From NCBI GenBank assembly GCA_028280965.1, contig JANQKT010000029.1, positions 260 through 64,259 of the forward strand: a DNA stretch of 64,000 nt, read 5' to 3'. The position numbers and the translations under genes were made by a program. Below are positions 1 through 64,000 of this stretch, piece by piece. Position 1 is the first letter of the stretch. Every line of letters begins with the position of its first letter. The notes beneath the pieces were generated by a model. That model ran no database searches, had not been told where the DNA came from, and was given only the letters and a program-made list of their open reading frames with translations. This stretch comes from Phycisphaeraceae bacterium. GTDB lineage: Bacteria > Planctomycetota > Phycisphaerae > Phycisphaerales > Phycisphaeraceae.

Positions 1-1
1 G

Positions 2-442
2 ATGATCACCGGCGTGGACATCGTCAAGCAGACCATCCGCGTCGCCGCCGGCGAAGAGCTGCCCTTCAAGCAGAAGGACATCAAGATCAACGGCCACGCG
101 ATGGAGTGCCGCATCAACGCCGAGGACCCGGCGATGAACTTCGCCCCCTGCGCCGGCCTGATCGAGGACTTCAACGCCCCCGGCGGCCCGGGCGTGCGCC
201 TGGACACCCACGCCGGCGCCGGCTACCGCATCCCGCCCAACTACGACTCGATGATCGGCAAGCTGATCACCCACGCCCCGAGCCGCGAGCAGGCCATCAC
301 CCGCATGCTCCGCTCGCTCGCCGAGTTCGAGATCGCGCCGACGAAGACGACGATCCCGCTGCACACGCGGCTGTTGAAGAACGGCAGCTTCCTGAGCAAC
401 GACACGGATATCAACTTCGTGGAGCGGTTGCTGGGGCTATAA
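2..442 (+). CDS. accC: Biotin carboxylase (acetyl-CoA carboxylase subunit), C-terminal part; gene begins before the window
   Basis: GHAMECRINAEDP, PGGPGVRLDTH, YDSMIGKLI and TTIPLH are biotin carboxylase C-domain motifs. Confidence 0.92.
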   Translation: MITGVDIVKQTIRVAAGEELPFKQKDIKINGHAMECRINAEDPAMNFAPCAGLIEDFNAPGGPGVRLDTHAGAGYRIPPNYDSMIGKLITHAPSREQAITRMLRSLAEFEIAPTKTTIPLHTRLLKNGSFLSNDTDINFVERLLGL

Positions 443-463
443 ACCCAGAAAGGCAAGTTTGAG

Positions 464-724
464 ATGTCTGACGAAGAGATGAGCAATAAGCTATTTGTTG
501 TTCGATCTGGCGGGCATGATTACTTGCTCCGAGATATGGGCCGTGAGGAGTTTCTCGGCATCTCATGTATTGCCGGCGTGTATTACGATCGCAAAGGCAA
601 GGCTTACATCAAAGATCAGCTGATGCGCATTCCTATTGAGCGCGTTGAATCGATTGTTGAGTTCGCATCTATCGATGAATACCACGATGCTGTTCAGCAC
701 TATTTCGCAGATCAAGCTGTTTAA
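464..724 (+). CDS. Hypothetical protein (86 aa)
   Basis: Clean ATG ORF filling the gap after accC; more AT-rich than its neighbours; no recognisable motif. Confidence 0.55.
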   Translation: MSDEEMSNKLFVVRSGGHDYLLRDMGREEFLGISCIAGVYYDRKGKAYIKDQLMRIPIERVESIVEFASIDEYHDAVQHYFADQAV

Positions 725-765
725 TTAGCGGGTCATAGCAACCCCGGATTAGTAATGTTCCATGG

Positions 766-1524
766 TTATCGCTTGTGCTCCGGGCTGTGGAAATCACTCA
801 TGCAGCCCGCGTCCCAGGCGTCGGGCATGTTGCCGTGGGCGGGGATGCCGCCCCGGTCCTTGAGCATGCGGGCCAGGTGCAGGCAGTTCCAGACGAGGAA
901 GGTCGTGTTGCGGTTAGTAAAGTCGTTCTCCGGCCCGCCGCTGCCGGGGTCGCGATAGCTCGGGCCCGGGCCGGCCTCGCCCATCCAGCCCGCGTCCGCC
1001 TGCGGGGGCACGGTGTAGCCGATGTGCGACAGCGAGAAGAGGATGTTCATCGCGCAGTGCTTGACGCCGTCCTCGTTGCCGGTGATGAGCGTCGCGCCGA
1101 CCTTGCCGTAGTCGCGGTACTGGCCCTTTTCGTTGAACGAGTGCGTGTAGCCGTACATCCGCTCGAGCGTGCGGTTGCAGACCGACGACTTCTCGCCCAG
1201 CCAGACGCTGGTGCAGAGGATGAGGATGTCGCAGGCGTCCACTTCTTTCTGGATGATCGGCCAGTCGTCCTTGTCCCACTCCGGCGTCTCGGACATGTCC
1301 TTGCCCAGCCCCGCGGCGATGTCGTAGTCCACCGGTCGGATGAGCTTGTGCTGCACGTTGTTGGCATCCAGGATCCCTTGGGCCACAGCGATCAGCCCCT
1401 CGGTGTGCGACATCCTTGGGCTGCGTTCGAGCGTGCAGTTGAGGAACAGCACCTTGAGGTCGTCGTATTTCGCCGGGGCGACGGTGCACTCGTGCTTCGT
1501 AATGCGTTGGAGTTGTTCGGTCAT
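766..1524 (-). CDS. Flavodoxin-like / NADPH-dependent FMN reductase family protein
   Basis: LFLNCTL..SHTEGL, DILILCTSVWLGEKSS, GATLITGNEDG typical of the FMN_red family. Confidence 0.8.
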   Translation of the reverse strand: MTEQLQRITKHECTVAPAKYDDLKVLFLNCTLERSPRMSHTEGLIAVAQGILDANNVQHKLIRPVDYDIAAGLGKDMSETPEWDKDDWPIIQKEVDACDILILCTSVWLGEKSSVCNRTLERMYGYTHSFNEKGQYRDYGKVGATLITGNEDGVKHCAMNILFSLSHIGYTVPPQADAGWMGEAGPGPSYRDPGSGGPENDFTNRNTTFLVWNCLHLARMLKDRGGIPAHGNMPDAWDAGCMSDFHSPEHKR

Positions 1525-1640
1525 GAGGGCCCTCAGTCTGTTTCAGAAGTATCGCGTACCCAACCGCAGGCAAGGCGGGATTGTTCCCCAGTTTAGCGGC
1601 CGACGCGAAGCGTCCCGTGCGAATCATGTTAAGCCGCCGT

Positions 1641-2267
1641 TCAGCCCGCCCAGTCCGCCTTGACCTGCAGCGCATCATCCAGCATCACCAGGTACTCATC
1701 CCGCGGGACCTCAACAACCCCGAACTGCTCGAGGTGCGGGTTGACGAACTGGACATCCAGCAGCCGGTACCCGCAGCCGCGCAGTTGCTCGATGAGCCAG
1801 GCGTAGCAGACCTGCGAGGCATCGGGCTCGTGGGAGAACATGGACTCGCCGAAGAAGGCGGCGCCGATCGCGACGCCGTAGAGCCCGCCGACGAGTTGAT
1901 TGCCGCGCCAGGCCTCGACGCTGTGGGCGAAGCCGTTTTGGTAGAGCGCGGTGTACACCGCCTCGATCTCCGGGCTGATCCACGTGCCTGCCTCGTGGTC
2001 ACGCGGTGCGATCGCGCAGGCGTGGATCACCTCGGCGAAGCGGCGGTCGGTCGTCACCATAAGCCCGCCGTTGCGGATGCGCTTGGCCAGGGATCGGCGG
2101 ACCCTGAACGCGCCCAGCGGGTCGCCCTCACGGAACGGCTGGACCGCGCGGGGGTCCGGCGAGTACCAGCCGATCCCTCCGGCCCGGCCGTCGGCCATGG
2201 GGAAAAACCCTTGGCAGTAGGCATTGATCAGCAGTTCGGGCGTGATGGGCGTGGCCGATTCGGTCAT
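1641..2267 (-). CDS. aat: Leucyl/phenylalanyl-tRNA--protein transferase
   Basis: AYCQGFFPM, WYSPDPR, AHSVEAW, GGLYGVAIGAAFFGESMF, LLDVQF, HLEQFG. Confidence 0.93.
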   Translation of the reverse strand: MTESATPITPELLINAYCQGFFPMADGRAGGIGWYSPDPRAVQPFREGDPLGAFRVRRSLAKRIRNGGLMVTTDRRFAEVIHACAIAPRDHEAGTWISPEIEAVYTALYQNGFAHSVEAWRGNQLVGGLYGVAIGAAFFGESMFSHEPDASQVCYAWLIEQLRGCGYRLLDVQFVNPHLEQFGVVEVPRDEYLVMLDDALQVKADWAG

Positions 2268-2389
2268 CGGGCGGTCGCGTGGTCCGGGGTGTTGGAATAC
2301 TTTCAGCGGCGGCTCGATTAATGTAGCCGAACCGCCCGCTCGGGCCCGATCCTTTCACCGCGTTTTACCGCACAACCCAGGGCAACCCG

Positions 2390-2770
2390 ATGAGCACGCT
2401 ACTTCAGAAGACCCAGCAGATCATGGACATGCTCAAGGATGGGCAGTTCGTCGAAGGCATGGAGCAGTTCTACGCCGACGATGTCGTCAACATCGAGCCG
2501 ACAGGCGCAACGATCGAGGGCCTGGCCAACCTGGTCGCGCATGAGAAAGAAGTATTGGCCAACGTCGCGGCTTACCACGGTATCGAAGTCAAATCGGTTG
2601 GTGTTGGTGAGGACGATGGCAACGGCAACGGCGTGACCTTCGCAGAGTACAAGCTCAGCGTGGACATGCAAGACGGCAGCAAGTTCAACCCGGATCAGGT
2701 CCAGGTCATCCGCTGGAAGGGCGGCGAGGCCGTGCGCAACACGTTCTACTACAACCCCGCGTTCAACTAA
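2390..2770 (+). CDS. SnoaL-like / NTF2-fold protein
   Basis: EQFYADDVVNIEP..G, Q.IRWKGG...FYY pattern; 126 aa. Confidence 0.7.
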   Translation: MSTLLQKTQQIMDMLKDGQFVEGMEQFYADDVVNIEPTGATIEGLANLVAHEKEVLANVAAYHGIEVKSVGVGEDDGNGNGVTFAEYKLSVDMQDGSKFNPDQVQVIRWKGGEAVRNTFYYNPAFN

Positions 2771-2788
2771 CACAAGCCCAGGGCGGCC

Positions 2789-3289
2789 ATGCTCGTCGAA
2801 ACGCTCCAACCCCTGCTCGCGCCGGTGGTGCTGATCTCGGCCTGCGGGCTGTTGATCATGGCGCTCAACGCGCGGACGATGACGGTGAAAGCCCGCATCC
2901 GGCAGCTGCACCTCGAGCGGTTGACGATCACCGAGAAAGTCGGTGAGGCGGGATCGGCTTCGTCCACGCAGCGGCTGCGATATGAGGGCGTCGGCAACCA
3001 GTCCGACAATCTGCTCCGCCGACTCCAACTGATGCGGGCGGCGCTGATGTGCATGGTAGGCAGCGTCGTGCTGATGCTGATCAGCTCGCTGCTGATCGGA
3101 TTGCATGGCGTGCTGCGGATCACGAGCATCCCCGCGGTTACGGTCTTTGTGCTTGGCCTGCTTAGCATGCTCGCCGGGGCGGCCGTATTTCTGCTGGAGC
3201 TGCGCCTGTCGTTGCGTGAAATCACTTATGAGCACCAGCGCATCATGGCGTTGACGCTACCGGGCGCCGACGAGGGGGGTGCGCAGTGA
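2789..3289 (+). CDS. DUF2721-like membrane protein
   Basis: APVVLISACGLL N-terminus, three hydrophobic segments, FLLELRLS. Confidence 0.75.
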   Translation: MLVETLQPLLAPVVLISACGLLIMALNARTMTVKARIRQLHLERLTITEKVGEAGSASSTQRLRYEGVGNQSDNLLRRLQLMRAALMCMVGSVVLMLISSLLIGLHGVLRITSIPAVTVFVLGLLSMLAGAAVFLLELRLSLREITYEHQRIMALTLPGADEGGAQ

Positions 3290-3678
3290 GGGCGGTGCTC
3301 GCGGCATCCGATGGCGGCAAGGCGCTAACACTGTTCGAGCTGTGTGCCCAGGCGCTGCACATCGCGGCCCTGTGCGTCGGGGCGGTCGGCCTGCTGATCA
3401 TTCTTTACGGCGTTGCCCGCGGGACGGTCAAGCTCCTGGTCACAGAAGTGCGTGGGAGCAAAACGCAAGACCGCAACACGCTGCGGATGGATCTGGGCTA
3501 CTACCTCTTGCTCGGGTTGGAGTTCCTGGTGGCCGCGGACATCATCGAGACGCTTCTCGCGCCCGGCCTCGAGCACGTGCTCGTGCTGGGCGCGATTGTA
3601 TTGATCCGCACGGTCATCAGTATTTCGTTGAACTGGGAACTGAAGCAGCACGCCGAGCACGTGGCGGAGGCAGCATAG
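3286..3678 (+). CDS. DUF1622-like membrane protein
   Basis: RMDLGYYLLLGLEFLVAADIIET...LGAIVLIRTVISISL..E; 4-nt overlap with the upstream gene. Confidence 0.82.
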   Translation: MRAVLAASDGGKALTLFELCAQALHIAALCVGAVGLLIILYGVARGTVKLLVTEVRGSKTQDRNTLRMDLGYYLLLGLEFLVAADIIETLLAPGLEHVLVLGAIVLIRTVISISLNWELKQHAEHVAEAA

Positions 3679-3710
3679 CTGCGATACTACGAAACGTTTG
3701 AGAGGGCAAC

Positions 3711-5705
3711 ATGACCACTAAACGTGTTGAACTGACCTGGCACAAGGCGCTCGATCAGGACGAGCTTCCCGAGGGGCGTGTCAAGACGGTCACGCTGGGC
3801 ACGCAGTCGCTGTGCATGACCCACCACGGCGGGCAGTACGCGGCGCTGTGCAACGCCTGCCCGCACCAGGGCGGCCCGCTGGGCGAGGGCTCGATCGAGA
3901 ACGGGATGCTGCGCTGCCCCTGGCACGGCTGGGACTTCGACCCGACGACCGGCAAGCCGCCGGGCGGCTACGACGACGGTGTGCCGACCTACCCGGTTGA
4001 GGTGCGCGGAGACGGCGTTTACGTCGGCATCGAAGAAGACAAAACGCACACTCAGGATGTGTCGGATGTCATGGTGCAGACGATGGTCAGCTGGGGCGTG
4101 CGGTGGTGCTTCGGGATGGTGGGGCACTCGAACCTGTACGTCGCCGACGCGCTGCGCCGGGCAGGATCGAATGGCCGGCTGAGTTACATCGGCATCCGCC
4201 ACGAGGGTGCCGCCTCGTTCGCCGCCAGTGCGTATGGCAAGCTGACGGGCCGCCCGGCGTCTTGCCTGGCGATCGCCGGGCCGGGCGCGACGAACCTGCT
4301 GACCGGCTTGTGGGATGCGCACGTGGATCGCGCGCCGCTGCTCGCGCTGACCGGGCAGGTCTCGACGCAGGTGCTCGGCCGACACAACTTCCAGGAGCTG
4401 CCGCTGGACAAGGCGTTCGGCGGCGTCGCGGAGTACACGCAGACCGTGCTGCCCGGCTCGAACCACGCCGAGCTGATGGCCCTGGCGTGCAAGAGCGCGA
4501 TTACAACACGGTCGGTCTCGCATCTGGTTTTCCCGGATGAGGTGGCCGGGCTTGAGCAGCCGGACGCGAAGCCGACGATACCGGAAGGGCGCCTGCCCGA
4601 CCGCGCAGTCGCGCCGCCTAAGGATGCGATCAGTCACGCATGCTCAATGCTCAAGCGCGCGAAGCGACCAGTCATCATCGTCGGGCACGGGGCGCGCTAC
4701 AACATGGACGCGATTACCGCGCTCGCTGAAGTGCTCAAGTGCCCGGTGCTGACGACGTTCAAGGGCAAGGGCCTGATCGCGGACCACGGCGCGGTTGAAG
4801 ACGGGCGGCACCCGCTCGGTGGCGGGGTGCTGGGCCGTTCGGGCACGCCCATCGCTTCGTGGTTTATGAACGAGAGCGACCTGTTGCTGGTACTGGGCGC
4901 AAGTTTCTCGAACCACACCGGCATCACGCCGAAGAAGCCGACGATCCAGATCGACGACGACCCGATGATGCTGGCCAAGTTCCATTCGGTGGACTGCCCG
5001 GTGCTCGGCTCGCTCGAGGCGACGCTGCCGATGCTGATCGACGCGGTCAAGCCCGGCCACGCGAGCGGCGACCACACCGCCGAGGTCGCCGAGCGCTGGC
5101 GGATCTGGCGGGAAGAGAAGGCGAGCCGCCTCGCCGATGATCGCGGCATGGGTGTCAGCTCGATCGCGGTGTTCGATGCGCTCACGCGCCTGGCACCTCA
5201 GGACGCGATCATGCCCGTCGATGTCGGCAACAACACCTACAGCTTCGGCCGGTACTTCGAGTGCTCACGCCAGGCCGTGCTGATGTCCGGCTACCTCGGT
5301 TCGATCGGCTTCGGCCTGCCCGCGGCGCTGGGCGCCTGGGCCGCGACGCAGGAGCAGGGCTCGCCCTACGCCGGCCGGAAGGTCATCAGCATCTCCGGCG
5401 ACGGCGGCTTCGGCCAGTATGCCATGGAGTTCACCACCGCGGTCAGGTATGGCATGGATCTCACGCACGTGCTTTTGAACAACAGCAACCTCGGCAAGAT
5501 CACCAAGGAGCAGCGCGCCGGCGAATGGCCGGTCTGGCAGACCGAACTGACCAACCCGGGCTTCGCCAGGTTCGCAGAGAGCTGCGGCGGCGTGGGGATC
5601 AAAGTCGAGAAGGCGGATGAGCTAGGCGACGCGATCAAGGCGGCGCTCGCGGTTCGTGATGGCCCGTCGTTGATTGAGGTGGTGGCGGATCAGGAGCTGA
5701 TCTAG
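3711..5705 (+). CDS. Thiamine-pyrophosphate enzyme (pyruvate oxidase-like) with N-terminal Rieske [2Fe-2S] domain
   Basis: Rieske CPH...CPWH; RHEGAASFAA; GPGATN; GDGGF...NN TPP motif. Confidence 0.88.
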   Translation: MTTKRVELTWHKALDQDELPEGRVKTVTLGTQSLCMTHHGGQYAALCNACPHQGGPLGEGSIENGMLRCPWHGWDFDPTTGKPPGGYDDGVPTYPVEVRGDGVYVGIEEDKTHTQDVSDVMVQTMVSWGVRWCFGMVGHSNLYVADALRRAGSNGRLSYIGIRHEGAASFAASAYGKLTGRPASCLAIAGPGATNLLTGLWDAHVDRAPLLALTGQVSTQVLGRHNFQELPLDKAFGGVAEYTQTVLPGSNHAELMALACKSAITTRSVSHLVFPDEVAGLEQPDAKPTIPEGRLPDRAVAPPKDAISHACSMLKRAKRPVIIVGHGARYNMDAITALAEVLKCPVLTTFKGKGLIADHGAVEDGRHPLGGGVLGRSGTPIASWFMNESDLLLVLGASFSNHTGITPKKPTIQIDDDPMMLAKFHSVDCPVLGSLEATLPMLIDAVKPGHASGDHTAEVAERWRIWREEKASRLADDRGMGVSSIAVFDALTRLAPQDAIMPVDVGNNTYSFGRYFECSRQAVLMSGYLGSIGFGLPAALGAWAATQEQGSPYAGRKVISISGDGGFGQYAMEFTTAVRYGMDLTHVLLNNSNLGKITKEQRAGEWPVWQTELTNPGFARFAESCGGVGIKVEKADELGDAIKAALAVRDGPSLIEVVADQELI

Positions 5706-5788
5706 GATTACTGTATTAGTGTTCTTGAATCGATAAGGCGTGATCTTGTTCTGCATCCAACAGGAGTCAGATTGACGGGAATGATATA

Positions 5789-6325
5789 ATGGCAAACAAA
5801 CAAGGATTTGATAGTGAGGTAATCGTTCGCTGGGTCGTGCACGCCGGACCCGATCGTGAGATGCGATTAGAAAAGGGGCTGACCTATACTGATAGCGCTG
5901 GGAAGAAATGGCCTGCGGAACCGGGCGATTTGATCGATGGGGCGAGTATCCCAAGATTCTTGTGGAGTACATTCCCCGGCTCGCCGTTTATCGGGGATTA
6001 TCGCCGGGCTGCCGCGCTGCATGACTCCAACTACATCCATCGTTATGGTGGCGATCGTAAGGCGGTTGACCGTGTGTTTTATGAGGCGATGCGTTTTGAC
6101 GGCACGTCACGGTTTAAGTCGCTTGCGATGTACATCGCTGTTCGATTATTCGGCGGGCGGTACTGGCAAAAAAACGAATTCGTGGCGACGACACCAAGGA
6201 TGGAACAAGAATGCTGGGAACTGGTCGAATGGGCAAATGTGGCACCCGGCGAACCAGATTTGGATGCGATCGATAAGCGGTGTGACAAACTTCGAGCAGA
6301 CTTAAACTTGAACTTGGCTGAGTGA
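5789..6325 (+). CDS. DUF1353-like protein
   Basis: DGASIPRFLWS..GSPF.GDYRRAAALHD, ADRVF.EAM, MY.AVRLFG. Confidence 0.8.
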   Translation: MANKQGFDSEVIVRWVVHAGPDREMRLEKGLTYTDSAGKKWPAEPGDLIDGASIPRFLWSTFPGSPFIGDYRRAAALHDSNYIHRYGGDRKAVDRVFYEAMRFDGTSRFKSLAMYIAVRLFGGRYWQKNEFVATTPRMEQECWELVEWANVAPGEPDLDAIDKRCDKLRADLNLNLAE

Positions 6326-6380
6326 GTAGCGAGCCTGCTTTGAAGCTTGACAGGGATTCGGCCACGGTCCGTTCTCGGAA

Positions 6381-6453
6381 AGCCACCTGCCGGAGTCGAA
6401 CCGGCAACCTGCGGTTTACAAAACCGCTGCTCTGCCAATTGAGCTAAGGTGGC
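6381..6453 (-). tRNA. tRNA-Thr(UGU)
   Basis: Cloverleaf GCCACCT..AGGTGGC; anticodon arm GCGGT-TTTGTAA-ACCGC; T-loop GTTCGAC. Confidence 0.96.
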
Positions 6454-6464
6454 GGCAGGCGGGC

Positions 6465-6493
6465 ATCATAAACCGTTTCGGCCTGTGGGCCAA
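6465..6493 (-). promoter_or_regulatory. Sigma70-type promoter for tRNA-Thr(UGU)
   Basis: TTGGCC-N17-TATGAT on the minus strand just upstream of the tRNA. Confidence 0.6.
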
Positions 6494-6529
6494 TCCGGGT
6501 TGAGCCGTTCGGTCCCAACCGGTTGAGAT

Positions 6530-6559
6530 TTGCCCGGTACGCCCGCCCGGCGGTATAAT
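6530..6559 (+). promoter_or_regulatory. Sigma70-type promoter for tRNA-Thr(CGU)
   Basis: TTGCCC-N18-TATAAT, 11 nt before the tRNA. Confidence 0.65.
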
Positions 6560-6570
6560 ACTTGACTCAC

Positions 6571-6643
6571 GCCACCGTAGCTCAGTTGGTAGAGCAGAGC
6601 TTTCGTAAAGCTCAGGTCGCAGGTTCGAGTCCCGTCGGTGGCT
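6571..6643 (+). tRNA. tRNA-Thr(CGU)
   Basis: Cloverleaf GCCACCG..CGGTGGC; anticodon arm GAGCT-TTCGTAA-AGCTC; T-loop GTTCGAG. Confidence 0.96.
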
Positions 6644-6668
6644 TTGCTGATCGACATTAACAGTTGAC

Positions 6669-6704
6669 AAGGGACAGCCCCTTACAGAAAGGGGACTGCC
6701 CCTT
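6669..6704. terminator. REP-like hairpin / probable bidirectional terminator between tRNA-Thr and mog
   Basis: AAGGGACAGCCCCTT-acaga-AAGGGGACTGCCCCTT; the arms pair with each other and each arm is self-palindromic; lies between convergent genes. Confidence 0.55.
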
Positions 6705-6717
6705 ATTAACGGGCAGG

Positions 6718-7239
6718 CTAAGCGGGATCGATGCGGTGGTCGGTCGGTGCCTTGGCTTGACCGCGAAGCGTCTGGATCGCGTGGGGCAGGACATCCATCA
6801 TTGCTTCAAGCGTCTCGGTTGCTCCGCGTGGCGAGCCGGGCAGGTTGATGATCAGCGTCCGTCCGGCCGTGCCCGCGATGCCGCGCGAGAGGCTGGCCAG
6901 CGGGGTGATCGCGTAGCAGCGCACGCGTGCCAGCTCGAGCAACGCGTCGTGCCGGCGTTCGATGACCTTCGCGGTGGCCTCGGGTGTGACATCGCGCGGG
7001 GACAAGCCGGTCCCGCCGGTCGTGACGATGAGGTCAGGCGCGTCGGGTTGATTGACCCAGTCGCGGAGTTGGGCTTGGATCTGGTCCGTTTCATCGGGGA
7101 CAAGCGCTGTGCAGACACAACCGGCATCGAGCGACTCATTCAACACGCGTACCAGCATGGGCCCGCTCCGATCCTCCGCCTCACCCCTGGCGCAGCGGTC
7201 GCTGATCGTCAGCACACTGAAACGGATCGGCGGACTCAT
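6718..7239 (-). CDS. mog: Molybdopterin adenylyltransferase (Mog/MoaB family)
   Basis: [33 protein letters not shown]; start placed at the ATGA overlap with the moaC stop. Confidence 0.85.
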
Positions 7240-7736
7240 GCTTCGTCGCCGCCTTCCACCGATGGGCGTGCCCATGCGCCGCGCTTGCCGCCGGTCTTGC
7301 GGACGAGCTGGATACGCTGGATCGTCATGGCCGGGTCTATCGCCTTGCCCATGTCGATGACGGTGAGGGCGGCGACGCTGGCGGCGGTGAGCGCTTCCAT
7401 CTCGACGCCGGTCTTGTAGCTTGTGCTCGCCTCCGCGCTGATCGCGACGCCATCGTCGGTCAGAGACAACTCGACATTCACCGCGTCCAGCGGCAGCGAG
7501 TGGCAGAGCGGGATGAGTTCGTCGGTGCGCTTGGCGGCCTGGATGCCCGCGAGGCGCGCGACCTGGAGCACCGAGCCCTTCGCGACACGGTCTTCGCGGA
7601 TCGCGGCGAGCAGCTCGGCGCTCGCGCGGACAAAGCCCTCGGCGGCCGCGGTCCGGCGGGTCACCGGCTTGCCGCCGATATCCACCATACTGGGTTGGCC
7701 GGCGGGGTCGAGGTGTGATAGTCGGTCATTCATCAC
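7236..7736 (-). CDS. moaC: Cyclic pyranopterin monophosphate synthase
   Basis: [37 protein letters not shown]. Confidence 0.95.
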
Positions 7737-8971
7737 GCGACATCATAGAACACCCACGGCCCGGGCCCGGTCTCACCCGGCGGGAACTCGACGAAGCCAT
7801 CAACGAGCGCGGCGCCCACGAGGTCGCCCGAGCCACGGGTCGATAGCAACTCCGCCTCGCCATGAACGGTAAGCCTGGCCGGCAGGTAGCGCCAGAGCCC
7901 ATGCGGTTTGGTCGGCGGGTTGGTGAGGTGAACGCGGGGCCGAGGTGCAATGGGCTGAGCAAAGCCCGCGAGCGCACGCGCGACCGGGCCGATGAACAGC
8001 GGCAGCCCCACCGACACCGCGACCGGGTTGCCGGGCAGTGCCAGTACCGGAACGACGCGGCCCGGCGGTGTCACGCCGGGCAGCAGCCCCGCGAGCCCGG
8101 GCTTGCCCGGTCGTATCGGTAGCTTGTGATAAATGATGCGCCCGCCGATGTCGAGCAGGGCGGGTTTGAGGTAGTCGCGGTCGCCCATCGAGACGCCACC
8201 GGTCGTGAGGATCAGGTCGGTGTATTTTGCGGCTTCACGCAGTGTGTCGCCGATCGATTCGCGGTCGTCGCCGAGGTGTTCAGGCTGGGCCGCATCGACC
8301 CACGGCTTGTTCTTCAACCCCGCGAGCAGCGTCGCTGCGTTGCTGTCGCGGATCTGCCAGGGCTCGGGCCGGCTATCAACGGGCAGCAGCTCGTTGCCGG
8401 TGGTGAACAGGCGCACGCGGACCGGGCGATACACCGGTGCCCGTGCGTGTCCAAACGCGGCGAGCGCCGCGCTGACCGTCGGCGTGACCACACATCCCGC
8501 AGGGACGACCGTGTCGCCGGCCGAAGCGTTCTCCCCGCGACGGCGGATGTGCTGGCCGGCGGTAAACCCTAAACCCGGCGGGATCGTGATCCGGCCGTCG
8601 CCCTCCTCGACCTGCTCGCGCGGGATCACACCATCACACCCCGCAGGGACACACGCGCCCGTGCTGATCTTCAGGCAGCCGTCACCCGGCATCGGCGGGG
8701 CGGGCCGGCCGATCAGCACCTCTTGCGTGACCTCAAGCGCCGCGCCGCTCGGCTCGACCTGCTTCGAACGCACCGCGTAGCCGTCCATCGCCGACACATC
8801 ACTCGGCGGGCTATCACGGTCAGCCGTCGCCGACTTGCTGAGCACGCGCCCAAACGCCTCATGTAGATCGCTATGCGTAGCAGCAACCGGCTGCAACGAC
8901 GCCAACAGCTCACACAGCGCCGCATGCGGTGAATCAAACGCGAACCCGGTCGGCGTGTCGCAGACGCTCAT
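7733..8971 (-). CDS. moeA: Molybdopterin molybdenumtransferase
   Basis: [48 protein letters not shown]. Confidence 0.93.
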
Positions 8972-9393
8972 CGATCGGCCCCGTGGTCATCGGCGAAGAC
9001 CGGCTTCTTCCAGATCGGCACATCACGCTTGAGCTCATCGATGATCTGATCCATTGCAGCGAGCGCCGGCTTGCGGTGCTCGGCCGTGACGGCAACCCAC
9101 AATGAGGCCTCGCCGGCCGCGACGAAACCGCGGCTGTGCATGAGCCGGACACGCAACAGCGTGTGTTCATCCGCGGCCCGCTCGGCGATGCGGCGAAGCT
9201 CGCGACCGGCCATCGGGTCGTAGCTGGTGTACGCCAGCCCCTGCAATAACCGGCCGTCTTCTTCTGGCCGAACCACACCCGCAAACGTGAGTACGGCTCC
9301 GGCCTTTGCTGCCTCTGGAACGGCACACTGCCGGATCGGCCCATCGGACCAGGCGATCGATACACCCCTTGTATCTGCTTGTAATTCAGCCAC
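8968..9393 (-). CDS. moaE: Molybdopterin synthase catalytic subunit
   Basis: GAVLTFAGVVR, HS.G...GEASL.V...HR..A, IDELK..VPIWKK. Confidence 0.93.
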   Translation of the reverse strand: MAELQADTRGVSIAWSDGPIRQCAVPEAAKAGAVLTFAGVVRPEEDGRLLQGLAYTSYDPMAGRELRRIAERAADEHTLLRVRLMHSRGFVAAGEASLWVAVTAEHRKPALAAMDQIIDELKRDVPIWKKPVFADDHGADR

Positions 9394-9631
9394 CGGACAC
9401 CATCCCGATCAACGCGACCTCATCGTTCACAGATAGTTCATCCGTATCCATGGCATAAGCATGGTTGATCGCCAGCCGACTGGATGCGAGCGACGGCCCG
9501 AGCATCGGCGCGACGTCTTTGAGTGCATGCATTACCGCGGCGGCGGTTGCCGGTGCCTCCAGCTCAACCGACACCATGTCGGTGCCCGCGATCTCGGCCT
9601 GTGGGCCGAACAACAGCACGTCGATCTTCAT
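9386..9631 (-). CDS. moaD: Molybdopterin synthase sulfur carrier
   Basis: MKIDVLLFG start, LAINHAY, C-terminal VSGG. Confidence 0.92.
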   Translation of the reverse strand: MKIDVLLFGPQAEIAGTDMVSVELEAPATAAAVMHALKDVAPMLGPSLASSRLAINHAYAMDTDELSVNDEVALIGMVSGG

Positions 9632-9633
9632 GT

Positions 9634-10683
9634 TCAGCCTCCCATCGCCGTCATCGTTACCGGGCCGGCCGCGGGGTGCTCGGGTTGTTTCTTGGTGTAA
9701 GCCTGCCTCAGCAGCCGATCGACCCGCTCCGCATCGAACGCCGGGCGTAGCGCGGACAACAGCGACCCCGCTGGGTGATCCATGAGGCACGGGTAGATCC
9801 CGCCGTCCGCCGTGATACGCAGCCGGTTGCAGTCGGCACAGAAGTTGCAGCTCATCGGCGTGATGAAGCCGATCGTCGCGCGTCGGCCATCGTCAAGGGT
9901 GACATGGTGCCGCCGGGCCGCATCATGGCCCTGAGGAAGAAGGCTGTCGAACCGCATCGCCCGTGACAAACGCTCACGGACCTCAGATGCCGGCACGTAA
10001 CGCTCCCGCCAGTCCGATGCGAGCGGGCCCATCGGCATCAGCTCAATGAAGCGCAACTCCAGGTTCCTAGGCGCGGCAAAGCGGGCGAGCTCGATCAGGC
10101 ACGACTCGTTCTGGCCCCGGACGACGACGGTGTTCAGCTTGATCGGCGAGAGCCCCGCCGCCCGCGCCGCGTCGATCCCGCGTAGCACGCGATCGAGCCC
10201 GTCAACACCGGTGAGCCGAGTGAACCGATCACGATCCAGCGTGTCCAGGCTGATGTTGACCCGCCGAAGCCCCGCCGCGCGATAATGCTGGGCCATCCGC
10301 TCAAGTGTCAGGCCATTGGTTGTCATCGCCAGGTCGGCGACACCCGGCACCGACGCAATGCGCTCGATAATCTGCAGCAACTCCGGCCGGCTGGTCGGGT
10401 CGCCGCCGGTCAGCCGTACTTTGTTCAGCCCGTGGTGCTCAGTAAGGTGACGCACAAGCTGTTCGATCTCACTTGGTGAAAGCCGCAACTCACCCCGCGG
10501 GTTGGCGTCTGTCTCCGGCCGGCAATACGTGCAGCGCATCGAACAGCCGCGCGTCAGGGACAAACGCAGGTAACCGATGCCCCGGCCCAGCGGGTCGTGC
10601 ACGGTCCGCATGTTTTGGGAGCGGCTCGCCTGCGCAGGCCGGGCCGACAGCACGGGCAATGTCAGTATGCTTGTCGGTTTCAC
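9634..10683 (-). CDS. moaA: GTP 3',8-cyclase (radical SAM); start may be the ATG at 10611
   Basis: YLRLSLT..CSMRCTYC, RLTGGDP, CNFCADCNRLR..ADG...CL, C-terminal MGG. Confidence 0.95.
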   Translation of the reverse strand: MKPTSILTLPVLSARPAQASRSQNMRTVHDPLGRGIGYLRLSLTRGCSMRCTYCRPETDANPRGELRLSPSEIEQLVRHLTEHHGLNKVRLTGGDPTSRPELLQIIERIASVPGVADLAMTTNGLTLERMAQHYRAAGLRRVNISLDTLDRDRFTRLTGVDGLDRVLRGIDAARAAGLSPIKLNTVVVRGQNESCLIELARFAAPRNLELRFIELMPMGPLASDWRERYVPASEVRERLSRAMRFDSLLPQGHDAARRHHVTLDDGRRATIGFITPMSCNFCADCNRLRITADGGIYPCLMDHPAGSLLSALRPAFDAERVDRLLRQAYTKKQPEHPAAGPVTMTAMGG

Positions 10684-11288
10684 ACGCCCTCCCGTTCTCG
10701 CAGCGCGTGCGCCAGTTCGTCGGGCGTGTTGGCCTGCGGCAGCTGGTCGAGCGGATCGGGCAGCGGTACGCGCACCGCCCCGGCGGTGTCAAGCAGATGC
10801 CGCATCGCGTGCTGTTTTCGAGCGAGCTGAGCCGCGATCACAGGGATGAGGTCGGTGTGGTACAGCGCGAGCATCGGCTCCCAACGCTTGCCGAAGAACG
10901 CGACGGCGGGAATCCGAATATCGCCAGCTTCCTGAAGCAGCACCTGGACCCAGGCCCATTGCGGGCAAACCAGGTCGCAACCTGCGAGCAGCATCCAGCC
11001 TTCGCCAAGGGTTTCTTGGCGATGGTGTAAAGCCGCGTTGAGCCCGCCGATCGGGCCGATGCCGGCCGGGCGGTCACGGATAACCGTGTAGCCGAGTTCG
11101 GCATAACGACACGTGCCGCCGGTGACGAGCGTGACCTCAACCGCTTCTGCCGCACCCGCTCGATTGGTGGTCAGCGCACCGACCACCGACTCGAGCATTG
11201 ATTGCCCTTGAACATCCGCGCACGCCTTATCGCTGCCGAACCGCGTGCTGTACCCGCCGGCCAGGACATACAGGGGTAGTGGGGCCAT
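10680..11288 (-). CDS. mobA: Molybdenum cofactor guanylyltransferase
   Basis: VLAGGYSTRFGSDKA, GPIGGL, CDL, WEPMLALY, NTPDEL. Confidence 0.9.
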   Translation of the reverse strand: MAPLPLYVLAGGYSTRFGSDKACADVQGQSMLESVVGALTTNRAGAAEAVEVTLVTGGTCRYAELGYTVIRDRPAGIGPIGGLNAALHHRQETLGEGWMLLAGCDLVCPQWAWVQVLLQEAGDIRIPAVAFFGKRWEPMLALYHTDLIPVIAAQLARKQHAMRHLLDTAGAVRVPLPDPLDQLPQANTPDELAHALREREGV

Positions 11289-11713
11289 CACGGTTCTCAC
11301 GAGCAATCTCCCGCCCCTTACGGGCTCACGGCGGGATTCGATACGCCGACACCTGCAACGCTGATCACGTAGTCTACAACAACCATGCGTTATGCCGCGA
11401 GTTGCGATTTCCATCTTGTGCGTGTGTAAAGCATTGCCTTAAATCAGACTTCCTGCATGGTAGGCGGGTACTGCCCAGGCCGACAGACATCGTCTCTGTT
11501 GGAGTCATGCCATTGGGTTTCGGACCTCGATTGTTTTGTGGCGGCCGTTGAATGGGTGTCCCTCTGGCCGGCCTTGGTGATGCCGTTGTGTAGGCGGTAC
11601 GCGCAACCGGTTGAGTGTTTATGTTTTAAGCTCCGGCCTGAGAGGATATCCATGGCCGTATACTTAAGCCCTGGAAGCCTGTCCTTTAACCGAGAGATGA
11701 TGGTGCTGACCCC

Positions 11714-11742
11714 TTGCCCACAAAACCCGGCCCGTGTAGGAT
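11714..11742 (+). promoter_or_regulatory. tRNA-Gly-type promoter, copy 1 (points into cassette A)
   Basis: TTGCCC-N17-(TG)TAGGAT; same layout precedes the other two tRNA-Gly copies. Confidence 0.65.
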
Positions 11743-11771
11743 CATGCATCGCAGAGGCTTAGGCCTGCTCT

Positions 11772-11809
<38 letters not shown>

Positions 11810-12311
11810 CGGCTTGGACCCGATCCTGAAAACTGTTGATAGATAAGTGTTTATTTCATCAAACCCTTGCTGTTGTTTGGCTTGGGGCGCCGCTTTGGTC
11901 ACCTGCCGGACACCTGTTGGTCAGGCACTGGTCATCCGCGATGGCTCGTTTTGGTTGTTATTTGGTTGTTGTTTGATGACCTCCGGGGCTATAGAGATAT
12001 GTGGGAACCTTGGTTAATGCCAACTCAACGGCCTTTAACCATAGAGCTTTAGGGCAAAGGGATCTCTATCCTATTCGCAGACGGGGTATCAAGATGATCA
12101 ATTTGTGCCGATGATGGGCTCGCCGTCGTCAGTCAAATCAATTCGAATATTCAAAGTTACCAGGTCGTATGGACTTGACGTCAAAGGTGATGACGCCGCC
12201 GCCTTTACTTGTGTATCGTTGCAACCATTACAATTATACTGATTTGCCCAGGCAGTACGAGGTACGAAGAATCGCGCAGATACTCTACTATATTTGTATT
12301 AATGATCGCAC

Positions 12312-13163
12312 ATGAATACCAAAATCCTCCATAATGTCTTTATTGCGACTGCGAATGAGATCCTTGATGGACGATATAGAGAGTCCATTCAGGATTTGGG
12401 ACTAGTTGGTAGTCTTTCTGGGCACTACGGGTGGCATGATACTCGTCTAGCAGATTTAGACATATGGACACTCATGCCCTCTTTCTCCAACATTGGAGAC
12501 ATTGTTAAGATATTTGCAGATCTTTACAAAACGCTTCTCAAGCACCACTATCCAGATTCAATCATTCTCTCAGAAGCTGTTGACGGTCCCTATAAGCCAT
12601 CGCTCACCTCTGACAGATCTTCTATCGTGTTCCTTCACGTCTTGCCTGACACCCTAGCAACTTACAGGAATCGATCGCCGTTCACTCGGTACGCATGGAG
12701 AAAATATCCAACACTAGTTACACCGGATGTGTTGAAGCGATTGGCCCCAACGCAGCCGCCATCCATGACAGAATTAAGAGCGGGTCGTTGGGGAACGCGA
12801 GACCTAAAAGCTCAAATTCAGAGCAGTCAAGTTGTGTACACGCATTGGCGAGGATCTGATTCTTTTAGTATCAGATATGAAATGGGGACACCCCAGTTCA
12901 GCGAGTTCTGTATCTACTCTATTTTGACAACGGCAAGAAATGCATGCAGATCGCTAGGTCGTGACGAGGGTGATCGTCTTAATAATGAGGAATTCGCAAA
13001 CTTCATACATGCGAGAACAACCTGCACAAGCGTGCTGGAAGCGGTATATGCCAAATCGCAATCACGTCGGCATGGCCACGATACACTCGATGCAAAGGAG
13101 CTCCGAGCTCTTGCGTTAGCGTGGCTTGAGGAGATTTGGACCATTGTTCCAATGCTTGGTTGA
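12312..13163 (+). CDS. Putative nucleotidyltransferase (Pol-beta superfamily) with helical C-terminal domain
   Basis: hGhhGS (LGLVGS) followed by DLD (ADLDIW); rest unrecognised. Confidence 0.55.
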   Translation: MNTKILHNVFIATANEILDGRYRESIQDLGLVGSLSGHYGWHDTRLADLDIWTLMPSFSNIGDIVKIFADLYKTLLKHHYPDSIILSEAVDGPYKPSLTSDRSSIVFLHVLPDTLATYRNRSPFTRYAWRKYPTLVTPDVLKRLAPTQPPSMTELRAGRWGTRDLKAQIQSSQVVYTHWRGSDSFSIRYEMGTPQFSEFCIYSILTTARNACRSLGRDEGDRLNNEEFANFIHARTTCTSVLEAVYAKSQSRRHGHDTLDAKELRALALAWLEEIWTIVPMLG

Positions 13164-13174
13164 GTTGAAATTCT

Positions 13175-13879
13175 ATGAAACGCACATTTAACTACTATAG
13201 GTACTACGATGAACTCTTCGGCAGATTTCGCAACTATGATGATGACATCGCATTGGTGGAAACTCTCGCTGGCCCGATTAAAGAGCGAACGATCGTAGAG
13301 ATTGGAGCTGGCACGGGAAATCATGTGGCTGCATTGATCAAGAAAGGGGCGAATGTCCAAGCCCTTGATACGAATCCGATTGCGTGCCAGATTCTAAGGG
13401 AGCGTTTCTTGCCGGAGATGGATGTTGATGTTATCCAAGCGTGTGGGCTTAACGAGCCGCTGCAAGGAGACCTATTGTGTTGCTTCTTCCCAATCGCTCA
13501 GGAAGCACTTTGTGTTGATTCGCAAGCGCATAGGCTTGAGAGTTTATTCAACAAAGCAGATTCATTCCGCTCTGGAGTGATCTTTGAATGGATTGATATC
13601 GATAAGCATCTTGCAAAGTACGCGGGGCAATCGACCGACCTTGCCAATCCCTCAGAGAGTCTATGTATTAGCTTGACGAGTACTGAGGTCGATCAAGGCG
13701 CTTCTCTTTCCTACAGGGGGCACCTTGGTGGAGTGCCATTCGATTTCTCTGTAACCCTCCAAAGACTCTCGGAGTCAAACCTGCGAGAATTAGCGGGGAG
13801 ACTCGGGTTGCGGGCGAGTGCATTGCCAGTGTCAGCGTCCGGAAGAAAGAAGCTCTGGCACGTCTGCTTAACGCGCTAA
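13175..13879 (+). CDS. Class I SAM-dependent methyltransferase
   Basis: Motif I IVEIGAGTGNH, then ALD; 11 nt after the NTase stop. Confidence 0.8.
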   Translation: MKRTFNYYRYYDELFGRFRNYDDDIALVETLAGPIKERTIVEIGAGTGNHVAALIKKGANVQALDTNPIACQILRERFLPEMDVDVIQACGLNEPLQGDLLCCFFPIAQEALCVDSQAHRLESLFNKADSFRSGVIFEWIDIDKHLAKYAGQSTDLANPSESLCISLTSTEVDQGASLSYRGHLGGVPFDFSVTLQRLSESNLRELAGRLGLRASALPVSASGRKKLWHVCLTR

Positions 13880-14926
13880 ATGCTCAAGGCGACGGGAATA
13901 GGATTGCTCAAACCCCTGCATGTGCGACGCAAGTACATCGGGCGATTCAAGAGCCCGTCGAAAGAGATCAAGCAAATCATCGCACACTTGCTCTGTACTA
14001 CCCTTTTCTGACAAGGCCCATAGCATCGCAGTGTTTCCTCGAGGTGGGCGAGGGGTATCTGAGCGCGGAACAATGCAGTTCAGCAGTGATTGTAACGCCG
14101 TCTTCTCCAATTCCCCGCTATCCACAGCGTCAATCCAGTTTAGATTTGCAATGAGATCGCCGAACTGAAACGACAGGTCGTAAGTGTCACCAGATCCTGC
14201 CTTTATTCGAGTCCATGAGCGCCGAAGAGGCTCTGTGATTGATGACCCAGTATAGAGATGGCATTCTCCGATAGTGTTTTGTAGTCTAGATGTGAATATG
14301 TCCCACCCAGATAACCCGCGGTGGCCAAGTTCATGCTTGAGTAACATTTGCTCTGCCGCTACCAACCATTCTTGCAGCGATCGAGTATTCTCAGTTATCT
14401 GTTTATAAAGAAGTTCAAACACCTCAGCCACGTGGTCAGTGGCAATAGTTATCCTGCCAACTCGTTCATCTGGATAAACGAAGAACTGAAGTGGGTTTGC
14501 GGTAACCAGCGCGGGAGATTTCAGGTAGGAAACGGAAAGGCAGGGATGAATCTCAAAAGACTTCTCGTCAGAGATCCATCCAAATCCATTTGCAACCTGC
14601 CAGAATATGCCTTCTGTTTTGACCCTCGCTGGCGAGTCTAGAGCAATCCGTTGAAGTACTGCGAAGCATTCCTCGTAAGAATGGGGGGCTAACTTTAGGG
14701 CCAGACTCCACTGATCGTGCCGTATGTGGCTCTGCCATTCTTTTGGAGGCTGCTGACAGCGAGGGGGTCTTTCTTGCTCGGATAGTATAGTGCGGCGCCC
14801 TACCGTATGCCAACGGCTAAGTGGAACATCAGGGCTACGAGGAGCCGTGTTAGCCAAATAGCTCCAGTGATCTAATTTAATCAGAGTCTCATGCATTGCG
14901 GACTGATCTACCATTTTACGGGACAA
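13868..14926 (-). CDS. Hypothetical protein with HExxH zinc-peptidase-like motif
   Basis: LLKHELGHRG; start overlaps the upstream SIR2 gene by 19 nt. Confidence 0.6.
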   Translation of the reverse strand: MSRKMVDQSAMHETLIKLDHWSYLANTAPRSPDVPLSRWHTVGRRTILSEQERPPRCQQPPKEWQSHIRHDQWSLALKLAPHSYEECFAVLQRIALDSPARVKTEGIFWQVANGFGWISDEKSFEIHPCLSVSYLKSPALVTANPLQFFVYPDERVGRITIATDHVAEVFELLYKQITENTRSLQEWLVAAEQMLLKHELGHRGLSGWDIFTSRLQNTIGECHLYTGSSITEPLRRSWTRIKAGSGDTYDLSFQFGDLIANLNWIDAVDSGELEKTALQSLLNCIVPRSDTPRPPRGNTAMLWALSEKGSTEQVCDDLLDLFRRALESPDVLASHMQGFEQSYSRRLEHLAR

Positions 14927-17190
14927 ACTCGTGGGTCCTCACCTTCCGTTCCACGGCAGTAATAATCTTGAATCAACAATACACATCTGTCTGCGATATC
15001 TGTTATATCTGCTTCAGAAAGATTCTTTGGTAATCCACGTATCCATTCGTTAAGCTCTCCGACCCGCCGTCCAAAATCTGAATCCGAATAGAGATCAAGG
15101 ATTTCTTCGCGAAACCTGTCTGATATTGATTCAGCATGGCCGCCTGCCTGTGGTACAACGATCACTGGCTTCCCCGCGATTGCAGCAGCCCGAACCTCTT
15201 GCACGGTGCCTTCGAGATTTGAGGGACCCGTAGTTGGTTCATAGCCCTCGCCACCAATCGCAATCAATGCCGCGGTCATCTGCACAAACTCTCTCCAAAG
15301 GTCATCATGTTCCCGCGCCTTAATTCTGACGATGGGGGCATTCACATTGATATATCGCCCACCTCCGCCTTCGCGAAGAACAAATCGCCCGGACAGCGGA
15401 TCAATGCTATAGGCAGCCTCAACTGCCTCACGTCCTACAGTGGGTCCACAGCAAGACGAAACGCGGAAGCTTTGGCTTGCTAAGCGTTTTGCGAGGCCTT
15501 CGGCACATCTCACGGCGATGTCTTTAGCCACTGGAGAATGGCCGCCAAGCGCACGCTTCGCCCCGCGTCCGTCATCTTCAAAGCTGTTTCCGGCAAACCC
15601 CACTATAGGTCTTTGGACGCTCATAACCCCTCTCAAGAGTACGTGCATTAATTGAGAATACGACCGGACGTACTGGGTCATGATGCCGAGTTTCTTGAGT
15701 CTTTCTGCCTGAAGGCTTTGCAGATAGCGGCCAAGTGGATCAGGTTTATATACATCAAGGAACAAGTGTGGCTGATCGCTGCTTGGCTCAAGGGCTTCGC
15801 TTGCAATTAGAGTTCTAATAAATGGATCCCCGAACGAAAGTCCAAGAAAGAGAAATGGGCCAGCGCGATAATCTGCCTTCAATCGATCGAGGATCGCACC
15901 TCGGCGCATCGGGTAATTAGACATCTGTGGCTCAAAGACCGTTGGTGTCCCGGTAGCAAGATCGGCATCTACACCAGCAAGGAAATCTCCATGCAACTTG
16001 AATATGTCACCAGCAGTCCCAGCCGTCAGGGAAAGATCACTTGGCTGTCGTACGATACGGTACAGTTCTTGCGGACAAGTCTCGATAGCCTTCTCAAACA
16101 TGAAGTCATAGTTCGTCGTCCAGATCGAAAACGGCATCAGACGCAGAATTAGACTGTGATAAGCATTGGGGCGTTTTCCATCCCGAAATGAGCTAGAGAA
16201 GAAATTCCTTATCCCTTTGAGGTTCTCCTGATCCGTGGCACCAAGAGTCACAGCATCTAACACACCTAACTCACTAATGAAAGGTGACACCCCCGTCTCA
16301 TCTAGAATAGGGCGATACTGCTGAAGCCAGTCTCCATAACCCGAAGGAATCGAAACGCCAGCTCCACATAGTATTGAAAACCGGCGTTTCAACATCGGAT
16401 CAAGTGTTGTACGAAATAATGATTCGTCGCTACTAGGTAGATTCAGAGGTTGTACGCGTCGTTCTATTGCCTGCAGCGGCTTAAGAGAATCAATTGTGTA
16501 ATCTGCATTGCTCTGAGCAGATGGGGCTGGTTCCTTGGCATAGCTGGCGTGATAATAAGTCCACTGCCCAGATAAAGTTACTTCTTGCTTGACGGAACAA
16601 AAGGTCGCATAATCGACATCAGAATCCCCCACATATAGTAAATCGAACGTACCCGGGGACTTCGTTGAAAATCGAGCCAATGTCTCAATCAGTGTACGTG
16701 GATTGGGTTTCTTGATTCCTGATAGAGAATCATTGCCAACCACATGGTCGATTAGATGCCCTATCCGATGCCTGTCCAGGAACTCGCGGATTTCAGCCTC
16801 AGTCCTAAGCGACAGGATTGCGGTCTTATACCCGAGAGTTCTGGCGCATTCGATGAGCAGTTCGATACCGGTCTGTTTTGATGCGCGTTGGGTTAACCCC
16901 GTTGAGATTGAAGCTCTAAGAAACTGAAGTATCGTCTCCTGTGTTCCAGGCGTAAGCCCATTCTCAACCCAGAACCCCAAATCTTCTACGAGTCGCTCGG
17001 GCCCTCGTAGATTGAGGTATTGCCACGCAGCGGTAATTTTGGGTACCTCATCTGAAGCGGCCGCTTTTCTAATTAAGTCGAGAACCGCTTCTCTGGTATC
17101 AGAGATCGGGCCGTCAAAATCGAATACTGCTACTCGAAGCAAAGTTGCCCCTTTAGGCTCGGCATATTGCTCTATTGAGAAATATGCCAA
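14908..17190 (-). CDS. HAD phosphatase-SIR2-SLOG fusion (ThsA-like core with an added N-terminal HAD domain)
   Basis: HAD: FDFDGPISDT, KKPNP, YVGDSDVD. SIR2: LCGAGVS, WTTNYD, FKLHG, FLGLSFGDP. SLOG: VGFAGN, LIAIGG, GTVQEV..A...GKPVIVVPQAGG. TTG start. Confidence 0.8.
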   Translation of the reverse strand: MAYFSIEQYAEPKGATLLRVAVFDFDGPISDTREAVLDLIRKAAASDEVPKITAAWQYLNLRGPERLVEDLGFWVENGLTPGTQETILQFLRASISTGLTQRASKQTGIELLIECARTLGYKTAILSLRTEAEIREFLDRHRIGHLIDHVVGNDSLSGIKKPNPRTLIETLARFSTKSPGTFDLLYVGDSDVDYATFCSVKQEVTLSGQWTYYHASYAKEPAPSAQSNADYTIDSLKPLQAIERRVQPLNLPSSDESLFRTTLDPMLKRRFSILCGAGVSIPSGYGDWLQQYRPILDETGVSPFISELGVLDAVTLGATDQENLKGIRNFFSSSFRDGKRPNAYHSLILRLMPFSIWTTNYDFMFEKAIETCPQELYRIVRQPSDLSLTAGTAGDIFKLHGDFLAGVDADLATGTPTVFEPQMSNYPMRRGAILDRLKADYRAGPFLFLGLSFGDPFIRTLIASEALEPSSDQPHLFLDVYKPDPLGRYLQSLQAERLKKLGIMTQYVRSYSQLMHVLLRGVMSVQRPIVGFAGNSFEDDGRGAKRALGGHSPVAKDIAVRCAEGLAKRLASQSFRVSSCCGPTVGREAVEAAYSIDPLSGRFVLREGGGGRYINVNAPIVRIKAREHDDLWREFVQMTAALIAIGGEGYEPTTGPSNLEGTVQEVRAAAIAGKPVIVVPQAGGHAESISDRFREEILDLYSDSDFGRRVGELNEWIRGLPKNLSEADITDIADRCVLLIQDYYCRGTEGEDPRVCPVKW

Positions 17191-17604
17191 TTCTGCGAAT
17201 TACTACTCGGAGTATCCTACCTCACTCTGTCTCACCTTCACAACCTCGTCTCAAGCAGGAATTGATCAGCGGAATTGATCTACCCTCACAGTTCATGCCA
17301 AGTTCTTCAACCCACCACGCCTACGGGGCCGATAGCCCAGCGCCGAGTCCGGACGGATCGTGTTGTACTGCCGTGGGTGGCGAATAAACTGGAGATTGCA
17401 GGTTCGAATACTGCGCTCGCCAATCAAGTGACTTGCCTCACAAAAGTACTCGCATTGGTTGAACATAGTGACAGCATAGGGCGTGTGAAAGCTAAACATA
17501 AACACCACTATGGGGTGTAGGACACGGTACTCCCTGCACCTCTTTTTAGTGCTGGTCCTGCAAAAATCTATTTGCTTAAAATAAGAGAGTTAATCCAAGT
17601 GGTT

Positions 17605-20193
17605 TTAGTCCCAAAGAGTATCGCCAGGTTCAGCGTCGAGCCAATCCTTCAGATCAATTGATACCAAGTCGGCATAGATCGGCCGCTTGTAGCTGCCGTG
17701 GTTGCTGATGATGGCGTCATGGCGGTAGATCGCGAGCAACCGGCCCGATTGGGTGTCGAAATGCAGATCGGTCAGGATGCCCTTGAACACCGGGCCTGGT
17801 GTTGCTTCGAGGGTTTGCTTGTTGATCCGCCAAAGCTGGCCCATCCTGTCGCAGGCCACCAGGTGACCGTTGCAGTGCTCCATCCCCGCGATCATGTCGA
17901 GCGGGGCGGGCGTCCATCGCCTGTCTCGCGCCCCGACGTACCCCTTGTAGATCATGGTTGTGCGGTGCTTGGAGACATGGTTAAGCTCGTACAGGTCGCT
18001 GGCTTCAGTCATCACATACGAGCCATCGGAGCTGATAAACACCTCACGGGCGTTTCGCGAAGCGGCCATCTTACGCATCCTGGCGTGCCCGGGAGACACC
18101 AGGCTGATATAGCCAAAGGACTGGTACTCGCCGACAAACATCAGCGAACCGTTCGGGACAACGGTGACTTTAGATCTCTGAGTGACACCGACTTGATTGA
18201 TCTTCTTGAGCGGGTTACCGGCATACTCGTGCATGTTTGTCCATTGGTTGCTCCCATCGGTGATGAACACCCGCGGGTTATTCCTGGTGCCGGCCGCTGC
18301 GATATCGAAGGGGTCGATCCCGGTCGGGTGCTCGATGACTTCCGAGAACCCGCCGGTGGTGTCGATCCGCAGGATCTTTCCGCCTGGGTGGTCTTTGTTG
18401 TGCTCGAACGCGGTGGGTGCGCAGGCCAGCCAGAGCACATCGTCGGCCGGGCCCAGGCTCAGTCGGTGTGTCCCGAAGGGTAGGCGGCTGGTCTGCTCTT
18501 GGATCGCTAGGTTCTGGGGGTTGATCCGGTAGACGCGGCCTGCCCCGGCATCAAGCAGGTACACCGATTTGCCGTCGGCGCTGTAATCGATGTCGGTCAG
18601 GTCACTGCGCAGCGGCAGACTGTGGGCGATGTTTGGATGCCCCGTCGCCCCGCCACGCACAGGCTCAGGCAGATTCGGACGTGGCACGATCTGGTCGTCC
18701 GCAACCAACTCGCTGAGGTCGACCCGTACGATCCGCCCGGATGTGTCATCCTCAACCAGCTTCCCGCGGTCGGTCAGTGTGGGGTTGTCCAGCCAGCGTG
18801 CATAAACAACCGGCGTCCCCTGGGCGGGCCGGGGGTCAACGAACACGCCCTGGTGGACCACATCGCTGAGCACGTCCAGCTCCGGCCAACGATAGAGCTT
18901 GATCTGCCCCCTGCAGAACACGGCCAAGAGACCGAGCTCCCGACTGACCACCGCGCCATAATTCTGGGGCAGCGTGTGCTGGGTATAGCGGCGCATCATC
19001 CCGGCGGGGTAGTTGCCACGGGCATAGAGCTCTCCGCTTTGCGCAAGGACGAAACGCCCGTCATCGATAATGGTGTAGTCGCTGTACGCGTTGCCGGAAA
19101 CACCCTCGGGGGACAACTGCGATTCGGGCAGTTCGGTGCGCGCCATCATCCCCCAGCCATCTTGGCGGGCCTTGTCGGCGGACACCGTTTCAACAATGTC
19201 TAGCGAGGCCGGGTCGAGCCTGAACCGGTTGCCGGATCCAGGATGCACCGCGATGACCGATCGGCCGTCCTCGGAAAGCCCCCACTGCCGGGGGTTGCCG
19301 AGCCGGTCAACATCCGCCGCCACCTGTGCAAAGTCGGGCGTCTGTGACGCACGCATCTGCCAAGGGACCCGGGTCTGCTGCTCGCTGGGCCGGGTCGTGA
19401 TTTCGCTATGTTTGGGCAGGAAAACATAAACCGCTTCACCGCCACAGCCGAGCAGCATCCTTGTCTGGCGTTTGTCTTCCGGATACGGGATCTCTTGCTT
19501 GAGTCCGCGCTCAACACTCTTGAACGGCAGCTCTTTTAAGAGCTCGGAGATGTCTGCTGTCAGATCAATCCAGACCTCCCGGCCGAACCGCCCGGAGCCC
19601 CAATAGGCCCAGACCACATCGACTCCGCTGTCGGGTTGGCCCAGCAGGCGGTCGGCGCGGTCCGCCTGGTCCCGGCTCCACCGGCGTCCGGGCCCCAGCG
19701 GCGCGAGGTCTTTGGCCCGGACCTTGGTGAGCAGGCTGCCCCCCTCGGTCAGCTTCAGGTGAACGGGCCCGCCGGGCGTATCAAGCAGCAGCACAACATT
19801 TCCGTTGCCGCGGATCTGCGTGTCAGGCAGGTGCTTCTTGATCTGGTCGCTGCTGCAATGGATCACGCCACGGTCTTTCAACTGCGCGTTGCAGTAGTCG
19901 GTCAGGTCCTCGCACCGGTCGCCGCTCACAAACCCCGCCCAGCGCACCGTGACGCCCTCGGCGGTAAGCCCTTGGGACAGATCGGTCTGAGGCCGGACCG
20001 TTGCCTGGTCCTGAGCCATCGTCGGCCAGGCACCCAACAGCAGGGCGATGCAGCACCAGGGCAGCAGGGTGGCAAGCAGCCTCGGGTTTGTAGAGCAACC
20101 GCCGCGATTCAACGATGGGTGAAGCCGCCGAGGCGTTGTTCGGCGGCTGCAGCTGAGCAAGGTAATGCCAGTAGCTTTGAGGGTAATACGCAT
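17605..20193 (-). CDS. Large secreted beta-propeller (YVTN/WD40-like) protein
   Basis: Hydrophobic signal-like segment, repeated SADGK/SSDGS blade motifs; AAGGA RBS before the ATG at 20193; paralog of the neighbouring gene. Confidence 0.7.
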   Translation of the reverse strand: MRITLKATGITLLSCSRRTTPRRLHPSLNRGGCSTNPRLLATLLPWCCIALLLGAWPTMAQDQATVRPQTDLSQGLTAEGVTVRWAGFVSGDRCEDLTDYCNAQLKDRGVIHCSSDQIKKHLPDTQIRGNGNVVLLLDTPGGPVHLKLTEGGSLLTKVRAKDLAPLGPGRRWSRDQADRADRLLGQPDSGVDVVWAYWGSGRFGREVWIDLTADISELLKELPFKSVERGLKQEIPYPEDKRQTRMLLGCGGEAVYVFLPKHSEITTRPSEQQTRVPWQMRASQTPDFAQVAADVDRLGNPRQWGLSEDGRSVIAVHPGSGNRFRLDPASLDIVETVSADKARQDGWGMMARTELPESQLSPEGVSGNAYSDYTIIDDGRFVLAQSGELYARGNYPAGMMRRYTQHTLPQNYGAVVSRELGLLAVFCRGQIKLYRWPELDVLSDVVHQGVFVDPRPAQGTPVVYARWLDNPTLTDRGKLVEDDTSGRIVRVDLSELVADDQIVPRPNLPEPVRGGATGHPNIAHSLPLRSDLTDIDYSADGKSVYLLDAGAGRVYRINPQNLAIQEQTSRLPFGTHRLSLGPADDVLWLACAPTAFEHNKDHPGGKILRIDTTGGFSEVIEHPTGIDPFDIAAAGTRNNPRVFITDGSNQWTNMHEYAGNPLKKINQVGVTQRSKVTVVPNGSLMFVGEYQSFGYISLVSPGHARMRKMAASRNAREVFISSDGSYVMTEASDLYELNHVSKHRTTMIYKGYVGARDRRWTPAPLDMIAGMEHCNGHLVACDRMGQLWRINKQTLEATPGPVFKGILTDLHFDTQSGRLLAIYRHDAIISNHGSYKRPIYADLVSIDLKDWLDAEPGDTLWD

Positions 20194-20227
20194 GGTTACA
20201 TTCCTTGACCGTGATCGATTGAACAGG

Positions 20228-22417
20228 TCACGGGCCGGGTTGATCGATCTTGTGGTCTTGTTTGAGTGCTGACAGATCGATCGCGATGACATCCGCGAAA
20301 GACGGGCCGGTGAACCGGTCGTGCTTCGAGCTTTCGAGGAATCGGTCAGTCCAGTACAGGCCGTAGGCGTAGTTCGATTCAGGGTGGTAGACCAGATCCG
20401 TCACAATCCCGCCCAGTTCTGCTTGTGCGGTGACCCGGCACGCCGGGACCTCGAAAAGCACCATCGCTCCCTTGTCGGTGGAGGCGGCGAGCAGGGGGGG
20501 CACGCCGGTCATCGCGGTGACCTGCCCGACACTGCCCACCAGCTTGCCGTACTGATCGATGGTGTCCGCGAACTGGATGACCCCGCCGCCTCGCGCGGAG
20601 ACGTAGTGTCCGCTGTGAGAGAAGTACAGCCCGCCGAACAGGTAGGTCCCGCCGGAGAGCAGCTTGCCTTTCTTGACCTCGCCCGAATCGGTCCCGTGCA
20701 CGCGCATCAAGGTGCCGCCATCGGTGAAGAGGGTTTCGCCGTCCGGGCCGAACTGGAGCAGGCTGAAGCCCCGGCCACGCTCAAAAAATTTGAACTGGTT
20801 GCTGCCCTGTTCCGACCGCAGGATCAGCCAGTTGTCGTGGTCGTCGTGCTTGCCGGCGACGTACAGGTTCTCGTGCTTGTCAAAGGTTGCAAGGTGCGGT
20901 GAGACGGGGCAGCGCTGGGCCTGCCCCACCTGCTCAAGTGTCTTGGGGTCAAGCCAGATCAGCAGGCCCGTGATAGGTTTGTCGATATGACGCGGCAGCT
21001 GATCCGGCGCGCAGAGCACGACGATGCGCTCTGTCTTCGGGCAGATCGCGATGTCGTGTGACCCGTAAGGCAGCTTCTCCGATGACGATTGGATCTCGAG
21101 CGTGCCCCGGTCCAGCCGGTGCACCCTGCCCTCGTCCGCGTCGAAAACCAGCAGCGCCTGGCCGTCCGCGCTGAGGCACAGCCCTTTGAGCTCGCTGCGT
21201 AGAGCAAGGCGCGCGCTAACGGTTGGCAGGCCGGTAGCGTCGCCGTGCACCGGCGCGGGAACCGGGGGAGCGAGGCGGGCTTCTTCTTCGGAAAGAAGCT
21301 GGCTCAGGTCAACGCGCACGAGGCGGTCGGACGGCTTGAGCGTGTTCTCGTCAGCGATGCGCTGGCGGGCAAAGAACACGCCTGAGTCCCCCGCGGCCTG
21401 CGGGTCTTCCAGGTCCATGGCCAGCGGCACGTGCCGCATCGGTTCCAGCCCCGGCCAACGGTGCAGCTCGACCCCGCCTTGGACACACAAGGCCAGCACC
21501 CCCAGTTCCCTGCTGGCGATGGCACCTTTGTTCTCATGGATGGTTTTGCCGTAGTTCCGCAGGCCGGTGAGTGGGTGGTTGCTCACTCGCAGCAGCGCGC
21601 CGCGGTAGCTCACGACAAATCGCTCGTCGTCGATCAGTGAAAAGCCGCCTGTGCCCGGGTTCCCTTCGATTGGGAAGCTCTCGCCTCGTGCGCCGGTTTC
21701 GTTGTCGGCGAAGTAGCGGGCGCCGAACCCGCCGTGCTGCGTGCTCCCGCTCAGGACGACCCGCCCGCCCGCGGTGGTCGCGTAAACATCGTCGGACGGG
21801 TACCACCTGTCGAAACGATGCATGCCGATGCGGTAGACCTCGCCGCGCGCCGTATCGTTCAGGACGGCCCAGTGGCCGTTATCCGATCGTATGGCCCCGC
21901 TGCCCGACATCGCGGCGATATTGCCGTCGGCCAGGCGCTGCAGCCCGACGATATCGGTCTGGATCGTGCTGGCCGGTTCGAGGGGCTCAAGCGATGCGAG
22001 GTCGAGCCACTGGAGCACCCCGCGCTGATTGTAGGACTCGCGGTGTTCCTGGTACCCGCGCGGGGCGGACCCGGTGAGGATGCGCTTGCCGTCCGCCGAG
22101 AAAATGAAGCAGCGCAGTCCGTCGGCGAGTTTGGGCGACCGGGCTACGATCTCTAGGTCGCTCAGCCGTACCTTGACCAAGCGCTGCTTCCGGGGCTGAA
22201 GCACGATCAAGTGCTCGGTGTCGGGTGTCAGTTGGAAATGTGTGAAATCATGGTCCAGGCCTTCGATCACATCGATGCCGGCGTGCCCGGCGTGTTGGGG
22301 TGGTACGGCGTCGTTGTCTGAGTCTGCGTACCGAGGCAGGCCGAGCAGGGCCGCCGCTATCAAGACAGCGAGCCTCCGTGCGTAGGGATTTAAGACAAGG
22401 CGAGTCAGGCCAGGCAT
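20228..22417 (-). CDS. Secreted beta-propeller protein, paralog of 17605-20193
   Basis: Signal peptide; FSADGK, LSADGQ, FGPDGE blades; shared blocks such as RLVRVDLSQL / RIVRVDLSEL. Confidence 0.72.
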   Translation of the reverse strand: MPGLTRLVLNPYARRLAVLIAAALLGLPRYADSDNDAVPPQHAGHAGIDVIEGLDHDFTHFQLTPDTEHLIVLQPRKQRLVKVRLSDLEIVARSPKLADGLRCFIFSADGKRILTGSAPRGYQEHRESYNQRGVLQWLDLASLEPLEPASTIQTDIVGLQRLADGNIAAMSGSGAIRSDNGHWAVLNDTARGEVYRIGMHRFDRWYPSDDVYATTAGGRVVLSGSTQHGGFGARYFADNETGARGESFPIEGNPGTGGFSLIDDERFVVSYRGALLRVSNHPLTGLRNYGKTIHENKGAIASRELGVLALCVQGGVELHRWPGLEPMRHVPLAMDLEDPQAAGDSGVFFARQRIADENTLKPSDRLVRVDLSQLLSEEEARLAPPVPAPVHGDATGLPTVSARLALRSELKGLCLSADGQALLVFDADEGRVHRLDRGTLEIQSSSEKLPYGSHDIAICPKTERIVVLCAPDQLPRHIDKPITGLLIWLDPKTLEQVGQAQRCPVSPHLATFDKHENLYVAGKHDDHDNWLILRSEQGSNQFKFFERGRGFSLLQFGPDGETLFTDGGTLMRVHGTDSGEVKKGKLLSGGTYLFGGLYFSHSGHYVSARGGGVIQFADTIDQYGKLVGSVGQVTAMTGVPPLLAASTDKGAMVLFEVPACRVTAQAELGGIVTDLVYHPESNYAYGLYWTDRFLESSKHDRFTGPSFADVIAIDLSALKQDHKIDQPGP

Positions 22418-22451
22418 AGTCCGGGTCCTATGGGGTGTGGTCGTTGAGGCG

Positions 22452-24056
22452 TTACGGGTCCAGAGGCGTGCGTCCGATCGCACGCCCCGTCGGGATGCCG
22501 TCGGCGATCAACGCCAGGTGCATCTGACCCAGCAGCACTCCGCACCGGATATCGTCGGGCAACCCGTTCAACGACTCGATATCGCTCATGGCCAGCCGCC
22601 TGCCCGAAAGGATGACTGCGTCGCGCGCCGTCGCCAGCCTGCTTTCAGGGTCCGTGTCGCGCGTTTCATGCGACGCGATGATGGGGTCAAAGGCGCTGGC
22701 GTCTACGGATTGCTTCAGGCGCATAGCGGACTGCGTGATCGCGTACGGTGGGGGATACAGCTCGGTCAGATTGTGTTGCTGCTGTATCAGCAGGACCTGT
22801 TCATACGCCCTGTCCGCAAGTTCGACCTGCCCCTGCTCGTAGTGGCACATCCCTAGCAGCAGCCACTGTGCCGCAGCCTGGTCGGGTTCAACAGACGATT
22901 CGGGCATAACCATGAACTGCTCCACGGTTAGCTGCGCATCTTCCGCATAACCGTGGGCGAGGAGCATCAAAAAGCCATCGCGGAAAAATTGCTCGAAGGT
23001 GCTTTCGTCGCCTGACTGGAGGACGAGGACGCCTTGTTCGTCCAGGTAGCGCAGGACGGCTTGCTGCTCAAGTTCTTGTTCCCCGTGACGCCTCCACTCC
23101 TGCGCGAGTTCTAGGAGGTTCTTCGGGCTTAAGGCCGGCAGTGTATTCATGCTGTCGAGGGCCCGGCGTGCTTCCCGGTCTTTCCCCGCGCAGCGCAAGG
23201 CCCGGGCGTAGCTGATCCCAAGTGCGGTCAGGCGGGTGGGCTCCCATGCCGTGGTGCTGACGTCGGGGGTCGGGGGCGAGCCCGACCGGGTTCCCTCGTC
23301 CTCAAGTACCGGGCCACGCCTCTCCGGGATCTGCTTTCTGTCACGCTCCTTCAGAATCGCGAACCCCTTATCCAGTTCCCCCGCAAGCAGATACCCCTCG
23401 GCGATGTGCAGCTGGCTAATACCACGGAATAAGTTGCTGACCCGATACCCCTCGGCGAAGTCCCTGGTCCAGTGTTTAACGGCCTGCTCGTCGCCCAGGT
23501 AGGCATACAGCCCTGCGGTCTCGCTCCAGAGATGCATACGCTCCGTGTCCTGATCCGACAGGGACCTGTAATTATCGCTCAGCAGGCCCGAAGGTTTTGT
23601 CCCGCGTTTCGGATCAAGGTTCTCTTTTACCGCGCGGAGCAGCTCGCTCTCCATGCCGACGGTCTGGTGGATGAGGGTCCGAAGCAGGGGTAGGTCGACC
23701 GCGCCGTCCCGTAGGGCCAGCCGAGCCGCTTCATTCGCGCCCTCGGTATCGCCGGCCACGTATCGCAGCCAGGACAAATCTGTATAAATCTCCGAGAGAA
23801 GCATACGCCGCCGCTGCTTGTCGCTCTTGCTGGTCATCTGCTCGGGCGACATGCCCTTGAGCGCAGTGCTCAGTTCGGATTCGAGTGATGAGAGCCTGCT
23901 TTGTACCCGCGCATCGGGCTTGCGCAACGTGTACCCGGCACAACAGCCGGCGGTGCGTGTAGGGGCATGCTCAGGCGTGGATGAGCTTTCCCTCCCGCAA
24001 CCACCGAGAAGCAGCGTAATCAGAAACAAGACGATTACCGGTTGCGATCTGCTCAT
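22452..24056 (-). CDS. TPR-like lipoprotein
   Basis: Lipobox LLGGC; helical repeats (WLLLGMCHYEQGQVELADRAYEQVL). Confidence 0.68.
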   Translation of the reverse strand: MSRSQPVIVLFLITLLLGGCGRESSSTPEHAPTRTAGCCAGYTLRKPDARVQSRLSSLESELSTALKGMSPEQMTSKSDKQRRRMLLSEIYTDLSWLRYVAGDTEGANEAARLALRDGAVDLPLLRTLIHQTVGMESELLRAVKENLDPKRGTKPSGLLSDNYRSLSDQDTERMHLWSETAGLYAYLGDEQAVKHWTRDFAEGYRVSNLFRGISQLHIAEGYLLAGELDKGFAILKERDRKQIPERRGPVLEDEGTRSGSPPTPDVSTTAWEPTRLTALGISYARALRCAGKDREARRALDSMNTLPALSPKNLLELAQEWRRHGEQELEQQAVLRYLDEQGVLVLQSGDESTFEQFFRDGFLMLLAHGYAEDAQLTVEQFMVMPESSVEPDQAAAQWLLLGMCHYEQGQVELADRAYEQVLLIQQQHNLTELYPPPYAITQSAMRLKQSVDASAFDPIIASHETRDTDPESRLATARDAVILSGRRLAMSDIESLNGLPDDIRCGVLLGQMHLALIADGIPTGRAIGRTPLDP

Positions 24057-24611
24057 TGATACCCCATCTCTAAATGTAAACTCTCTAACTAGTTTATCGA
24101 CACTGGCCCCGAAAGAAAACATCTACGTGACTCAGATCAGTTTGTTGTTTACACCGATTTCGCAGAGATTTACAATCTGAGCTAGACCATGTTAGGATTG
24201 TGATCGTTGGCCGGGCAGCGATGGCGAGGTCATTGACGAAGGCTACTGCCCATTCAAATGTGGCAATCGAAAAACTCACTATCTAACGAGAAGGCACGGC
24301 CTATATAGTTGTTTGGAGTAAGCTGCTTTGGCTCAGAGTATACACATTGGGCTATTGCTTGTTTCTCGTACCGCTAGATCATCTTACAGAACAACTTGGT
24401 GAGGAATATTCGATTCTCTCGCCCGGCGTCCGTTGATCGCGGGCTATTGATCCTTCATGATGATGCGAAAAGATGCTCTAAACACTGATAGCGCCAGTAG
24501 CTCGAACGCGCTATGAGCACGATTCCCTCTGGTCGCCCCTGCCGCTTTTGATGTCCCGGCTACGCCCCTGCCTGCTCAGGCCCGATTAAAACGCGACACG
24601 GGCCGATCAGG

Positions 24612-25107
24612 TCAACCGAATAGCCGATCGACCAGGTCGGCGGCCGAGTTCAGCACCTCGAACCGCCCCCTGGGAAGCACCCGGATATCCGAGCGCTCGG
24701 CCTTGACACCGCCGGTGTTGGCCCTGGAGTGCCTCGCGACCCGGAGCCCGTCGAGTGACGGCAGGGGCTCGCCCGGATCGGCACCATACCAGAGGTGGCT
24801 GTCGATCCGCATCGTCTCGGCGTCGAACATGGTCCACACCACGCAGCCGCTGGGCTTTTCGGCCAGCCGCACGTTGATGTTGACGCTGGCGGTCGAGGAT
24901 CCGACGTGCGATGTCTTGAGCTGGACGTGCCTGATCACGGGGCCCGACCCGACGACCAGGTCGTAGCCCGCGTCGTCGACCTCTGGCGTCAGCACCTCGG
25001 CGAGCCTCCCGGCCAGCCAGAGCCCCCCGCAGTAGCTCGCCCACAAGGACGTGCCGCAGGACGGCCTCGCGGTAGCTGGAGAGCTTGTTGTGCGGCGTGG
25101 CGGGCAT
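24612..25107 (-). pseudogene. PD-(D/E)xK nuclease-like gene with a +1 frameshift in a G6 run (about 25023-25028)
   Basis: SSYREAVLRHVLVGELLR in one frame continues as GLWL...VDDAGYDLVV...RHVQLK in the next; removing one G restores a single ORF. Confidence 0.68.
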
Positions 25108-25143
25108 GAGGGACAACTTTCTTGACGGTTGTTGCGCTCTGTC

Positions 25144-25162
25144 TGTGGACGGATTGTCTACA
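25144..25162. promoter_or_regulatory. Putative operator (C-box-like inverted repeat) upstream of the XRE gene
   Basis: TGTGGAC-ggatt-GTCTACA, 6 of 7 positions palindromic, 20 nt before the GTG start. Confidence 0.45.
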
Positions 25163-25181
25163 GGGCGAGAGCCTTGTTAGC

Positions 25182-25403
25182 GTGTCCAAGGCCTTTGTCA
25201 ACAAGTTCGGCGCCAACGTCCGGGCGCTCCGCGAGGAGCAGGAGTTGTCTCAAGAGGAACTGGCTGCCAAGGCCAAGCTGCACCGCACCCACATCAGCCT
25301 GATCGAGCGGGGCGGCAGGCAGGCCGGGCTGGAGACGATTGAGGCGCTGGCGAAGGCTCTCAAGGTGCAGCCGGGGGACCTGATGCCGAGAATGAGAATC
25401 TGA
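25182..25403 (+). CDS. XRE-family HTH regulator (resembles restriction-modification controller proteins)
   Basis: FGANVRALREEQELSQEELA....LHRTHISLIERG.RQ..LETIEALAKAL. Confidence 0.88.
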   Translation: MSKAFVNKFGANVRALREEQELSQEELAAKAKLHRTHISLIERGGRQAGLETIEALAKALKVQPGDLMPRMRI

Positions 25404-25420
25404 TTTTCAGCCGAAGGCCA

Positions 25421-26041
25421 GTGATTAAAGATGCCATGAGTGGTGAGCTAACTCCATTTCCAGATATTGCTGGTCTTGATTTGCATCGAATCGGCCAATC
25501 TTTGCTTGACGTTGTTCCGATCCTCAAGATGGGGGCGCATAGGCCAGAGAGTCTCAAAAGATTTGAAGAAGTTCGATCTATAGTGTCTGATGCAGCAGAC
25601 ACTATGCATGCCCTTGATCATCCAAATGGCGGGCAAGCTCCACGTACTTTCACTATTCTCGAAAGGGAGATACTTTGGGGTATTGTGGACGCCGATCTCG
25701 ACCTATCAAGCATCGAGCCAGTCAGTATGCTAGGGAACTTGAGGATCGATTCTGATACGGCAAGAGTAAGTCGTATTGAACACGTTGGTACGACACTTCT
25801 AAGACTTACGCTGCCGCTAAGCGGAAGTAAGCCACAGCGTTTAATTGATCTTATGACTCTTTATGAGTATTTGGGCATCGAAGCACAAGCTGTTCAAAAA
25901 ATTTGGTCCGAAAATGAATATGTGAAAATATCTACGATCACCACAACGGTTAACCGTGCGAATATTCTTCTAAAAGAACAGAGAACCGGGTGGAAGCTCG
26001 TTGTGAATCAAGGTCGGATCTTAAAAGCATCAACAACTTGA
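25421..26041 (+). CDS. Hypothetical protein, possible C-terminal winged-helix DNA-binding domain
   Basis: 206-aa ORF directly after the XRE gene; QKIWS...TITTTVNRANILL resembles an OmpR-type wHTH; weak. Confidence 0.45.
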   Translation: MIKDAMSGELTPFPDIAGLDLHRIGQSLLDVVPILKMGAHRPESLKRFEEVRSIVSDAADTMHALDHPNGGQAPRTFTILEREILWGIVDADLDLSSIEPVSMLGNLRIDSDTARVSRIEHVGTTLLRLTLPLSGSKPQRLIDLMTLYEYLGIEAQAVQKIWSENEYVKISTITTTVNRANILLKEQRTGWKLVVNQGRILKASTT

Positions 26042-26120
26042 TCTCAAATGTTGTGACTGCGATGTGATCGACGGCTGCTCCAATAGGCTCGGCTGATGTC
26101 GCACGGCTACTCGGCCCGGT

Positions 26121-26192
26121 AAGGCGATGATGCCCAATGCCGTGTTCATCGGGTTTACTGGCAAACCGCTGCTGGCGAAGGATCGAGAGACT
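26121..26192 (+). pseudogene. hsdR: Type I restriction subunit HsdR relic, left piece
   Basis: KAMMPNAVFIGFTGKPLLAKDRET (helicase motif III FIGFTGTP-like); continues in frame on the minus strand from 32159. Confidence 0.75.
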
Positions 26193-26397
26193 GCAGGTTC
26201 GCTGACTTCAGATTGCTCTAGTGGTACAGCAGCTTTCTGAGCAAGCCATGCGTCGGTTAAACGATAATAGGCGACCGGCTTTCCTCGCTGTCATACGGGC
26301 CTAAACACTCATCCTTACCGTCGAGCGTCACGGCAGCGCGGCCTGAGGGCTTGTGAAGGCGGTATTTGGGGCGTTGTCCGGGCTTGAGCGGCACCAC
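26193..26397 (-). pseudogene. Tyrosine integrase relic, N-terminal piece
   Basis: PKYRLHKPSGRAAVTLDGKD.CLGPYDSEESR, then frameshifted AYYRLTDAWLA; typical start of planctomycete phage-type integrases; ~105 nt downstream of the tRNA 3' end. Confidence 0.72.
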
Positions 26398-26407
26398 TGT
26401 TGGCCCA

Positions 26408-26427
26408 AAAACGGTAATTACCGTTTT
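26408..26427. promoter_or_regulatory. Perfect 20-bp palindrome upstream of the integrase relic
   Basis: AAAACGGTAATTACCGTTTT. Confidence 0.55.
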
Positions 26428-26501
26428 CGGGAGGTTTGAGGCCGCTCTGCTTCACGCGGAACCGGTTCGCTAAGATTGGTGAAAATATGGACTTGTCTAA
26501 A

Positions 26502-26574
<73 letters not shown>

Positions 26575-26603
26575 GTTGCGGACATAAGCCGCTGCGATCC
26601 ATG

Positions 26604-26632
26604 ATTTTACACCGACGAGGTTTCGTGGGCAA
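26604..26632 (-). promoter_or_regulatory. Promoter of the intact tRNA-Gly
   Basis: TTGCCC-N17-(TG)TAAAAT. Confidence 0.7.
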
Positions 26633-26773
26633 GCGCCTCCGAAATGGAGATGACAACCATGTTTCCAACCAAACGGGCGCCCGGGGGCGTTTCGGTGGCA
26701 CCCCGAGCGACGATCGCTTTTATGTGACCGGTAGGTGACCAATGGTGACTCATGCTCGTTGCATAGCGTCCTA

Positions 26774-26855
26774 GGTTTCGGTTGCGGCAGCTGATAGGGA
26801 CTGGTCGCTATGAATGAAGGAGGCTAAACCATGGGTTGTCGCCGCAACCGAAACC
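26774..26855. repeat. Perfect 15-bp inverted repeat enclosing an SD sequence and ATG
   Basis: GGTTTCGGTTGCGGC (26774-26788) and GCCGCAACCGAAACC (26841-26855). Confidence 0.7.
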
Positions 26856-27043
26856 AAGCTGGCTTGCGGCGTTTCAGTACAAGTGATGCTGATTCAATCA
26901 AGGCTGGTCACACAGATCCAGCTGGCGATTGACCCACCAAAATAAATGCCCGCAGGCAAGTAGTTCACCGCCTAAGTTCCAACATCACAATCAGTTATCG
27001 AGCAGCTGTTGGCTCGCCCCGTTTTGGCCCGTTCGCTATCATC

Positions 27044-27463
27044 ATGCTATTCGGGCCATGTCCTATTGAGTCACCGCCGGCAACATCATCAGGCGCATTC
27101 GATGGGCTGGCGGAGGGCGATCTCGTCGATATCTATTATGGAATCGCGCTGCATGTCAGCTACACCTCAGGCGATGGTAACGATGTCGGTGTTATGTCCG
27201 AGGTGCTACTCGAAGGCGACCTCAACGCATCTGGCGGTATCGACCAGGACGATCTCAATCTCGTTCTCGCCAATCTGTCAACAGAAGTCGAGAAAGGCAA
27301 CTGGAGATTAGGAGATGTCAACAACGACAGTTTTGTGAATCGCACAGATATCGATTCAGTCATTGCCAATTGGACCGGTACAGAAGATCCCGTTATTCCC
27401 GAACCTAGCACTTTGCTATGTCTTGGTATTGGCGGGCTGTTATCAGTTAGACGGCGCGGATAA
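27044..27463 (+). pseudogene. C-terminal remnant of a PEP-CTERM surface protein (dockerin/EF-hand-like repeats)
   Basis: GAFDGLAEG..V, SYTSGDGNDV, GDLNASGGIDQDDL, GDVNNDSFVNRTDI, IPEPSTLLCLGIGGLLSVRRR; no signal peptide or good start. Confidence 0.7.
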
Positions 27464-27688
27464 ACGCGCCGCAGCAATAGTGAGCCCCGCTCATTTGCCA
27501 GCGCCCCATATGCGGCATTATGTTCTGTAGATATTTGACACTGAGATATTCCATGGTCATCACAGCAATTAAGTCATGCTATGAACTAAGTACATGAAAT
27601 TGAGATTACCAGTGAAACGGAACTGATTCGTTGCTCAGATAATTGACTATCACTCCATGATTTAGAGTATGCTAATACTGCACACACC

Positions 27689-30600
27689 ATGGAACATAAC
27701 GTGACGAAATATGACGCGACATCGTATGACCCGGCATGGTCTACATCAATCAATTCACGAAATGCCGTGTTATGGCTTGGCAGCAACGCACCATCTCTCT
27801 TAGCCGACAACGAGGCATTGTCAGACCTACTCGAATTACCATGGCAGGCGATATTTGCTGTTAACCCATTAACACCTGTAATGGAAGCTCGAGCCGCACT
27901 ACGCGGCAAAGGTCGGGGGTCAAAACTCCGTATCATTACAGAAGACCCTGCATTTATCGAAATTGGGAATGAATCTGCTCCGGTCTACTGCTTACATGGA
28001 TTGGAGAGTGCGCCTGGCTCCGTTGGGTTAAGCGCACTTCAAAGCCAGCGTCGCTATTTGAATATGCTTACTAAGGTGCCTGCGCATCAATTTCTTTTTT
28101 GCATTGGATTAGATGGCGACAAAGACTTAAAAAAAGTTTCGGAAGGTATTGAATCATCCGCCTCGCCCGGCAAAGCAATCATCTCGTCGGAATTAAGGCC
28201 TCTACTCGATGACCGCGACCTACGAATCCCAGAAGTTATCCTTTGGAATCGAGATGAATCGGAGCTTATATCTAGCTTACGACAGCAAATAATTACAACA
28301 CAAACCGGGGATGCCTATCAGCTACGCTTATTTTCGGATTCTGGCTACATATCTGTCAATTTGTCTGACTGTGAACAACCAGGAAACTTAGTTCTAGACA
28401 AGTACTCACTCATAACAGAGTCAGACTTATCTGTGGCAGGGGAGCCGAGTTCGCAAGATCTGGAAGACTTCCTTACCGACCCCACCAACTCCTGGAAGCC
28501 GTACTCGCTGGGTATACCATGCAAACGGGGGCGAGAGTATGAAGATAACTTGCTCAAACTATTGAGAAAAGCTCTAGAAAAGGGGAAACAGGCTTCCGCA
28601 ACTGCATATATCGAAGTTGAAAGTGGATCTGGAAGTACAACTCTTATTAGGCAAATCAGCCACAGTGCCGCACTTGAAGGTTATCCGGTTCTTGTTGCTC
28701 ACCAGGACTTACGCAGCTTCGATACTCGCCAACTTGATTCGTTCATCAGACTAGCAGAGAAAAAAATAAAAGCGCAAGCCAACCGCATCCTACCCTGGCT
28801 AATAGTCTACGATTCGCCAAACCTCATGGGGGACTTTAGCACTATTTGCCAACTTGGGCGTAAACTCGCAAGGCCAGTAATCATTCTTGTTGCATTGCCG
28901 CACACACTTAATTCCTATAAATCCGATTTGTGGCAAGCAAGTCCTCTAGGACAAGAGTTGCGTAATCGAGTTACCTTGAGCGAAGCCGTAGATATAGGCG
29001 AGCATTTCTCGAAAATATTGCGCCCTGAGCAAAGAAGGAATAAAGAAGAGTGGGCACAGTTTATTGCTGAGGTTAGTAGAAATGGACCGCATGGCACTGA
29101 AAGCTTGTTTTGGATAGCGTTGCGCTTTTGGTTATTGCGGACAAAAGGTGCTAACGAGCCGCTTAAAAATTGGCTTGCCCGATTATTTGACGAAGCTGTT
29201 GGTGATAATCAATTGCTCCGAGCATCTTTACTTGAGATTGCTGCAGTATCCAACTACAGACTAGCGCTTCCACTTTGCTTAATATCTAGAGAGGCTCGCC
29301 CAGTTGTTTTAGATATGGCGAATAACAAATCTAACCCAATATCCTTGGAGAGATTTCGTGGTTCAAAATCTTATGAAATTGGATTCAGTCACCCGCTCAT
29401 CGGCGCCGAGTTAATTCGAATTGCGGAAAACAGTCACGAATCACTAGCGAGTATTGACAAAAATCATTCTTACTCAATTCACGACATAGAGCTTACGCTG
29501 TTCCAGAGACTACTGTCCCGAAAAGAAGCTGGAAAGAATGAATGCAGCGACTTCATTACAGAACTATCTTCTACCGCATTGCGAGTTGATCAGTTTGAAT
29601 TGCCCCGCAACTATGAAGAGAGAGATCGAATAGTTCAGATACTTGAGTCTGTACCCGACCCTGTCTTTGACTCAAATCCTATCTTCTTACATCGTCTTGC
29701 CATCGCAAGACGACACTTGGCTGCAAAACCTCCACATAGTGAACTGTGGTGGACAAAGCCAGAAAATGTTCGAGAACAATTCGAACTGGCCGAATCACAT
29801 ATTAAAGTTGCAATCAACATTACCACCTTAGCAGACGACCCAATCGAGCCACTCGACAATCTCTTTACGACATTGGGAAGAATATATGAGCAATGGTCAG
29901 AATTTGAGTCTTCAGTCGGCGACAAAGATCGTTCCTTAGCCTACGAAGAGGCTGCGGAAAGGGCATATTTATCAGCAGAGCAGTTCAATCCTGACAACAT
30001 AAAGCTTATAAATACACTAGCAAACCGATATCTCAAGCTAGCTCAAAAGAATCCCGGAACACCGGATTCTGTTCGAATGCTTGTTGACGCAATCTCACTA
30101 TATGGACGTGTTTTGGCAACAGAATCTCGCGACAATCGCGATGAAACACTCCAGCATTACGCCTTGGCTCTAAACTTGCTAAAGGATGGTTCAGGCAAAG
30201 CATTATTAGACGATATGATGGCCCGTGGTGAGGAATCTGCATTCATAGCTGCGGCCCAGATACGGTATGCAGAGTCAAACAATGACCCGAGTGAACTTCG
30301 AGGCGTTATTGCATTACTTCAAAAGATCGAAGGCGCATCGAAATCGTGGAGATCTTACGAACTACTGTACACGGTTCTGTCGACGCTCGAGCCATTTAAC
30401 TTTAATCGTCGCCTTGAACTTCTAGATTCGCTTTCTACCACAGAATTCGCATGGCCACTGCAAAAGCTCTTAGAGCGAACGATTCTGTCACATCAAACCG
30501 GTGATCACGCTACTGCAGAAAAACTATATCGTACCATTCGCAAGTCACTCCAGACACGCAATATTCGCTTGTCGATACCTGAAGAAATGAAATTCCTGAT

Positions 30601-30832
30601 GGACCCTGTTGCAAACTATCAAAATGCACTGCGAACAAATGCGACTATTGTTGAAACTTCTCGGGTTGGGGACAGGATGTGGGCAGTTCCTGAGGGCTGG
30701 CAAAATTACAAAGTGCAATTGCGACCCCACTTGTTCCCATATGATTCAATTAAGAGCGGCCAAGAAGTGCCGTGCTGTGTGCAGTTCACTTTCTACGGGC
30801 CCGAAGTCGTACCGGAGACGGAATTGCAATGA
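27689..30832 (+). CDS. Multidomain protein: degenerate SIR2-like, STAND-like P-loop, TPR/helical repeats, possible C-terminal OB-like domain
   Basis: VLWLG / W.AIFAVN / YCLHG / FLFCIG; ESGSGSTT (variant Walker A) and LIVYD (Walker B); TLGRIYEQW and other TPR-like helices; V.FTFYGP C-terminus. Confidence 0.62.
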   Translation: MEHNVTKYDATSYDPAWSTSINSRNAVLWLGSNAPSLLADNEALSDLLELPWQAIFAVNPLTPVMEARAALRGKGRGSKLRIITEDPAFIEIGNESAPVYCLHGLESAPGSVGLSALQSQRRYLNMLTKVPAHQFLFCIGLDGDKDLKKVSEGIESSASPGKAIISSELRPLLDDRDLRIPEVILWNRDESELISSLRQQIITTQTGDAYQLRLFSDSGYISVNLSDCEQPGNLVLDKYSLITESDLSVAGEPSSQDLEDFLTDPTNSWKPYSLGIPCKRGREYEDNLLKLLRKALEKGKQASATAYIEVESGSGSTTLIRQISHSAALEGYPVLVAHQDLRSFDTRQLDSFIRLAEKKIKAQANRILPWLIVYDSPNLMGDFSTICQLGRKLARPVIILVALPHTLNSYKSDLWQASPLGQELRNRVTLSEAVDIGEHFSKILRPEQRRNKEEWAQFIAEVSRNGPHGTESLFWIALRFWLLRTKGANEPLKNWLARLFDEAVGDNQLLRASLLEIAAVSNYRLALPLCLISREARPVVLDMANNKSNPISLERFRGSKSYEIGFSHPLIGAELIRIAENSHESLASIDKNHSYSIHDIELTLFQRLLSRKEAGKNECSDFITELSSTALRVDQFELPRNYEERDRIVQILESVPDPVFDSNPIFLHRLAIARRHLAAKPPHSELWWTKPENVREQFELAESHIKVAINITTLADDPIEPLDNLFTTLGRIYEQWSEFESSVGDKDRSLAYEEAAERAYLSAEQFNPDNIKLINTLANRYLKLAQKNPGTPDSVRMLVDAISLYGRVLATESRDNRDETLQHYALALNLLKDGSGKALLDDMMARGEESAFIAAAQIRYAESNNDPSELRGVIALLQKIEGASKSWRSYELLYTVLSTLEPFNFNRRLELLDSLSTTEFAWPLQKLLERTILSHQTGDHATAEKLYRTIRKSLQTRNIRLSIPEEMKFLMDPVANYQNALRTNATIVETSRVGDRMWAVPEGWQNYKVQLRPHLFPYDSIKSGQEVPCCVQFTFYGPEVVPETELQ

Positions 30833-31647
30833 CAGAATCAAGTGATACTGTATCTAAGAAACGCTCTAGCTTTCCCTCACCCAAAAGGATGGTGAGCCAG
30901 GAAGTTTTTACCCTAGTCGATGACATAATACGTCGAGACTATCTTCTAGATCCGCTAAAGCCATATACGATATTCACTGAAGGCAACAGCGATTGTGAAT
31001 TCATCAGGACAGCGTGCCTTGCTATTAAAGTTGAGTGGGGCATTGACTTGCTAACCATTGATATGGGTGGAACTAGTCATGCAATATACTTGCAAACACC
31101 TAAGAAGCCAGAGGCGCCAGATCGCGGCGGAGTACAGCAACTGGTTAGACTGGGAGAAGAATTAAGTGTCTGGAAAAACCGGATTGACTTCCCTCCAGTT
31201 GCGTTTCTATTCGATCATGACAAAGCGGGAAAAGATGGCAGAGAAAAACTCCGCGGATCATGGAAAGATAACGACACATGCATTTCCCTTGATCCTCGGC
31301 TGCATGATAGGTGCCAACTAGATCACAAAAATGATGAAGTCGATATGGAAAGTCTCATTGATATCGAATTTCAAGCATGCTTTTTCAATGACCTCAGATC
31401 ACCTACCGCGTGGGTTCATTTCAAATCGGGAGCTATTTCCCAAATCAAATGGGAACACCCCTCTAAAAGTGACTTCTGGGAATACGTGGGTAGAGAAGCT
31501 AGAGCGGTTCACCTGCTTGAACTTGGAAGAGTAGTCTCCCGAATCCGCGAAGCGTGGGGAGTGCCAATACCATATCCTCCTTCTCTCCCGCAGTCCGACG
31601 AATGTGTGCCTACAGAACAACCAAATGACAGCCATAATGAGTCTTAA
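30829..31647 (+). CDS. Stand-alone TOPRIM (OLD-like) nuclease domain protein
   Basis: IFTEGNSD, FLFDHDKAG (DxD), DMESL; ATGA overlap with the upstream gene. Confidence 0.68.
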   Translation: MTESSDTVSKKRSSFPSPKRMVSQEVFTLVDDIIRRDYLLDPLKPYTIFTEGNSDCEFIRTACLAIKVEWGIDLLTIDMGGTSHAIYLQTPKKPEAPDRGGVQQLVRLGEELSVWKNRIDFPPVAFLFDHDKAGKDGREKLRGSWKDNDTCISLDPRLHDRCQLDHKNDEVDMESLIDIEFQACFFNDLRSPTAWVHFKSGAISQIKWEHPSKSDFWEYVGREARAVHLLELGRVVSRIREAWGVPIPYPPSLPQSDECVPTEQPNDSHNES

Positions 31648-31776
31648 TAGCTGATCATTAGGTGACCAATGGCTGGCCGACATGTAACCAAAACAGCTTT
31701 GCAAGCACATGCAAATGAAGGGCTTATTGTTTTAACTATATCTATATCAAGAGTTTTCGCAGCTGCGTATTAGCCG

Positions 31777-31814
<38 letters not shown>

Positions 31815-31843
31815 GTGAACGGCCTAAGCCGCTGCGACGCATG

Positions 31844-31872
31844 ATCTTACACGGGGCGGATTCCGTGGGCAA
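31844..31872 (-). promoter_or_regulatory. tRNA-Gly-type promoter, copy 3 (points into cassette B)
   Basis: TTGCCC-N17-(TG)TAAGAT. Confidence 0.65.
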
Positions 31873-31974
31873 GCGGCCACGGAACGGCGACGACAACCAC
31901 GTTTCTTTGAAGACCTTTGCGATCATCAAGGCGCAGGGGGAGTACTGATGGCAACAGCTTTGGAACTTGGGGAT

Positions 31975-32159
31975 AGCCCGTCCTTTTGCCAGTCATTAAG
32001 TCCCTGGGTCTTCGCCTCGAACCAAGCGTCGATCTGCTCCTCTGATCCAAGCGCCTGCTCGATGTCTCGGGCCTCGTAGATCAGGTCCAGCACGACCTTG
32101 TCCTCGACAGCTTCGCCGAACTTGTAGGTGTGGATGTAATCGCCGAAGACCTCGTAGCT
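31975..32159 (-). pseudogene. hsdR: Type I restriction subunit HsdR relic, right piece
   Basis: SYEVFGDYIHTYKFGEAVEDKVVLDLIYEARDIEQ...IDAWFEAKTQGLNDWQK. Confidence 0.75.
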
Positions 32160-32620
32160 AGCCCTAGCGACGTTCGATTGGTCGGCGAACTGGTTCTCAT
32201 GTTCGGCGAATGGGTTCAGCGGCACTACTTCAGTAACGGCGAAGTTAGCCTGGAGTGCACTAATATCCAGCACGCCTTGCGTCCGCTCGTAACCCTCTAC
32301 GGAAATCAGCCCGTTGGAGACCTCAACTTCAGCGTCTTCGAACGAGTGCGAGAGGCGATGGTGCGCTCGGACTTGTCCTAGAAAGTTGTCAACGCCCGGA
32401 TGCGACGCATCCGGATGGTGATGAGATGGGCGGCAGATCGTGAAATCATGCCGCCGGAAGTAGTTTCTGCCGGCGATGGGGTGCAAGCCCTCCGACCCGG
32501 TCGCCTTGGATTAAAGGAGGGGAAAGGTATGCAGCCGGTTGCCGAGCGAGAAGCCGTGACCGCATTGAAGCAACTGCCCCAACAGTGCGGGCGATGGTAA
32601 GACTTCACTGGTATACAGGC
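32160..32620 (+). pseudogene. Tyrosine integrase relic, core-binding region to the start of the catalytic domain
   Basis: NIQHALRPLVTLYG, in-frame TAG at 32379, VVNARMRRIRMVMRWA, frameshift, AMVRLHWYTG, then truncated before the catalytic Arg. Confidence 0.78.
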
Positions 32621-33094
32621 TCGACCAGCGACGTGATTCGTGGGACCAAGCAACAATGGGAGAAGTGGTTCGACAAGGTCAACGGCGACGACGCCTTCTA
32701 TAAGGCCGACGATGAACGCTTCGCCCGGCTTGCGATGTTCAAGCTCGGCTTTGCAGATGAGTTGATGGAGATGAGCGAGGTCGATCGTCTCGTTGAGATC
32801 AACTTCCACGCCGCAACCAAACTGCACCCGACGAGCAAGGGCCTCGGCGGCATCTACAAGCTGACCCAGTAGTCGATGGAGAAGTTCGCCGATCGACTGG
32901 ACAAGAACGACCACAGCGAGGGCCTGATCCATCAGGCGATGGGGCATGTGGTCGAGGGTTGGTGCCTTCAGTTCCCAAGAGACCTGCCACTCCGAGACCT
33001 GCGCGGACGTCTCGATGAAGGCATCCCGCGGCTGTTGTCTATCGTGAGAAAGCTCTCCGCGACGGTCCATGCAGGGAATCTCAAGACAGAATAA
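32620..33094 (+). pseudogene. Unidentified gene fragment fused to the integrase relic, with an internal stop at 32870
   Basis: Two consecutive in-frame ORFs separated by one TAG; no recognised family. Confidence 0.3.
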
Positions 33095-33184
33095 ACCGAA
33101 GCCGTAGTGTTGATATACCATAAGCGGAGAGGAAGGGAACAAGTTAATTGAATTCCGTTCGACGATTGAGAGACCGCGCCTTTC

Positions 33185-33994
33185 ATGGCCGAGGAGATGA
33201 TGGGAATCTGCAAAAACAATTTCTTCTGGTTTTTAGTCACCCTCTTCTTGCTGGGCCCGCTGGTCGGTTGCCAGCAGGCACGGATACAGAACGATGTAGA
33301 GACCAACGGGCACATTGTCTTCATGATCGGCGAGCCCGAGTACCAGACCCGGCAGACGCTTGCCGTGTTTTTTGAGCGGCATCTCGCGTCGCAGGGGTAC
33401 ACCGCTGATTTTGTCGTTGTGCCGGATGAGGGGGCCGGGATGCACGACTTCGCCGGTCTGGAGGCGGCGCTGGCGGGGGCGGACTTGCTGTGGCTGAGCG
33501 TGCACCGCCGGGGGCCCAGGGCGGAGCAACTCGATGCCGTGCGGGGGTATCTCGATCGCGGCGGCTCACTCATCGGTGTCCGTACGGCCAGCCACGCATT
33601 CGCCCCGCGCGGCGAGGTCATGCCCGGGCACGCGGCTTGGCTGGCGTTTGACCCCGAGATACTCGGCGGGAACTACAAGGGGCACCACCCTAAAGATCAG
33701 CACCCGACGATCAGAATCGCGCGGGATGCCGCGGGTCATCCTGTGCTTCAAGGGGTATCGGGAGAGTTTGTCTCGCCTGGTTCTTTGTACAAGACCACGC
33801 CCTTGGCCGACACCGCGACGCCGCTGATGACCGGCCACCTTGCCGGTGTGCGCAGTGAGCCGGTCGTGTGGATCAACCGGCCGCGGGCCGGCGGGCGGGT
33901 CTTCTATACCTCGCTGGGGCACCCCGGCGATTTTGATCACCCGGCCTTCCGGGTGTTGTTGCGTAATGCGGTGAGTTGGGCTTTATCTGAATAA
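33185..33994 (+). CDS. ThuA-like (class I glutamine amidotransferase-fold) protein
   Basis: FMIGEPEY.T, IGVRTASHAF, ILGGNY.GH, GGRVFYTSLGHPGDF. Confidence 0.82.
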   Translation: MAEEMMGICKNNFFWFLVTLFLLGPLVGCQQARIQNDVETNGHIVFMIGEPEYQTRQTLAVFFERHLASQGYTADFVVVPDEGAGMHDFAGLEAALAGADLLWLSVHRRGPRAEQLDAVRGYLDRGGSLIGVRTASHAFAPRGEVMPGHAAWLAFDPEILGGNYKGHHPKDQHPTIRIARDAAGHPVLQGVSGEFVSPGSLYKTTPLADTATPLMTGHLAGVRSEPVVWINRPRAGGRVFYTSLGHPGDFDHPAFRVLLRNAVSWALSE

Positions 33995-34068
33995 TCTTTG
34001 CCGCGTTCGGGCCGGCGTGCTCCGGCTCATGTCTTTGCATGGTGATGAACAGTCTTTAAGATGGCCGC

Positions 34069-35487
34069 ATGCCTACGTGTGAAACTCCATGGGATGCGCG
34101 CGTCACCCATGCGCGTCTATTTTTTTTGCCTGTTACCACACGCGTCCCCCTCAAGTTTGGCAGTGAGACACTGACGAGCGTGACATGCGCCCGTGTGTGC
34201 CTCACGCTTGCAGGGCCGGGCGGCCGGGCGGCAACCGGTTGGGGCGAGACGCCGCTCAGTGTTCAGTGGGTTTGGCCCAGCAAACTCCCGTACGCCGACC
34301 GTGAAGCGGCGCTGCGCATGCTCGCTGGCGAGGTCGCGGAGGCCTGGGTAGCGCACGACATGGTTGGGCATCCGGTCGATCTTTGTTTCCGTTTCAGCCG
34401 CGACCTCCTGCCCGCGCTGCTGGAGCGGTTCAATTCAAGCAGCAGGCTCGTCGAGCCCGTCCCGCACCTGGCGGCTCTTGTCGTGCTGAGCCTTTTTGAT
34501 ATCGCGGCCCATGACGCCTACGGTCGATTGCACGATCAAGACGCCTTCGACACCCTCGACGCGGCCCACATCCATCACCCGCTCGAGGCGATGATCCAGC
34601 CCGCCGAGGGGTATGCGGTTTCTTTTTCCGGCCGGCACATCAGCGACTACCTGGTCGATCAGGCCCCCGTCCGGCTGCCGGCCTGGCACCTGGTCGGCGG
34701 GCTGGATGCCTTGACCCAAGCGGACCTCACCGGCGATGAGCCGGATGACGGATACCCCACGACCCTGGACCGCTGGATCGAAACGGACGGGCTCACCAGC
34801 CTGAAGATCAAGCTGCGCGGGGACGACGATGCGTGGGACTATGACCGCCTGGTCCGGGTCGGCCGGCTGGGCCTGCCGCGCGGGGTCACCGCGATGAGCG
34901 CGGACTTTAACTGCATGGTCAGCGACCCGGCCTACGTCAACACGATCCTGGACCGCCTCCGCCAAGACGAGCCGGGCATCTGGGGGCATCTGCTCTATGT
35001 CGAGCAGCCGTTCCCCTATGACCTGGAGGCGCACCGCATCGACGTGCACACGGTCTCAGAACGCAAGCCGCTATTCCTGGATGAGAGCGCGCACGACTGG
35101 ACGTATGTCCGGCTGGGGCACGCCCTTGGCTGGTCGGGTGTCGCGCTGAAGACGTGCAAGACATTGACGGGGGCGTTGCTGTCCGCCTGTTGGGCCAGGG
35201 CGCACGGGATGCCGCTGATGGTTCAGGATCTGACCAACCCGATGCTCGCGCAGGTGCCGCACTGCCGCCTGGCGGCGCACGTCGGCACGATCAGAGGCGT
35301 CGAGACCAACGCCATGCAGTTCTATCCCGAGGCATCACGCCCCGAAGCAGCGGTCCACCCGGGGCTCTACCGGCGTCGCGGCGGACAGATTGACTTAGGC
35401 ACGATCGCGGGTCCGGGTCTGGGCTACCGTGTGGATGAGATCCGCCGTGCCCTTCCTGATCCGGCGGCGTGTTTCGGGGAAGATTGA
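34069..35487 (+). CDS. Enolase superfamily (mandelate racemase/MLE-like) enzyme
   Basis: LKIKL, DFN, YVEQP, LDES, ALKTCK, VQDL metal-binding strands. Confidence 0.85.
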   Translation: MPTCETPWDARVTHARLFFLPVTTRVPLKFGSETLTSVTCARVCLTLAGPGGRAATGWGETPLSVQWVWPSKLPYADREAALRMLAGEVAEAWVAHDMVGHPVDLCFRFSRDLLPALLERFNSSSRLVEPVPHLAALVVLSLFDIAAHDAYGRLHDQDAFDTLDAAHIHHPLEAMIQPAEGYAVSFSGRHISDYLVDQAPVRLPAWHLVGGLDALTQADLTGDEPDDGYPTTLDRWIETDGLTSLKIKLRGDDDAWDYDRLVRVGRLGLPRGVTAMSADFNCMVSDPAYVNTILDRLRQDEPGIWGHLLYVEQPFPYDLEAHRIDVHTVSERKPLFLDESAHDWTYVRLGHALGWSGVALKTCKTLTGALLSACWARAHGMPLMVQDLTNPMLAQVPHCRLAAHVGTIRGVETNAMQFYPEASRPEAAVHPGLYRRRGGQIDLGTIAGPGLGYRVDEIRRALPDPAACFGED

Positions 35488-35924
35488 GCAGGGGTGTTTT
35501 CTATCTCATCTAGGGCATATCCCCCTCCCATGTTCTCCATGACTCTGGTTCTGCCTCGCGCGCAGCGTGTACGCAGGATCGGAGCGGAATTCCGGGGCCG
35601 GCTGGATGCCGGGTTGCCCGCGGATTTTGTGGGACAGAGGAAGCTGTTTTGCGATGAATTGGATTGTCTGGCAGCCCCCGTCGGTATGCGGCTCCGGCCC
35701 GTATTCAAGACGCCGTATGGCTACTAAATCGATGTAACTTGTCTTATTGCAGCCAATTGTGTGCAACAGCTGATAATTCCATATAGTTAACTCAATTGTT
35801 TGGTTTTGCCCATCTCTCTTGTTGAATCGCCAAGTCGGCGACAGGTCTGCCTCGTCACAGACGTTTCAAAAATGGCGGCGGACGCGTGGTTCGCTGAGGT
35901 TCAACTCTAGTCCCTTCTCACGCT

Positions 35925-36455
35925 ATGCCCATCGATCGTGAAACAGTCGTGCGTGTGATGTTCAGAGAACGGTTGCGGCTCATGGCCTACATTGTCTCTA
36001 TCACGCGCGACCGGCAGCACGCCGAGGACATTTATCAGGATATCTCTGTTGCGGCGCTGGGGGAGGCCGACAACCTGAACGACGAGCAGCACCTGCGGGC
36101 GTGGGTCCGAAACCGGGCCCGCTTCCGTTCCATCGACCATGTCCGACGCAGCGCGAGCCGACCGCTGGTGTTTTCTTCCGAGTTGATCGACAAACTGGAT
36201 GCCGATTGGCTGGCCCGTCAGCACGAAGTTACCTCTGAGCGGATGGACCTGCTGCGTGAGTGCTTGGAGGAGTTGCCTGCACACGCGAGAAAGATCATTC
36301 AGCTTCGTTATCAGGATGGGCATACGGGTAAAGAGCTGGCAGACCTGATGAACCGCACGACGAATGCGATCTACCTCGCTGTCTCGCGGATCCACAAGTC
36401 GTTGCGCCTCTGCGTCGAAGAGCGGGCTTCCCGGCGGGAAGGGGGTGTTTCCTGA
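35925..36455 (+). CDS. ECF sigma factor (module 1)
   Basis: AEDIYQD, LRAW.RNRARF..ID..RR, L.ECLEELP, IYLAVSRIHKSLRLC. Confidence 0.92.
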   Translation: MPIDRETVVRVMFRERLRLMAYIVSITRDRQHAEDIYQDISVAALGEADNLNDEQHLRAWVRNRARFRSIDHVRRSASRPLVFSSELIDKLDADWLARQHEVTSERMDLLRECLEELPAHARKIIQLRYQDGHTGKELADLMNRTTNAIYLAVSRIHKSLRLCVEERASRREGGVS

Positions 36456-38074
36456 TGGGATCTGGAGGCCATGACACCCCGATTGATTTACGCTCGGACG
36501 ATGCCTTTACATCCGCGTGCATCCGGTATTACTTCGATGATTTGAACCTCGAAGAGTTCAATGCTCTTCATGAGGCGTTGGATACCGACCCGTTGAGGCG
36601 GCGAACATTTATTGATCTGGCCCTTCAGGTTGAGCAGATCGTCGAGATCTTCGGCGAGAGCAACGCCATTCGTCTTGTGGAAGACGAAATCGAGCATGAT
36701 GAATACTCGTTCGAGATCATGGATGAGTTGGTAACGCTGTCGATGGCGTCACGCCGGCAGAAGGAACGCGAGGCGGAGTATGGCCCGATTCGGCTGCTGC
36801 CGCAGGCCTCTGCCACCGGCAAGCCGCGCGAGGAACCGACGAGGCCGAGTCGCGTCATCGTCATCCCGAAAGCGGTTGTCTGGTTTATGGGTGCGGCGGC
36901 CCTGGTGTTGTTGTCGCTGCTGATCTACGAGGTCCAGAATACCTCGCGCCAGAGCACGCCCGCTGATGAAGTGGCCGAGGACACCGGCGCACAGGAACCG
37001 GGCGAGCCCGCACCGGTTGTGTTGACCGCCGCCAGCATCACCGGCAGCTATCAGGCCCGGTGGGAGGAGCCGCCGACCGGCGATCGCCTGGCGTTGGGCA
37101 AGCTGCATCACCTGCTGGATGGTGTGGTTGAATTGAAGCTGGACGCCGGGACCGCCGCGATTGTGCAGGCCCCCGCGGTCTTCGAGTTGATGGGCCCCAA
37201 TGATGTGCGGCTGTTGGAAGGGCGGTTCACCGCGGATGTCCCCGAGCCCGCACAGGGGTTCCAGGTTATCACGCCACACCTGCTGCTCACCGATCTGGGG
37301 ACGACGTTCGGGGTCGAAGTCGATCACGACGCAGAGGAAAGCCATGCCCATGTCTTCTCCGGCAGGGTGCTGGCGAATTCGCCGGGTGCCGAAGACCGGA
37401 TCGAGCCGCATGTTGATTTGCTGACGGGGCAGGGCGTTTCCGCAAGCCGTCAGAGGAGTGCGAGCCGCGATGCGGTCAACCCCGGGCGGTATCTGCGTCG
37501 TCTTGAGGACGCCCCGTTCATGCTGGAGGCCAGCGATAACGTCCGTTTGCTTGATACACCGCCCGCGTCGTTGTTGCCCGGTGCTCTAGAAAGCAACCAA
37601 TGGCTTTATGCGTTCTTGGAGCAGTCGGGCGTGCTTGTTGCCGAGCCAGTATCGGTGTCTATCCACGAGCCCGGGGTTTATACGCATTTTGGTGACACGG
37701 GGGCGGCCCGTCGGTTGGTCGGCCCGGTCGACAGTTATTTGTTCCACCTCGATCCGGTTGGTAACGATGAGTCCCATTTCATGTCGGGGAGCATCACCTT
37801 CCCGCGTCCCGTGGTGGGGGTGATCGCGAGCGAATCGGGCCTGATCAATAGTGACGCCTTCTTTGCGTCAAGGGCAACCCGGATGTACAGGCCCGCTACG
37901 CCGCTCGGCAGTCCTTTTGGTCTTGATGGTGTTGAGAACACATCCGTTCCCAGCAAACAACTCGATCGGCTTGAACTCAGCGAAGACCGGCGGACGATCC
38001 ATTTTCGCCTGCATGTGCGCTCACCATTTGACGAGTTCCGGGTATTGATCGAGTCACAGGAGGGCGTGCAATGA
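36455..38074 (+). CDS. FecR-domain anti-sigma factor with C-terminal sensor-like domain
   Basis: One TM segment, GFQVITP...TDLGTTFGV, HVFSGRV; 1-nt overlap with the sigma gene. Confidence 0.85.
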   Translation: MGSGGHDTPIDLRSDDAFTSACIRYYFDDLNLEEFNALHEALDTDPLRRRTFIDLALQVEQIVEIFGESNAIRLVEDEIEHDEYSFEIMDELVTLSMASRRQKEREAEYGPIRLLPQASATGKPREEPTRPSRVIVIPKAVVWFMGAAALVLLSLLIYEVQNTSRQSTPADEVAEDTGAQEPGEPAPVVLTAASITGSYQARWEEPPTGDRLALGKLHHLLDGVVELKLDAGTAAIVQAPAVFELMGPNDVRLLEGRFTADVPEPAQGFQVITPHLLLTDLGTTFGVEVDHDAEESHAHVFSGRVLANSPGAEDRIEPHVDLLTGQGVSASRQRSASRDAVNPGRYLRRLEDAPFMLEASDNVRLLDTPPASLLPGALESNQWLYAFLEQSGVLVAEPVSVSIHEPGVYTHFGDTGAARRLVGPVDSYLFHLDPVGNDESHFMSGSITFPRPVVGVIASESGLINSDAFFASRATRMYRPATPLGSPFGLDGVENTSVPSKQLDRLELSEDRRTIHFRLHVRSPFDEFRVLIESQEGVQ

Positions 38075-38172
38075 GAACCGTTTTAGTGCCCTTCGATTTG
38101 GATGAAAGACACTGTTTTCCCATCTGGCACGCGTCGTGCCTGATGCCCTGTTCTCTTACTGGAGGTTTTAAG

Positions 38173-38868
38173 ATGAGAGTTTCACTGCCTGCTTTGGTAT
38201 TGGCCCTTGGGGCCGCAAGTGGCGCACAGGCCGCGCCGATCGCGTGGGGCGCCGCTCAGGACACCACGTCGAGCGCCGCCAACGACATCGTCGATGGCGG
38301 CGCGGTTGTGCTCGCGATCAACGGCCACAATTTCGCCGATGACGCGAACGGCCCGGCCGACGCGACGTTGGACGGCGTGTTGTTCTCCGGCGAGAGCTTC
38401 CTGGGCCAGAATTTCAACGCAGCGGGTCTTTTGGACGGCAACACGACCGGGGACGTGGACTACGACGCGCTCCTGGACAACGCCTCGATCGTTAACGGCG
38501 GCGTCCCCGCCAACAATGATTCGGTTTATACGGTCACGGGCCTCACGAACGGGACCGACTACTACGTCCAACTCTGGTTCGCTGACGAGCGGACCGCTTC
38601 CGCCGGGCGTGTGATGACCTACGGCGACAACGAAGCGACGGAAAGCAACGTTGATGTTGCCGGCGAAGGCGCCAACGGCTTCGGCCGGTTCGCGGTCGGC
38701 ACGTTCACCGCCGCCGGCTCCTCGCAGGACCTGACCCTGGTGGCTAAGGACGGTGCGTTCGGCCGCTCGCACATCACCGCGATCCTGGTCCGTGAGGTGC
38801 CCGAGCCCGGCTCGCTGGCGCTGCTGGGCCTCGGCGGCCTGCTGCTCGCACGCCGTCGGCGAGGCTAA
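38173..38868 (+). CDS. PEP-CTERM protein (single copy of the repeated ~180-aa domain)
   Basis: Signal peptide; VPEPGSLALLGLGGLLLARRRR; GGAGG RBS. Confidence 0.88.
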   Translation: MRVSLPALVLALGAASGAQAAPIAWGAAQDTTSSAANDIVDGGAVVLAINGHNFADDANGPADATLDGVLFSGESFLGQNFNAAGLLDGNTTGDVDYDALLDNASIVNGGVPANNDSVYTVTGLTNGTDYYVQLWFADERTASAGRVMTYGDNEATESNVDVAGEGANGFGRFAVGTFTAAGSSQDLTLVAKDGAFGRSHITAILVREVPEPGSLALLGLGGLLLARRRRG

Positions 38869-38885
38869 TTGTTTTCCTCTTTGTA

Positions 38886-38910
38886 CCGCTGCGGGGAGTG
38901 CCCGCAGCGG
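38886..38910 (+). terminator. GC-rich hairpin between two PEP-CTERM genes
   Basis: CCGCTGCGGG-gagtg-CCCGCAGCGG, 10-bp stem; weak U-tract. Confidence 0.4.
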
Positions 38911-38951
38911 CCCTTTCCCTTCCTCACCACCTGTTTTTGGAGGATAGCACC

Positions 38952-39863
38952 ATGAAGTACTCAATGACGACTCTTCTGGCCGCTCTGGCGGTCACGGGTA
39001 CGGCGAGCGCCGTGCCCATCACCTGGGGCGTCGTGCAGGACGTGACCGGTGACGCCGCGGCCGACATCATCGACGGCGGCAACGTCCTGCTGGCGATCAA
39101 CGGGCACAACTCGGATACCGCCCTGGATCCCCCGGACCCGTCTCAGCCGCCGGACGTGACGCTCGACGGCGTCCTATTCTCCAGCCAGAACTTCCTCGGC
39201 CAGGTCTTCAACGCGGACGGCCTGTCGCCCAACCCGACCGGCGACGATGATTATGACCTGTTGCTGGGGACCGCCTCGATCGTTGACGGCGGCGTCCCGG
39301 CCAACAACGACGCGGTCTACACGATCGAAGGCCTGACACCGGGCACCGATTACCTCCTGCAACTCTGGTATGTCGATGAACGCGGAGGCAACCTGTCCGG
39401 CCGTGTGATGACCTATGGCGATGGGGAAGGCAACACCGTGGACGTTGCCGGTGAAGGGGCAAACTTCTTTGGTCAATTCGTCGTCGGTGAATTCACCCCC
39501 GACGCCTCGACCCAAGACCTCAGCCTGGTGGCCAAGGATGGCGCGTTCGGCCGATCGCACATCACCGCGATCCTCGTGCGTGAAGCCGAGGGCGGTGGCT
39601 TCGCCCCCGCCGACCTGGACCAGGACGGCGACGTGGACGACGCGGACTTCGCGCTGTTCTTCGCCGCCTTCTCCGGCCCCGGCGTGCCGACGGGCAACCC
39701 CGCCGCCGACCTGGACGGTGATACCGACACCGATGACGCGGACTTCGGGCTGGCCTTCGCGGCGTTCACCGGCCCTGGCGCCGCGGCATCCGTCCCCGAG
39801 CCGACCAGCCTCGCGTTGCTGAGCCTCGGTGGCCTGCTCATGACCCGCCGTCGGCGTGCATAA
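38952..39863 (+). CDS. PEP-CTERM protein (repeated domain plus paired EF-hand/dockerin-like tail)
   Basis: Signal peptide; two DLD.DGD.DD.DF motifs; VPEPTSLALL..RRRR. Confidence 0.88.
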   Translation: MKYSMTTLLAALAVTGTASAVPITWGVVQDVTGDAAADIIDGGNVLLAINGHNSDTALDPPDPSQPPDVTLDGVLFSSQNFLGQVFNADGLSPNPTGDDDYDLLLGTASIVDGGVPANNDAVYTIEGLTPGTDYLLQLWYVDERGGNLSGRVMTYGDGEGNTVDVAGEGANFFGQFVVGEFTPDASTQDLSLVAKDGAFGRSHITAILVREAEGGGFAPADLDQDGDVDDADFALFFAAFSGPGVPTGNPAADLDGDTDTDDADFGLAFAAFTGPGAAASVPEPTSLALLSLGGLLMTRRRRA

Positions 39864-39949
39864 AACGTTTTGATCCTCCTTCGCTCGGCCGCCGTCAAGG
39901 TACGGCGGTCGGGTTTTAGCAACCCAATCAATCCTAGCGAGGCAACGCC

Positions 39950-40762
39950 ATGCAAACACGCACCCACCGGGCTTTCACCCTCATCGAACTGCTGGTCGTG
40001 ATCAGCATCATCGCGCTGCTGATCGCGATCCTGTTGCCCGCGCTCGGGGCCGCACGCGAATCTGCGCGGGGGCTTCAGTGCTTGAGCAACGTCCGCGGGC
40101 TCGGCCAGTCGGCCGTTACGCATATGGCGGATAACAAGGGTTGGAACATCCCGATTTTTCGCAAGGATGACCACTGGACAGAGATCGCCGAGGAGTACCA
40201 AGGCGACTCGCCCAACGGCATTGTTTGCCCCGAAGCGGATGTGGTCGATGACTCCGCGGTTGCCTCCTTTGGTGGGGGCGGCGAGAACCGGATGGGTGGA
40301 CACACCAACGCCTGGCTGTTCAGGCAGGATGTCTTTGCGGTCATCAACGACGACGAGCCGTTGGCAGGCAGCTACACGATCAATATCTGGGCGCAGGATT
40401 GGCGCGGGGCGACGAATTCGAGTGGCCGCCTTTTTGGGCGTCCCGCCGACAAGGCTTGGGGGGGGCTGAACAACAGCCTGGAGGGCGGCCCAACCACCGA
40501 GATCCCTTTGTTGGCCGAAGGGAACTGGCACAACTCGATACCGGGCGATGGTGATGCTCCCGGGCGTGAACCCGTTGCCGTCGCCGGATGGAACGGTTCA
40601 CTCATGGGCCGGATGCTGGTCAACCGCCACCCGGGCGGTGCCAACCTGGTCTTCGCCGACGGCCACGCGGAGACGACCCGGCTTGGGGATATGTGGAGTT
40701 ATCAGTGGCACCGCGATTGGCGCAAGCGTGAGAATCGGGATGTGCCATGGGCCGAGCAGTAA
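39950..40762 (+). CDS. Prepilin-type N-terminal / H-X9-DG (DUF1559-like) protein
   Basis: [27 protein letters not shown]; [14 protein letters not shown]. Confidence 0.9.
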
Positions 40763-40848
40763 ACCCTGCGCCGGGGGCATGGGAGAAACCGTCATTCGCA
40801 TTCGTTGTAGTTCCAGAATTATGAGATGGTGATGATGGAGGACCGAAG

Positions 40849-43731
40849 ATGCGTTTGGCCCGCTTGATTTGGGGTGTCACCCCTTTTGCGCTGACGCTGC
40901 ACGCCGCGGCGCAGCAGCCCAACATCCTGTTCATCATCACCGACGACATGGCCGCGGACTCGACGTCCGTCGCTGCGCTGCAGGCCTCGCTGGGTAATGG
41001 GGTCAACGGGGCGAACAACACGGTCAGCACCCCGGCGCTCGAGTCGCTCGCCAACCAGGGCATGGTCTTCACTAACGCCTACAACCAGGGTGGGTGGTCG
41101 CAGGCGGTGTGCCTGACCACACGGACGGCGATCATGACCGGCCGATCGATGTGGAACGCGCCCGGCTCGGGGCGGTCTGGCTCGTCGGTCGCCAACGCCG
41201 ACACGATGCCGGGGCTGTTTAACGCGGCGGGCTACGACACCGCGCGGTACGGCAAGGGCGGCAACGACTACAACGCCGGCACGAATACGTTCACAACCCA
41301 CGCCGAGAACGACAACCGCGGGGCGACCGCCAGCCAGTGGTTCGCCGACCAGACGGTCGATTACCTGCAGGGCAAAACCCAGTCCAACGACACCGACCCG
41401 TATCTGGTCTATGTGGGTTTGTCGCATCCGCACGACCCGCGCAACGCGCCATCGTCGTTCCTGTCGGCACACGGCGCGAAGAACGGCAGCCCCGACCCGT
41501 CCGCGCCGCTCAGCGGGTATGACCCCTTGCCCAGCAGCTACCTCGGCGCCCACCCGTTCGACAACGGCAACCTCGGCGTGCGCGATGAGAACTCGGTCGC
41601 CGGCACCGGTCGGAACCGCGACGAACGTACGATCCGCAACGAGGTGAGCAAGAACCACGCGGCGATCGAGTACCTCGACTCGCAGGTTCAGCGCACGCTC
41701 GACGCGGCGCTGGCCTACGAGGGGCTCACGCCCGGGGTTCACGGCATCGGCGACCTGCAAAACACGCTGATCGTATTTACCGCGGACCACGGGATCGCGG
41801 TCGGCCGGCACGGGCTGGTCGGCAAGCAGAACCTGTACGAGCACACGACGCGCGTGCCCTACATCGTCGCCGGCGCGGTTAACGGCGCGCCCGTGGCCAG
41901 CGGCGTCAGCGACGCGAACATCTACCTGCACGACTCGCTGCCGACGCTGCTGGAGCTGTCCGGTGTGTCGGCCCCGGCCAATGGCAGCGTCCAGACCCAG
42001 AGCTTCGCCGATGCGCTGAGCAACGATGCCGCCGTGCGCGACGCGTTCACCGGCCACGCCTCGGTCTTCGGTTCCTACTCGCCGGGCACCTCCAATCATG
42101 TCCAGCGGTCGGTCAAGGTGCAGGACCAGGACGGCGAGGAGTGGAAGATCATCCACTACCGCGACATCAACCGGACCCAGCTCTACAACCTGACCGTCGA
42201 CCCTGACGAGACCGAGGACCTGTCGCATGACCCGCAGTACAGCGCGGTGCTGAACATGCTCGCCGCGGAGCTGGACGCGCAGCAGGCGGTCTGGAACGAC
42301 CCGGCGCACGGCCAACTCGGACGCATCGGGATCAATATGGCCTTCGAAAAGACGGCGACGCAGAGCTCGGGTAGTCATGCCCACCTGGCGGTCAACGGCG
42401 CCGGCGCCGTCGAGAGCACGCTCGCCGGTGGGATCGGCGGGGGTACGACACTGGCCCGCACCGCGGCGGCGCAGACCAATACCGAGGACAACCCCTGGTG
42501 GATGGTCGACCTTGGGCAGGCGCGGGACATCGGCGAGATCGCGCTGCACAACACGACCGAAACCGACGCGTCGCTGCGGCTCAGCGATATCCGCGTCGAG
42601 ATCCTCAACGAGGTGATGAACCCGGTGTATACGTCGGGCTTGCTGGACATCGCCGGCGGCGCCGATTGGCTAACGGTTGATCTGAATGCGAACGCGCAGA
42701 CGGGCCGGTACGTCCGCGTCACGCGCGAGGCGGATGCGACGGTCCTGGCGCTCGACGAGGTGCAGGTCTTCTCGCCGGGGCTGTTCGACGACCCGCCTCC
42801 GGTGGGTGACGGGGTTATCCAGTGGGGGCTGACACAGGACACAACCGCCGACGCCGCAGCGGACATCATCGACGGCGGGGCGGTCGTGCTTGCGCTCAAC
42901 GGGCACAATTCAGGTCCGGGTGATCCGTCTGAGCCCGGCGATGTCACGCTGGACGGCGTGCTGTTCACCGCGTCGAACTTCCTTGGCCAGGTTTTTAACG
43001 CCGATGGCCTGCTCGCCGGCAATTCCAGCGGTGATGCGGACTATGACCTGTTGCTGGACACCGTGTCGGTCGTGGACGGCGGCGACCCGGCCAACAACGA
43101 TACGACATTCGTGATCACCGGTCTGACTGACGGCACCGACTACATGATCCAGCTGTGGTTCACCGATGAGCGAGCGGCTCAGGCCGGGCGGGTGATGACC
43201 TTTGGCGATAACGCGGACCCCGAGAGCACCGTTGACGTCGCGGGCGAAGGCGCCAACAGTCTGGGCCGGTTTGTCAGCGGTTCGTTCACCGCCGAGGGGA
43301 CGACCCAGGACCTGCACATGGTGACGAATGGATTCGGCCGCTCGCACCTCACCGCGATCCTGGTGCGTGAGGCGTTGGACCCTGCCGACCTCGACGATGA
43401 TGGGGATGTGGACGACGCGGACTTTGCCCTGGCTTTTGCCGCGTTCTCCGGCCCGGGTGTGCCGGCAGGCAACACCGCGGCCGACCTCGACGGCGACGGC
43501 GACGTCGATGACGCGGACTTCGGTCTGGCGTTTGCTGCATTCACCGGCCCCGGTGCGGCGGCGAATGTGCCTGAACCCGCCGGCCTCGCGCTGCTGGGGC
43601 TGCTTGCCGCGAGCCTGTCGGGCCGGGGCGGGTTGCCGGCCGCTCGGCGCCGCCGAACTTCAAGACTTGTTCGTCCTTCGCCCGGCCGCCAGAACCTTGT
43701 GCGGTCGGGTTTTGAACGATTTGTTGTCTGA
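40849..43731 (+). CDS. Multidomain sulfatase with F5/8 (fucolectin-like) domain, repeated domain, EF-hand tail and PEP-CTERM
   Basis: QPNILFIITDD, CLTTRTAIMTG, FTADHG, GKQNLYE; NPWWMVDLG; VPEP tail. Confidence 0.85.
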   Translation: MRLARLIWGVTPFALTLHAAAQQPNILFIITDDMAADSTSVAALQASLGNGVNGANNTVSTPALESLANQGMVFTNAYNQGGWSQAVCLTTRTAIMTGRSMWNAPGSGRSGSSVANADTMPGLFNAAGYDTARYGKGGNDYNAGTNTFTTHAENDNRGATASQWFADQTVDYLQGKTQSNDTDPYLVYVGLSHPHDPRNAPSSFLSAHGAKNGSPDPSAPLSGYDPLPSSYLGAHPFDNGNLGVRDENSVAGTGRNRDERTIRNEVSKNHAAIEYLDSQVQRTLDAALAYEGLTPGVHGIGDLQNTLIVFTADHGIAVGRHGLVGKQNLYEHTTRVPYIVAGAVNGAPVASGVSDANIYLHDSLPTLLELSGVSAPANGSVQTQSFADALSNDAAVRDAFTGHASVFGSYSPGTSNHVQRSVKVQDQDGEEWKIIHYRDINRTQLYNLTVDPDETEDLSHDPQYSAVLNMLAAELDAQQAVWNDPAHGQLGRIGINMAFEKTATQSSGSHAHLAVNGAGAVESTLAGGIGGGTTLARTAAAQTNTEDNPWWMVDLGQARDIGEIALHNTTETDASLRLSDIRVEILNEVMNPVYTSGLLDIAGGADWLTVDLNANAQTGRYVRVTREADATVLALDEVQVFSPGLFDDPPPVGDGVIQWGLTQDTTADAAADIIDGGAVVLALNGHNSGPGDPSEPGDVTLDGVLFTASNFLGQVFNADGLLAGNSSGDADYDLLLDTVSVVDGGDPANNDTTFVITGLTDGTDYMIQLWFTDERAAQAGRVMTFGDNADPESTVDVAGEGANSLGRFVSGSFTAEGTTQDLHMVTNGFGRSHLTAILVREALDPADLDDDGDVDDADFALAFAAFSGPGVPAGNTAADLDGDGDVDDADFGLAFAAFTGPGAAANVPEPAGLALLGLLAASLSGRGGLPAARRRRTSRLVRPSPGRQNLVRSGFERFVV

Positions 43732-43877
43732 TAGGAGACGGCCGAGCCTTGTCAGCCATAGACCCGATTTTTGAACGGCTTCGCTGCGGGCACCAAGGCT
43801 GTCTCGACGGCGTTTGTTTGTTGCAAGAGGTGTTTTTTGAAAGGTTGGAGTACATGGATCGATCTGACGCACACGCA

Positions 43878-46298
43878 ATGACCCCGCATCGCTCCCGGCC
43901 GGTCCGGCCTTCGCGTTACGCGTTGCTGCTTGCCGGCCTCTGCGGCGTTGCCGGGACGCACGCGGTGATGGGCCAGTCGGCGATCTCTTGGGGCGCTTCG
44001 CAGGCAACCAGCGGGATCGGTGATATCAGCACCACGCCCGGCGGCGTCCTGTACGCGCTCAATGGCGGCAGCGGCGACTTCAACGTCGGCGGGATCAATT
44101 TCCTCTCGTCCGATTTCTCCGACCTGCCAACCGGCGTCAGCTTTACCGCGACAGGCGCGTCGGCGGGTAATACGCCCGGCGGCGGCAAGTTCGGCAGCGT
44201 CTACAGCCCGTCCTCGATCAGCTCGACCGGGAACGCGGCCTACGACAGCCTGCTCGAAACGATCGCATATTCCAACGGCTCGCCCTCGGGGATCTCGACC
44301 GGCCATTTCAGCTTCAGCGGCCTGACGCCCGGCAACGACTACCAGGTCCAGGTCTGGTACAACGAGCAGCGCAGCGGCCTCGATAGCCGGGTCATGCGGT
44401 TCGGTGACGGGCTGGGCAACAACGTTGACCTGGCCGGCGGCAATGCATCGTCGGGGGTGCAGACCTCGTCTTACGGCCGGAACGTGACCGGCACGTTCAC
44501 CGCCTCGGGGACCAGCCAGAACCTTTCGTTGGAGTCGCTGGGCTTCGGCAACGTGCACTACAACGCGATCCTGGTGCAGGACTTCATGGCACCGCCGCCC
44601 CCGCCTCCGCCGACGCCGTTGGACCCGCGCGACACGCCGGGTTGGTCGATCTCCACGCAGGCGCAGTGGAGCACGGCCATCCACGCCGATGGCAGCCAGT
44701 TCTCGATCAGCGGCGGCGCCGCCAACCCGACGCAGTCCAACGCGGTCTTCGAGAGCCGCATCCAGCCCTATGCGCGCAAGCAGAAGTTCACGTCCATCAC
44801 CTTCGAGCAGACCCCCGAGTGGGGGCCGGGCAAGTGGCAGAGTTCGGGCAATCTCGGAGGCAACACCGAATCGGATGGGCCGGTGTTTGTTTCACCGGCC
44901 CAGGGTGAGTACTACTACTTCAACAAGGTCAGTGGGTCGTACCGCGCTTGGTACAGCGAGGATATGGAGAACTGGCAGTTGCTCAACTTCAATTCGGGCG
45001 TGGCTTGGGCCACCTCCGCCGAGTACCAAGACGGCACGATCTACCTTTATTACGACTCGCCCAACGACAAAGACCCCAACCTGATGACGCTGACGTTCAA
45101 CGACCCGGACAACCGGGTGCCGGATCAGTGGACGGTGGTGGATCACGGCCAGGTCCTGGACACCCAGTCGTACGGCTCGGACATGGCGATCTACCGCGAC
45201 CTCGACGGGTCGTTCCACATCATCCACGAGGACTGGCAGGGCATCAGAGCCAGGTCACACAGCTGGGACTCGCAGTACGCCGGGCACTCGTCAAGCCCCG
45301 ATGGGATCAATGGATTCGTCGCCCACGAGCACACCGCGCCGATCGATCTGCGCGGCGAGCCCGCCCTGGATCAGTTCGGTCAGCCCATCATCCAATACTA
45401 CGATCACCCTCACTTCAACGTACCCGGCAACCCGAACGGCGATGTGGACTACCAGGTCTACCAGGCCGAGCAAAACGGTGAGCCGCTTCATGCTTGGGGT
45501 GACTACGAGTTGCTTCGTGTCGGCGACACCTTCTACCTGTTTGCCGACGACGACCTCGAGGGCAACGGTATCGGCCTGGGCTACTGGTACAGCGACGACT
45601 TGTACGGCGCGTTCACCTACGGTGGGCGGATCCGCAACGGGCTGCACCCGGACCCGGGCGGCGGCTTCGCGACCTTCGGCACCGGTAACGACGCCGAAGA
45701 CCTCTTTGTGCTATTCGTGCAGGGCAACCCGACCGGCAACGGCCAGGACCTGACCAGCACCGGCCCGTGGGTCGAGGGTGTCGAGGCGCAGGCGGGCGTC
45801 GATACCGACGGCGACGGCGAGATCGATGTCTGGACCGATTGGCAGGATGTCAGCGAGAGCTATGGCCGGATCGACGGGTTCGCCAAGGCGTACAGCGTTG
45901 ATCCCGCGACGCTTGACCTCAGCGGGTTGCCCGAGGGCTACGCCATCCAGTTCCGCATCCGCGCCGCGGACGCGGCGGCGATCTTCGATAGCGTCCTGCT
46001 CGACTCGGCGTTCGCGCTGCCCGCGGACCTCGACGGCGACAACGACGTGGACGACGCGGACTTCGGCCTGGCCTTCGCCGCGTTCACCGGGCCGGACAGC
46101 GGCCCCCCGTCCAACCCGTTCGCGGACCTCGACGGCGACGGCGACGTGGACGACGCAGACTTCGGCCTGGCCTTCGCCGCGTTCACCGGACCGTCTTCGG
46201 CGGCCAACGTGCCCGAGCCGGCGGCCGTCTCGCTGCTCGCCTTCGGCGTGCTGGGTTGTTTGAACCGGAGGCGGCGCATGCCGTCAGGTTGTCTTTGA
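43878..46298 (+). CDS. PEP-CTERM protein with a beta-propeller glycosidase-like domain (GH43/GH117-clan-like); start uncertain
   Basis: Divergent copy of the repeated domain; AWYSEDMENW, WATSAEY, GSDMAIYRD, HPD; EF-hand tail; VPEP. Confidence 0.72.
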   Translation: MTPHRSRPVRPSRYALLLAGLCGVAGTHAVMGQSAISWGASQATSGIGDISTTPGGVLYALNGGSGDFNVGGINFLSSDFSDLPTGVSFTATGASAGNTPGGGKFGSVYSPSSISSTGNAAYDSLLETIAYSNGSPSGISTGHFSFSGLTPGNDYQVQVWYNEQRSGLDSRVMRFGDGLGNNVDLAGGNASSGVQTSSYGRNVTGTFTASGTSQNLSLESLGFGNVHYNAILVQDFMAPPPPPPPTPLDPRDTPGWSISTQAQWSTAIHADGSQFSISGGAANPTQSNAVFESRIQPYARKQKFTSITFEQTPEWGPGKWQSSGNLGGNTESDGPVFVSPAQGEYYYFNKVSGSYRAWYSEDMENWQLLNFNSGVAWATSAEYQDGTIYLYYDSPNDKDPNLMTLTFNDPDNRVPDQWTVVDHGQVLDTQSYGSDMAIYRDLDGSFHIIHEDWQGIRARSHSWDSQYAGHSSSPDGINGFVAHEHTAPIDLRGEPALDQFGQPIIQYYDHPHFNVPGNPNGDVDYQVYQAEQNGEPLHAWGDYELLRVGDTFYLFADDDLEGNGIGLGYWYSDDLYGAFTYGGRIRNGLHPDPGGGFATFGTGNDAEDLFVLFVQGNPTGNGQDLTSTGPWVEGVEAQAGVDTDGDGEIDVWTDWQDVSESYGRIDGFAKAYSVDPATLDLSGLPEGYAIQFRIRAADAAAIFDSVLLDSAFALPADLDGDNDVDDADFGLAFAAFTGPDSGPPSNPFADLDGDGDVDDADFGLAFAAFTGPSSAANVPEPAAVSLLAFGVLGCLNRRRRMPSGCL

Positions 46299-46402
46299 CA
46301 GGGGGCAGAAGCCATCCATACCGTCCTGGACACACGAGCTCCCGTTGGAACAGCACCGGTGTGCTGTAACGTGAACCACCCATCCACAACAGGAAAGTCA
46401 AC

Positions 46403-47902
46403 ATGCTCCTCTCGAAAACGAAACTGCTTGCCGGGCTCTGTATCGCATCGATCGCGGGCCCGCTGAGTGCCGGTGACAACTGGGTTGTCGATACCGAGGA
46501 CGAATGGAAGCTGGCTACGCAGCACGCCGATGGGCTGACAATCAAAGACGGCCTGGCCGAGCCGACCGACAAGGCCGGGGCTTTCACGAGCAAGCTCCAT
46601 CGCTTCGATAAGAAACGCAAGGCCAAGTCGATCACGATCGCGCAGTCGCCGATCTGGCAGAACTGGCAACCGATCAAAAACCTGGGCCCCGTCAATATGC
46701 AGGACGCGCCGGTCTTCCTCTCACTGGGCCCGGACAACTACTGGGCCTTCGGGCGCTACGGCAACAAGGGTAAGAATGCCGACTTCAAGCCCGAGCGTGC
46801 GACGCTCGATGGATTCGAGGACACCCCACTTCTGACCACGCCTTGGGCCAACCAGTACAACGCGCCCGGCGGGCTGCAACCGGGCAAGGGCGGCTACCAC
46901 GCCTGGCAGAGCAAGGACATGGTCAACTGGGTCCACCACGGCCCGGTCACCGAGGGCTTTTCGCGCTGGGTCACTTCCGCCGAGCACGTGGACGGCAAGA
47001 CCTACATCTTCTACGACTTTCCCAACGATCAGGACCCCCACGCCTACGTCGATACCGACCTGTTCGACGGCAAGCCGGGCAAGAACCTGGGTATGGCGTT
47101 CAAGGACCCGTCGCACGGCTCGGACGCCGGGTTTATCCGCGACCTCGAGGGCAACTTCCACGTCATCTATGAGGACTGGAGCCCGATCAAGGCCAGCACG
47201 CGCTCCTGGGACTCGCCCCTGGCCGGGCACGCGGTCAGCAAACGGCCGGTCGGCGGGTACACGATCCTGGACCCCGCCATCGACAACCGCACCACCCCGA
47301 CCGGTGAGATCGGCACCTACAAGCACCCGCACTGGGTGAAGGAGGACCCGGACAACTACAAGACCAACGTCGCTGAGTACGAGATCCACACGCCCGAGCA
47401 GGAGGCCTACGGCGACTGGGCGGCGATCGCTATCGGCGGGCAGTACTACCTCTTCGGCGACTACGACCCCGTCGGCGGGCACCAGATGGCCGTCGGTTGG
47501 TTCACCACCAGCGACATCAACAAGCCCTTCGCCTGGTGCGACAAGATCGGTCAGGGCCACCCCGACCCGGATATCGGCTTCGCCGAAGGCAGGTTCTACC
47601 TGTTCACGCAGCAGTCAACCGACTACGTCAGCGACGGCCCTTGGGTCGAAACCGTCGAGGCTCGCGTCGGTGTCGATACGGACAACGACGGCAGGGCCGA
47701 CCGGTGGACCGACTGGCAGCAGGTCAAGGAGACCTACGACTACATCAAGGGCTTCTCCAAGCAGGTCGCCAAGACCCCCGCAGCGATCGACACGAGCAAG
47801 CTCCCCGCGGGCTTTGGTTTCCAGTTCGAGCTCAAGCTCACGGACACGACGGACAACAAGTCCAAGCCGATGATCGATCGGGTCACCGTCGAGTTTGAAT
47901 GA
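46403..47902 (+). CDS. Secreted beta-propeller glycosidase-like protein, paralog of the catalytic region of the upstream gene
   Basis: Signal peptide; AWQSKDMVNW, WVTSAEH, GSDAGFIRD, SWDSPLAGH, HPDPD. Confidence 0.75.
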   Translation: MLLSKTKLLAGLCIASIAGPLSAGDNWVVDTEDEWKLATQHADGLTIKDGLAEPTDKAGAFTSKLHRFDKKRKAKSITIAQSPIWQNWQPIKNLGPVNMQDAPVFLSLGPDNYWAFGRYGNKGKNADFKPERATLDGFEDTPLLTTPWANQYNAPGGLQPGKGGYHAWQSKDMVNWVHHGPVTEGFSRWVTSAEHVDGKTYIFYDFPNDQDPHAYVDTDLFDGKPGKNLGMAFKDPSHGSDAGFIRDLEGNFHVIYEDWSPIKASTRSWDSPLAGHAVSKRPVGGYTILDPAIDNRTTPTGEIGTYKHPHWVKEDPDNYKTNVAEYEIHTPEQEAYGDWAAIAIGGQYYLFGDYDPVGGHQMAVGWFTTSDINKPFAWCDKIGQGHPDPDIGFAEGRFYLFTQQSTDYVSDGPWVETVEARVGVDTDNDGRADRWTDWQQVKETYDYIKGFSKQVAKTPAAIDTSKLPAGFGFQFELKLTDTTDNKSKPMIDRVTVEFE

Positions 47903-48280
47903 AGCTGAGTAAGCCGGTTGGCTCGGCACTCGGCCGCGACATGGTGTTGAGATTCAAACGGGATGCGCTTCTTAAGTGATGCACACACCGTTTTGAACAC
48001 TGCAACAAAACAGCCGCGTGGCTGTGCCTGAACTCATCTCGCTCCATCTCCGGCAGCGGGAGCGGAATTTGCGGGCGTGGTACATCCAGAGGTTTGGACA
48101 TGCACGGTCGTGGCCTTGGTCTGGCCTGTTACATCGCTTTGGTTCATTTGGAGCTATCACACATACCTCGTAATATGGCGGAGTCAATCGTGTCTTGCCT
48201 TGTTCTCGCTTCATGTCTGCAAAGGAATCTGTCGAATGACCGGGTTTTTTGAAGCAAGTGATGCCGCTCGGTCCCGCCTG

Positions 48281-49729
48281 ATGTCGGCGATGCGCCCGCT
48301 GTGGCAGGCGCCGTGGCTCAGGCTTTGCCTGATGCTGTTGTCGGGTTTGCTGATACCGAGGGCCGAGGCACAGGGCGCCGGGCCCGCCCGCCCGAACATC
48401 ATCCTCGTCATGGCCGACGACCAGGGCTACGGCGACGCGGGCTACACCGGCCACCCGTTCGTGAAGACGCCGAACCTCGACGTGATGGCCGCGGACGCGG
48501 TCGTGTTCAACCGCTTCTACGCCGCCGCGCCGGTCTGCTCGCCGACACGCGCCAGCGTCCTGACCGGCCGGCACCCGATCCGCACCAACGTGCTGAATCA
48601 CGGCCACTACCTGCGACCGCAAGAGTTGACGCTGGCCGAGGTCTTAAAGGATGCCGGCTACGTCACCGGCCATTTCGGCAAGTGGCACATCGGCTCGGTC
48701 CAGGCCGAGAGCCCGACCTCGCCGGGCCGGGTGGGTTTTGACCATTGGCTGGCCGCGCTCAACTTCTTCGATCTGATTCCGTATCTCTCGGACAACGGCG
48801 TCTATAAGCAGTTCGAGGGCCGGGGCACGGTGCTGGCCATGGACGCCGCGCTCGCCTTTATTAAGGAGCACCACGATGGCGGCAGGCCGATCTTCAGCGT
48901 GGTCTGGTTCCCCTCGCCGCATACGCCGCACAAGGAAACGCCGACCGGTGAAGCGTTGCAGGGGCTGTATGCGGGCAAAAAAAACGCGGGCTATTTCGAC
49001 GAGATCACGCTGATCGATCAGCAGGTCGGCCGGCTGCGCGCGGCGCTGCGGGAGTTGGAGATCGCCGAGAACACGCTGGTGTGGTACTGCAGCGACAACG
49101 GCGGATTGCTCGCCGCGTCCTCCGGCGGGCGCGAGAAGAAGGGCAGCATCTACGAGGGCGGGCTCCGCGTCCCCGCGATGCTCGAGTGGCCGGCCAGATT
49201 CAAACACCGGGCTGTCGATGTCCCCGCTGTGACCTCGGACATCTACCCGACGCTGTTGTCGATTGTGGGTGCGACGGTCGAGCACCAGCCGGTGCTGGAC
49301 GGCGTTGATCTCACGCCGATCCTGGCCGGGGAGCGGGCCGATCGCCCGGCGATCGGGTTCTGGCACGGCATCGCCGGCGGCCAGGGCACGCCCAGCGACA
49401 AGCTGATCAAGCAGTTGATGCAGGCCCAGCAGGCCGACCGGCCCACGCCGCTGCCCGGCCGGCTCTTGAAGAATGTGAACCAGTTCCCCGGCCACCCCGA
49501 CGACTTGCCCAAGGGGCACGCGGCCTGGACGGACTGGCCCTGGAAGCTGCACCGCATCGCGCATCAGGGCGAGACACGGATCGAGTTGTACCACCTCGGG
49601 CAGGACCCGTTGGAATCAACGGACCTGGCAGAGCAGCATCCCCAGCGCGCCGAGACGATGCTCAAGGCGCTCAAGGCATGGCAGTCGTCTGTGCTCCGCA
49701 GCCACGAAGGGCGGGATTATGAGCGGTAG
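48281..49729 (+). CDS. Sulfatase (start uncertain)
   Basis: RPNIILVMADDQG, canonical CSPTRAS.LTGR, GKWH, SDNG, YEGGLRVP. Confidence 0.92.
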   Translation: MSAMRPLWQAPWLRLCLMLLSGLLIPRAEAQGAGPARPNIILVMADDQGYGDAGYTGHPFVKTPNLDVMAADAVVFNRFYAAAPVCSPTRASVLTGRHPIRTNVLNHGHYLRPQELTLAEVLKDAGYVTGHFGKWHIGSVQAESPTSPGRVGFDHWLAALNFFDLIPYLSDNGVYKQFEGRGTVLAMDAALAFIKEHHDGGRPIFSVVWFPSPHTPHKETPTGEALQGLYAGKKNAGYFDEITLIDQQVGRLRAALRELEIAENTLVWYCSDNGGLLAASSGGREKKGSIYEGGLRVPAMLEWPARFKHRAVDVPAVTSDIYPTLLSIVGATVEHQPVLDGVDLTPILAGERADRPAIGFWHGIAGGQGTPSDKLIKQLMQAQQADRPTPLPGRLLKNVNQFPGHPDDLPKGHAAWTDWPWKLHRIAHQGETRIELYHLGQDPLESTDLAEQHPQRAETMLKALKAWQSSVLRSHEGRDYER

Positions 49730-49910
49730 TGCAGCAGGCATGGCTCCTCATCGTGTGCCCCTGATTGATGGGATGGGCAACGCCGGATGTTTCTTGGACA
49801 AGGTCTTGATTGTGAATAGGGTAGGTGTGACCTAGATAGTCCTGTATCGTCTTTATGGGCCGCCGGGCCCCGCTGTATGCACGATCACCTCTTCCACCGC
49901 TCACAACCCC

Positions 49911-50286
49911 ATCACCTGCGGCACCGGTAACGAATTTGACGGCACGGATGCGGGCTGGCACCACATCGCGGTCCGTGTCAACACCGGCGCAACGACCTTT
50001 GCCGATGTGGATGTCTTTCTCGACAGCGTCCAGCAAAGCATCTCGGGAACAGGCGGCGGCATCGGCGTGGCGATCCATACGACCGACTCCATTTTTGGCC
50101 TCGGCAACACGTCGATCGTTGATGTCGGCGCGTCCGCGCCCTACAACGGGCCTGCTCGATGAACTGCAGGTCTACGACAATGCCCTGACCAATCTAGAAA
50201 TCGCGCCTCTTGCTGTGCCCGAGCCCGGAAGTCTGGCGCTGCTCGCGATCAGTGGTGTGATGGTTGTTCGCCGTCACCGCGGCTGA
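49911..50286 (+). pseudogene. 5'-truncated, frameshifted LamG-PEP-CTERM gene, paralog of 52737-53867
   Basis: DAGWHHIAVRVNTGATTFADVDVFLD, +1 shift near 50151, then LLDELQVYDNALT...VPEPGSL. Confidence 0.75.
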
Positions 50287-50493
50287 CTCTCCTGCTCAAG
50301 AACGCCTGCCCCTTTGCAGGCACGCTCTTTGAGAGAGGCCTGTTTTGTTTCCCAATCCGACGCCGTAATACCCGCAACCCGGGTAGGTGGTGCGGCTTCA
50401 AGTGCCAGCTGATATGGTTGATATTCAGTCTCAATTTTCTTGGCCCTTTCGGAAAGTTGATGTGAAATTCTTGGCACCGGGGGCCTATTCATA

Positions 50494-51057
50494 ATGAAGA
50501 TGCCTCTTATGACCGAGCGAGACAACAACTCCAGCATCGCGCAGGGGGCGGATTTTGCGAAGCTTTTGGTCCAGTACCAGCCCAAGCTCCGCACCTATGT
50601 CCGTGCGGTCATTTTTCAGGAAGCAGACGTCGATGAGATCGTACAGGAGACCGCTTCCAAGGCATTTGCTCGTTTTGATCAGTACGACCCGTCCAGACCC
50701 TTTGATGCATGGTTGATTACGATTGCTCGATTCGAGGTCATGACTTTTTTGAAATCTCGCCGACGAGATCGCTTGGTCTTTTCGACCGAGACGGTCAACA
50801 AGCTCTTGCAGAACCTTGAAGACCGCCACGACCGCTGGAGCCGGTACACGCTCGATTCGCTGGAACGCTGTATGAAGCGATTGGAGCAGCCCGATCGCGA
50901 TTTGATCCGGATGCGTTATGCCGAGGGCAAGCTGGGTAAGCAGATCGCGCTGTTGTTGACGGTTTCAGAGGCTACGGTCTGTCGAAGGTTGTCGCGTGTC
51001 TATGGCCAACTGCTTGCCTGCATCCGCAAGAGCGTGAACGACGGGGGCGTGGCGTGA
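50494..51057 (+). CDS. ECF sigma factor (module 2)
   Basis: DVDEIVQET, FDAWLITIARFEV, LERCMKRL, TVCRRLSR. Confidence 0.92.
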   Translation: MKMPLMTERDNNSSIAQGADFAKLLVQYQPKLRTYVRAVIFQEADVDEIVQETASKAFARFDQYDPSRPFDAWLITIARFEVMTFLKSRRRDRLVFSTETVNKLLQNLEDRHDRWSRYTLDSLERCMKRLEQPDRDLIRMRYAEGKLGKQIALLLTVSEATVCRRLSRVYGQLLACIRKSVNDGGVA

Positions 51058-52670
51058 CACCCGAACCTTCCAAAGTGCGCCGTGTGATTGATTTGTTCGT
51101 GCAGATCCAATTGGGAACTGCCGGCGATCAAGAGTTGGCCGAGATCGATGAGCTGCTCCGTGCCAGCGAGGCGCTGCGGGTTTTGTACCTGGACCTGATC
51201 CATGTCGCGTCCATCGCTGGAGACGGTATCGATCGTCTGGATGAATCCACAGAACTGGGCCGGCTCCAGCAAACCGAGATCGACCGCGAGGTGCTCGCCG
51301 AGCTCCTGGAAGAGGCGCTGCGTAATCGGCGGCTCAGTGATATCCGAGACAAGGCCCGCAGCCAGTTGCTCGCCGATCGGGCGCTCGCACGGGTGCAAGC
51401 CGCCGTCCCAGCGGAGCCTGAGCGTGACGACAACGGCCCGCGCGTCCTGGTCATCCCGCGATCCCTGGTATATGGGTTGGCCGCGGCATCGATCCTCTTG
51501 ATCTGCAGCCTGTTCTTCCTGAGTCGAACCGACGAACCGGACGCCCCGGACATCGTTGAGCAGCCGGCCCCCGCGCCCGTTGTCCAGCCGCCTGCCGTGG
51601 TTGCCGAAGTCCTCGATCGCTACAACGATCGCTGGGGTGTATCCATCAATAAATACGCGACTTCGTTGCTGGCCGGTGACTACCGCCTTGAGGCTGGATT
51701 TGTGCGGGTGCGCCTGAATGACGGCGCGGAGGTCCTGATTCAAGGCCCCGCTCATTTCCAGCTTCAGACCAACAACAGTATTGGGTTGGACACAGGCAAG
51801 CTTGTTGCCGAAGTGCCGCCCAGCGCGACCGGATTCACGATCAACACACCCGATGCCCGTATCGTCGATATCGGAACCGAATTCGGGGTGACCGCGGAAC
51901 GCGAGACGGGCCGTGGGTCGGCTTCAACCCGGCTCCAGGTCTATCAGGGAGAGGTCCGCGCGGCAGCCAAAACGAATGGCGCCGTCGTTGGGGAGTTCAT
52001 GCCGCTTTTTGAAGAGCAGGCGATTGAAATCGATAGCGGCAAGCCCCCTCGCCGGATCGAGTTCAACCCCGACCTCCACGAGCGCGATCTGTATCAGGTC
52101 AAGCTCCGGCCGACGTTGTCTCAGTCCGCCGTCTGGTTGCGCGAACGCCCCGCAAATATCCGGCTCGATGGATCGCCTGCGGACCATTTACAGGTGTTTA
52201 TCGAGCGCAGCAATGTGCTGCTCAAAGAAGACCTGCCGGTGGATTTCAACCGCCAGCAGTCTTGGCCACACTCGGGCACGGGAAAATATCAGGTACGGTC
52301 CGGGCAACGCGTTGATGTGTACTACCTCAATCTGGATAGCTTCGGCAAATCGCGGCTGGACATCCGGACGACGATCGATTTCGGGCGCCCGATCCTGGGC
52401 GTCATTGCTGCCGGCGAAACGCTCGAGCAGACCGACCCGCTTTTTGCCAGCCCTGATACCAAGTATCCGACTTCCAGTTACCGGGAGGGATCGAACGACT
52501 CGCTTCCACGCGGGCTCGATGTGCTCAACGATGATGACTGGGCCTGGGTCGAGCGTGATGGCCAGACCCTGCGTCTGGACATCGGCACCGAGCACTACGT
52601 CGATCAGGTCCGTGTGCTCGTCGAGGCGATCCCAGTCAAAGCCGAGGATCGGGGACCAAAACCCGAGTAA
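51054..52670 (+). CDS. FecR-domain anti-sigma factor with C-terminal sensor-like domain
   Basis: One TM segment, GFTINTP...VDIGTEFGV, QVYQGEV; GTGA overlap with the sigma gene. Confidence 0.85.
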   Translation: MTPEPSKVRRVIDLFVQIQLGTAGDQELAEIDELLRASEALRVLYLDLIHVASIAGDGIDRLDESTELGRLQQTEIDREVLAELLEEALRNRRLSDIRDKARSQLLADRALARVQAAVPAEPERDDNGPRVLVIPRSLVYGLAAASILLICSLFFLSRTDEPDAPDIVEQPAPAPVVQPPAVVAEVLDRYNDRWGVSINKYATSLLAGDYRLEAGFVRVRLNDGAEVLIQGPAHFQLQTNNSIGLDTGKLVAEVPPSATGFTINTPDARIVDIGTEFGVTAERETGRGSASTRLQVYQGEVRAAAKTNGAVVGEFMPLFEEQAIEIDSGKPPRRIEFNPDLHERDLYQVKLRPTLSQSAVWLRERPANIRLDGSPADHLQVFIERSNVLLKEDLPVDFNRQQSWPHSGTGKYQVRSGQRVDVYYLNLDSFGKSRLDIRTTIDFGRPILGVIAAGETLEQTDPLFASPDTKYPTSSYREGSNDSLPRGLDVLNDDDWAWVERDGQTLRLDIGTEHYVDQVRVLVEAIPVKAEDRGPKPE

Positions 52671-52736
52671 TTCCGCCGCGTGTGTTGCGCGGGCCATGAA
52701 GTTAGCTAGACACCCTTTCCTAACGGAGGAATCCTG

Positions 52737-53867
52737 ATGAAGATCGCAAACCGTTTCCTGATGACCGGCCTGGCCTTTGGTGCGCTGGCATGCGCGGCAA
52801 ACGCGCCGGCCCAACTGCTGCACCGCTACACGTTCGACGATGCGGACTCCAGCGGCACCGGCATGTTCGGCGACCCCTGGGTCGCTAACGATGTCGTCGG
52901 CACTTCAAATGCGACCGCCACCGGCATCGACGGGGGCATGAACATCGTGCCGGGCCAGGCCGGCCTCTTTGGCGAGGCCTTCATGTTTACCCGTGACGCC
53001 ACGGGTGTTATTGGGAACGCGACCACCCCCGGCAATCCCGCCGACTTCGAGAACACGCTGCGGACTCCCGCGGGCACCGCCCCGATCGGGGCCGCCGAGC
53101 GAACGATCATGGTCTGGTTTAATCAGGCCGTGGATACCGCCGGCCAGGACAAGCTGTTCGGTTACGGCGGAGCGAATGTTGATGGTGATGGCTCGACCTC
53201 GGAGGCGCTCGATATCTCGCTGGAAGCCGGCGGTATCCGTATCCGTCAGTCGAGCGGCAACATCACCTTCGGCAGCGGCTTCGAGTTCGCCGGTGACATC
53301 GACGGCGGTGGCACGCCGGGCGCCGACGCCGGCTGGCACCACGTCGCGGTCCGCGTCAACGCCGGCGCGACGACCTATGCCGATGTTGATGTCTTCCTTG
53401 ATGGTACCCAGCTTGTGCTGACCAGCACGAACGGCAACGAGAACGACACATTGAACATCGTTGACTCGGCGTTCGGGATCGGCAACATCGGGTACGACGC
53501 CTTCCTGAACAACGGCTTCACCGGGATGCTCGACGACCTGCGGATTTACGGCAACGCGCTGACCGACCAGGAGATCGCAGACCTCGCGGTCAATCCCAAC
53601 GCCAACGACCCCGCCGACCTGGACCTGGACGGCGACGTCGATGACGCGGACTTCGCGTTGTTCTTCGCCGCCTTCTCCGGCCCCGGTGTGCCGACGGGCA
53701 ACCCCGCCGCGGACCTGGACGGCGACACCGACACGGACGACGCGGACTTCGGCCTGGCCTTCGCCGCGTTCACCGGCCCCGGCGGCGGTGTCCCGGCGCC
53801 CGAACCGACCTCGCTCGTGCTGCTGGGCCTGGGCGGCCTGCTCACTGCCCGCCGTCGGCGTGCGTAA
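52737..53867 (+). CDS. LamG-like domain PEP-CTERM protein with EF-hand tail
   Basis: LLHRYTFDD, RTIMVWF, WHHVAV, F.GMLDDLRIYGNALT..EI; APEP tail. Confidence 0.85.
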   Translation: MKIANRFLMTGLAFGALACAANAPAQLLHRYTFDDADSSGTGMFGDPWVANDVVGTSNATATGIDGGMNIVPGQAGLFGEAFMFTRDATGVIGNATTPGNPADFENTLRTPAGTAPIGAAERTIMVWFNQAVDTAGQDKLFGYGGANVDGDGSTSEALDISLEAGGIRIRQSSGNITFGSGFEFAGDIDGGGTPGADAGWHHVAVRVNAGATTYADVDVFLDGTQLVLTSTNGNENDTLNIVDSAFGIGNIGYDAFLNNGFTGMLDDLRIYGNALTDQEIADLAVNPNANDPADLDLDGDVDDADFALFFAAFSGPGVPTGNPAADLDGDTDTDDADFGLAFAAFTGPGGGVPAPEPTSLVLLGLGGLLTARRRRA

Positions 53868-53952
53868 GCCAAATGACCCTCCTTAGCCCGCCCTGCGTGA
53901 GATGCGCGGGCCGGGCTTTCCCCGGAACCCGATCAGACAAGGGAACAAGACG

Positions 53953-54732
53953 ATGACCCGCCGACGCGATGCCTTTACGCTGATTGAACTGCTGGTGGTG
54001 ATCTCGATCATCGCGCTGTTGATCGCGATCCTCCTGCCGGCGCTGGGCGCGGCGCGCGAGGCGGCGCGGACGACACAGTGCTCCAGCAATCTGCGCGGGC
54101 TCGCTCAGGCGCTGACCGCGTTCGCCACCGACAACAAGGACAAGTTCCCGCAGAACTTCACGCGCGACCCCGCGACCGGCGACCTCAACGAGTGGTACGA
54201 CGAGGACCGCATCGGTGACTACCTGCCGGACCAGGGCCAGACCTCCAGCGACACGATCGACGGCTTCATCATGTTCTGCCCGCTAGACACCGAGGCCCAG
54301 CGCAACTACTGCATGAACGCCCGGGCCAGCAGCGACGCGGCGGTTGGCGGGTACCGCGGCAACCTCGGCAAGGCCTGGGGCGCCAGCGTCACCAACGCCA
54401 CCGAGATGATCCTGCTCGGCGAGGGCTTCTCCCGCTTCGGCAACAGCCCGCGCTTCTCCGGCTCCACCTTCGGCGGCAAGGCCGGCTGGCGACCGGGCGA
54501 ACGCTTCGCAAGCGGCCGGTCCTACGGCGCCGGGAGCTGGGGCAGCGTCAAGTCCGAGGTGAACTGGTCCCTGCACGGCGACGAACCGGCCGACAACCCC
54601 GACGGGCGGGCACAGTTCGCGTACGCCGACGGGCACGTCTCAATGGAAGAATCCTCCGAGCTGGTCGACCTCACCACCTTCAAGAGCACCTACGAAGCGC
54701 TCTGGGCGCCCGACGATGAGGACTGGGACTGA
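53953..54732 (+). CDS. Prepilin-type N-terminal / H-X9-DG (DUF1559-like) protein
   Basis: [25 protein letters not shown]; QFAYADGHV. Confidence 0.9.
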
Positions 54733-54758
54733 GCCGCCCGCGCGCATCTGGGTTTAAC

Positions 54759-56114
54759 ATGACCGGCATGGCCCTACGCCCCGAACGCCGACGACGAGGC
54801 GTCCTCGCGGTGCTGTCGCTCGGCTGCCTGGCGCTCGGCATCCTGTCCTGCGGCCGGGCCGACGATGGCAAGACGCGCATCGAGCTGTGGACGCTCGCGC
54901 TCTCGCCGACGTTCGATGACTACATGGCCGGGGTGATCGACGACTTCGAGGCCGAGCACCCCGGCGTCGAGGTCGTGTGGGTCGATGTGCCGTTCGATGC
55001 GCTGGACCGCAAGCTGGTCACCGCCGCGGCCGCGGGGCGCACGCCGGACGTCGTCAACTTCTCCGACCGCCAGTTCTCGCGCTACGCGGCGCTCGGGGCG
55101 ATGCACGACCTCAACGGCGTGCTTCCCGGCGATCCTTCCGAACACTACCAGCCCGGCGCGCTGCGTATCCTCGACCTGGATGGCGAGCTGCTCGCGCTGC
55201 CGTGGTACCTCACGACGCAGGTGCGGCTGATCAACGAAGCGCTGCTCGCCGAGGCCGGGCTGAGCGCCGACACGCTCGGCGGCGACTGGGAGACGCTGCG
55301 CGAGCAGGCACGCGGCTATCACGAGAAGACAGGCGGGTTCCTGTTCTCGCTGCGGCTGGGCGAGGACTCGATCCTGCCGACGATGATGCTCCAGAGCGGG
55401 CTGGTGCCGTTCGCCGAACGCGACGGCCGGCTGGTCGCGGACCTCGCATCCGACGAGGTGGTGGCGTACGTGCAGGCTTGGGTGGACTGCTACAACGACG
55501 GCGCGCTGCCGCGCAGCAGCGCGACCGGCGGGCACCAGGCGGTCGTCGAGGGCTTCCAGAACGGACGGCTCGCCACCGTGCAGACCGGGGCGAACATGCT
55601 CAACCGCGTGCGCGACGCGAACCCGGAGGTTTACGCCAACACACGGGTGCTGCGCCCCCTGGCCGGCACGCTCGGGCGCTCGCACATCGCGGTCATGCCG
55701 GTGGGCGTGATGGGCAAGACCCAAGAGCCCGAGCTCGCCGCGAAACTCGCGTGGCACCTGACCAGCGCGGCGAACCAGACCGAATTGGCCCGGCGGTCGA
55801 GCGTGCTGCCCTCGACGACGGCGTCGCTGCATGACCCGCACTTCTCTGATCATGAGCATGATGCGGAAGACCGGATGGTTGTCGCACGGATGCTGTCGGC
55901 CGGTTCGTTGTCGGATGCGGTCGCGTTTACGCCGGCGGTATCGGCCTGGCCGGACATGCGGCTGGCGTTCAACGAGGGCATGAAGCGCATCCTGCTCAGT
56001 GGTGCCGGCGCGCGCGAGACGCTCGAAGAGGTCGAGCGGCAGTGGGACGCCCTGCTGCGCGCCGCGCCGCCGGCGACGCTGGACACGGTCCCCCGGCCCG
56101 GGCCGGCGCCATGA
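54759..56114 (+). CDS. Carbohydrate ABC transporter substrate-binding lipoprotein
   Basis: Lipobox ILSC; FEAEHPGVEV.W, PDVVN, ALPWYL. Confidence 0.88.
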   Translation: MTGMALRPERRRRGVLAVLSLGCLALGILSCGRADDGKTRIELWTLALSPTFDDYMAGVIDDFEAEHPGVEVVWVDVPFDALDRKLVTAAAAGRTPDVVNFSDRQFSRYAALGAMHDLNGVLPGDPSEHYQPGALRILDLDGELLALPWYLTTQVRLINEALLAEAGLSADTLGGDWETLREQARGYHEKTGGFLFSLRLGEDSILPTMMLQSGLVPFAERDGRLVADLASDEVVAYVQAWVDCYNDGALPRSSATGGHQAVVEGFQNGRLATVQTGANMLNRVRDANPEVYANTRVLRPLAGTLGRSHIAVMPVGVMGKTQEPELAAKLAWHLTSAANQTELARRSSVLPSTTASLHDPHFSDHEHDAEDRMVVARMLSAGSLSDAVAFTPAVSAWPDMRLAFNEGMKRILLSGAGARETLEEVERQWDALLRAAPPATLDTVPRPGPAP

Positions 56115-56995
56115 GTAAGCGAGCCGCCCGACGAGCGACGACGCTGCGCCCCTACCGCGCGTGGACGCCCTACCTGTTCCTGCTGCCCGCGGCGGCGGTC
56201 CTGGGCACGTTCGTCCTCGCGGCGATGCTTCAGGTCGTCTACTTCTCCTTCACCGACCACAACGTCTTCCGCGGCGGGTCGTTCGTCGGGCTGGAGAACT
56301 ACCGGCGGCTCTTGAACGACGAGCGGTTCTGGTTCTGCCTGGGCAACAGCTTCTTCTACCTGCTGGTCACGCCGGTGCTGATGGCGCTGAGCCTGGGCGC
56401 GGCGATGGTCGTGCACGCGGGCCTGCGCGGGATGAGCCTCTTGCGCGTGCTGCTGTTCATGCCCGTCGTCACGCCGACGATCGTTGCGGCGATCGCCTTC
56501 CGCCTGCTGCTCGACGAAGACGGCGGGCTGATCAACGCGGCGCTGGACACCCTCGGCGTCGGCGGCGCGCCGTGGCTGACCGGCCACCCCTGGACCCTGG
56601 TCTCCGCGATGCTCGTCACGCTGTGGAAGGGCTTCGGCTACTACATGATGATCTTCCTGGCCGGGCTGATGGCCGTCCCGCGCGAGCTCGAGGAGGCCGC
56701 GGCGATCGACGGCGCGGGTCGCTTCCGCGTGTTCACCAACGTCACGCTGCCATCGCTGCGCCCGATCCTCGTGCTCGTCGCGGTCATCTCGTCGATCTCG
56801 GCGCTCAAGGTTTTTGACGAGCTGTTCATCACCGTCAAAGGCGTGCCGGTCTCGCAGCAGACGGTCGTGCCGCTGATCTACGACACCGCGTTTGTCCGCG
56901 GCGAGTTCGGGCTGGCGTGCGCGATCGGCGTCGTGCTGTTCGTCGTTGTGCTCCTGTTCTCGATGGTCCAGATGAGGATCGCGCGTGACCAATAA
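56111..56995 (+). CDS. Carbohydrate ABC transporter permease
   Basis: GLENYRRL, LWKGFGYYMMIFLAGL.AVP.ELEEAAAIDGA (EAA motif). Confidence 0.92.
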   Translation: MSKRAARRATTLRPYRAWTPYLFLLPAAAVLGTFVLAAMLQVVYFSFTDHNVFRGGSFVGLENYRRLLNDERFWFCLGNSFFYLLVTPVLMALSLGAAMVVHAGLRGMSLLRVLLFMPVVTPTIVAAIAFRLLLDEDGGLINAALDTLGVGGAPWLTGHPWTLVSAMLVTLWKGFGYYMMIFLAGLMAVPRELEEAAAIDGAGRFRVFTNVTLPSLRPILVLVAVISSISALKVFDELFITVKGVPVSQQTVVPLIYDTAFVRGEFGLACAIGVVLFVVVLLFSMVQMRIARDQ

Positions 56996-57848
56996 ACGGC
57001 CCATCTGGATGACGGCCCTGCTCTACGCCGGCGCGGGTGCGCTGGCGGTGGTCGCGTTCGGGCCGGCGCTGTGGCTGATCGCGACCGCGTTCGCCGGGCC
57101 CGGCGTGCCGATCAGCCGCCTGCCCGCGCCAATCGAGATGACGACGGACAACTTCGCCGGCGCGTGGGACGACGGCGGGCTGGGCGGGGTGAAGTCCGAA
57201 TCCGGCGGGACGCGCTGGTGGACCAGCCCGCTGGTCAACTCGATCCTCGTGACGCTCGCCCAGTCGGTGCTCAACGTGTTCCTCGCGGCGCTCGCGGCAT
57301 ACCCGCTCGCGCGCATGCGCTTCCGCGGACGCGGCCTGATCTTTATGCTCATCTTGGCGACGATCATGGTGCCCGAGCAGGTCATCGTCGTGCCCGTGTT
57401 CCAGACGGTCGTCGGGATGGGGCTCTACGACACGCTCGCCGCGGTCGTGCTGCCGTTCTCGGTCACGGCGTTCGGGGTGTACCTCTGCCGGCAGGCCTTC
57501 CTCGCGATCCCGACCGAGCTCGAGGAAGCGGCGCGCGTCGACGGCGCCAGCGCGCTGCGCATCTGGTGGCACGTCATGCTCCCGCTGGCCCGGCCGGCGC
57601 TCGCGACGCTCGCGGTGTTCAGCGTGATCGGCGCGTGGTCGAACCTGCTGTGGCCGCTGATCGTCCTGCAGAGCCGCGAGACCCACACCCTGCCGGTCGC
57701 GATCAACCAGCTGCTGGGCGTCTTCGCAACCAACGTCCGGTACGCGTACGCGGCGAGCGTGCTCGCGGTCCTGCCGGTCATCGGCTTCTACATCCTCGCG
57801 CAGAAGCAGCTCACGCGCGGCCTGCTCGCGGGCGCGGTCAAGGGGTAG
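56985..57848 (+). CDS. Carbohydrate ABC transporter permease
   Basis: NSILV, AAYPLAR..F.GR, ELEEAARVDGA, WSNLLWPL. Confidence 0.92.
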   Translation: MTNKRPIWMTALLYAGAGALAVVAFGPALWLIATAFAGPGVPISRLPAPIEMTTDNFAGAWDDGGLGGVKSESGGTRWWTSPLVNSILVTLAQSVLNVFLAALAAYPLARMRFRGRGLIFMLILATIMVPEQVIVVPVFQTVVGMGLYDTLAAVVLPFSVTAFGVYLCRQAFLAIPTELEEAARVDGASALRIWWHVMLPLARPALATLAVFSVIGAWSNLLWPLIVLQSRETHTLPVAINQLLGVFATNVRYAYAASVLAVLPVIGFYILAQKQLTRGLLAGAVKG

Positions 57849-57867
57849 ACGCCTCGGAGTTCTTGCC

Positions 57868-59949
57868 ATGAAACACCTCCTGCTGTCGATGTTCGCCGTG
57901 CTGTTGATCTGCCCGCGGGCTGTTGGTGAAGAGATCACGCTGCTCGATGAGGCCCCGGCCGAGCCGCGCGTGCTCACCGCCGAGCCCAACGCCGACGGCC
58001 GAGCGACCTGGTGGCTGCCCGCCGATGCGGCGAGCTACACCCTGCCGATCACCGCGGGCCTGCACGTCGCGCGCGACAACAAGGCGCTGCAGGACTGGCT
58101 GATCAAGCACAGCCCGTTCCATCTGCTCGAGCTGCCTGCGTTCGGCGGGGCCTACGGCGACCACGCGTTGACCATCATCGCGCCCTGGCCGCACTACGCC
58201 GAGCTCGTCGCCGAGCGCGATGAGGCGGGCCGGTTCCGCGTCGGCGTGCGTTTCTCGTTCCCCGAGAAGCGATTGGGCGCAACGCCCTGCGAGATCGTCG
58301 TCGTTCAGAGCACCCCCGAGCCGCTCGCGATCGCCAAAGCGTTCAGGCAGTGGCGCAAAACCGCTGCGGACCTCGGCGGGATCCCGAAACAGCGCACACT
58401 CACAGAGAAGGCCGAGGCCAACCCACGCATCGCGCGGCTGTTCGGTGCCCCGCATGTTTACCTCTGGGGGCCGGCGTTGTTCAGCCGGCATGATGTCGAC
58501 CGGCAGCGATGGATCGCTTTTGCCAAGACACTCGAGTCTGCGCCCGCCGATGGTTCGATCGGTCGACTGATCGAAACGTTTAACAAGACCGATCGCGCTG
58601 CGCTCGCGGAGCTAACGAACGCCGAGTGGCCGATGGTCTACCTGACGCGTCAGGTCGCCGACGCGATCGATCGCGGGCTGCGCGACCGCTCGTGGCTGAA
58701 CCAGCCGGACGACCGGCCGCTGATCGAAGTGATCACGGCCAACCGCACGGCGCTCGCCGAGGCTTACCCTGACTTGCTTAATCCCCCACAAACCTGGGGG
58801 GATGCGCTCTCGACGGCGATCATCGACGGGCTGCAGGATGCGGGGCTGGATCATGCGCTCTTGCTGCTCAGCGACCTGTACGCCGACGCGCCGCGCCCGG
58901 ATATTGCGAAGGCCGAGGAGGATGCGGGCTACCTGCTCGGGCGTTACGACAGCTACCACAGCGTACATGACCCCGACGCCGGGCCGGACCAGACCTGGGC
59001 GACGGCGCAGTTCGACCGCGTGGCGTACGAAGACGGTCGCATCCTCAACGCCGACGGCACCGGCCACCGCGGGTTCAAGGGCCGCGGCTACCACCTCGCG
59101 CCGAGGTTCGCGCTGCCCTACGTCCAGGCTCGCGTCAACGCGATCCTCGGCGGCATGCCGCAGAGCGCTTGGTTTATCGACTGCGACGCGGCGTATGAGT
59201 ACTTCGACGACTACCGGCCGGGTCGTTCGGCGACACGCGTCGATGATGTCAACGCCCGGCGTGAGCGCCTCCGCTGGCTTGAAGAAGAGCACCAACTCGT
59301 CGTCGGCAGCGAGGGCGGGTCGGCCCTGTTCAGCGACGTCATCGCGTACGGACAGGGCGTGCACACGCCCTACATCGACCACCTCGACCCGGCGTTTCGG
59401 GACCCGGACAACGCGAGCTTCCTCGGAAAACACTGGCCGCCCGACGCGCCGGGGCAATCATTTGACGAAGTCGTCGCCCCGGCTTCGGTGATCTCGCCGT
59501 TCTTCGACCCCACGGTCCGCGTCCCGCTGTATCGCGCGGCGTTGGGCGATCAGGTCGTCGTCACCCACCACTGGAGCCTGGATTCATTCAAGCTCAGCAA
59601 CGTCGAGGCGACGCGCGGGCTGATGGAGCTGCTCTACCTCGCTCCGCCGACGTACCACCTGAGCCGCGCGACGCTCGACGGACGCAAAGGCCGCATCGCG
59701 AAACACTGCGCGTTCTGGTCGCCGCTGCATCGGCGGTACGCCGCGGCCGAACTCATACGCTACGAGGTGCTGAGCAAGGACCGCCTGGTCCAACGCACGA
59801 CGTACGAGTTCGGTAAGCAGCGGCTGACGATGACCGTGAATTTTGATGTGCGAGAACGCCTGGGCCTGCCGGCGATGTCGGCGACGGCGGATGACAGCAT
59901 GAACGGGCAGCCGGTCGTCTACGTTACCCAGCACCCTGCGACGCCGTAA
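57868..59949 (+). CDS. Secreted glycoside hydrolase-like protein (GH129/GH101-like barrel)
   Basis: Signal peptide; YDSYH, WFIDCDA, VVGSEGG, VPLY.A...D.VV.THHW. Confidence 0.6.
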   Translation: MKHLLLSMFAVLLICPRAVGEEITLLDEAPAEPRVLTAEPNADGRATWWLPADAASYTLPITAGLHVARDNKALQDWLIKHSPFHLLELPAFGGAYGDHALTIIAPWPHYAELVAERDEAGRFRVGVRFSFPEKRLGATPCEIVVVQSTPEPLAIAKAFRQWRKTAADLGGIPKQRTLTEKAEANPRIARLFGAPHVYLWGPALFSRHDVDRQRWIAFAKTLESAPADGSIGRLIETFNKTDRAALAELTNAEWPMVYLTRQVADAIDRGLRDRSWLNQPDDRPLIEVITANRTALAEAYPDLLNPPQTWGDALSTAIIDGLQDAGLDHALLLLSDLYADAPRPDIAKAEEDAGYLLGRYDSYHSVHDPDAGPDQTWATAQFDRVAYEDGRILNADGTGHRGFKGRGYHLAPRFALPYVQARVNAILGGMPQSAWFIDCDAAYEYFDDYRPGRSATRVDDVNARRERLRWLEEEHQLVVGSEGGSALFSDVIAYGQGVHTPYIDHLDPAFRDPDNASFLGKHWPPDAPGQSFDEVVAPASVISPFFDPTVRVPLYRAALGDQVVVTHHWSLDSFKLSNVEATRGLMELLYLAPPTYHLSRATLDGRKGRIAKHCAFWSPLHRRYAAAELIRYEVLSKDRLVQRTTYEFGKQRLTMTVNFDVRERLGLPAMSATADDSMNGQPVVYVTQHPATP

Positions 59950-59965
59950 GCACGCGGCCGCATAC

Positions 59966-61180
59966 CTATTCATATAACAGGTATTTCGCCCGGCGTTTCT
60001 CGAAATCCGAAACGCCGCGCTCCGCCAACTCGACCAGTTCGGCCCACCCCGCTCCGCTATCGAGTTTCCGCATCACGCCGTCGTTACCGAGCAGGCGGAT
60101 ATAGCGCTCGCGTTGCCAGTCATCGGGGTAGAAGGTGCGCAGCGTTGAAGCAATCGCAAGACCGGTCGCAACCGGCTCGAACGCGTCGTGATCGGTGATG
60201 ACGACGTTGACCCCGCCACAATCCTGGTCCTTGTGTGTGCTCGCGTCAGGCATGAACCGGATCGGGACGAACTTGACCCCCGGAAGCTTCAGCCTATTGA
60301 GCGCGCCCGCGAATTCACGCTGCTCGATCCACGGTGCGCCGATGACCTCGAACGGCGTGTCCGTGCCCCGGCCGACCGACACGTTGGTCGTCTCCAGCAG
60401 CCCGACGCCCGGGTAGAGCAGCGCCTGGGTCACACTGCGCATGTTCGGCGAGGGGTTGACCCAGGTCAGGCCGGTGTCCGCCCACGTGTGCTTGCGCTGC
60501 CAGTTCTCGCATGTGATGACTTGCAGGTCCAGGTCGAGTTCGCGTTCGGCCCTGATCATCTTTGCGAGTTCGCCGATCGTCATGCCATGGCGGACCGGCA
60601 GTGTGTGCCAGCCGACAAACGACTCTTTGCCCGCGTCGAGCATCGGCCCGGCGACTTTGATGCCGCCAAGCGGGTTGGGCCGGTCGAGCACCACAAACTT
60701 CTTCCCGTGCTCCGCCGCCGCGGTCATCGCCTCGCCCATCGTTGAGATGTAGGTGTAAAAGCGTGTGCCGATGTCCTGGATATCGAAGACCAGCGTGTCC
60801 ACGCCCGCGAGCATCTCCGCCGTCGGCCGGCGCGTCTCGCCGTACAGGCTGTAGACCGGCAACCCGGTCGCGGGGTCCCTGCCGTGCGCGATGTCGGACT
60901 GGTCCAGCTTGCCCGCGATGCCGTGCTCGGGGCTGAACAGCAGCACGAGATCGACCCGATTGCTGTTGTGCAATACCTGCGCTGTCGGCCTGCCCTCACG
61001 CGTCAGCCCGGTGTGGTTGGTGATCAGCCCGATGCGCTGATTGGTAACAACATCGAACCCGTCTCGTACAAGAATATCGATGCCGGTAAGCGTGTGCCGC
61101 TCGTCGTCGGCCGACGCGGGGAACGCGATCACCAGCGTGAGAAACAATGCAGACAACAACATCATCGAAAACAGTTTCAT
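59966..61180 (-). CDS. namZ: Exo-beta-N-acetylmuramidase NamZ family (DUF1343)
   Basis: GID.L, RIGLITNHTG, LFSPEHG, SLYG, FDIQDIG.RFYTYIST, LDRPNP, PSPN. Confidence 0.88.
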   Translation of the reverse strand: MKLFSMMLLSALFLTLVIAFPASADDERHTLTGIDILVRDGFDVVTNQRIGLITNHTGLTREGRPTAQVLHNSNRVDLVLLFSPEHGIAGKLDQSDIAHGRDPATGLPVYSLYGETRRPTAEMLAGVDTLVFDIQDIGTRFYTYISTMGEAMTAAAEHGKKFVVLDRPNPLGGIKVAGPMLDAGKESFVGWHTLPVRHGMTIGELAKMIRAERELDLDLQVITCENWQRKHTWADTGLTWVNPSPNMRSVTQALLYPGVGLLETTNVSVGRGTDTPFEVIGAPWIEQREFAGALNRLKLPGVKFVPIRFMPDASTHKDQDCGGVNVVITDHDAFEPVATGLAIASTLRTFYPDDWQRERYIRLLGNDGVMRKLDSGAGWAELVELAERGVSDFEKRRAKYLLYE

Positions 61181-61197
61181 CTTGCCCTCTGTTTGTT

Positions 61198-62676
61198 TTA
61201 TGGTGTTCTCGTTTGATCCGTCTTGGGCATCAGCAGCGACACGACCCCGCCGACCGTTAGCGCGGTGCCCGAGCCAATGAGCGCCAGCCAGTGTGACGCG
61301 ACGACGATATCCCACCGCGGGAGGCCGAACTTCACGAAGCTCACGGCCGCCAGCGCCACCGCGGCCGCGATGAGCACGGCCGCCGTCCCCGCGCGCGGCA
61401 CGAGCATCGCCAGCGCGAACACGCCCAGCAGCACGCCGAACACAAAGCCCGCGATGCCGAGCACCGCGAAAACGACCGACGGCCCGCCCCACCACTGGGC
61501 CGTGATGCCGACCAGCATCTGCAGGCAGCCGAAACCGACCGCCATGACCTGCGAGACGCGCAGCATCCGCCGCTCGTTCATCGGTTGGCGCAGGAGCGGG
61601 CGTACGAAGTCGTTGAGCAGCGAAGAGGCGGATGCGCTGAACGAGCTGGACAGCGTGGACATCGTCGCCGCGAGGACCGCCGCGAGCATGAGCCCGGCGA
61701 GCCCGGAGTTGGTCGGGAAATAGTTCACGATGAAGTGCTGGTAGACCTGGTCGGCCTTTTCCGGCGCGTCCGCCCTGCCGTCATAGAAGATGCCGAGGCA
61801 GACACCGATGAATAGGAACAACGCGAACTGGAAGACGATGACCAGCCCGCTGACCGAGAGCGCGAGCGAGGCCTGTTGACGGGTCCTTGTGCTGAGGTAG
61901 CGCTGGACCATCATCTGGTCGGTGCCGTGCGTGCCCATGCCCAGCACCGCCCCGCCAAGGACGCTGGCCCAGACCTGGTTGTTCTCCGAGAGCGTGAAGC
62001 CGAAGTCGAAGGGATTGAGCTTGCCCGGCGGGATGCCGTCAAACATCGCGCCCCAACCGCCGGGGATCAGGTTGGCGAGGAAGAAGAGCGTCGCGATGCC
62101 GCCGGCGACGTAGATGAGCAGCTGGATGCAGTCGTTCCAGACGACCGACCGGATCCCGCCGAGGCAGGTGTAGACGATCGTGATGACGCCGGTGATGAGG
62201 ACGCACTCGATCAGTGAAAACCCGAGCAACACCTGCAGGACCAGCGCGCCCAGGTACAGCCGCAGGCCGTCGCCGATGTTGCGCGCGACCAGGAACATCG
62301 CGCCCGCGAATCTGCGGACCGTGATGCCGAACCGCTTCTCGAGCACCTCATAAGCACTGGTGAGCCTGCCTGAAAAGAAGAGCGGCATGAACACGGCCGC
62401 GACGACCAGCCGGCCGAGCAGCAGCCCGAAGCCGAACTGAAGGAACTTCATACCCACGTCGCCGTAACCGACACCGGTCACGCTCAGCACCGTCACCGCG
62501 CTGGTCTCGGTCGCAACGATCGATCCAAGGATCGCCCACCAGGGCATCGAGCGGTCGGCGTAGAGAAATGCGTCGGCCGACTTGTTCCGACGACTTGCCC
62601 ACAGCCCGATCCCCAGCGCACTGAGCAGCACGGCGACGAGCACGGTCACATCGATCCAGCCGAGGTTGATCGTCAT
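61198..62676 (-). CDS. Sodium:solute symporter family transporter
   Basis: SIVATETSA.T, GTDQMMVQRYLS, AATMSTLSSS; many TM segments. Confidence 0.9.
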   Translation of the reverse strand: MTINLGWIDVTVLVAVLLSALGIGLWASRRNKSADAFLYADRSMPWWAILGSIVATETSAVTVLSVTGVGYGDVGMKFLQFGFGLLLGRLVVAAVFMPLFFSGRLTSAYEVLEKRFGITVRRFAGAMFLVARNIGDGLRLYLGALVLQVLLGFSLIECVLITGVITIVYTCLGGIRSVVWNDCIQLLIYVAGGIATLFFLANLIPGGWGAMFDGIPPGKLNPFDFGFTLSENNQVWASVLGGAVLGMGTHGTDQMMVQRYLSTRTRQQASLALSVSGLVIVFQFALFLFIGVCLGIFYDGRADAPEKADQVYQHFIVNYFPTNSGLAGLMLAAVLAATMSTLSSSFSASASSLLNDFVRPLLRQPMNERRMLRVSQVMAVGFGCLQMLVGITAQWWGGPSVVFAVLGIAGFVFGVLLGVFALAMLVPRAGTAAVLIAAAVALAAVSFVKFGLPRWDIVVASHWLALIGSGTALTVGGVVSLLMPKTDQTRTP

Positions 62677-62741
62677 GCGTGGGCGGGGACCTGTCTATAT
62701 AGAAGGGGCGGGGTTTCAGGCCGATATTATAGAATGACGGG

Positions 62742-63683
62742 ATGACCGAAGCGCCAGAGCCATTCATCATCGGCGTTGATGGCGGGGGCACCAAGACCCA
62801 CGCCTGGCTGGCATGCGTGGATCGTGATGCCACGGGGCAGCTGCCCTTCACCGTGCTCGGTAAAGGCCGGGCCGGGCCGGCTAATCCCGCTTCTCTCGGT
62901 GTCGAGCGCTGTATTGAAACGGTTGCCGAAGCGGTCCGCGTGGCGTTTACCGATGCAGGCATCGCGCGGTGTGAAGTTGCAGCACTGTCAGCCGGTCTCG
63001 CGGGTGCGGGGCAGGCTGTGATCGCCGAGCAAGTGTGCGGATCACTTAGGGCATCACACATCGCCGAGCGCATCACGGTGGCCGATGATGTCTCGCCGGC
63101 CTGGCGCGCCGCGCGAGAAACCCTGCAAGCCCAAGGCGTTGAGCCGGCCTACCCCGCGATCGTGCTCGCGTCCGGCACCGGCGCGATAGCGTGGGGCATC
63201 GACGCGCGGGGCGGCACCGCCCGCGCCGGCGGGCTGGGCCCGCAACACGGCGACCCCGGCAGCGGCTACGCGATCGGTCAGGCGGCGCTGGACGCGGGGC
63301 TGGACCTGCCTGAAATCGTAACGCTGCGCCGTGCATCGCTTGACGCCGGCGCGCCGTCCAAGGTGACCGACATCGCCGGCCTTGCCCGAGCAGTGATCGA
63401 ACAATGCGACAAAATGCCCGCTGCCCGTGCGATCGTCGAGCGCATCGCCGACGACCTTTGCGCGTTCATCTGCGATGTCGCCGGACAACTCGGCGGCGAA
63501 CCCGGTGCGGGCCTGTCGCTGGTGATGACCGGCAGCGTGCTGTGCCAGGCGTCTGACGTCAGCGAAACGGTGATCTCCAAACTGATCTCCCGCGGCTACA
63601 AGCCGACAACAACCACGCGCATCGCCGACCCTGTGTTGGGATCGTTGCTGTCGGCTTGGGACATGCTGCGCGGTCGTGGCTGA
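62742..63683 (+). CDS. BadF/BadG-type sugar kinase (GlcNAc/MurNAc kinase-like)
   Basis: IGVDGGGTKT, GPAN, GLAG, ASGTG, GDPGSGY.IG. Confidence 0.82.
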   Translation: MTEAPEPFIIGVDGGGTKTHAWLACVDRDATGQLPFTVLGKGRAGPANPASLGVERCIETVAEAVRVAFTDAGIARCEVAALSAGLAGAGQAVIAEQVCGSLRASHIAERITVADDVSPAWRAARETLQAQGVEPAYPAIVLASGTGAIAWGIDARGGTARAGGLGPQHGDPGSGYAIGQAALDAGLDLPEIVTLRRASLDAGAPSKVTDIAGLARAVIEQCDKMPAARAIVERIADDLCAFICDVAGQLGGEPGAGLSLVMTGSVLCQASDVSETVISKLISRGYKPTTTTRIADPVLGSLLSAWDMLRGRG

Positions 63684-64000
63684 TCACTCGGCGTCTCCGG
63701 CCGCCGGCCCGCCGATCACATAGGCCACCCCGCCTTTGCCCAGCCAGGCGCGGGCGAGCTCTTCGGCGTTGTAGACGACCCCGTCGCCGGCGTTGTCGTC
63801 ACTCAGGGCCGGGTCGTTGACGATCGCGTCGCCGTCTGGAGTCAGGCCGCGGATGACGATGAGGTGCCCGTCGGTCTGGCCCATCGGGTTGCTGGGGAAC
63901 TCGCCTTCCTCGAAGCGGATCGAGGCGACGACCGGCCGGCCGCGCGCGATCGACGCCTTGAGCTGGTCCCACGTGCGGAAGCGCGCGGGCTCGGCGTCGA
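63684..64000 (-). CDS. Peptidase C39-like protein, C-terminal part; gene begins beyond the window
   Basis: GRPVVASI, GHLIVIRG, IVNDPA, AW..KGGVAY. Confidence 0.72.
   Translation of the reverse strand, partial: DAEPARFRTWDQLKASIARGRPVVASIRFEEGEFPSNPMGQTDGHLIVIRGLTPDGDAIVNDPALSDDNAGDGVVYNAEELARAWLGKGGVAYVIGGPAAGDAE

Follow-up and report, generated by a model that had tools for sequence, protein, structure and literature searches.

Gene content and boundaries of the locus

The window, a 64,000-nucleotide stretch of a Phycisphaeraceae bacterium contig, contains four genes, p1 to p4, arranged as two convergent pairs, p1-p2 and p4-p3 (Table 1). The spacing between p1 and p2 is 11 nt, p2 and p3 share 12 nt at their 3' ends, and p4 and p3 overlap by 19 nt, or lie 11 nt apart if the ATG at 14896 is taken as the p3 start. 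All four genes have a single foreign composition (GC 0.47-0.50, GC3 0.44-0.52), and the GC3 of the flanking host genes is 0.77-0.79. The first-pass annotation of this DNA had described four AT-rich genes in two convergent pairs, which the coordinates, GC, and GC3 confirm.

Table 1. Positions of genes, domains, and border features at the locus
Feature	Position	Strand	Length or residues	Basis or remark
Truncated tRNA-Gly(CCC), 5' half through anticodon loop	11772-11809	+		Left border of low-GC island
Low-GC island with p1-p4	~11810-17570			Horizontally acquired; GC and absence from relatives
p1	12312-13163	+	283 aa	ORF confirmed
p2	13175-13879	+	234 aa	ORF confirmed
p3	13868-14926	-	352 aa	ORF confirmed
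p4	14908-17190	-	760 aa	ORF confirmed
p4 HAD phosphatase domain (predicted)	16456-17136	-	~19-245	HAD_2; subfamily IA, phosphoglycolate-phosphatase-like
p4 SIR2 domain, ThsA-type (predicted)	15616-16425	-	~256-525	SIR2_2 and PDB ThsA matches
p4 SLOG domain (STALD-like), predicted nucleotide sensor	14911-15615	-	~526-760	PADLOC ThsA1 and profile alignment to ThsA

The island that carries these genes has a GC of 0.46-0.52, compared with ~0.64 genome-wide, and was not found in 30 related genomes; homology with a same-genus genome restarts at ~17570, at 91% identity. Based on these results, we conclude that the low-GC island is foreign and was horizontally acquired. The tRNA fragment at its left border equals the first 38 nt of an intact tRNA-Gly at 26502-26574, identical up to the anticodon loop, and lies inside a 97-108-nt repeat that is also present at 26537-26633 and 31772-31879. 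Conserved sites matching this 38-mer occur in all related genomes. The cassette had been described as tRNA-anchored, and this holds for the truncated half but not for an intact tRNA, as none adjoins the four-gene locus. In an independent Logan assembly, one contig spans 11785-19000, stopping short of the left island junction (through the tRNA repeat), so the p1-p4 arrangement is not an assembly chimera. A candidate iSirtuin-STAND defence cassette, the second in the surroundings, lies 10 kb from p1-p4.

Predicted products of the four genes

The p4 product had been read as a ThsA-like HAD-SIR2-SLOG effector, and the searches agree with this reading. Pfam models for HAD_2 (E = 1e-14), SIR2_2 (5e-12), and STALD/SLOG (2e-3, a SLOG score under the Pfam cut-off) match p4, and the PADLOC ThsA1 model matches residues 256-699 (1e-28). 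When the p4 family profile was compared with the PDB, ThsA (7uxt/6lhx) was matched with an E of ~1e-41, collinear over SIR2 and SLOG, and phosphoglycolate phosphatases were matched through the HAD domain at ~1e-20; the single p4 sequence matches ThsA 7uxt at 9e-18, and also 8wc0, 6lhx, and 8bto. The HAD motifs D24xD26, K161, and G188-D-S-D-x-D193 are invariant across 19 homologues. The p4 SIR2 domain carries GAGxS, TTNYD (N360), and H400-G-D, with catalytic motifs intact. In most p4 family members the sirtuin catalytic His is replaced by Asn, a type of SIR2 that is found too in an ordinary TIR-linked ThsA. As judged from its sequence, p4 is a ThsA-family SIR2-SLOG effector with an added N-terminal HAD domain.

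The p4 SLOG domain retains the equivalents of BcThsA G289, G399, and E403. At the column of BcThsA R371, Arg is present across the family, and p4 has Trp, with an Arg one residue on. The adenine-contacting pocket residues of ThsA (L326, Q359, and K388) differ in p4, so its ligand is probably not 3'cADPR.

The p1 protein has no matches in Pfam, PADLOC, NCBIfam, or PHROG, and is the only member in its genome of a small, unnamed family (60 homologues, 105 representative clusters), distant members of which match NTP_transf_2. Residues G33, S36, D48, D50, and D82 are invariant or near-invariant across the family. An AF2 model of p1 (pLDDT 93, pTM 0.91) has a Pol-beta nucleotidyltransferase (NTase) fold. 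Its best Foldseek matches are the aminoglycoside nucleotidyltransferases ANT(9) (AAD(9)) and ANT(3'')(9) AadA (PDB 6sxj, 7uy4, 5g4a; E = 3.6e-4, TM 0.42-0.47), followed by NF45/90, CdnD, and cGAS; TM values to CD-NTases are 0.25-0.29. Like the aminoglycoside enzymes, p1 is predicted to have a Pol-beta NTase domain containing GS...DxD at its N-terminus and a helical domain at its C-terminus. However, its identity to them is just 10-14%, it has an extra beta-hairpin and invariant motifs of its own (GPYKP, RWAWRKY, and ARNxxRxLG), and its genomic context is not one of antibiotic resistance. The modelled fold and the remote sequence links identify p1 as a predicted Pol-beta-fold NTase, in agreement with the original call. 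Because it is structurally nearer to aminoglycoside NTases than to CD-NTases, p1 could modify, not synthesise, a signal.

The p2 product matches Methyltransf_25 (E = 2.8e-5) with 25.2 bits, under the cut-off of 27, PADLOC mad2 through the SAM motif only (5.7e-8), and class I methyltransferases in the PDB over residues 25-89. Its resemblance to other proteins is limited to this SAM-binding motif, and motif IV of DNA or nucleotide methyltransferases is not recognisable. No p2 homologue was found in 37 related loci or among plasmids, and 400 genomes of the phylum gave motif-level matches only. By its SAM-binding motif, p2 is probably a lineage-specific class I SAM-dependent methyltransferase; the earlier methyltransferase (MTase) call stands as far as that motif and found no further support.

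The p3 protein had been named for an HExxH motif, which is present as a single HELGH at residue 198 but is not accompanied by a family, a homologue, or a usable model. It matched only itself among 5.8 billion proteins, had no credible match within the 400 phylum genomes and none in PDB or Pfam, and is unrelated to the p1 family; its single-sequence AF2 model (pLDDT 38) is not usable. It is very unlikely that an open frame of 352 codons in DNA of 49% GC arose by chance.

Conservation of the NTase and HAD-SIR2-SLOG pair

The first-pass annotation had called for a search for NTase, MTase, and HExxH genes beside HAD-SIR2-SLOG homologues. A p1-like gene lies directly downstream of the HAD-SIR2-SLOG gene in 28 of the 32 informative distinct loci, but homologues of p2 and p3 are absent from all 28 other paired loci. 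The paired genes are co-directional and mostly overlapping, with a stop/start codon overlap (TGGTGA/TGATG) in most loci. These loci span at least four phyla, with hosts among the Pseudomonadota, Acidobacteriota, and Actinomycetota; the window's genome lies outside all three lineages. Pairwise identities of the NTases and of the effectors are correlated (r = 0.96), and p1 and p4 of the window are equidistant outliers in both protein comparisons, indicating that they are cognate partners. In the window they do not form one operon, as they are on opposite strands with two unique genes between them. What is conserved, by these data, is a two-gene unit of NTase and HAD-SIR2-SLOG.

The annotated four-gene system, with the NTase and MTase making a base-modified nucleotide, the SLOG sensing it, the HAD resetting it, and the HExxH protein taking part as a fourth component, is improbable in light of this distribution. 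The pair evidently functions elsewhere without p2 and p3, p3 has no homologue in any collection searched, and p2, with its likeness limited to a SAM motif and no recognisable motif IV, gives no support to joint signal synthesis by the NTase and the MTase. What speaks for four components is the close placement of p2 after p1 and of p3 after p4, the composition shared by all four genes, and the precedent of modified nucleotides as immune signals in Kongming and, as m6dAMP, in Metis.

The absence of a TIR gene, noted earlier for the locus, extends to the whole host genome (100% complete). Two other carrier genomes had no matches to TIR_2 and ThsB_TIR, the only TIR models searched there. The HAD-ThsA clade (support 100/100) includes one member, P0009, that is paired with a TIR_2 gene in place of the NTase. 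This TIR-partnered member is an exception, not the rule. Like p4 it has a HAD domain, and its SLOG pocket is similar, which shows that the HAD is not specifically tied to NTase chemistry.

The tight translational coupling and strict co-variation of the two proteins could also reflect an antitoxin-like NTase, which would hold the NADase off until infection, either by nucleotidylylating p4 or by sequestering or modifying its ligand, with a logic akin to MntA-HepT or other NTase toxin-antitoxin modules. Those modules (MntA-HepT, AbiEi/AbiEii, and MenT) likewise form mobile units of two genes in which a Pol-beta NTase of ~280-300 amino acids is tightly coupled to its partner, and the p1 fold is closest to enzymes that adenylylate acceptor hydroxyl groups. 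In contrast, no HEPN or AbiEi partner is present here, the p4 partner being a predicted NADase with a ligand sensor, and the toxin-antitoxin families are not among the top p1 fold matches. The C-terminal Trp of p4 is conserved, which would favour such covalent regulation, but its codon is partly accounted for by the overlapping GTG start. We consider this alternative unlikely, since the residues with which the ThsA SLOG pocket binds a free nucleotide are conserved, a TIR protein, a known signal maker, replaces the NTase in P0009, and separate opposite-strand operons for p1 and p4 fit poorly with a strict antitoxin ratio.

Four p1-like genes are orphans, one of which adjoins a CAP12/Pycsar-type TIR effector-like protein, a possible effector swap. 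Defence-type neighbours occur at ~7 of 18 homologous loci, and subtilase, PDC, and Pycsar-type genes neighbour several. Many loci are surrounded by housekeeping genes, which limits the defence-island signal to a moderate one. Several loci amid metabolic genes, the common biosynthetic pairing of HAD and NTase, and the Asn in place of the sirtuin His would suit a rare pathway for salvaging or modifying nucleotides or cofactors, in which phosphatase, NTase, sirtuin-like, and LOG-like domains act serially on a metabolite. Such a non-immune role has little probability given the rare, patchy, cross-phylum distribution of the pair and its place on a foreign island here, the ThsA effectors as nearest homologues, the TIR partner within the clade, the Asn-type SIR2 of an ordinary TIR-linked ThsA, and the defence-type neighbours named above.

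Proposed mechanism and relation to known systems

Type I Thoeris consists of a ThsA SIR2-SLOG effector and the TIR protein ThsB, with 3'cADPR as signal. The locus resembles it in its two-gene organisation, in the collinearity of p4 with ThsA (including GAGxS, TTNYD, HGD, and the three retained SLOG positions), and in the TIR-partnered clade member. It differs in having a Pol-beta NTase as partner and no TIR/ThsB, in the extra N-terminal HAD phosphatase of p4, and in the changed L326, Q359, and K388 equivalents. CBASS combines a CD-NTase signal synthase with a nucleotide-activated effector, and here too a Pol-beta-superfamily NTase, with CdnD and cGAS among its fold matches, is encoded beside an effector with a predicted nucleotide-sensing domain. 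However, the sequence of p1 is not that of a CD-NTase and its structure resembles one only weakly, no Cap2, Cap3, or HORMA accessory genes were seen with p1-p4, and a SLOG-SIR2 effector with HAD was not found as a CBASS effector in the literature searched. Kongming comprises the KomA deaminase, KomB HAM1, and KomC SIR2 proteins and uses a dITP signal. It shares with the proposed system a SIR2 NADase switched on by a non-TIR nucleotide signal, and KomC is detectably homologous to the p4 SIR2 domain (E = 8e-6), but deaminase and HAM1 genes are missing here, KomC lacks SLOG and HAD, and p4 is far closer to ThsA.

We infer that the locus acts in defence, that the NTase synthesises a signal, that p4 has NADase activity, and that the HAD plays the part set out below, and give roughly even chances to a locus core that is a horizontally mobile, two-gene Thoeris/CBASS-like abortive-infection module of NTase signal, SIR2-SLOG effector, and HAD reset. 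In such a module, p1 would hold the place of ThsB and, on infection, would make or nucleotidylylate a small molecule sensed by the SLOG domain of p4; binding of this nucleotide ligand would switch on the SIR2 NADase and lead to NAD+ collapse. The fused HAD would most likely strip a phosphomonoester off the ligand, keeping its basal level below the firing threshold and resetting the switch. A TIR-less ThsA-like effector with an NTase partner from a previously unnamed family suggests a hitherto undescribed form of anti-phage immunity based on nucleotide signals.

The HAD reset had already been proposed in the first-pass annotation and now has, by analogy, an experimental precedent in Metis, on which we model it. 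In that system, MisA is a calcineurin-like phosphoesterase NADase that converts NAD+ to NMN and AMP, its activator m6dAMP derives from degraded host DNA, and the HAD_2 phosphatase MisB (PF13419) dephosphorylates the basal activating nucleotide, preventing autoimmunity (bioRxiv 10.1101/2025.11.05.686725). An NAD+-depleting effector, as predicted for p4, is thus combined with a phosphatase of the same Pfam family, but the Metis NADase is not a SIR2 protein, its phosphatase is a separate protein, and the system has neither NTase nor SLOG.

By the same logic, the p4 SLOG might directly detect a phosphorylated nucleotide from phage infection itself, such as a genome-degradation product, while the HAD clears basal levels and the NTase is secondary, for example in ligand editing or recycling. 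The HAD is kept with either a TIR or an NTase partner, and HAD enzymes require a phosphomonoester, which 3'cADPR does not have. Direct sensing nevertheless seems quite unlikely, as it leaves the near-constant co-encoding and co-evolution of the NTase (or TIR) unexplained, and the signals that SLOG domains of the ThsA type are known to sense are made by a partner.

Under the preferred two-gene module, the pair would have been split in the window's genome into two convergent operons, each with a tightly coupled, lineage-specific downstream addition, p2 after p1 and p3 after p4. These additions may tune the system from outside the conserved machine.

Pairing of HAD-SIR2-SLOG effectors with a nucleotidyltransferase family

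The first-pass annotation had read four tightly packed open reading frames as a single candidate NAD-depleting defense system, and all four were found with exactly the boundaries it had assigned to them (table below). Homologs of the HAD-SIR2-SLOG effector p4 at ∼30% identity consistently have a gene for a ∼290-aa protein just downstream, and this protein is homologous to the nucleotidyltransferase (NTase) p1, not to p3. Loci were then collected from metagenomes and species genomes by way of the p1 family and scored with family HMMs. Of 32 distinct loci that were informative, 28 have a HAD-SIR2-SLOG gene immediately upstream of the p1-like gene; in the other four, the p1-like gene is an orphan that lacks such a neighbor. 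The paired genes are co-directional, and their stop and start codons usually overlap. Among the hosts named are Bradyrhizobium, with a canonical operon in Bradyrhizobium sp. Arg816 (L001, 8001–11089), a Burkholderiaceae MAG, Terriglobia, and Actinomycetota. Sequence identities of the two proteins co-vary across loci (r = 0.96 for 153 locus pairs). The p4 and p1 proteins of the window are both equidistant outliers (22–31% identity), which identifies them as a cognate pair from a deep branch. In one Alphaproteobacteria MAG (L008, 5768–8857), the HAD-SIR2-SLOG and NTase genes are each split into two frames, which may reflect joint decay of both genes or sequencing errors.

Coordinates of the window genes, the truncated tRNA gene, and genes adjoining the pair or p1-like genes in homologous loci
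Feature	Sequence	Coordinates	Strand	Length	Remark
p1, NTase	window	12312-13163	+	283 aa	
p2, putative SAM methyltransferase	window	13175-13879	+	234 aa	
p3, HELGH protein	window	13868-14926	-	352 aa	
p4, HAD-SIR2-SLOG effector	window	14908-17190	-	760 aa	
Truncated tRNA-Gly(CCC), 5' half	window	11772-11809			island starts right after; identical to intact gene 26502-26574 up to anticodon loop
Subtilase	L001	4944-7939			next to pair
Subtilase	L003	657-4241			next to pair
Subtilase	L004	923-3927			next to pair
Subtilase	L009				next to pair
Subtilase	L012				next to pair
Subtilase	L017				next to pair
Class III cyclase	L041	7001-9202			
Class III cyclase	L004	about 7510-8721			
Class III cyclase	L017	7274-8479			

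No homolog of p2 or p3 was found in any of the related paired loci. Of the co-occurrence expected for the effector with NTase, methyltransferase, and HExxH genes, only the NTase part was seen, and the conserved unit is therefore two genes, effector and NTase, with p2 and p3 outside it. Each of the two additional genes is closely coupled to a core gene, and both have the composition of the rest of the island; they may be lineage-specific add-ons, and we infer that inverting the p1-p2 segment once would place all four genes in one direction, in the order p4-p3-p1-p2. Set beside the lack of p2 and p3 homologs in the paired loci, the model in which all four genes act together is very unlikely.

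Matches of the p2 protein to class I SAM-methyltransferase models are confined to the SAM-binding motif and fall short of the Pfam cut-off. A search of 400 genomes from the phylum gave no real orthologue, and neither p2 nor p1 was found on plasmids. Nothing supports the methyltransferase-dependent signal that had been proposed. The only match of p3 among 5.8 billion proteins is to itself, there is no credible match in the 400 phylum genomes and no PDB, family, or profile match, and its single-sequence AF2 model (pLDDT 38) is unusable. Its single HELGH, at residue 198, has a spacing at odds with the metzincin HExxHxxGxxH and stands without other support. We rejected p3 as the conserved downstream partner, as it is 15–21% identical to the ∼290-aa gene products and their motifs GPYKP and RWAWRKY belong to p1; it is also unrelated to a 437-aa protein encoded upstream of some homologs and to the p1 family (hhalign probability 0.2).

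The p1 protein has no match in Pfam, NCBIfam, PADLOC, or PHROGs. Its family is small and without annotation, with 60 homologs among the 5.8 billion proteins and 105 clusters when 1.84 billion representatives were searched exhaustively with a profile. An AlphaFold model built from 53 sequences (pLDDT 93, pTM 0.91) has as its best PDB matches the aminoglycoside nucleotidyltransferases (ANT enzymes) AAD(9) and AadA (E = 3.6e-4), followed in Foldseek by NF45/NF90 and then by the CD-NTase CdnD and cGAS, with TM scores of 0.42–0.47 for the ANT enzymes versus 0.22–0.29 for CdnD and cGAS. Distant members of the family match Pfam NTP_transf_2 (PF01909), and the residues of the signature G33/S36...D48xD50 vary little or not at all, with D82 almost invariant. 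With the hG[GS]...DxD motif, a third acidic residue, and a Pol-beta core in the model, p1 is a member of the Pol-beta nucleotidyltransferase superfamily, and the earlier NTase call is upheld by the confident model, the structure matches, the NTP_transf_2 links, and the catalytic signature. The window genome, which is 100% complete, contains exactly one p1-family gene, and a viral structure library gave only weak phage NTase matches. A distant relative of p1 (P0193) carries a fused histidine phosphatase domain.

TIR absence and exchange of partners

The claim that the locus lacks a TIR protein also held. None of the four proteins matched a TIR model in Pfam or PADLOC, and the models TIR_2 (PF13676), ThsB_TIR (PF08937), and TIR (PF01582) had no match in the whole window genome; in two other carrier genomes there was no match to TIR_2 or ThsB_TIR, the models searched there. 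Homologs of p4 do not routinely sit beside TIR genes, as a TIR neighbor was present at only 1 of 29 loci of the HAD-bearing clade. At that locus, seen in two independent samples (L056, 266–3325, and L057), a TIR_2 gene is directly upstream of a HAD-SIR2-SLOG gene (P0009), the NTase gene is missing, and the effector keeps the SIR2 catalytic His, as does window p4. By gene content, this is a predicted Thoeris arrangement with a HAD-extended ThsA, of which we found no description in the papers searched.

In a tree of the SIR2 and SLOG regions, the HAD-bearing proteins form a clade apart from ordinary ThsA (100/100 support) that takes in both P0009 and window p4, the latter on a long branch with no settled position in the clade. 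Thus, the partner within one ThsA subclade is either a TIR protein or an NTase, and this swap is the strongest argument that the NTase is a functional counterpart of ThsB. A ThsA-type effector with a co-evolving, unrelated NTase would show that sensor and effector modules swap between classes of signal-making enzymes, a reading strengthened by the TIR-partnered sister in the same clade. The arrangement at another locus (L027, 329–2192), where an orphan p1-like NTase gene divergently adjoins a gene for a 222-aa protein resembling CAP12/Pycsar-type TIR effectors (PF10137, E = 4e-17; PADLOC PDC-S35), hints at effector exchange as well.

Effector domains and predicted signaling

Pfam searches of p4 returned HAD_2 (residues 22–194, E = 1e-14), SIR2_2 (residues 356–498, E = 5e-12), and a weak STALD/SLOG match (residues 559–704, E = 2e-3), and the PADLOC ThsA1 model matched residues 256–699 (E = 1e-28). 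When the single sequence was used, its best PDB relatives were ThsA structures (7uxt, E = 9e-18, plus 8wc0, 6lhx, and 8bto), followed by KomC and DSR2. A profile of the 19-member p4 family matched ThsA structures over SIR2 and SLOG (E ∼1e-41) and HAD enzymes of the phosphoglycolate-phosphatase type (E ∼1e-20). The HAD catalytic motifs (D24xD26, K161, and GDSDxD at 188–193) and the SIR2 motifs GAGxS and TTNYD are invariant in the family alignment, and the catalytic N360 is present in p4.

The SIR2 catalytic His is kept in window p4 (H400, in KLHGDF), and Asn is found at this position in all 18 NTase-partnered homologs of the 19-member alignment. We rejected the view that Asn marks a dead enzyme because a group of plain ThsA proteins also has Asn here, and one of them (P0040; L058, 4001–6068) adjoins a TIR gene in a normal Thoeris layout; the Asn is therefore a natural ThsA variant. 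The last residue is Trp in 18 of 19 family members (codon 14911–14913 in the window). This residue may have a docking role, although it is partly explained by the TGG-TGA junction of the effector gene, which in most loci creates the overlapping GTG start of the p1-like gene; window p4 retains the Trp without such an overlap with p1.

Published contacts of 3'cADPR in the SLOG pocket of BcThsA are G289, S290, L326, Q359, R371, K388, G399, and E403. In a remote alignment, the equivalents of G289, G399, and E403 are kept in the family, and that of R371 is Arg throughout, shifted by one residue in window p4. In the same alignment S290 is replaced by N/T/D, L326 by P, and Q359 by V/R, and K388 is variable; L326 and Q359, both replaced, contact adenine in BcThsA. 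Based on these kept and replaced residues, the SLOG domain looks like a functional nucleotide pocket of altered specificity. Covalent control of the effector by the NTase is an unlikely account of their association.

A direct precedent exists for the first-pass idea that the HAD domain resets the signal. In Metis, the PF13419 HAD phosphatase MisB dephosphorylates basal m6dAMP, the activator of the NADase MisA, and thus prevents autoimmunity, and it is dispensable for defense itself (bioRxiv 10.1101/2025.11.05.686725). The PF13419 (HAD_2) domain of p4 has invariant catalytic Asp residues, and its likeness to MisB is at the Pfam-family level. By this precedent, the ligand of p4 would be expected to carry a phosphomonoester, a group absent from 3'cADPR. 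A HAD domain and a similar SLOG pocket are found in P0009 too, whose partner is a TIR protein, so the HAD domain appears to go with the effector and its ligand rather than with the NTase in particular. We consider it quite improbable that p4 directly senses an infection-derived nucleotide in the manner of Metis. The MisA calcineurin-like NAD+ phosphodiesterase and the MisC membrane effector have no counterpart here, with no PF00149 domain or membrane effector in p1–p4.

In the mechanism that we propose, infection would cause p1 to make or edit a phosphorylated nucleotide, the SLOG domain of p4 would bind this nucleotide, the SIR2 NADase would then fire, and the HAD domain would clear background signal; the chances that this is correct seem to us about even. 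A wider and more tentative proposal, somewhat less likely than not in our view, is that the p1 family is a third kind of immune signal-making enzyme, ANT-like and a replacement for TIR, with a phosphorylated messenger, a re-tuned SLOG, and policing by HAD, and that it may be able to pair with other NADase effectors as well (as at L027). An NTase-partnered ThsA-type effector would point to a nucleotide messenger not yet known, and with its fused HAD domain it offers a way to test whether an effector can clear its own signal, a principle only recently shown for Metis.

To our knowledge, all characterized Thoeris types depend on TIR enzymes as signal makers, and we know of no CBASS system that does not depend on a CD-NTase or whose sensor is a SLOG domain of the ThsA type. 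The p4 protein has the SIR2 and C-terminal SLOG of the type I Thoeris effector ThsA, but an adjacent TIR-containing ThsB is absent from the window locus and the genome. With CBASS, only the Pol-beta superfamily core is common, as p1 has no CD-NTase match in Pfam or PADLOC, and the sensor of p4 is SLOG/STALD instead of a cyclic-oligonucleotide sensor (SAVED, STING, Cap4/5 type, and others). Likeness to Kongming is limited to the KomC SIR2 (E = 8e-6), there being no KomA adenosine deaminase or KomB HAM1 domain in p1–p4. All Thoeris types were still defined by TIR in a December 2025 survey, and PMC and bioRxiv full-text searches returned no description of a HAD-SIR2-SLOG architecture or of an NTase partner for ThsA. 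What stands of the original interpretation is a ThsA-like HAD-SIR2-SLOG effector that lacks a TIR protein and is accompanied by a conserved NTase; a four-gene unit and a methyltransferase-dependent signal are not supported. If the wider proposal for the p1 family is true, the pair would belong to a new signaling defense family that links Thoeris and CBASS, with a new messenger molecule. The p1 family is small and unannotated, and current tools would report an orphan ThsA only and miss the system.

The low-GC island and genomic neighborhoods

The GC content of the four-gene stretch is 0.46–0.52 versus ∼0.64 genome-wide, and p1–p4 share one foreign codon composition (GC3 0.44–0.52 versus 0.77–0.79 in the flanking moaA and 895-aa genes). 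The island was not found in any of 30 related genomes, and homology to a same-genus genome picks up again at ∼17570. One contig of an independent Logan assembly, made from a coral metagenome run, spans 11785–19000, which rules out an assembly artefact as the source of the gene order. On the left, the junction at the truncated tRNA repeat lies outside that contig; the assembly breaks there, read depth is 11 on the moaA/mobA flank versus 17.7 on the island side, and the junction in the window contig could be a repeat-mediated join. Near the right end, a tRNA-like 3' fragment (GCAGGTTCGAATACTGCGCTCGCCA, 17388–17412) that does not derive from tRNA-Gly is a possible remnant of an attachment site. 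Scanning the island for Rfam families, promoters, and terminators gave nothing informative.

Beyond the island are two adjacent large, high-GC genes (17605–22483) whose 895- and 751-aa products have no Pfam family; they share long similar C-terminal stretches and look paralogous, and the former is 91% identical to its counterpart in the same-genus genome. A second low-GC cassette (27689–31647), flanked by copies of a tRNA-Gly region (26537–26665 and 31777–31905), encodes a 1047-aa iSirtuin and nSTAND_NTPase7 protein (E = 1.6e-85) followed by a 291-aa protein without family.

Neighbors were surveyed as 135 ORFs from 18 homologous loci, picked by length so that genes may be missed. An S8 subtilase (PADLOC "subtilase," E = 1e-50, IetS-like) was found in 5 loci of the survey and, all told, adjoins the pair in 5–6 loci of different lineages. 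Its companion is a ∼437-aa protein without family or, in L003, a metallo-beta-lactamase protein similar to the effector models of LmuA, DRT, and Avs. Together, subtilase and companion may form an accessory module or a candidate system of their own. That one L003 protein accounts for all of the LmuA, DRT, Avs, and PDC-M48B matches, which were counted once. One surveyed ORF matches PDC-S15 models, one ORF each gave a PycTIR/TIR-effector and a PycC match, and an MmeI-type restriction enzyme was seen in L040. Defense-type neighbors occur in about 7 of 18 loci, an upper estimate, as the PDC-S15 and Pycsar-type ORFs were not assigned to loci. The defense-island signal is thus real but moderate. Many other loci are flanked by housekeeping genes. 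A metabolic, non-immune role for the pair is, in our estimation, very improbable.

In three loci, the p1-like gene is followed closely by a class III nucleotide cyclase gene (PycC-like, E = 9e-24), and one of the three, L041, has no HAD-SIR2-SLOG gene. We rejected this neighbor as informative, since its PycC match is due to homology shared by class III cyclases in general; its position is probably lineage synteny, and the PycC-type ORF of the survey may be one of these cyclases.

Follow-up and report, generated by a model that had tools for sequence, protein, structure and literature searches.

The window analysed here is a stretch of 64,000 nucleotides from a Phycisphaeraceae bacterium, in which GC content drops from 0.66 to 0.46-0.52 over about 11.5 to 17.6 kb. 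The features of this segment, with the domains of the effector gene given separately, are as follows (AF2, AlphaFold2):

11707..11814, strand not assigned: left island edge, a copy of about 100 nt of the 5' part of tRNA-Gly(ccc) and its upstream sequence, placed by inverted repeats
12312..13163, plus strand: partner gene, a 283-aa ANT/KNTase-like Pol-beta nucleotidyltransferase with a helical C-terminal domain (homology to the coupled gene of other loci; AF2/Foldseek)
13175..13879, plus strand: class-I SAM methyltransferase-like gene, 234 aa, 11 nt past the nucleotidyltransferase gene (Methyltransf_25, E 2.8e-5)
13868..14926, minus strand: ORFan, 352 aa, HExxH motif (KHELGH), its start overlapping the effector stop by 19 nt
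14908..17190, minus strand: HAD-SIR2-SLOG effector gene, a 760-codon ORF that opens with TTG (ORF list, translation, Pfam, PADLOC, AF2/Foldseek)
14956..15612, minus strand: C-terminal SLOG domain, residues ~527-745 (STALD E 0.0019, below cut-off; ThsA SLOG fold match)
15616..16428, minus strand: SIR2 NAD+-binding domain (SIR2_2, ThsA/DSR2/KomC-type), residues ~255-525 (Pfam SIR2_2 E 4.6e-12, residues 356-498)
16456..17139, minus strand: N-terminal HAD-IA phosphatase domain, residues ~18-245 (Pfam HAD_2 E 9.6e-15, residues 22-194)
17293..17508, minus strand: right island edge, a remnant of the C-terminal end of a DDE transposase/integrase core (weak rve_3 match)

The first-pass annotation, made from the sequence alone, described the 760-aa ORF as a fusion of HAD, SIR2 and SLOG domains, and translation, Pfam, PADLOC and AF2/Foldseek agree on this. 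The ORF is open on the minus strand, the plus strand over the same interval being crowded with stops. The true start is probably an in-frame TTG at 17142, which would give 744 aa: an AAGGGG Shine-Dalgarno sequence lies 6 nt ahead of it, the length matches the database copy (P0002), and this start also fits the N-termini of relatives. Every motif quoted in that annotation is present in the translation, namely DFDGPISDT (residues 24-32), KKP (160-162) and GDSDVD (188-193) in the HAD domain, and GAGVS (276-280), TTNYD (358-362) and KLHG (398-401) in the SIR2 domain. As sequence matches, the HAD and SIR2 assignments are far above chance, and the PADLOC ThsA1 model matches across residues 256-699 (E 9.7e-29). 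The Pfam STALD/SLOG match of the window protein (18.1 bits) lies under the 24-bit cut-off; relatives score above the thresholds of both STALD and LDcluster4. The AF2 prediction (pLDDT 80.6, pTM 0.79) is a confident model for all three domains, and its C-terminal two-thirds match BcThsA (8btp/8bto/6lhx; ~520 columns, E 5e-19 to 1e-17, TM by target 0.63-0.65), so that the SLOG fold, for which a comparison of an AlphaFold model with ThsA had been proposed as a check, is borne out at E 5e-19. Sequence and predicted structure together indicate that the gene is real and that it encodes a HAD-IA phosphatase, a ThsA-type SIR2 domain and a SLOG domain in one protein.

Counted at E<=1e-30, the family of this protein has 39 representatives, of which ~30 are full-length (700-745 aa); its size is put at some 35-45 clusters from at least five phyla, and holders include Acidobacteriota, Actinomycetota, Alpha- and Betaproteobacteria, and Myxococcota. 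The family is rare, patchily distributed and unstudied. Within the genus of one Bradyrhizobium locus (L011), 2 of 151 genomes carry genes of the HAD-SIR2-SLOG type, and the effector locus is missing in 40 of 40 relatives of the window genome. The first-pass remark that no characterised ThsA was known with an N-terminal HAD phosphatase stands insofar as no published description of the architecture was found in the literature searched, but the window protein is not unique, as a small family is already deposited in databases under generic names (e.g., 'HAD hydrolase-like protein'). In a SIR2-SLOG tree, the family forms a single clade (SH-aLRT 100) that is sister to 104 ThsA-like proteins. The window protein is basal in this clade, where it has the longest branch (1.8 substitutions per site), and it is the most divergent member, with identity to relatives never above 31%.

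In the AF2 model, the stretch between HAD motifs I and II consists of helices (32-118) that make up a C1 cap, and the nearest solved structures are the phosphoglycolate phosphatases 2yy6 and 2nyv. Among 46 relatives, the catalytic residues are kept in 43 (D24), 45 (D26), 46 (S/T127), 43 (K161), 45 (D189) and 46 (D193), which argues that the domain is under selection. For the SIR2-SLOG part, phmmer recovers ThsA structures (7uxt, 8wc0, 6lhx and 8bto; E 1e-11 to 1e-18, with 9.4e-18 for 7uxt) and KomC (E 8.4e-6). N360, equivalent to BcThsA N112, and D362 are invariant in the family. The catalytic His (H400, aligned with BcThsA H152) is replaced by Asn in 45 of the 46 relatives, and the intact His of the window copy is thus the exception in its family. 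In ThsA and DSR2, His-to-Ala replacement abolishes activity. The same replacement abolishes the activity of KomC (Kongming; bioRxiv 10.1101/2024.12.20.629578; PMC13454610), and most members of the family may therefore not be simple NADases.

The SLOG domain has pocket motifs of its own (SGHGPGVG, RFYLR..SRTAP, GG..GTxxE and PQAGG), unlike those of ThsA, of which GG...GTxxE and PQAGG are LOG-like; a match to the LOG-proper Pfam family (Lysine_decarbox) was found neither in the window effector nor in the relatives searched. G534, S579, G586, R606, G647 and E665 are invariant, and G661 is Gly in 45 of 46 relatives. BcThsA G289, G399 and E403 are conserved in the family, whereas its 3'cADPR contacts S290, L326, Q359 and K388 are not. 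Three BcThsA residues in contact with the 3'cADPR ribose and diphosphate, E403, G399 and R371, correspond to E665, G661 and the family residue R632, and the window copy has Trp (W632) at the position of R371. Altogether, it departs from near-invariant family residues at three sites (G580C, R616V and R632W). The description of the motifs as intact-looking is hence accurate for the HAD (DxD, S/T, K, DxxxD) and SIR2 (GAGxS, TTNYD, His) domains, but not for the SLOG pocket.

The first-pass annotation did not mention the main element of the genetic context, a conserved ANT-like nucleotidyltransferase partner. Across bacteria, the effector pairs with this protein and not with a TIR protein: in 15 of 17 loci, the partner (~290 aa) lies directly downstream of the effector on the same strand, with overlaps of 4-8 nt, and two more coupled loci, beyond the 17, were found by searches begun from the partner itself. 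Two of the 17 lack it, one of which has an MBL-fold hydrolase in its place. Conversely, the partner stands alone in Methylopila, and elsewhere a gene for a class III nucleotide cyclase adjoins it. It is an unannotated protein with no Pfam family. Its active-site pattern is G..S...DxD...D; among 53 sequences, D48 and D50 are invariant and G33, S36 and D82 near-invariant. The 12312-13163 product of the window is homologous to the coupled gene of other loci (E 7e-24; hmmsearch 4.7e-81), and its ORF is intact and retains the DxD. Its AF2 model (pLDDT 92.9) has ANT(3'')(9) 7uy4 and AadA 5g4a as top Foldseek matches (prob 1.0, TM ~0.5).

Only in the window does the partner lie on the strand opposite to the effector; there it shares a separate convergent operon with the methyltransferase-like gene. 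The methyltransferase-like protein scores just below cut-off for Methyltransf_25 (25.2 bits) and matches PADLOC mad2 (E 5.7e-8); it clusters with no neighbour at other loci, is unrelated to the MTase near another locus (L007), and is specific to the window locus. The coupled downstream slot, held by the nucleotidyltransferase elsewhere, is filled by the 352-aa ORFan, for which neither Pfam nor PADLOC gave a match and a word-seeded search of 5.8 billion clustered proteins returned no relative save itself. Comparison showed the ORFan to be unrelated to the partner and to a 437-aa protein of other loci. Effector and partner lie on a strain-specific, mobile low-GC island of the window genome. Its left-edge repeat is inverted relative to 26537-26633 and 31772-31879 (85-86% complementary), a tRNA-Gly gene being located at 26502-26574. 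The transposase remnant at its right edge, which adjoins the effector gene upstream, matches rve_3 at profile positions 35-66 of 67 (E 0.0078) and contains ...YNTIRPDSALGYRP.... Some neighbours match defence models (subtilase, PD-T4-7, CapP, RmrA, mad2 and MmeI-type RM), and several loci lie amid housekeeping genes (dnaG/rpoD-yqeY-carA, carD), outside defence islands.

The ORF encodes the effector half of a conserved accessory system of two genes, which is most likely of the anti-phage, abortive-infection type. We put at about an even chance the more specific reading, in which a system of type I Thoeris-like logic but without TIR depletes NAD+ and a phosphatase within the effector erases the signal, by analogy with MisB in Metis. 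Upon infection, the nucleotidyltransferase would make or modify a small nucleotide bearing a phosphomonoester. This nucleotide would be bound by the SLOG domain, which keeps the ribose-binding Glu and phosphate-binding Gly/Arg but not the 3'cADPR-specific residues of ThsA, and the SIR2 domain would then consume NAD+. The fused HAD might dephosphorylate stray ligand, thereby setting a threshold and avoiding self-intoxication, as MisB does with m6dAMP. It should be noted that the link between the HAD and the signal is a conjecture, because ANT-type enzymes join nucleotides to the hydroxyls of small molecules through phosphodiesters, which a HAD phosphatase cannot cleave. Points against this reading are the housekeeping neighbourhoods, the Asn at the catalytic His, a partner that is sometimes alone or absent, a fused HAD that shows no specific similarity to MisB, and the three altered pocket residues of the window copy, among them the Trp at the position of R371. 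Paired as it is with a nucleotidyltransferase instead of a TIR protein, the effector probably represents a form of nucleotide-gated immunity by NAD+ depletion that had not been described. The window copy, which is rearranged, keeps the SIR2 His and has lost three SLOG residues, may respond to another ligand or be partly decayed.

It is also conceivable, although unlikely, that the effector senses danger directly, as in Metis or Kongming: the SLOG domain would bind a nucleotide present only during infection, such as a modified mononucleotide from host-DNA/RNA breakdown or from a phage enzyme, and the HAD would clear its basal level. The nucleotidyltransferase would then be a regulator or antitoxin that nucleotidylates the effector (as MntA does HepT) or inactivates the ligand. 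Precisely such HAD logic operates in Metis, whose effector defends alone. The two of 17 loci that lack the partner, its uncoupled position in another operon in the window, and the methyltransferase-like gene beside it there also speak for this reading. LOG-type domains natively bind N6-substituted AMP, and the family SLOG has LOG-like motifs. However, the nucleotidyltransferase is translationally coupled to the effector in 15 of 17 loci, which speaks for a central function, and its active site is invariant. The resemblance of the fused HAD to MisB is distant, and MisA (PF00149) was found neither around the effector in the window nor in the 25 neighbour families that recur most often at 12 other loci.

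Another explanation, which we regard as distinctly unlikely, concerns the window copy alone: it could be a relic that is decaying or has been orphaned, drifting on an island that is old and rearranged, while the family may work elsewhere. The opposite-strand partner, the ORFan in the coupled position, C580, V616 and W632 in place of near-invariant G, R and R, the longest branch of the clade, and the IS remnant and rearrangement signs on the island would all be expected of a relic. Yet the reading frame of 744-760 codons is unbroken, no catalytic residue of the HAD and SIR2 domains is missing, most SLOG invariants remain, the partner retains its DxD in an intact ORF, the model is confident throughout, and divergence with catalytic residues kept fits a distinct functional lineage equally well. 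Finally, it is quite improbable that the protein is a non-immune three-enzyme nucleotide/NAD- or RNA-end-processing protein, in which the SIR2 would be an ADP-ribosyltransferase or NAD-binding module, the SLOG an NMP N-glycosidase, the HAD a phosphatase for ribose-5-phosphate, ADPR-phosphate or RNA terminal phosphate, and the partner an enzyme adding nucleotides: the Asn in 45 of 46 members, the housekeeping neighbourhoods, a HAD nearest to sugar-phosphate and phosphoglycolate phosphatases, SLOG clades that include enzymes, and the sirtuin, HAD and NTase-type enzymes of proposed phage RNA-repair sets (PMC9503650) would suit it, but the SIR2 is of the SIR2_2 effector type of ThsA/DSR2/KomC, the distribution (2/151 and 0/40 genomes) is extremely patchy, the window copy lies on a mobile island, the LOG-proper Pfam match is absent, and neither RNA ligase nor kinase partners were seen around the effector in the window or in the 25 commonest neighbour families.

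Among known proteins, the partner is most similar to ANT(3'')(9)/AadA and ANT(4') (7UY4, 5G4A and 6NMK; best Foldseek matches, prob 0.99-1.0, TM 0.47-0.53), with which it shares an N-terminal Pol-beta NTase domain, a C-terminal helical bundle, and a G..S..DxD and third acidic residue placed like those of AadA, which we take to be D47/D49/E87 (E87 is also named in an entry title, 'AadA E87Q'). However, identity is 9-11% (E about 2e-3), and the partner is linked genetically to a SIR2 effector, not to resistance contexts. CBASS CD-NTases (CdnC/CdnD/CdnG) offer a parallel as Pol-beta signal synthases beside an abortive-infection effector and are among the weaker Foldseek matches (TM 0.17-0.26, prob 0.1-0.5), but the ~290-aa partner lacks the CD-NTase build, and the sensor here is a SLOG domain instead of the SAVED, STING or CARF-like domain of CBASS effectors.

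With ThsA, the anti-phage effector of type I Thoeris (for example that of Bacillus cereus, BcThsA; 6LHX, 8BTO/8BTP), the window protein shares the SIR2_2-SLOG body in the same order and fold, together with GAGxS, TTNYD and, in the window copy, the His. The label ThsA-like is justified for this fold; a ThsA in the strict sense is ruled out, as TIR/ThsB was detected neither in the locus nor in the rest of the window genome (4.16-Mb assembly, estimated 100% complete), the clade sits beside ThsA and is not nested inside it, and the 3'cADPR contacts are swapped. The family further differs in its extra N-terminal HAD phosphatase of ~245 aa, in Asn at the catalytic His in 45/46 and in an ANT-like NTase as its conserved partner in place of ThsB/TIR. 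Kongming (KomA/KomB/KomC) provides a SIR2 NADase, the detectable relative KomC, activated by dITP, a non-TIR, non-cyclic signal (bioRxiv 10.1101/2024.12.20.629578; PMC13454610), but its sensor is a separate HAM1-like KomB and not a fused SLOG, and its signal comes from a deaminase and a phage kinase, with no HAD and no Pol-beta NTase.

The proposed function of the fused HAD has its best precedent in Metis, where a mononucleotide-gated, NAD+-depleting effector is combined with a HAD_2 phosphatase. There, MisB (PF13419) removes basal m6dAMP and prevents effector toxicity; it is Mg-dependent, and both motif-I Asp are required against autotoxicity (bioRxiv 10.1101/2025.11.05.686725). However, MisB is a separate protein, the Metis effector is a calcineurin-like NAD+ diphosphatase or membrane protein and not SIR2-SLOG, and Metis has no NTase. 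Comparison of the fused HAD with the N-terminal 133 aa of two MisB proteins (BLASTP E>0.3; ~2 bits against the family HAD profile) points to similarity only at the superfamily level. The earlier idea of the HAD as an off-switch thus gains a published analogue, though not a specific relative. If the preferred reading of a TIR-less NAD+-depletion system is true, the family would follow Thoeris-like logic without TIR, with the signal eraser fused to the effector itself.

The effector gene at 14908-17190, the 760-aa ORF of the first-pass annotation, is real; it lies on the minus strand and is read from a TTG codon, and the plus strand of the same interval is interrupted by many stops. The motifs quoted there for the HAD part (DFDGPISDT at residues 24-32, KKP at 160-162 and GDSDVD at 188-193) and for the SIR2 part (GAGVS at 276-280, TTNYD at 358-362 and KLHG at 398-401) are all found in the translation; residue numbers here follow the 760-aa form. 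The start codon is probably an in-frame TTG at 17142, which is preceded by an AAGGGG ribosome-binding site and gives a protein of 744 aa; this is the version held in the protein database, and it agrees with the N-termini of relatives. Profile matches to HAD_2 (Pfam, E 9.6e-15), SIR2_2 (Pfam, E 4.6e-12) and the PADLOC ThsA1 model (E 9.7e-29, residues 256-699) are far above chance level. The Pfam STALD profile scores 30.7 bits in one relative (L014), over its 24-bit cut-off, and 18.1 bits, under the cut-off, in the window protein, for which the SLOG assignment consequently depends on structure. An AlphaFold2 model (37-sequence alignment; pLDDT 80.6, pTM 0.79) matches the solved ThsA structures 8BTP, 8BTO and 6LHX over approx. 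520 columns covering both domains (Foldseek, E 5e-19 to 1e-17, TM 0.63-0.65 by target), and the ThsA-like SLOG fold proposed for the C-terminus is thereby reproduced, while the N-terminal part of the model resembles phosphoglycolate phosphatase 2YY6.

The architecture is not confined to this genome. A word-seeded search returned approx. 10 clusters sharing the three domains, with at most 31% identity to the window protein; their names are generic, e.g., 'HAD hydrolase-like protein' for the Bradyrhizobium entry. When 1.84 billion representatives were scanned exhaustively with HMMER, 39 matched at E<=1e-30, approx. 30 of them full-length at 700-745 aa, the next-ranked proteins being ordinary ThsA-like proteins of 450-490 aa. 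A pattern scan using a single genome for each species showed full-length copies in Terriglobia, Acidobacteriaceae, Actinomycetota and Acidimicrobiales, as well as in two Bradyrhizobium, Xanthobacteraceae, other Alphaproteobacteria, Burkholderiaceae and Myxococcales. Of 151 species genomes in the genus of one Bradyrhizobium copy, only two carry the effector. A pattern scan of IMG/VR viral contigs found HAD-less ThsA-like genes only, with no HAD-fused gene and no homologue of the nucleotidyltransferase (NTase) partner discussed below. In a quick maximum-likelihood tree of the SIR2-SLOG region, the HAD-fused proteins form one clade (SH-aLRT 100) opposite 104 ThsA-like proteins, including Bacillus cereus ThsA (BcThsA), and the window protein is its first-branching and longest-branched member. 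It follows that the HAD fusion had a single origin, that the family is sister to ThsA and not one of its subtypes, and that the window protein is the most divergent known representative of the family. The first-pass remark that no characterised ThsA carries an N-terminal HAD agrees with the searched literature, in which no publication combines SIR2 and SLOG with a phosphatase of the HAD type, a passing mention in the 2015 paper defining SLOG/STALD (Burroughs et al., NAR) being possible. The fusion is real, conserved and previously uncharacterised.

Conservation was assessed over 46 aligned family members besides the window protein:

Sites of the effector and their conservation among the 46 relatives
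HAD D24 and D26: conserved in 43 and 45
HAD S/T127 (S127 in the window protein): conserved in all 46
HAD R129, an extra Arg: conserved in all 46
HAD K161: conserved in 43
HAD D189 and D193: conserved in 45 and 46
SIR2 GAGxS, N360 and D362: conserved in all 46
SIR2 H400, the catalytic His: Asn in 45
SLOG G534, S579, G586, R606, G647, E665 and G684: conserved in all 46
SLOG G661 and G683: conserved in 45

The effector thus holds the complete motif set of HAD subfamily IA (I, DxD; II, S/T; III, K; IV, (G)DxxxD). In the AlphaFold2 model, a helical C1 cap (helices 32-45, 63-75, 81-103 and 107-118) is inserted between strands 18-24 and 122-126, and the closest solved structures to the fused HAD are phosphoglycolate phosphatase (PGP; 2yy6/2nyv) and beta-PGM. 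A C1 cap placed between motifs I and II reportedly marks the class with small-molecule substrates. Because this cap is predicted together with a conserved catalytic set, the fused HAD is indicated to be an active small-molecule phosphatase.

The SIR2 domain of the window protein is likewise intact, with GAGVS, N360 and H400 present, the latter two aligning with BcThsA N112 and H152. Within the family, the catalytic His is kept only by the window protein and one other member. A ThsA-like subclade without HAD (P0032, P0034, P0036, P0039 and P0040) also has Asn at this position, and ThsA, DSR2 and KomC have His there (family alignment P0102-P0133, L007-L019). In KomC, replacement of this His by Ala abolished activity (Kongming; bioRxiv 10.1101/2024.12.20.629578; PMC13454610). 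In most members, with Asn in place of His, SIR2 might even catalyse a reaction different from simple NAD+ hydrolysis, and Asn in 45 of 46 members poses the testable question of whether NAD+ hydrolysis is retained in this SIR2 clade.

The putative ligand pocket was compared by mapping the 3'cADPR contacts of BcThsA (S290, L326, Q359, R371, K388, the backbone of G289/G399, and E403; Manik et al. preprint) onto the family by profile alignment (hmmalign). The window protein keeps only G289, G399 and E403, the remaining sites being substituted (S290 to N, L326 to P, Q359 to V, R371 to W and K388 to G). In the family as a whole, the R371 equivalent is retained (45/46) and S290, L326, Q359 and K388 are not. 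The pocket motifs of the family (SGHGPGVG, RFYLR...SRTAP, GG...GTxxE and PQAGG) differ systematically from those of ThsA (SGFGLGVG, RPFPQ, GNK, GVxxE and GATG). Judged by these kept and lost contacts and by the differing motifs, the family pocket looks suited to a ribose-phosphate ligand rather than to 3'cADPR. The window protein departs from its own family as well: it has C580 where 44 of 46 relatives have Gly, V616 where 37 have Arg, and W632 at the R371-equivalent Arg. Hence, the earlier description of intact-looking catalytic motifs holds for the HAD and SIR2 sets but does not extend to the SLOG pocket. Two puzzles stand out, namely Asn at the catalytic-His position and the altered pocket of the window copy.

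In a profile search, 15 of 17 effector loci had a gene for a protein of approx. 290 aa directly 3' of the effector, on the same strand and with an overlap of a few bases, and two further loci with the same arrangement were reached by starting from this partner. The window gene at 12312-13163 is a partner homologue (BLASTP E 7e-24; hmmsearch 4.7e-81), and only in the window does the partner lie uncoupled on the opposite strand. The partner family comprises approx. 60 clusters, all named 'hypothetical'; sequence searches found no Pfam domain and no match in the PDB. Across 53 sequences, D48 and D50 are invariant and G33, S36 and D82 near-invariant, which fits the Pol-beta NTase signature hG[GS]x9-13DxD with a third acidic residue. 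The AlphaFold2 model of the partner (pLDDT 92.9, pTM 0.90) has an NTase alpha/beta domain followed by a C-terminal helical domain, and its top structural matches are 7uy4, 5g4a, 5lpa and 6nmk (Foldseek, prob 0.99-1.0, TM 0.47-0.53, E 2e-3 to 1e-2), a group in which 7uy4, 5g4a and 6nmk represent ANT(3'')(9)/AadA and ANT(4') aminoglycoside nucleotidyltransferases. NF90, TENT enzymes and CD-NTases are far weaker matches than these ANTs, and MenT/AbiEii are absent among the 50 best-scoring solved structures. Given the invariant DxD signature and the ANT-like model, the partner is an ANT/KNTase-like two-domain NTase, and probably catalytically active. Its identification as a CBASS CD-NTase was rejected, since CdnC, CdnD and CdnG match at only TM 0.17-0.26 (prob 0.1-0.5), and no PADLOC CBASS model matches it.

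The two genes also occur apart. The partner stands alone in Methylopila, and on a metagenome contig (L028, 6001-8202) a gene for a 399-aa class III nucleotide cyclase (Guanylate_cyc) lies 10 nt after a 330-aa partner homologue, in a neighbourhood that lacks a SIR2 effector; members of the partner family may serve in further nucleotide-signalling modules. Conversely, two of the 17 effector loci lack the partner. In one uncultured Acidobacteriaceae MAG (L018, 7676-8446, plus strand), the partner's place directly 3' of the effector is taken by an MBL-fold hydrolase (Lactamase_B_2, E 1.2e-14) that faintly resembles Apyc1, an anti-Pycsar nuclease (E 0.024).

In the window, the effector belongs to an island of approx. 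6 kb with a GC content of 0.46-0.52 vs. 0.62-0.69 around it, consisting of four genes in two convergent pairs. Besides the effector, its features and the related tRNA gene are as follows:

Features of the effector island and the intact tRNA-Gly gene
11707-11814, left edge of the island: copy of the 5' part of a tRNA-Gly gene with upstream sequence
12312-13163, plus strand: partner homologue, 283 aa, no Pfam family
13175-13879, plus strand: class-I SAM methyltransferase-like gene, 11 nt after the NTase gene (Methyltransf_25 E 2.8e-5; PADLOC mad2 E 5.7e-8)
13868-14926, minus strand: ORFan encoding a 352-aa HExxH protein, with a 19-nt overlap with the effector
17293-17508, minus strand, right edge: short ORF (...YNTIRPDSALGYRP...) encoding the C-terminus of a DDE transposase/integrase core (rve_3, E 0.0078)
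26502-26574: intact tRNA-Gly(ccc) gene

The transposase remnant sits between the effector start and a high-GC gene of 895 aa. Since an effector homologue is absent from all 40 related genomes searched (14 of the same genus, 10 of the same family and 16 of the same order), the island is a strain-specific acquisition. The ORFan holds the coupled position that the NTase partner has in other genomes; it has no Pfam or PADLOC family, and a word-seeded search of 5.8 billion clustered proteins detected nothing related to it. It was rejected as a conserved partner because it matches neither the approx. 290-aa partner nor a 437-aa protein of other loci. The methyltransferase was rejected as a conserved component, being absent from other loci and unrelated to the methyltransferase near L007. 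Three segment copies of approx. 100-130 nt, 81-86% alike (11707-11814, 26537-26665 and 31772-31905), overlap the 5' part of tRNA-Gly(ccc) and its upstream sequence, the copy at 11.7 kb being inverted relative to the other two, which suggests repeated integration and rearrangement at the tRNA-Gly gene, linking both low-GC islands of the window. The second of these, at approx. 24-32 kb, starts with a 144-aa ORF (24612-25046, minus strand) with a weak, under-cut-off match to PDDEXK_5 (E 9.6e-5), and encodes a 1047-aa protein (27689-30832, plus strand) that combines an 'inactive sirtuin' domain at its N-terminus (PF24403, E 8.5e-7) with a novel STAND NTPase 7 (PF24404, E 1.6e-85) and for which PADLOC gave no match. 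Two distinct candidate defence genes with a sirtuin fold are thus present in the window, separated by 10 kb.

In other genomes, a subtilase (Peptidase_S8; PADLOC 'subtilase' E 2.6e-51) and a protein of approx. 430-437 aa without a known family adjoin the effector-NTase pair in varied orientation in six of 17 loci (L003 923-3927, L004 657-4241, L005 3472-5076, L010, the Bradyrhizobium record L011, and L015). Because they are found in only these six and are absent from the window, they were rejected as a core component; they might belong to an adjacent system or form an accessory module. Neighbours in 12 loci match defence models (subtilase, PD-T4-7, CapP, RmrA, mad2 and MmeI-type RM) and also include mobile-element, tRNA synthetase and transport genes, and some effector loci lie in housekeeping surroundings, e.g., dnaG/rpoD-yqeY-carA. 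An anti-phage role would be favoured, indirectly, by the patchy distribution, the island location and some of the defence-gene neighbours, and is offset by the housekeeping neighbourhoods.

What has been established is a three-domain effector with the ThsA body plan whose HAD looks active, a dedicated NTase partner of the ANT type, no TIR, and a rare, patchy, island-borne distribution. The chances appear about even that the effector and the NTase constitute a nucleotide-gated, NAD+-consuming abortive-infection system in which the HAD guards against self-killing. The NTase would supply or edit a ligand, SLOG would read it and SIR2 would respond by consuming NAD+, whereas the HAD would strip a phosphomonoester from stray ligand and so prevent self-killing. 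More tentatively, the conserved pair could represent an undescribed immune pathway in which the ANT-like NTase, rather than a TIR, CD-NTase or cyclase, answers infection by making a new nucleotide messenger that bears a phosphomonoester, which SLOG reads, to which SIR2 responds by depleting NAD+ and which the fused HAD erases. If this were true, writer, reader, executor and eraser would be contained in just two genes.

Other readings place the NTase or the whole protein differently. It is rather unlikely that the effector directly senses an infection-derived nucleotide, with the NTase as a regulator or antitoxin; the two loci without the partner speak for this reading, and the near-constant coupling and the invariant DxD of the NTase speak against it. 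Less likely still, the window copy alone is a decaying relic, an idea that overlaps the other readings and excludes none of them; its altered pocket and uncoupled partner speak for decay, and its complete HAD and SIR2 catalytic sets against it. The least probable reading, a non-immune enzyme of nucleotide, NAD or RNA-end processing, draws on the Asn-for-His replacement in the family and on housekeeping neighbourhoods such as dnaG/rpoD-yqeY-carA, against the island location and patchy distribution, and were it metabolic after all, it would caution against labelling every SIR2-SLOG protein a Thoeris effector. If the nucleotide-gated immune system is the right reading, a ThsA sister family without TIR, wired to an unannotated NTase and carrying its own phosphatase, would bring a new class of messenger into SIR2/SLOG signalling, and the partner family, with approx. 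60 clusters and no Pfam model, would gain its first functional hypothesis.

Thoeris-type immunity is defined by cyclic ADP-ribose signals made by TIR proteins. With ThsA of type I Thoeris, the window effector shares the SIR2 catalytic set and the SLOG fold; however, three of the five features compared, i.e., an operonic ThsB (TIR), the 3'cADPR pocket and placement in the ThsA clade, are absent, and the effector is therefore classed apart from ThsA. No TIR was found in the neighbouring ORFs, and a ThsB/TIR hidden elsewhere was ruled out by zero matches to PF13676 and PF08937 across the 4.16-Mb genome; in 12 other loci, only one of 87 neighbour proteins had a TIR/SEFIR-like PADLOC match. The effector nonetheless appears to be built on ThsA and would be expected to work like it. 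Gating by a non-TIR nucleotide has a precedent in Kongming, whose SIR2 NADases respond to such ligands (bioRxiv 10.1101/2024.12.20.629578; PMC13454610). The phosphomonoester removal proposed for the fused HAD has a direct published analogue in Metis, in which MisB, a HAD_2 phosphatase, removes the phosphate from basal m6dAMP and requires both of its motif-I Asp residues to avert the toxicity of the NAD+-depleting effector (bioRxiv 10.1101/2025.11.05.686725). Orthology with MisB was ruled out, as both proteins belong to PF13419 without specific similarity in a comparison covering the first 133 aa of MisB, from partial sequences in the supplement of the Metis paper; the likeness is thus one of analogy, not homology. 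A match to MisA (PF00149) was likewise absent among the window neighbours and the 25 most frequent neighbour families. The family would be a second case, independent of Metis, of the 'signal-eraser' safety principle; as eraser and effector share one polypeptide, point mutants of this one protein would suffice to dissect it.

Follow-up and report, generated by a model that had tools for sequence, protein, structure and literature searches.

The window, the whole 64,000-nucleotide stretch of DNA analysed here, carries two intact plus-strand genes, which we call gene A (27689..30832, 1047 aa) and gene B (30829..31647, 272 aa), at the coordinates at which a preliminary description had placed both open reading frames. 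Based on its ORF, Pfam matches (PF24403 and PF24404), an AF2 model and Foldseek, gene A encodes a predicted SAMD9-like STAND sensor. Gene B, as judged from AF2, Foldseek, a family profile and PADLOC, encodes a stand-alone TOPRIM nuclease of the OLD or retron Eco2 type. The ATGA overlap described earlier is present at 30829..30832 (plus strand), where the ATG of gene B starts at 30829 and the TGA of gene A occupies 30830-32, a configuration of translational coupling.

The pair lies within a 4.9-kb cassette of foreign origin, with a GC content of 46% against ~64% for the genome. The GC fraction of the pair itself is 0.456, compared with 0.641 for the window minus two low-GC stretches, in agreement with the AT-richness noted before. 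A 21-nt direct repeat marks the cassette boundaries, with its left copy at 26725..26745 and its right copy at 31652..31672 (both plus strand), 5 nt past the gene B stop. The 14-nt repeat core, TAGGTGACCAATGG, has only two copies in the 4.16-Mb genome, one at each cassette end, and the repeat was absent from all 26 other loci checked. ARAGORN places a tRNA-Gly(CCC) gene (26502..26574, minus strand) at the cassette's left edge. The 5' half of this tRNA-Gly, with its upstream region, is partly duplicated at 31777..31905 (plus strand), where the sequence is 81% identical to 26537-26665. The claim that A and B are the only intact genes of the cassette holds in that both are intact, but a small ORF of 139 aa with PEP-CTERM and dockerin matches (27044-27463) is also open inside it, so the pair is not strictly the sole open gene. 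A type I hsdR fragment (31926-32486) and a ThsA-like SIR2-SLOG gene are located in the vicinity of the pair.

Gene A is arranged in the order iSirtuin, nSTAND7 NOD, TPR and C-terminal β domain, and its AF2 model has a pLDDT of 82.7, with an underlying alignment of 14 sequences only. The sirtuin-like (Rossmann) head (27701..28333, plus strand; about residues 5-215) is modelled as strands that alternate with helices and matches Pfam iSirtuin over residues 20-133 with 29 bits (cut-off 27). Neither GAGxS nor TTNYD was found in this N-terminal domain, and an LHG at residue 102 is not kept in relatives; the head thus appears inactive, and its earlier description as SIR2-like without these two motifs was borne out by the motif check, the Pfam match and the model.

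The NTPase module (28562..29722, plus strand; residues 292-678) is a strong match to Pfam nSTAND_NTPase7 (PF24404; 288 bits, E 1.6e-85) and includes an invariant His568 beside a predicted β hairpin and helix. Its Walker A motif, E311-SGSGSTT-318 (28619..28642, plus strand), has Ser316 at the usual lysine position, confirming the Ser-for-Lys substitution that had been noticed in GSGST (residues 313-317), and GxxxxGK[ST] is absent from the entire protein. The Walker B strand, P369-WLIVYD-375 (28793..28813, plus strand), was assigned from alignments and ends in the invariant Asp375, which is conserved in the family along with Thr317 and Thr318. In 14 of 14 family members, the Walker A lysine position is occupied by S, A, G, T or I. 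The term "degenerate" used in the preliminary description is therefore misleading, as neither the missing P-loop lysine nor the loss of the sirtuin motifs is peculiar to gene A: both run through the whole family. The loss of the lysine is not decay, because it is shared by the 14 family members and by SAMD9, which binds ATP.

The NTPase module is followed by a TPR-like repeat region (29744..30559, plus strand; about residues 686-957) that is all-helical in the model and is presumed to be the trigger-binding sensor. The TPR assignment made earlier was upheld: the family profile matches designed TPR proteins over positions 741-839 with an E of 2e-5, and the Foldseek list for gene A includes many TPR structures, of which the generic ones start near 1e-4. 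The protein ends in a small β domain with six short strands (30566..30829, plus strand; about residues 960-1047), which is poorly modelled (pLDDT 50-65 over about residues 960-1042) and in which F1016, C1029, F1033, G1037 and P1038 are conserved. A possible OB-like end had been proposed; the small β domain is present, while its OB identity comes solely from the end-to-end alignment of the model with SAMD9.

The best Foldseek match of the gene A model is human SAMD9 (9zjs_A, E 4.8e-16, TMq 0.52), with an alignment that spans the full model, roughly 1000 residues at a TM of about 0.5, and the second best is EfAvs5 (9jap_A, E 5.7e-13). The likeness is structural and comes without detectable sequence similarity, as the family profile found no SAMD9 or Avs5 chain at E <= 1. 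Going by the predicted model, gene A is a structural counterpart of the SAMD9/Avs5/Avs9 core, a likeness that the preliminary description overlooked although the architecture it gave (SIR2-like, STAND, TPR, β end) was correct. SAMD9 is a human antiviral protein with a GGT-type P-loop that still binds ATP (PMC13600222). Its effect runs through tRNA cleavage, and its sirtuin-like head serves as an assembly surface. SAMD9/SAMD9L and Avs9 share the layout AlbA_2, SIR2-like, STAND NTPase, TPR and OB; gene A follows the same order from the SIR2-like head through the C-terminal small β domain, but it starts at the head and has neither the fused AlbA_2 (Schlafen-type) nuclease nor the SAM domain.

In both proteins the sirtuin-like head is non-catalytic and the Walker A lysine is replaced, with GGT in SAMD9 and G-[S/A/G/T/I]-T in the gene A family, two members of which carry GGT exactly. 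SAMD9 has a His in place of this lysine; no residue of gene A clearly corresponds to it, so ATP binding by gene A is not assured. Avs5 (AVAST type 5, SIR2-nSTAND3-TPR), an anti-phage system and a member of the SAMD9-like structural cluster, has the same layout of SIR2 fold, STAND and helical repeats. However, its SIR2 is an active NADase effector while GAGxS, TTNYD and the catalytic His/Asn are not conserved in gene A, its NTPase is nSTAND3 rather than nSTAND7, and the separate TOPRIM gene is found only in the A+B pair. PADLOC Avs models did not match gene A.

The AF2 model of gene B shows a TOPRIM fold (pLDDT 89.6), and its Foldseek matches are retron Eco2, a small TOPRIM protein, OLD nucleases and RNase M5. 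Pfam Toprim gave weak matches only, DUF4435 did not match the family, and domain searches found no ATPase domain. The EGxxD and DxD motifs without an ATPase, as reported before, are indeed there as EGNSD (residue 51) and DHD (residue 129). Six residues are invariant across 39 B-family sequences and all are intact in the window copy: E51 (30979-81), D55 (30991-93), D129 (31213-15), D131 (31219-21), E174 (31348-50) and K213 (31465-67), all on the plus strand. The family profile aligns to Eco2 residues 370-469 (E 3.7e-4) and pairs the EGxxD and DxD motifs with Eco2 E374, D378, D460 and D462; since the alignment ends at Eco2 residue 469, E174 and K213 are equated with Eco2 E515 and K562 by their spacing and invariance. 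The invariant set fits the metal A, metal B and lysine sites that have been published for Eco2 and class 2 OLD (PMC12405507). These data support the assignment of gene B as a stand-alone OLD-type TOPRIM domain with the full set of catalytic residues, and we presume it to be the effector of the pair.

The system closest to gene B is retron Eco2 (Ec67; type I-C RT-TOPRIM), with a fold probability of 1.0 in addition to the profile match and the common catalytic pattern E, D, DxD, E, K. The PADLOC model RT-Toprim_I-C matches 21 of the 39 B-family members, weakly and at the domain level, AbiLii matches 17 of them weakly and GajA a single one; no AriB match was reported among the 39. The Eco2 TOPRIM effector cuts tRNA (PMC12916289). 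A sensor scaffold keeps it inactive until its release, upon which it cleaves tRNA; the isolated domain is toxic and the full assembly is not. In contrast to Eco2, the A+B pair has no reverse transcriptase, its TOPRIM is free-standing, and the regulator is a STAND NTPase instead of an RT-msDNA cage. PARIS, with the ABC ATPase AriA and the TOPRIM protein AriB, and AbiL resemble the pair in that an OLD-type TOPRIM nuclease is separate from its ATPase partner, and tRNA is the target of both PARIS AriB and P2 OLD, which cleave it. In PARIS, AbiL, OLD and Gabija the partner is an ABC-type ATPase, whereas in the A+B pair it is a SAMD9-like STAND NTPase.

Gene B directly follows gene A in 11 of 11 loci reached from A and in 5 of 5 reached from B, so that the check on gene-pair conservation that had been suggested gave A then B at all 16 of the independent loci, which come from several phyla. 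The start of B lies -14 to +15 nt from the stop of A in all 11 loci measured. A and B diverge together, their pairwise identities being correlated with a Mantel r of 0.91 (a value reached by 0 of 5000 permutations), and the two genes alone are conserved while the flanks vary at every locus. Integrase or transposase genes were seen beside some related loci.

In a sister clade of distant nSTAND7 genes, an AAA+/PRTase-CE gene takes the place of gene B. These systems share with gene A the Pfam NTPase family, the lysine-less P-loop and a similar gene length at 21-24% identity, but the Pfam iSirtuin model did not match their nSTAND7 proteins. They too consist of two adjacent genes; at two of three loci the partner begins no more than ~10 nt from the stop (L021 is interrupted). 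This partner, of ~580 aa, is not a TOPRIM protein and contains a sigma-54-type AAA+ domain, an AAA lid and PRTase-CE, an effector type linked to phage defence.

The preliminary description had recognised no system with this pairing, and PADLOC 2.0 likewise assigned neither window protein to one. Family members were not found in PADLOC 2.0, PHROGs or NCBIfam, and the searchable literature yielded no description of the pairing. Since Pfam already has curated entries for the domain families, the pairing is new as a combination and not wholly unrecognised. The earlier reading was supported in every part tested, and we infer from the comparisons above that the pair is a split-effector form of SAMD9-like Avs immunity.

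With a probability of about 0.68, we suggest that A and B together make up a single horizontally mobile immune module of the NLR type, with two components, one of them an RNA-cutting effector, and most likely directed against phages. Gene A would be the sensor and switch; its sirtuin-like head is catalytically dead, and its lysine-less NTPase probably still binds ATP and keeps the protein closed, as in SAMD9. Binding of a phage-derived trigger to the TPR solenoid would open and oligomerise gene A, probably by SAMD9-like head-to-head and tail-to-head contacts. The oligomer would then interact physically with gene B, the separate, translationally coupled two-metal OLD-type nuclease, recruiting or releasing it in active form, probably as a dimer. 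The nuclease would cut host RNA, most likely tRNA, halting translation and aborting the infection. Both SAMD9 and the pair are expected to work via a nuclease; that of SAMD9 cuts tRNA, and that of the pair differs in its TOPRIM fold and its separate gene.

In vitro, DNA is also cut by TOPRIM nucleases of the OLD family, among them Gabija GajA and the class 1/2 OLD enzymes, and the same module could contain a DNase similar to GajA or the classical OLD enzymes that nicks or degrades phage or host DNA. We consider this unlikely: the active site is of the two-metal OLD type, the structural matches include Thermus and Xanthomonas OLD nucleases characterised as DNases, and GajA weakly matches one family member, but profile, fold and PADLOC all place gene B nearest to the retron Eco2/I-C TOPRIM domain and AbiLii. 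In vivo evidence for Eco2, PARIS AriB and P2 OLD concerns tRNA or RNA cleavage, and SAMD9, the structural counterpart of gene A, also acts on tRNA. Another reading, doubtful yet the one we take most seriously among the alternatives, concerns the mechanism alone and leaves the parts and role unchanged. Here the STAND protein would constitutively sequester an intrinsically toxic TOPRIM until a trigger frees it, without an activating oligomer, similar to a toxin-antitoxin pair or to PARIS, in which AriA cages the separate protein AriB and releases it on triggering. Translational coupling would fix the stoichiometry, gene B was never seen without gene A at the loci examined, and the Eco2 TOPRIM is toxic only outside its full assembly. 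Activation by opening and oligomerisation in SAMD9 and Avs-type STAND proteins, and the conserved dead sirtuin head, an assembly surface in SAMD9, argue instead for the oligomeric route.

It is very improbable that the pair serves the mobile cassette, with the TOPRIM acting in replication, priming or strand transfer and the STAND protein as its regulator. The unique direct repeats that bound the cassette beside a tRNA gene, with no integrase inside, the integrase or transposase genes flanking some related loci, and the weak Pfam Toprim matches, the fold being found in primases and topoisomerases as well, are consistent with such a role. However, gene B lacks the zinc-finger, helicase-binding and tyrosine elements of those enzymes and carries the second metal site and the lysine of the OLD type. 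Among flanks that differ from locus to locus, A and B alone are kept, the sister clade exchanges B for a defence-linked effector type, and immune sensors are the best structural matches of gene A. Slightly less credible still is that both genes are decaying relics of a dead island, in which the missing Walker A lysine and sirtuin motifs reflect loss of function. The composition of the region is odd and the surrounding cassette holds gene fragments, including the hsdR piece at 31926-32486, but gene A (1047 aa against 1046-1066 in relatives) and gene B (272 aa against 245-274) are full length, and comparison with close homologues showed no premature stop or frameshift peculiar to either gene. 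The apparent defects are kept in 14 sequences from several phyla, the catalytic residues of gene B are all intact, and the coupling overlap is retained.

The family is a rare one: 1.8 billion representative proteins contain ~47 clusters of it at 50% identity. It comes mainly from uncultured planctomycetes, myxobacteria and verrucomicrobia; defence-island statistics are weak for this reason. Among 61 related genomes, 3 carry the pair, and of 14 from the same genus none does; PF24404 was found in 1 of 401 genomes sampled across the phylum, the window's own. At most loci compared, the GC content of the pair is below that of its flanks.

The A gene (27689-30832, + strand, 1047 aa) and the B gene (30829-31647, + strand, 272 aa) are found as intact ORFs, as claimed in the preliminary description, and they are coupled by an ATGA overlap in which the ATG of B lies over the TGA of A. 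The low GC content noticed there was also recovered, with 45.6% for the A+B pair versus ~64% for the window outside its two low-GC stretches. A pseudogene reading of A or B was rejected because both ORFs are full length and the catalytic residues are intact.

The A protein matches the Pfam family nSTAND_NTPase7 (PF24404) over residues 292-678; the score is 288 bits (cut-off 27, E 1.6e-85) and the match spans the full model, positions 1-399 of 399. Its N-terminal region matches the iSirtuin ('Inactive Sirtuin') family (PF24403) at residues 20-133 at only 29 bits, just above the cut-off of 27; since P0006, a more distant homologue of A, matches both Pfam models strongly (508 and 195 bits), the weak iSirtuin match of A reflects divergence and not chance. 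The proposed TPR-like helices correspond to a region at positions 741-839, where the 14-member family profile matches designed TPR proteins (E 2e-5). In an AlphaFold2 model built on a 14-sequence alignment (mean pLDDT 82.7), A is composed of a Rossmann-like alpha/beta head (residues ~5-215) followed by a small beta element; next come the NTPase (residues ~280-680), an alpha/beta fold carrying helical and hairpin subdomains, then a solenoid made of helices only (residues ~686-957), and finally, at residues 960-1042, a small beta domain of poor model quality, which takes the place of the SAMD9 OB domain and agrees, at low confidence, with the OB-like end suggested previously. A therefore has the nucleotide-binding domain, helical subdomains and beta hairpin of a STAND module, followed by helical repeats. 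The best Foldseek match in the PDB, over the whole length, was human SAMD9 (9zjs_A, E 4.8e-16, TMq 0.52, TMt 0.49) and the second was EfAvs5 (9jap_A, E 5.7e-13); the remaining matches were generic TPR proteins at ~1e-4 or worse, with the plant NLR RPP1 also among them. The STAND fold that had been proposed from the sequence is thus borne out by both the profile and the model.

The motif claims on A also hold. The canonical Walker A, GxxxxGK[S/T], is absent, and the GSGST at residues 313-317 puts Ser316 at the lysine position. All 14 aligned nSTAND7 proteins share the Walker A pattern S-G-[S/A]-G-x-T-T, in which the lysine is replaced by S, A, G, T or I, indicating that the missing lysine is a trait of the nSTAND7 family; an exact GGT occurs in 2 of the 14. 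The same alignment shows an invariant Walker B aspartate, Asp375, after a hydrophobic strand, and an invariant His568, which sits at the beta hairpin of the NTPase module in the model. The N-terminal domain lacks GAGxS and TTNYD, and the reading of A as an active SIR2 NADase was rejected on this ground. Near-invariant residues in the head are limited to L28, W52 and R81, and the LHG of A at residue 102 is not kept in its relatives. The label 'degenerate' that had been given to A is therefore misleading: the lysine loss and the dead sirtuin motifs are kept across the family and are common to SAMD9, so they do not represent decay.

SAMD9 itself is built of a SIR2-like domain, a small 'Delta' domain, NOD, TPR1, TPR2 and OB; its SIR2-like domain has no NAD lid and acts as an assembly surface, its activation needs SIR2/SIR2 and OB/SIR2 contacts, and its Walker A lysine is replaced (742-GGT-744) while ATP is still bound (PMC13600222). 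As modelled, A resembles SAMD9 and Avs9 along its whole length in the order SIR2-like, NOD, TPR and C-terminal OB, the OB part being of low confidence. The likeness is structural only, as a search of the PDB sequences with the A-family profile turned up no chain of SAMD9 at E ≤ 1. The known bacterial SAMD9-like STAND proteins carry a fused N-terminal effector, namely an active SIR2 in Avs5, a PNP in Avs6 and AlbA_2 in Avs9 (PMC12680541). In contrast to SAMD9 and Avs9, A has no fused AlbA_2 (Schlafen-type) nuclease and starts at the sirtuin-like domain; AlbA_2 gave no Pfam match in A and would not fit into the model. A also differs from Avs5, which has a competent SIR2 NADase, in that it is without GAGxS and TTNYD and matches the 'Inactive Sirtuin' family. 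PADLOC, its Avs models included, gave no match to A at E ≤ 1.

The B protein of the window by itself had no named match in Pfam, PADLOC, NCBIfam or PHROGs, and a single-sequence search against the PDB returned only noise; NCBIfam and PHROGs gave no match for A either, and a viral structure library gave none for A or B. With a word-indexed protein search, B retrieved nothing but itself and A very few relatives; the B family, with 47 relatives, came to light when 1.84 billion representative proteins were searched exhaustively with HMMER. The full-length relatives are stand-alone proteins of ~230-275 aa and the shorter matches are fragments. Ten residues are invariant in the 39 aligned sequences (E51, G52, D55, G101, D129, D131, G134, E174, K213 and R240), and E51, D55, D129, D131, E174 and K213 are all intact in the window's copy of B, where the EGNSD at residue 51 and the DHD at residue 129 lie as described before. 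The profile of the B family hits the TOPRIM domain at the C-terminus of the retron Ec67/Eco2 protein (E 3.7e-4), with E51 and D55 (EGxxD) and D129 and D131 (DxD) aligned to Eco2 E374, D378, D460 and D462. Members of the family also show consistent weak matches to Pfam Toprim families, and across the family PADLOC matched RT-Toprim_I-C in 21/39 sequences (best 3e-6) and AbiLii in 17/39. The AlphaFold2 model of B (pLDDT 89.6) has retron Eco2 as its best structural match (probability 1.0), followed by small TOPRIM proteins, the Thermus and Xanthomonas OLD nucleases and RNase M5, so the TOPRIM fold that had been predicted is found in the model as well.

The Eco2 catalytic set consists of E374/D460/D462 for metal A, D378/S513/E515 for metal B, and K562 (PMC12405507). 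This pattern is reproduced by the residues invariant in the B family, with E174 and K213 assigned by their spacing and invariance because the Eco2 profile alignment stops before them. With this assignment, B has all the elements of the OLD-family site, namely a TOPRIM fold, the invariant glutamate, the DxD, the Asp and Glu of a second metal site, and the catalytic lysine. The idea that B acts as a primase or topoisomerase was rejected, because it lacks their accessory domains and has an OLD-type site. No ATPase domain was found in the 272 aa of B with Pfam, PADLOC or NCBIfam. In addition, most B proteins have a conserved Pro/Arg-rich N-terminal stretch (residues 1-40 of the B-family alignment, consensus about R-x-x-A-P-x-P-R-P) that precedes the first helix, outside the TOPRIM core, and is modelled with low confidence. 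This stretch might serve to dock B on the sensor.

The two genes are strictly linked. Starting from A relatives, a B homologue lies directly downstream on the same strand in 11/11 distinct loci, the window counted, from Phycisphaerae, Pirellula, Myxococcaceae, a deltaproteobacterial MAG, Udaeobacter and metagenomes. The search from five divergent B relatives led in 5/5 cases to an nSTAND7 gene directly upstream, or to the C-terminal end of one where the contig stops. The gene-pair conservation proposed earlier as a check therefore gives a B partner adjoining the nSTAND7 gene in 16/16 loci. The spacing is tight, with the B start located -14 to +15 nt from the A stop in the 11 loci measured, and the pairwise identities of A and B are strongly correlated (Mantel r 0.91 over 12 loci; 0/5000 permutations reach r). 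A and B are inherited as a unit.

Three distant nSTAND7 proteins (21-24% identity, lysine-less P-loop) are followed not by a TOPRIM gene but by a gene of ~580 aa with sigma-54-type AAA+, AAA lid and PRTase-CE domains (5001-10031 in L018/L019, 2891-7789 in L020 and 2753-7520 in L021). Immune modules made of a sensor and an effector typically show such alternative downstream enzymes behind one sensor family, and this swap of TOPRIM for AAA-PRTase-CE supports B as the effector. These nSTAND7 and PRTase-CE genes make up a second two-gene system on this sensor family, one host of which is a Caldilineaceae MAG. The sensor gene of L021 is apparently interrupted, as the match to its C-terminal end falls in a different ORF (5601-6062).

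We next compared the pair with the known TOPRIM systems. In the retron I-C system of Eco2, the relatedness is limited to the TOPRIM part, as Pfam finds no reverse transcriptase domain in A or B. While an ABC-type ATPase is fused or adjacent in the OLD family, the neighbour of B is an nSTAND7 gene at all 16 loci. As for PARIS, PADLOC gave no match for B, no AriB model was among the B-family matches, and the cassette contains no ABC ATPase. In the literature consulted, the drivers of OLD-type TOPRIM nucleases are either ABC ATPases (OLD, Gabija, PARIS, AbiL, MADS) or a retron reverse transcriptase, and the partners named in reviews are limited to ABC ATPases and retrons (bioRxiv 10.64898/2026.07.10.737580). 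TOPRIM goes unmentioned in the main text of a recent survey that covers 198 STAND clades associated with defence (PMC12803255). Relative to the literature found, B is the first putative TOPRIM effector paired with a STAND sensor.

The existence of Pfam nSTAND7 and iSirtuin entries means that these proteins had already been curated by someone. PRTase-CE was reportedly defined by Nicastro et al. in 2023 (NAR), a paper that may be the source of the two entries and might mention the TOPRIM pairing. We found no description of these proteins in the papers searched, and two Aravind-group eLife papers define only nSTAND1-3. As PADLOC matches neither window protein, the view that the pairing falls outside the named systems is upheld, and current defence-finder models miss the pair. 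Taken together, the observation in the preliminary description is confirmed and its interpretation, a candidate two-gene defence system, is supported, and the pair is best filed as a new, putative and rare split-effector variant of SAMD9-like Avs immunity that joins two system types by pairing a SAMD9-type sensor with a separately encoded TOPRIM nuclease.

By analogy with SAMD9, Avs, Eco2, PARIS and OLD, A would be closed and ATP-bound at rest, and a phage-derived trigger would bind its TPR and beta region. A would then open and oligomerise via the pseudo-sirtuin head, and the assembled A would recruit or release B, which would cut RNA, most likely tRNA, and stop translation. The isolated Eco2 TOPRIM domain is a toxic RNase (PMC12405507) and activated Eco2 cuts tRNA (PMC12916289). 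Two points of this scheme have alternatives, in that B may be freed from sequestration instead of being activated by assembly, and its substrate may be DNA instead of RNA. A bolder reading is that the pair would be a genuine split two-component counterpart of SAMD9, in which an ATP-binding, lysine-less STAND core, assembled via the dead sirtuin head and the OB-like tail, would switch on a separate TOPRIM tRNase, and more generally that the nSTAND7/SAMD9 core would be an adaptor platform for interchangeable trans effectors (TOPRIM here, AAA-PRTase-CE in the sister clade of distant nSTAND7 genes). We give this reading roughly one chance in three. If the pair works as proposed, STAND sensors would be able to signal to effectors in trans, and a wider set of immune systems would be likely to act on tRNA. 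The pair would also be a small, genetically separable bacterial model of SAMD9-type sensor-to-nuclease signalling, where ordinary genetics could separate sensor from nuclease and provide a handle on signalling through the lysine-less ATP site and the pseudo-sirtuin head; the question of SAMD9-type activation bears on human SAMD9/9L disease.

The pair is rare and the cassette that carries it is of foreign origin. It is present in 3/61 related genomes and in 0/14 of the same genus, it is single-copy in the window genome, and PF24404 occurs in 1/401 genomes sampled across the phylum, namely the window's own. The GC content of the pair is below that of the flanks in most loci. The 4.9-kb cassette is bracketed by a 21-nt repeat (26725-26745 and 31652-31672), direct and not inverted, whose 14-nt core TAGGTGACCAATGG is found nowhere else in the 4.16-Mb assembly. 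Just outside, a complete tRNA-Gly(CCC) lies on the left (26502-26574, - strand) and a diverged, 81% identical copy of its 5' half and upstream region lies on the right (31777-31905), so that the edges look like a site-specific integration scar. The duplicated part of the tRNA is the 5' half, versus the usual 3' half. No integrase is present within the cassette. In genomes of the same genus, the flanks were too divergent or on contigs too short for an empty-site comparison. Elsewhere, a tyrosine integrase (L027, 2422-3312) and an IS481-type transposase (L023, 5624-6502) adjoin the pair, consistent with its carriage on mobile elements.

Upstream of A, the cassette also holds a 139-aa ORF (27044-27463, + strand) with a Dockerin_1 match and a PEP-CTERM sorting motif (E ~8e-5 each), for which no counterpart was called upstream of the pair in related loci with called genes. 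Directly downstream of the cassette is a short piece of hsdR, the gene for the R subunit of a type I restriction enzyme (31926-32486, - strand; PADLOC REase_I 2.5e-25, Pfam SWI2_SNF2 at positions 161-220 only), and a scan of the ORFs between 24.5 and 27.5 kb and between 32.4 and 33.6 kb detected no other hsdR pieces. A ThsA-like gene (14908-17190, - strand) lies about 10 kb upstream, in the second low-GC stretch (12-18 kb), and encodes a 760-aa protein with HAD phosphatase, SIR2_2 and STALD (SLOG) domains (PADLOC ThsA, E 1e-28), without a TIR partner among the ORFs scanned. The same low-GC stretch contains a methyltransferase-like gene (13175-13879) with a weak match to MADS mad2.
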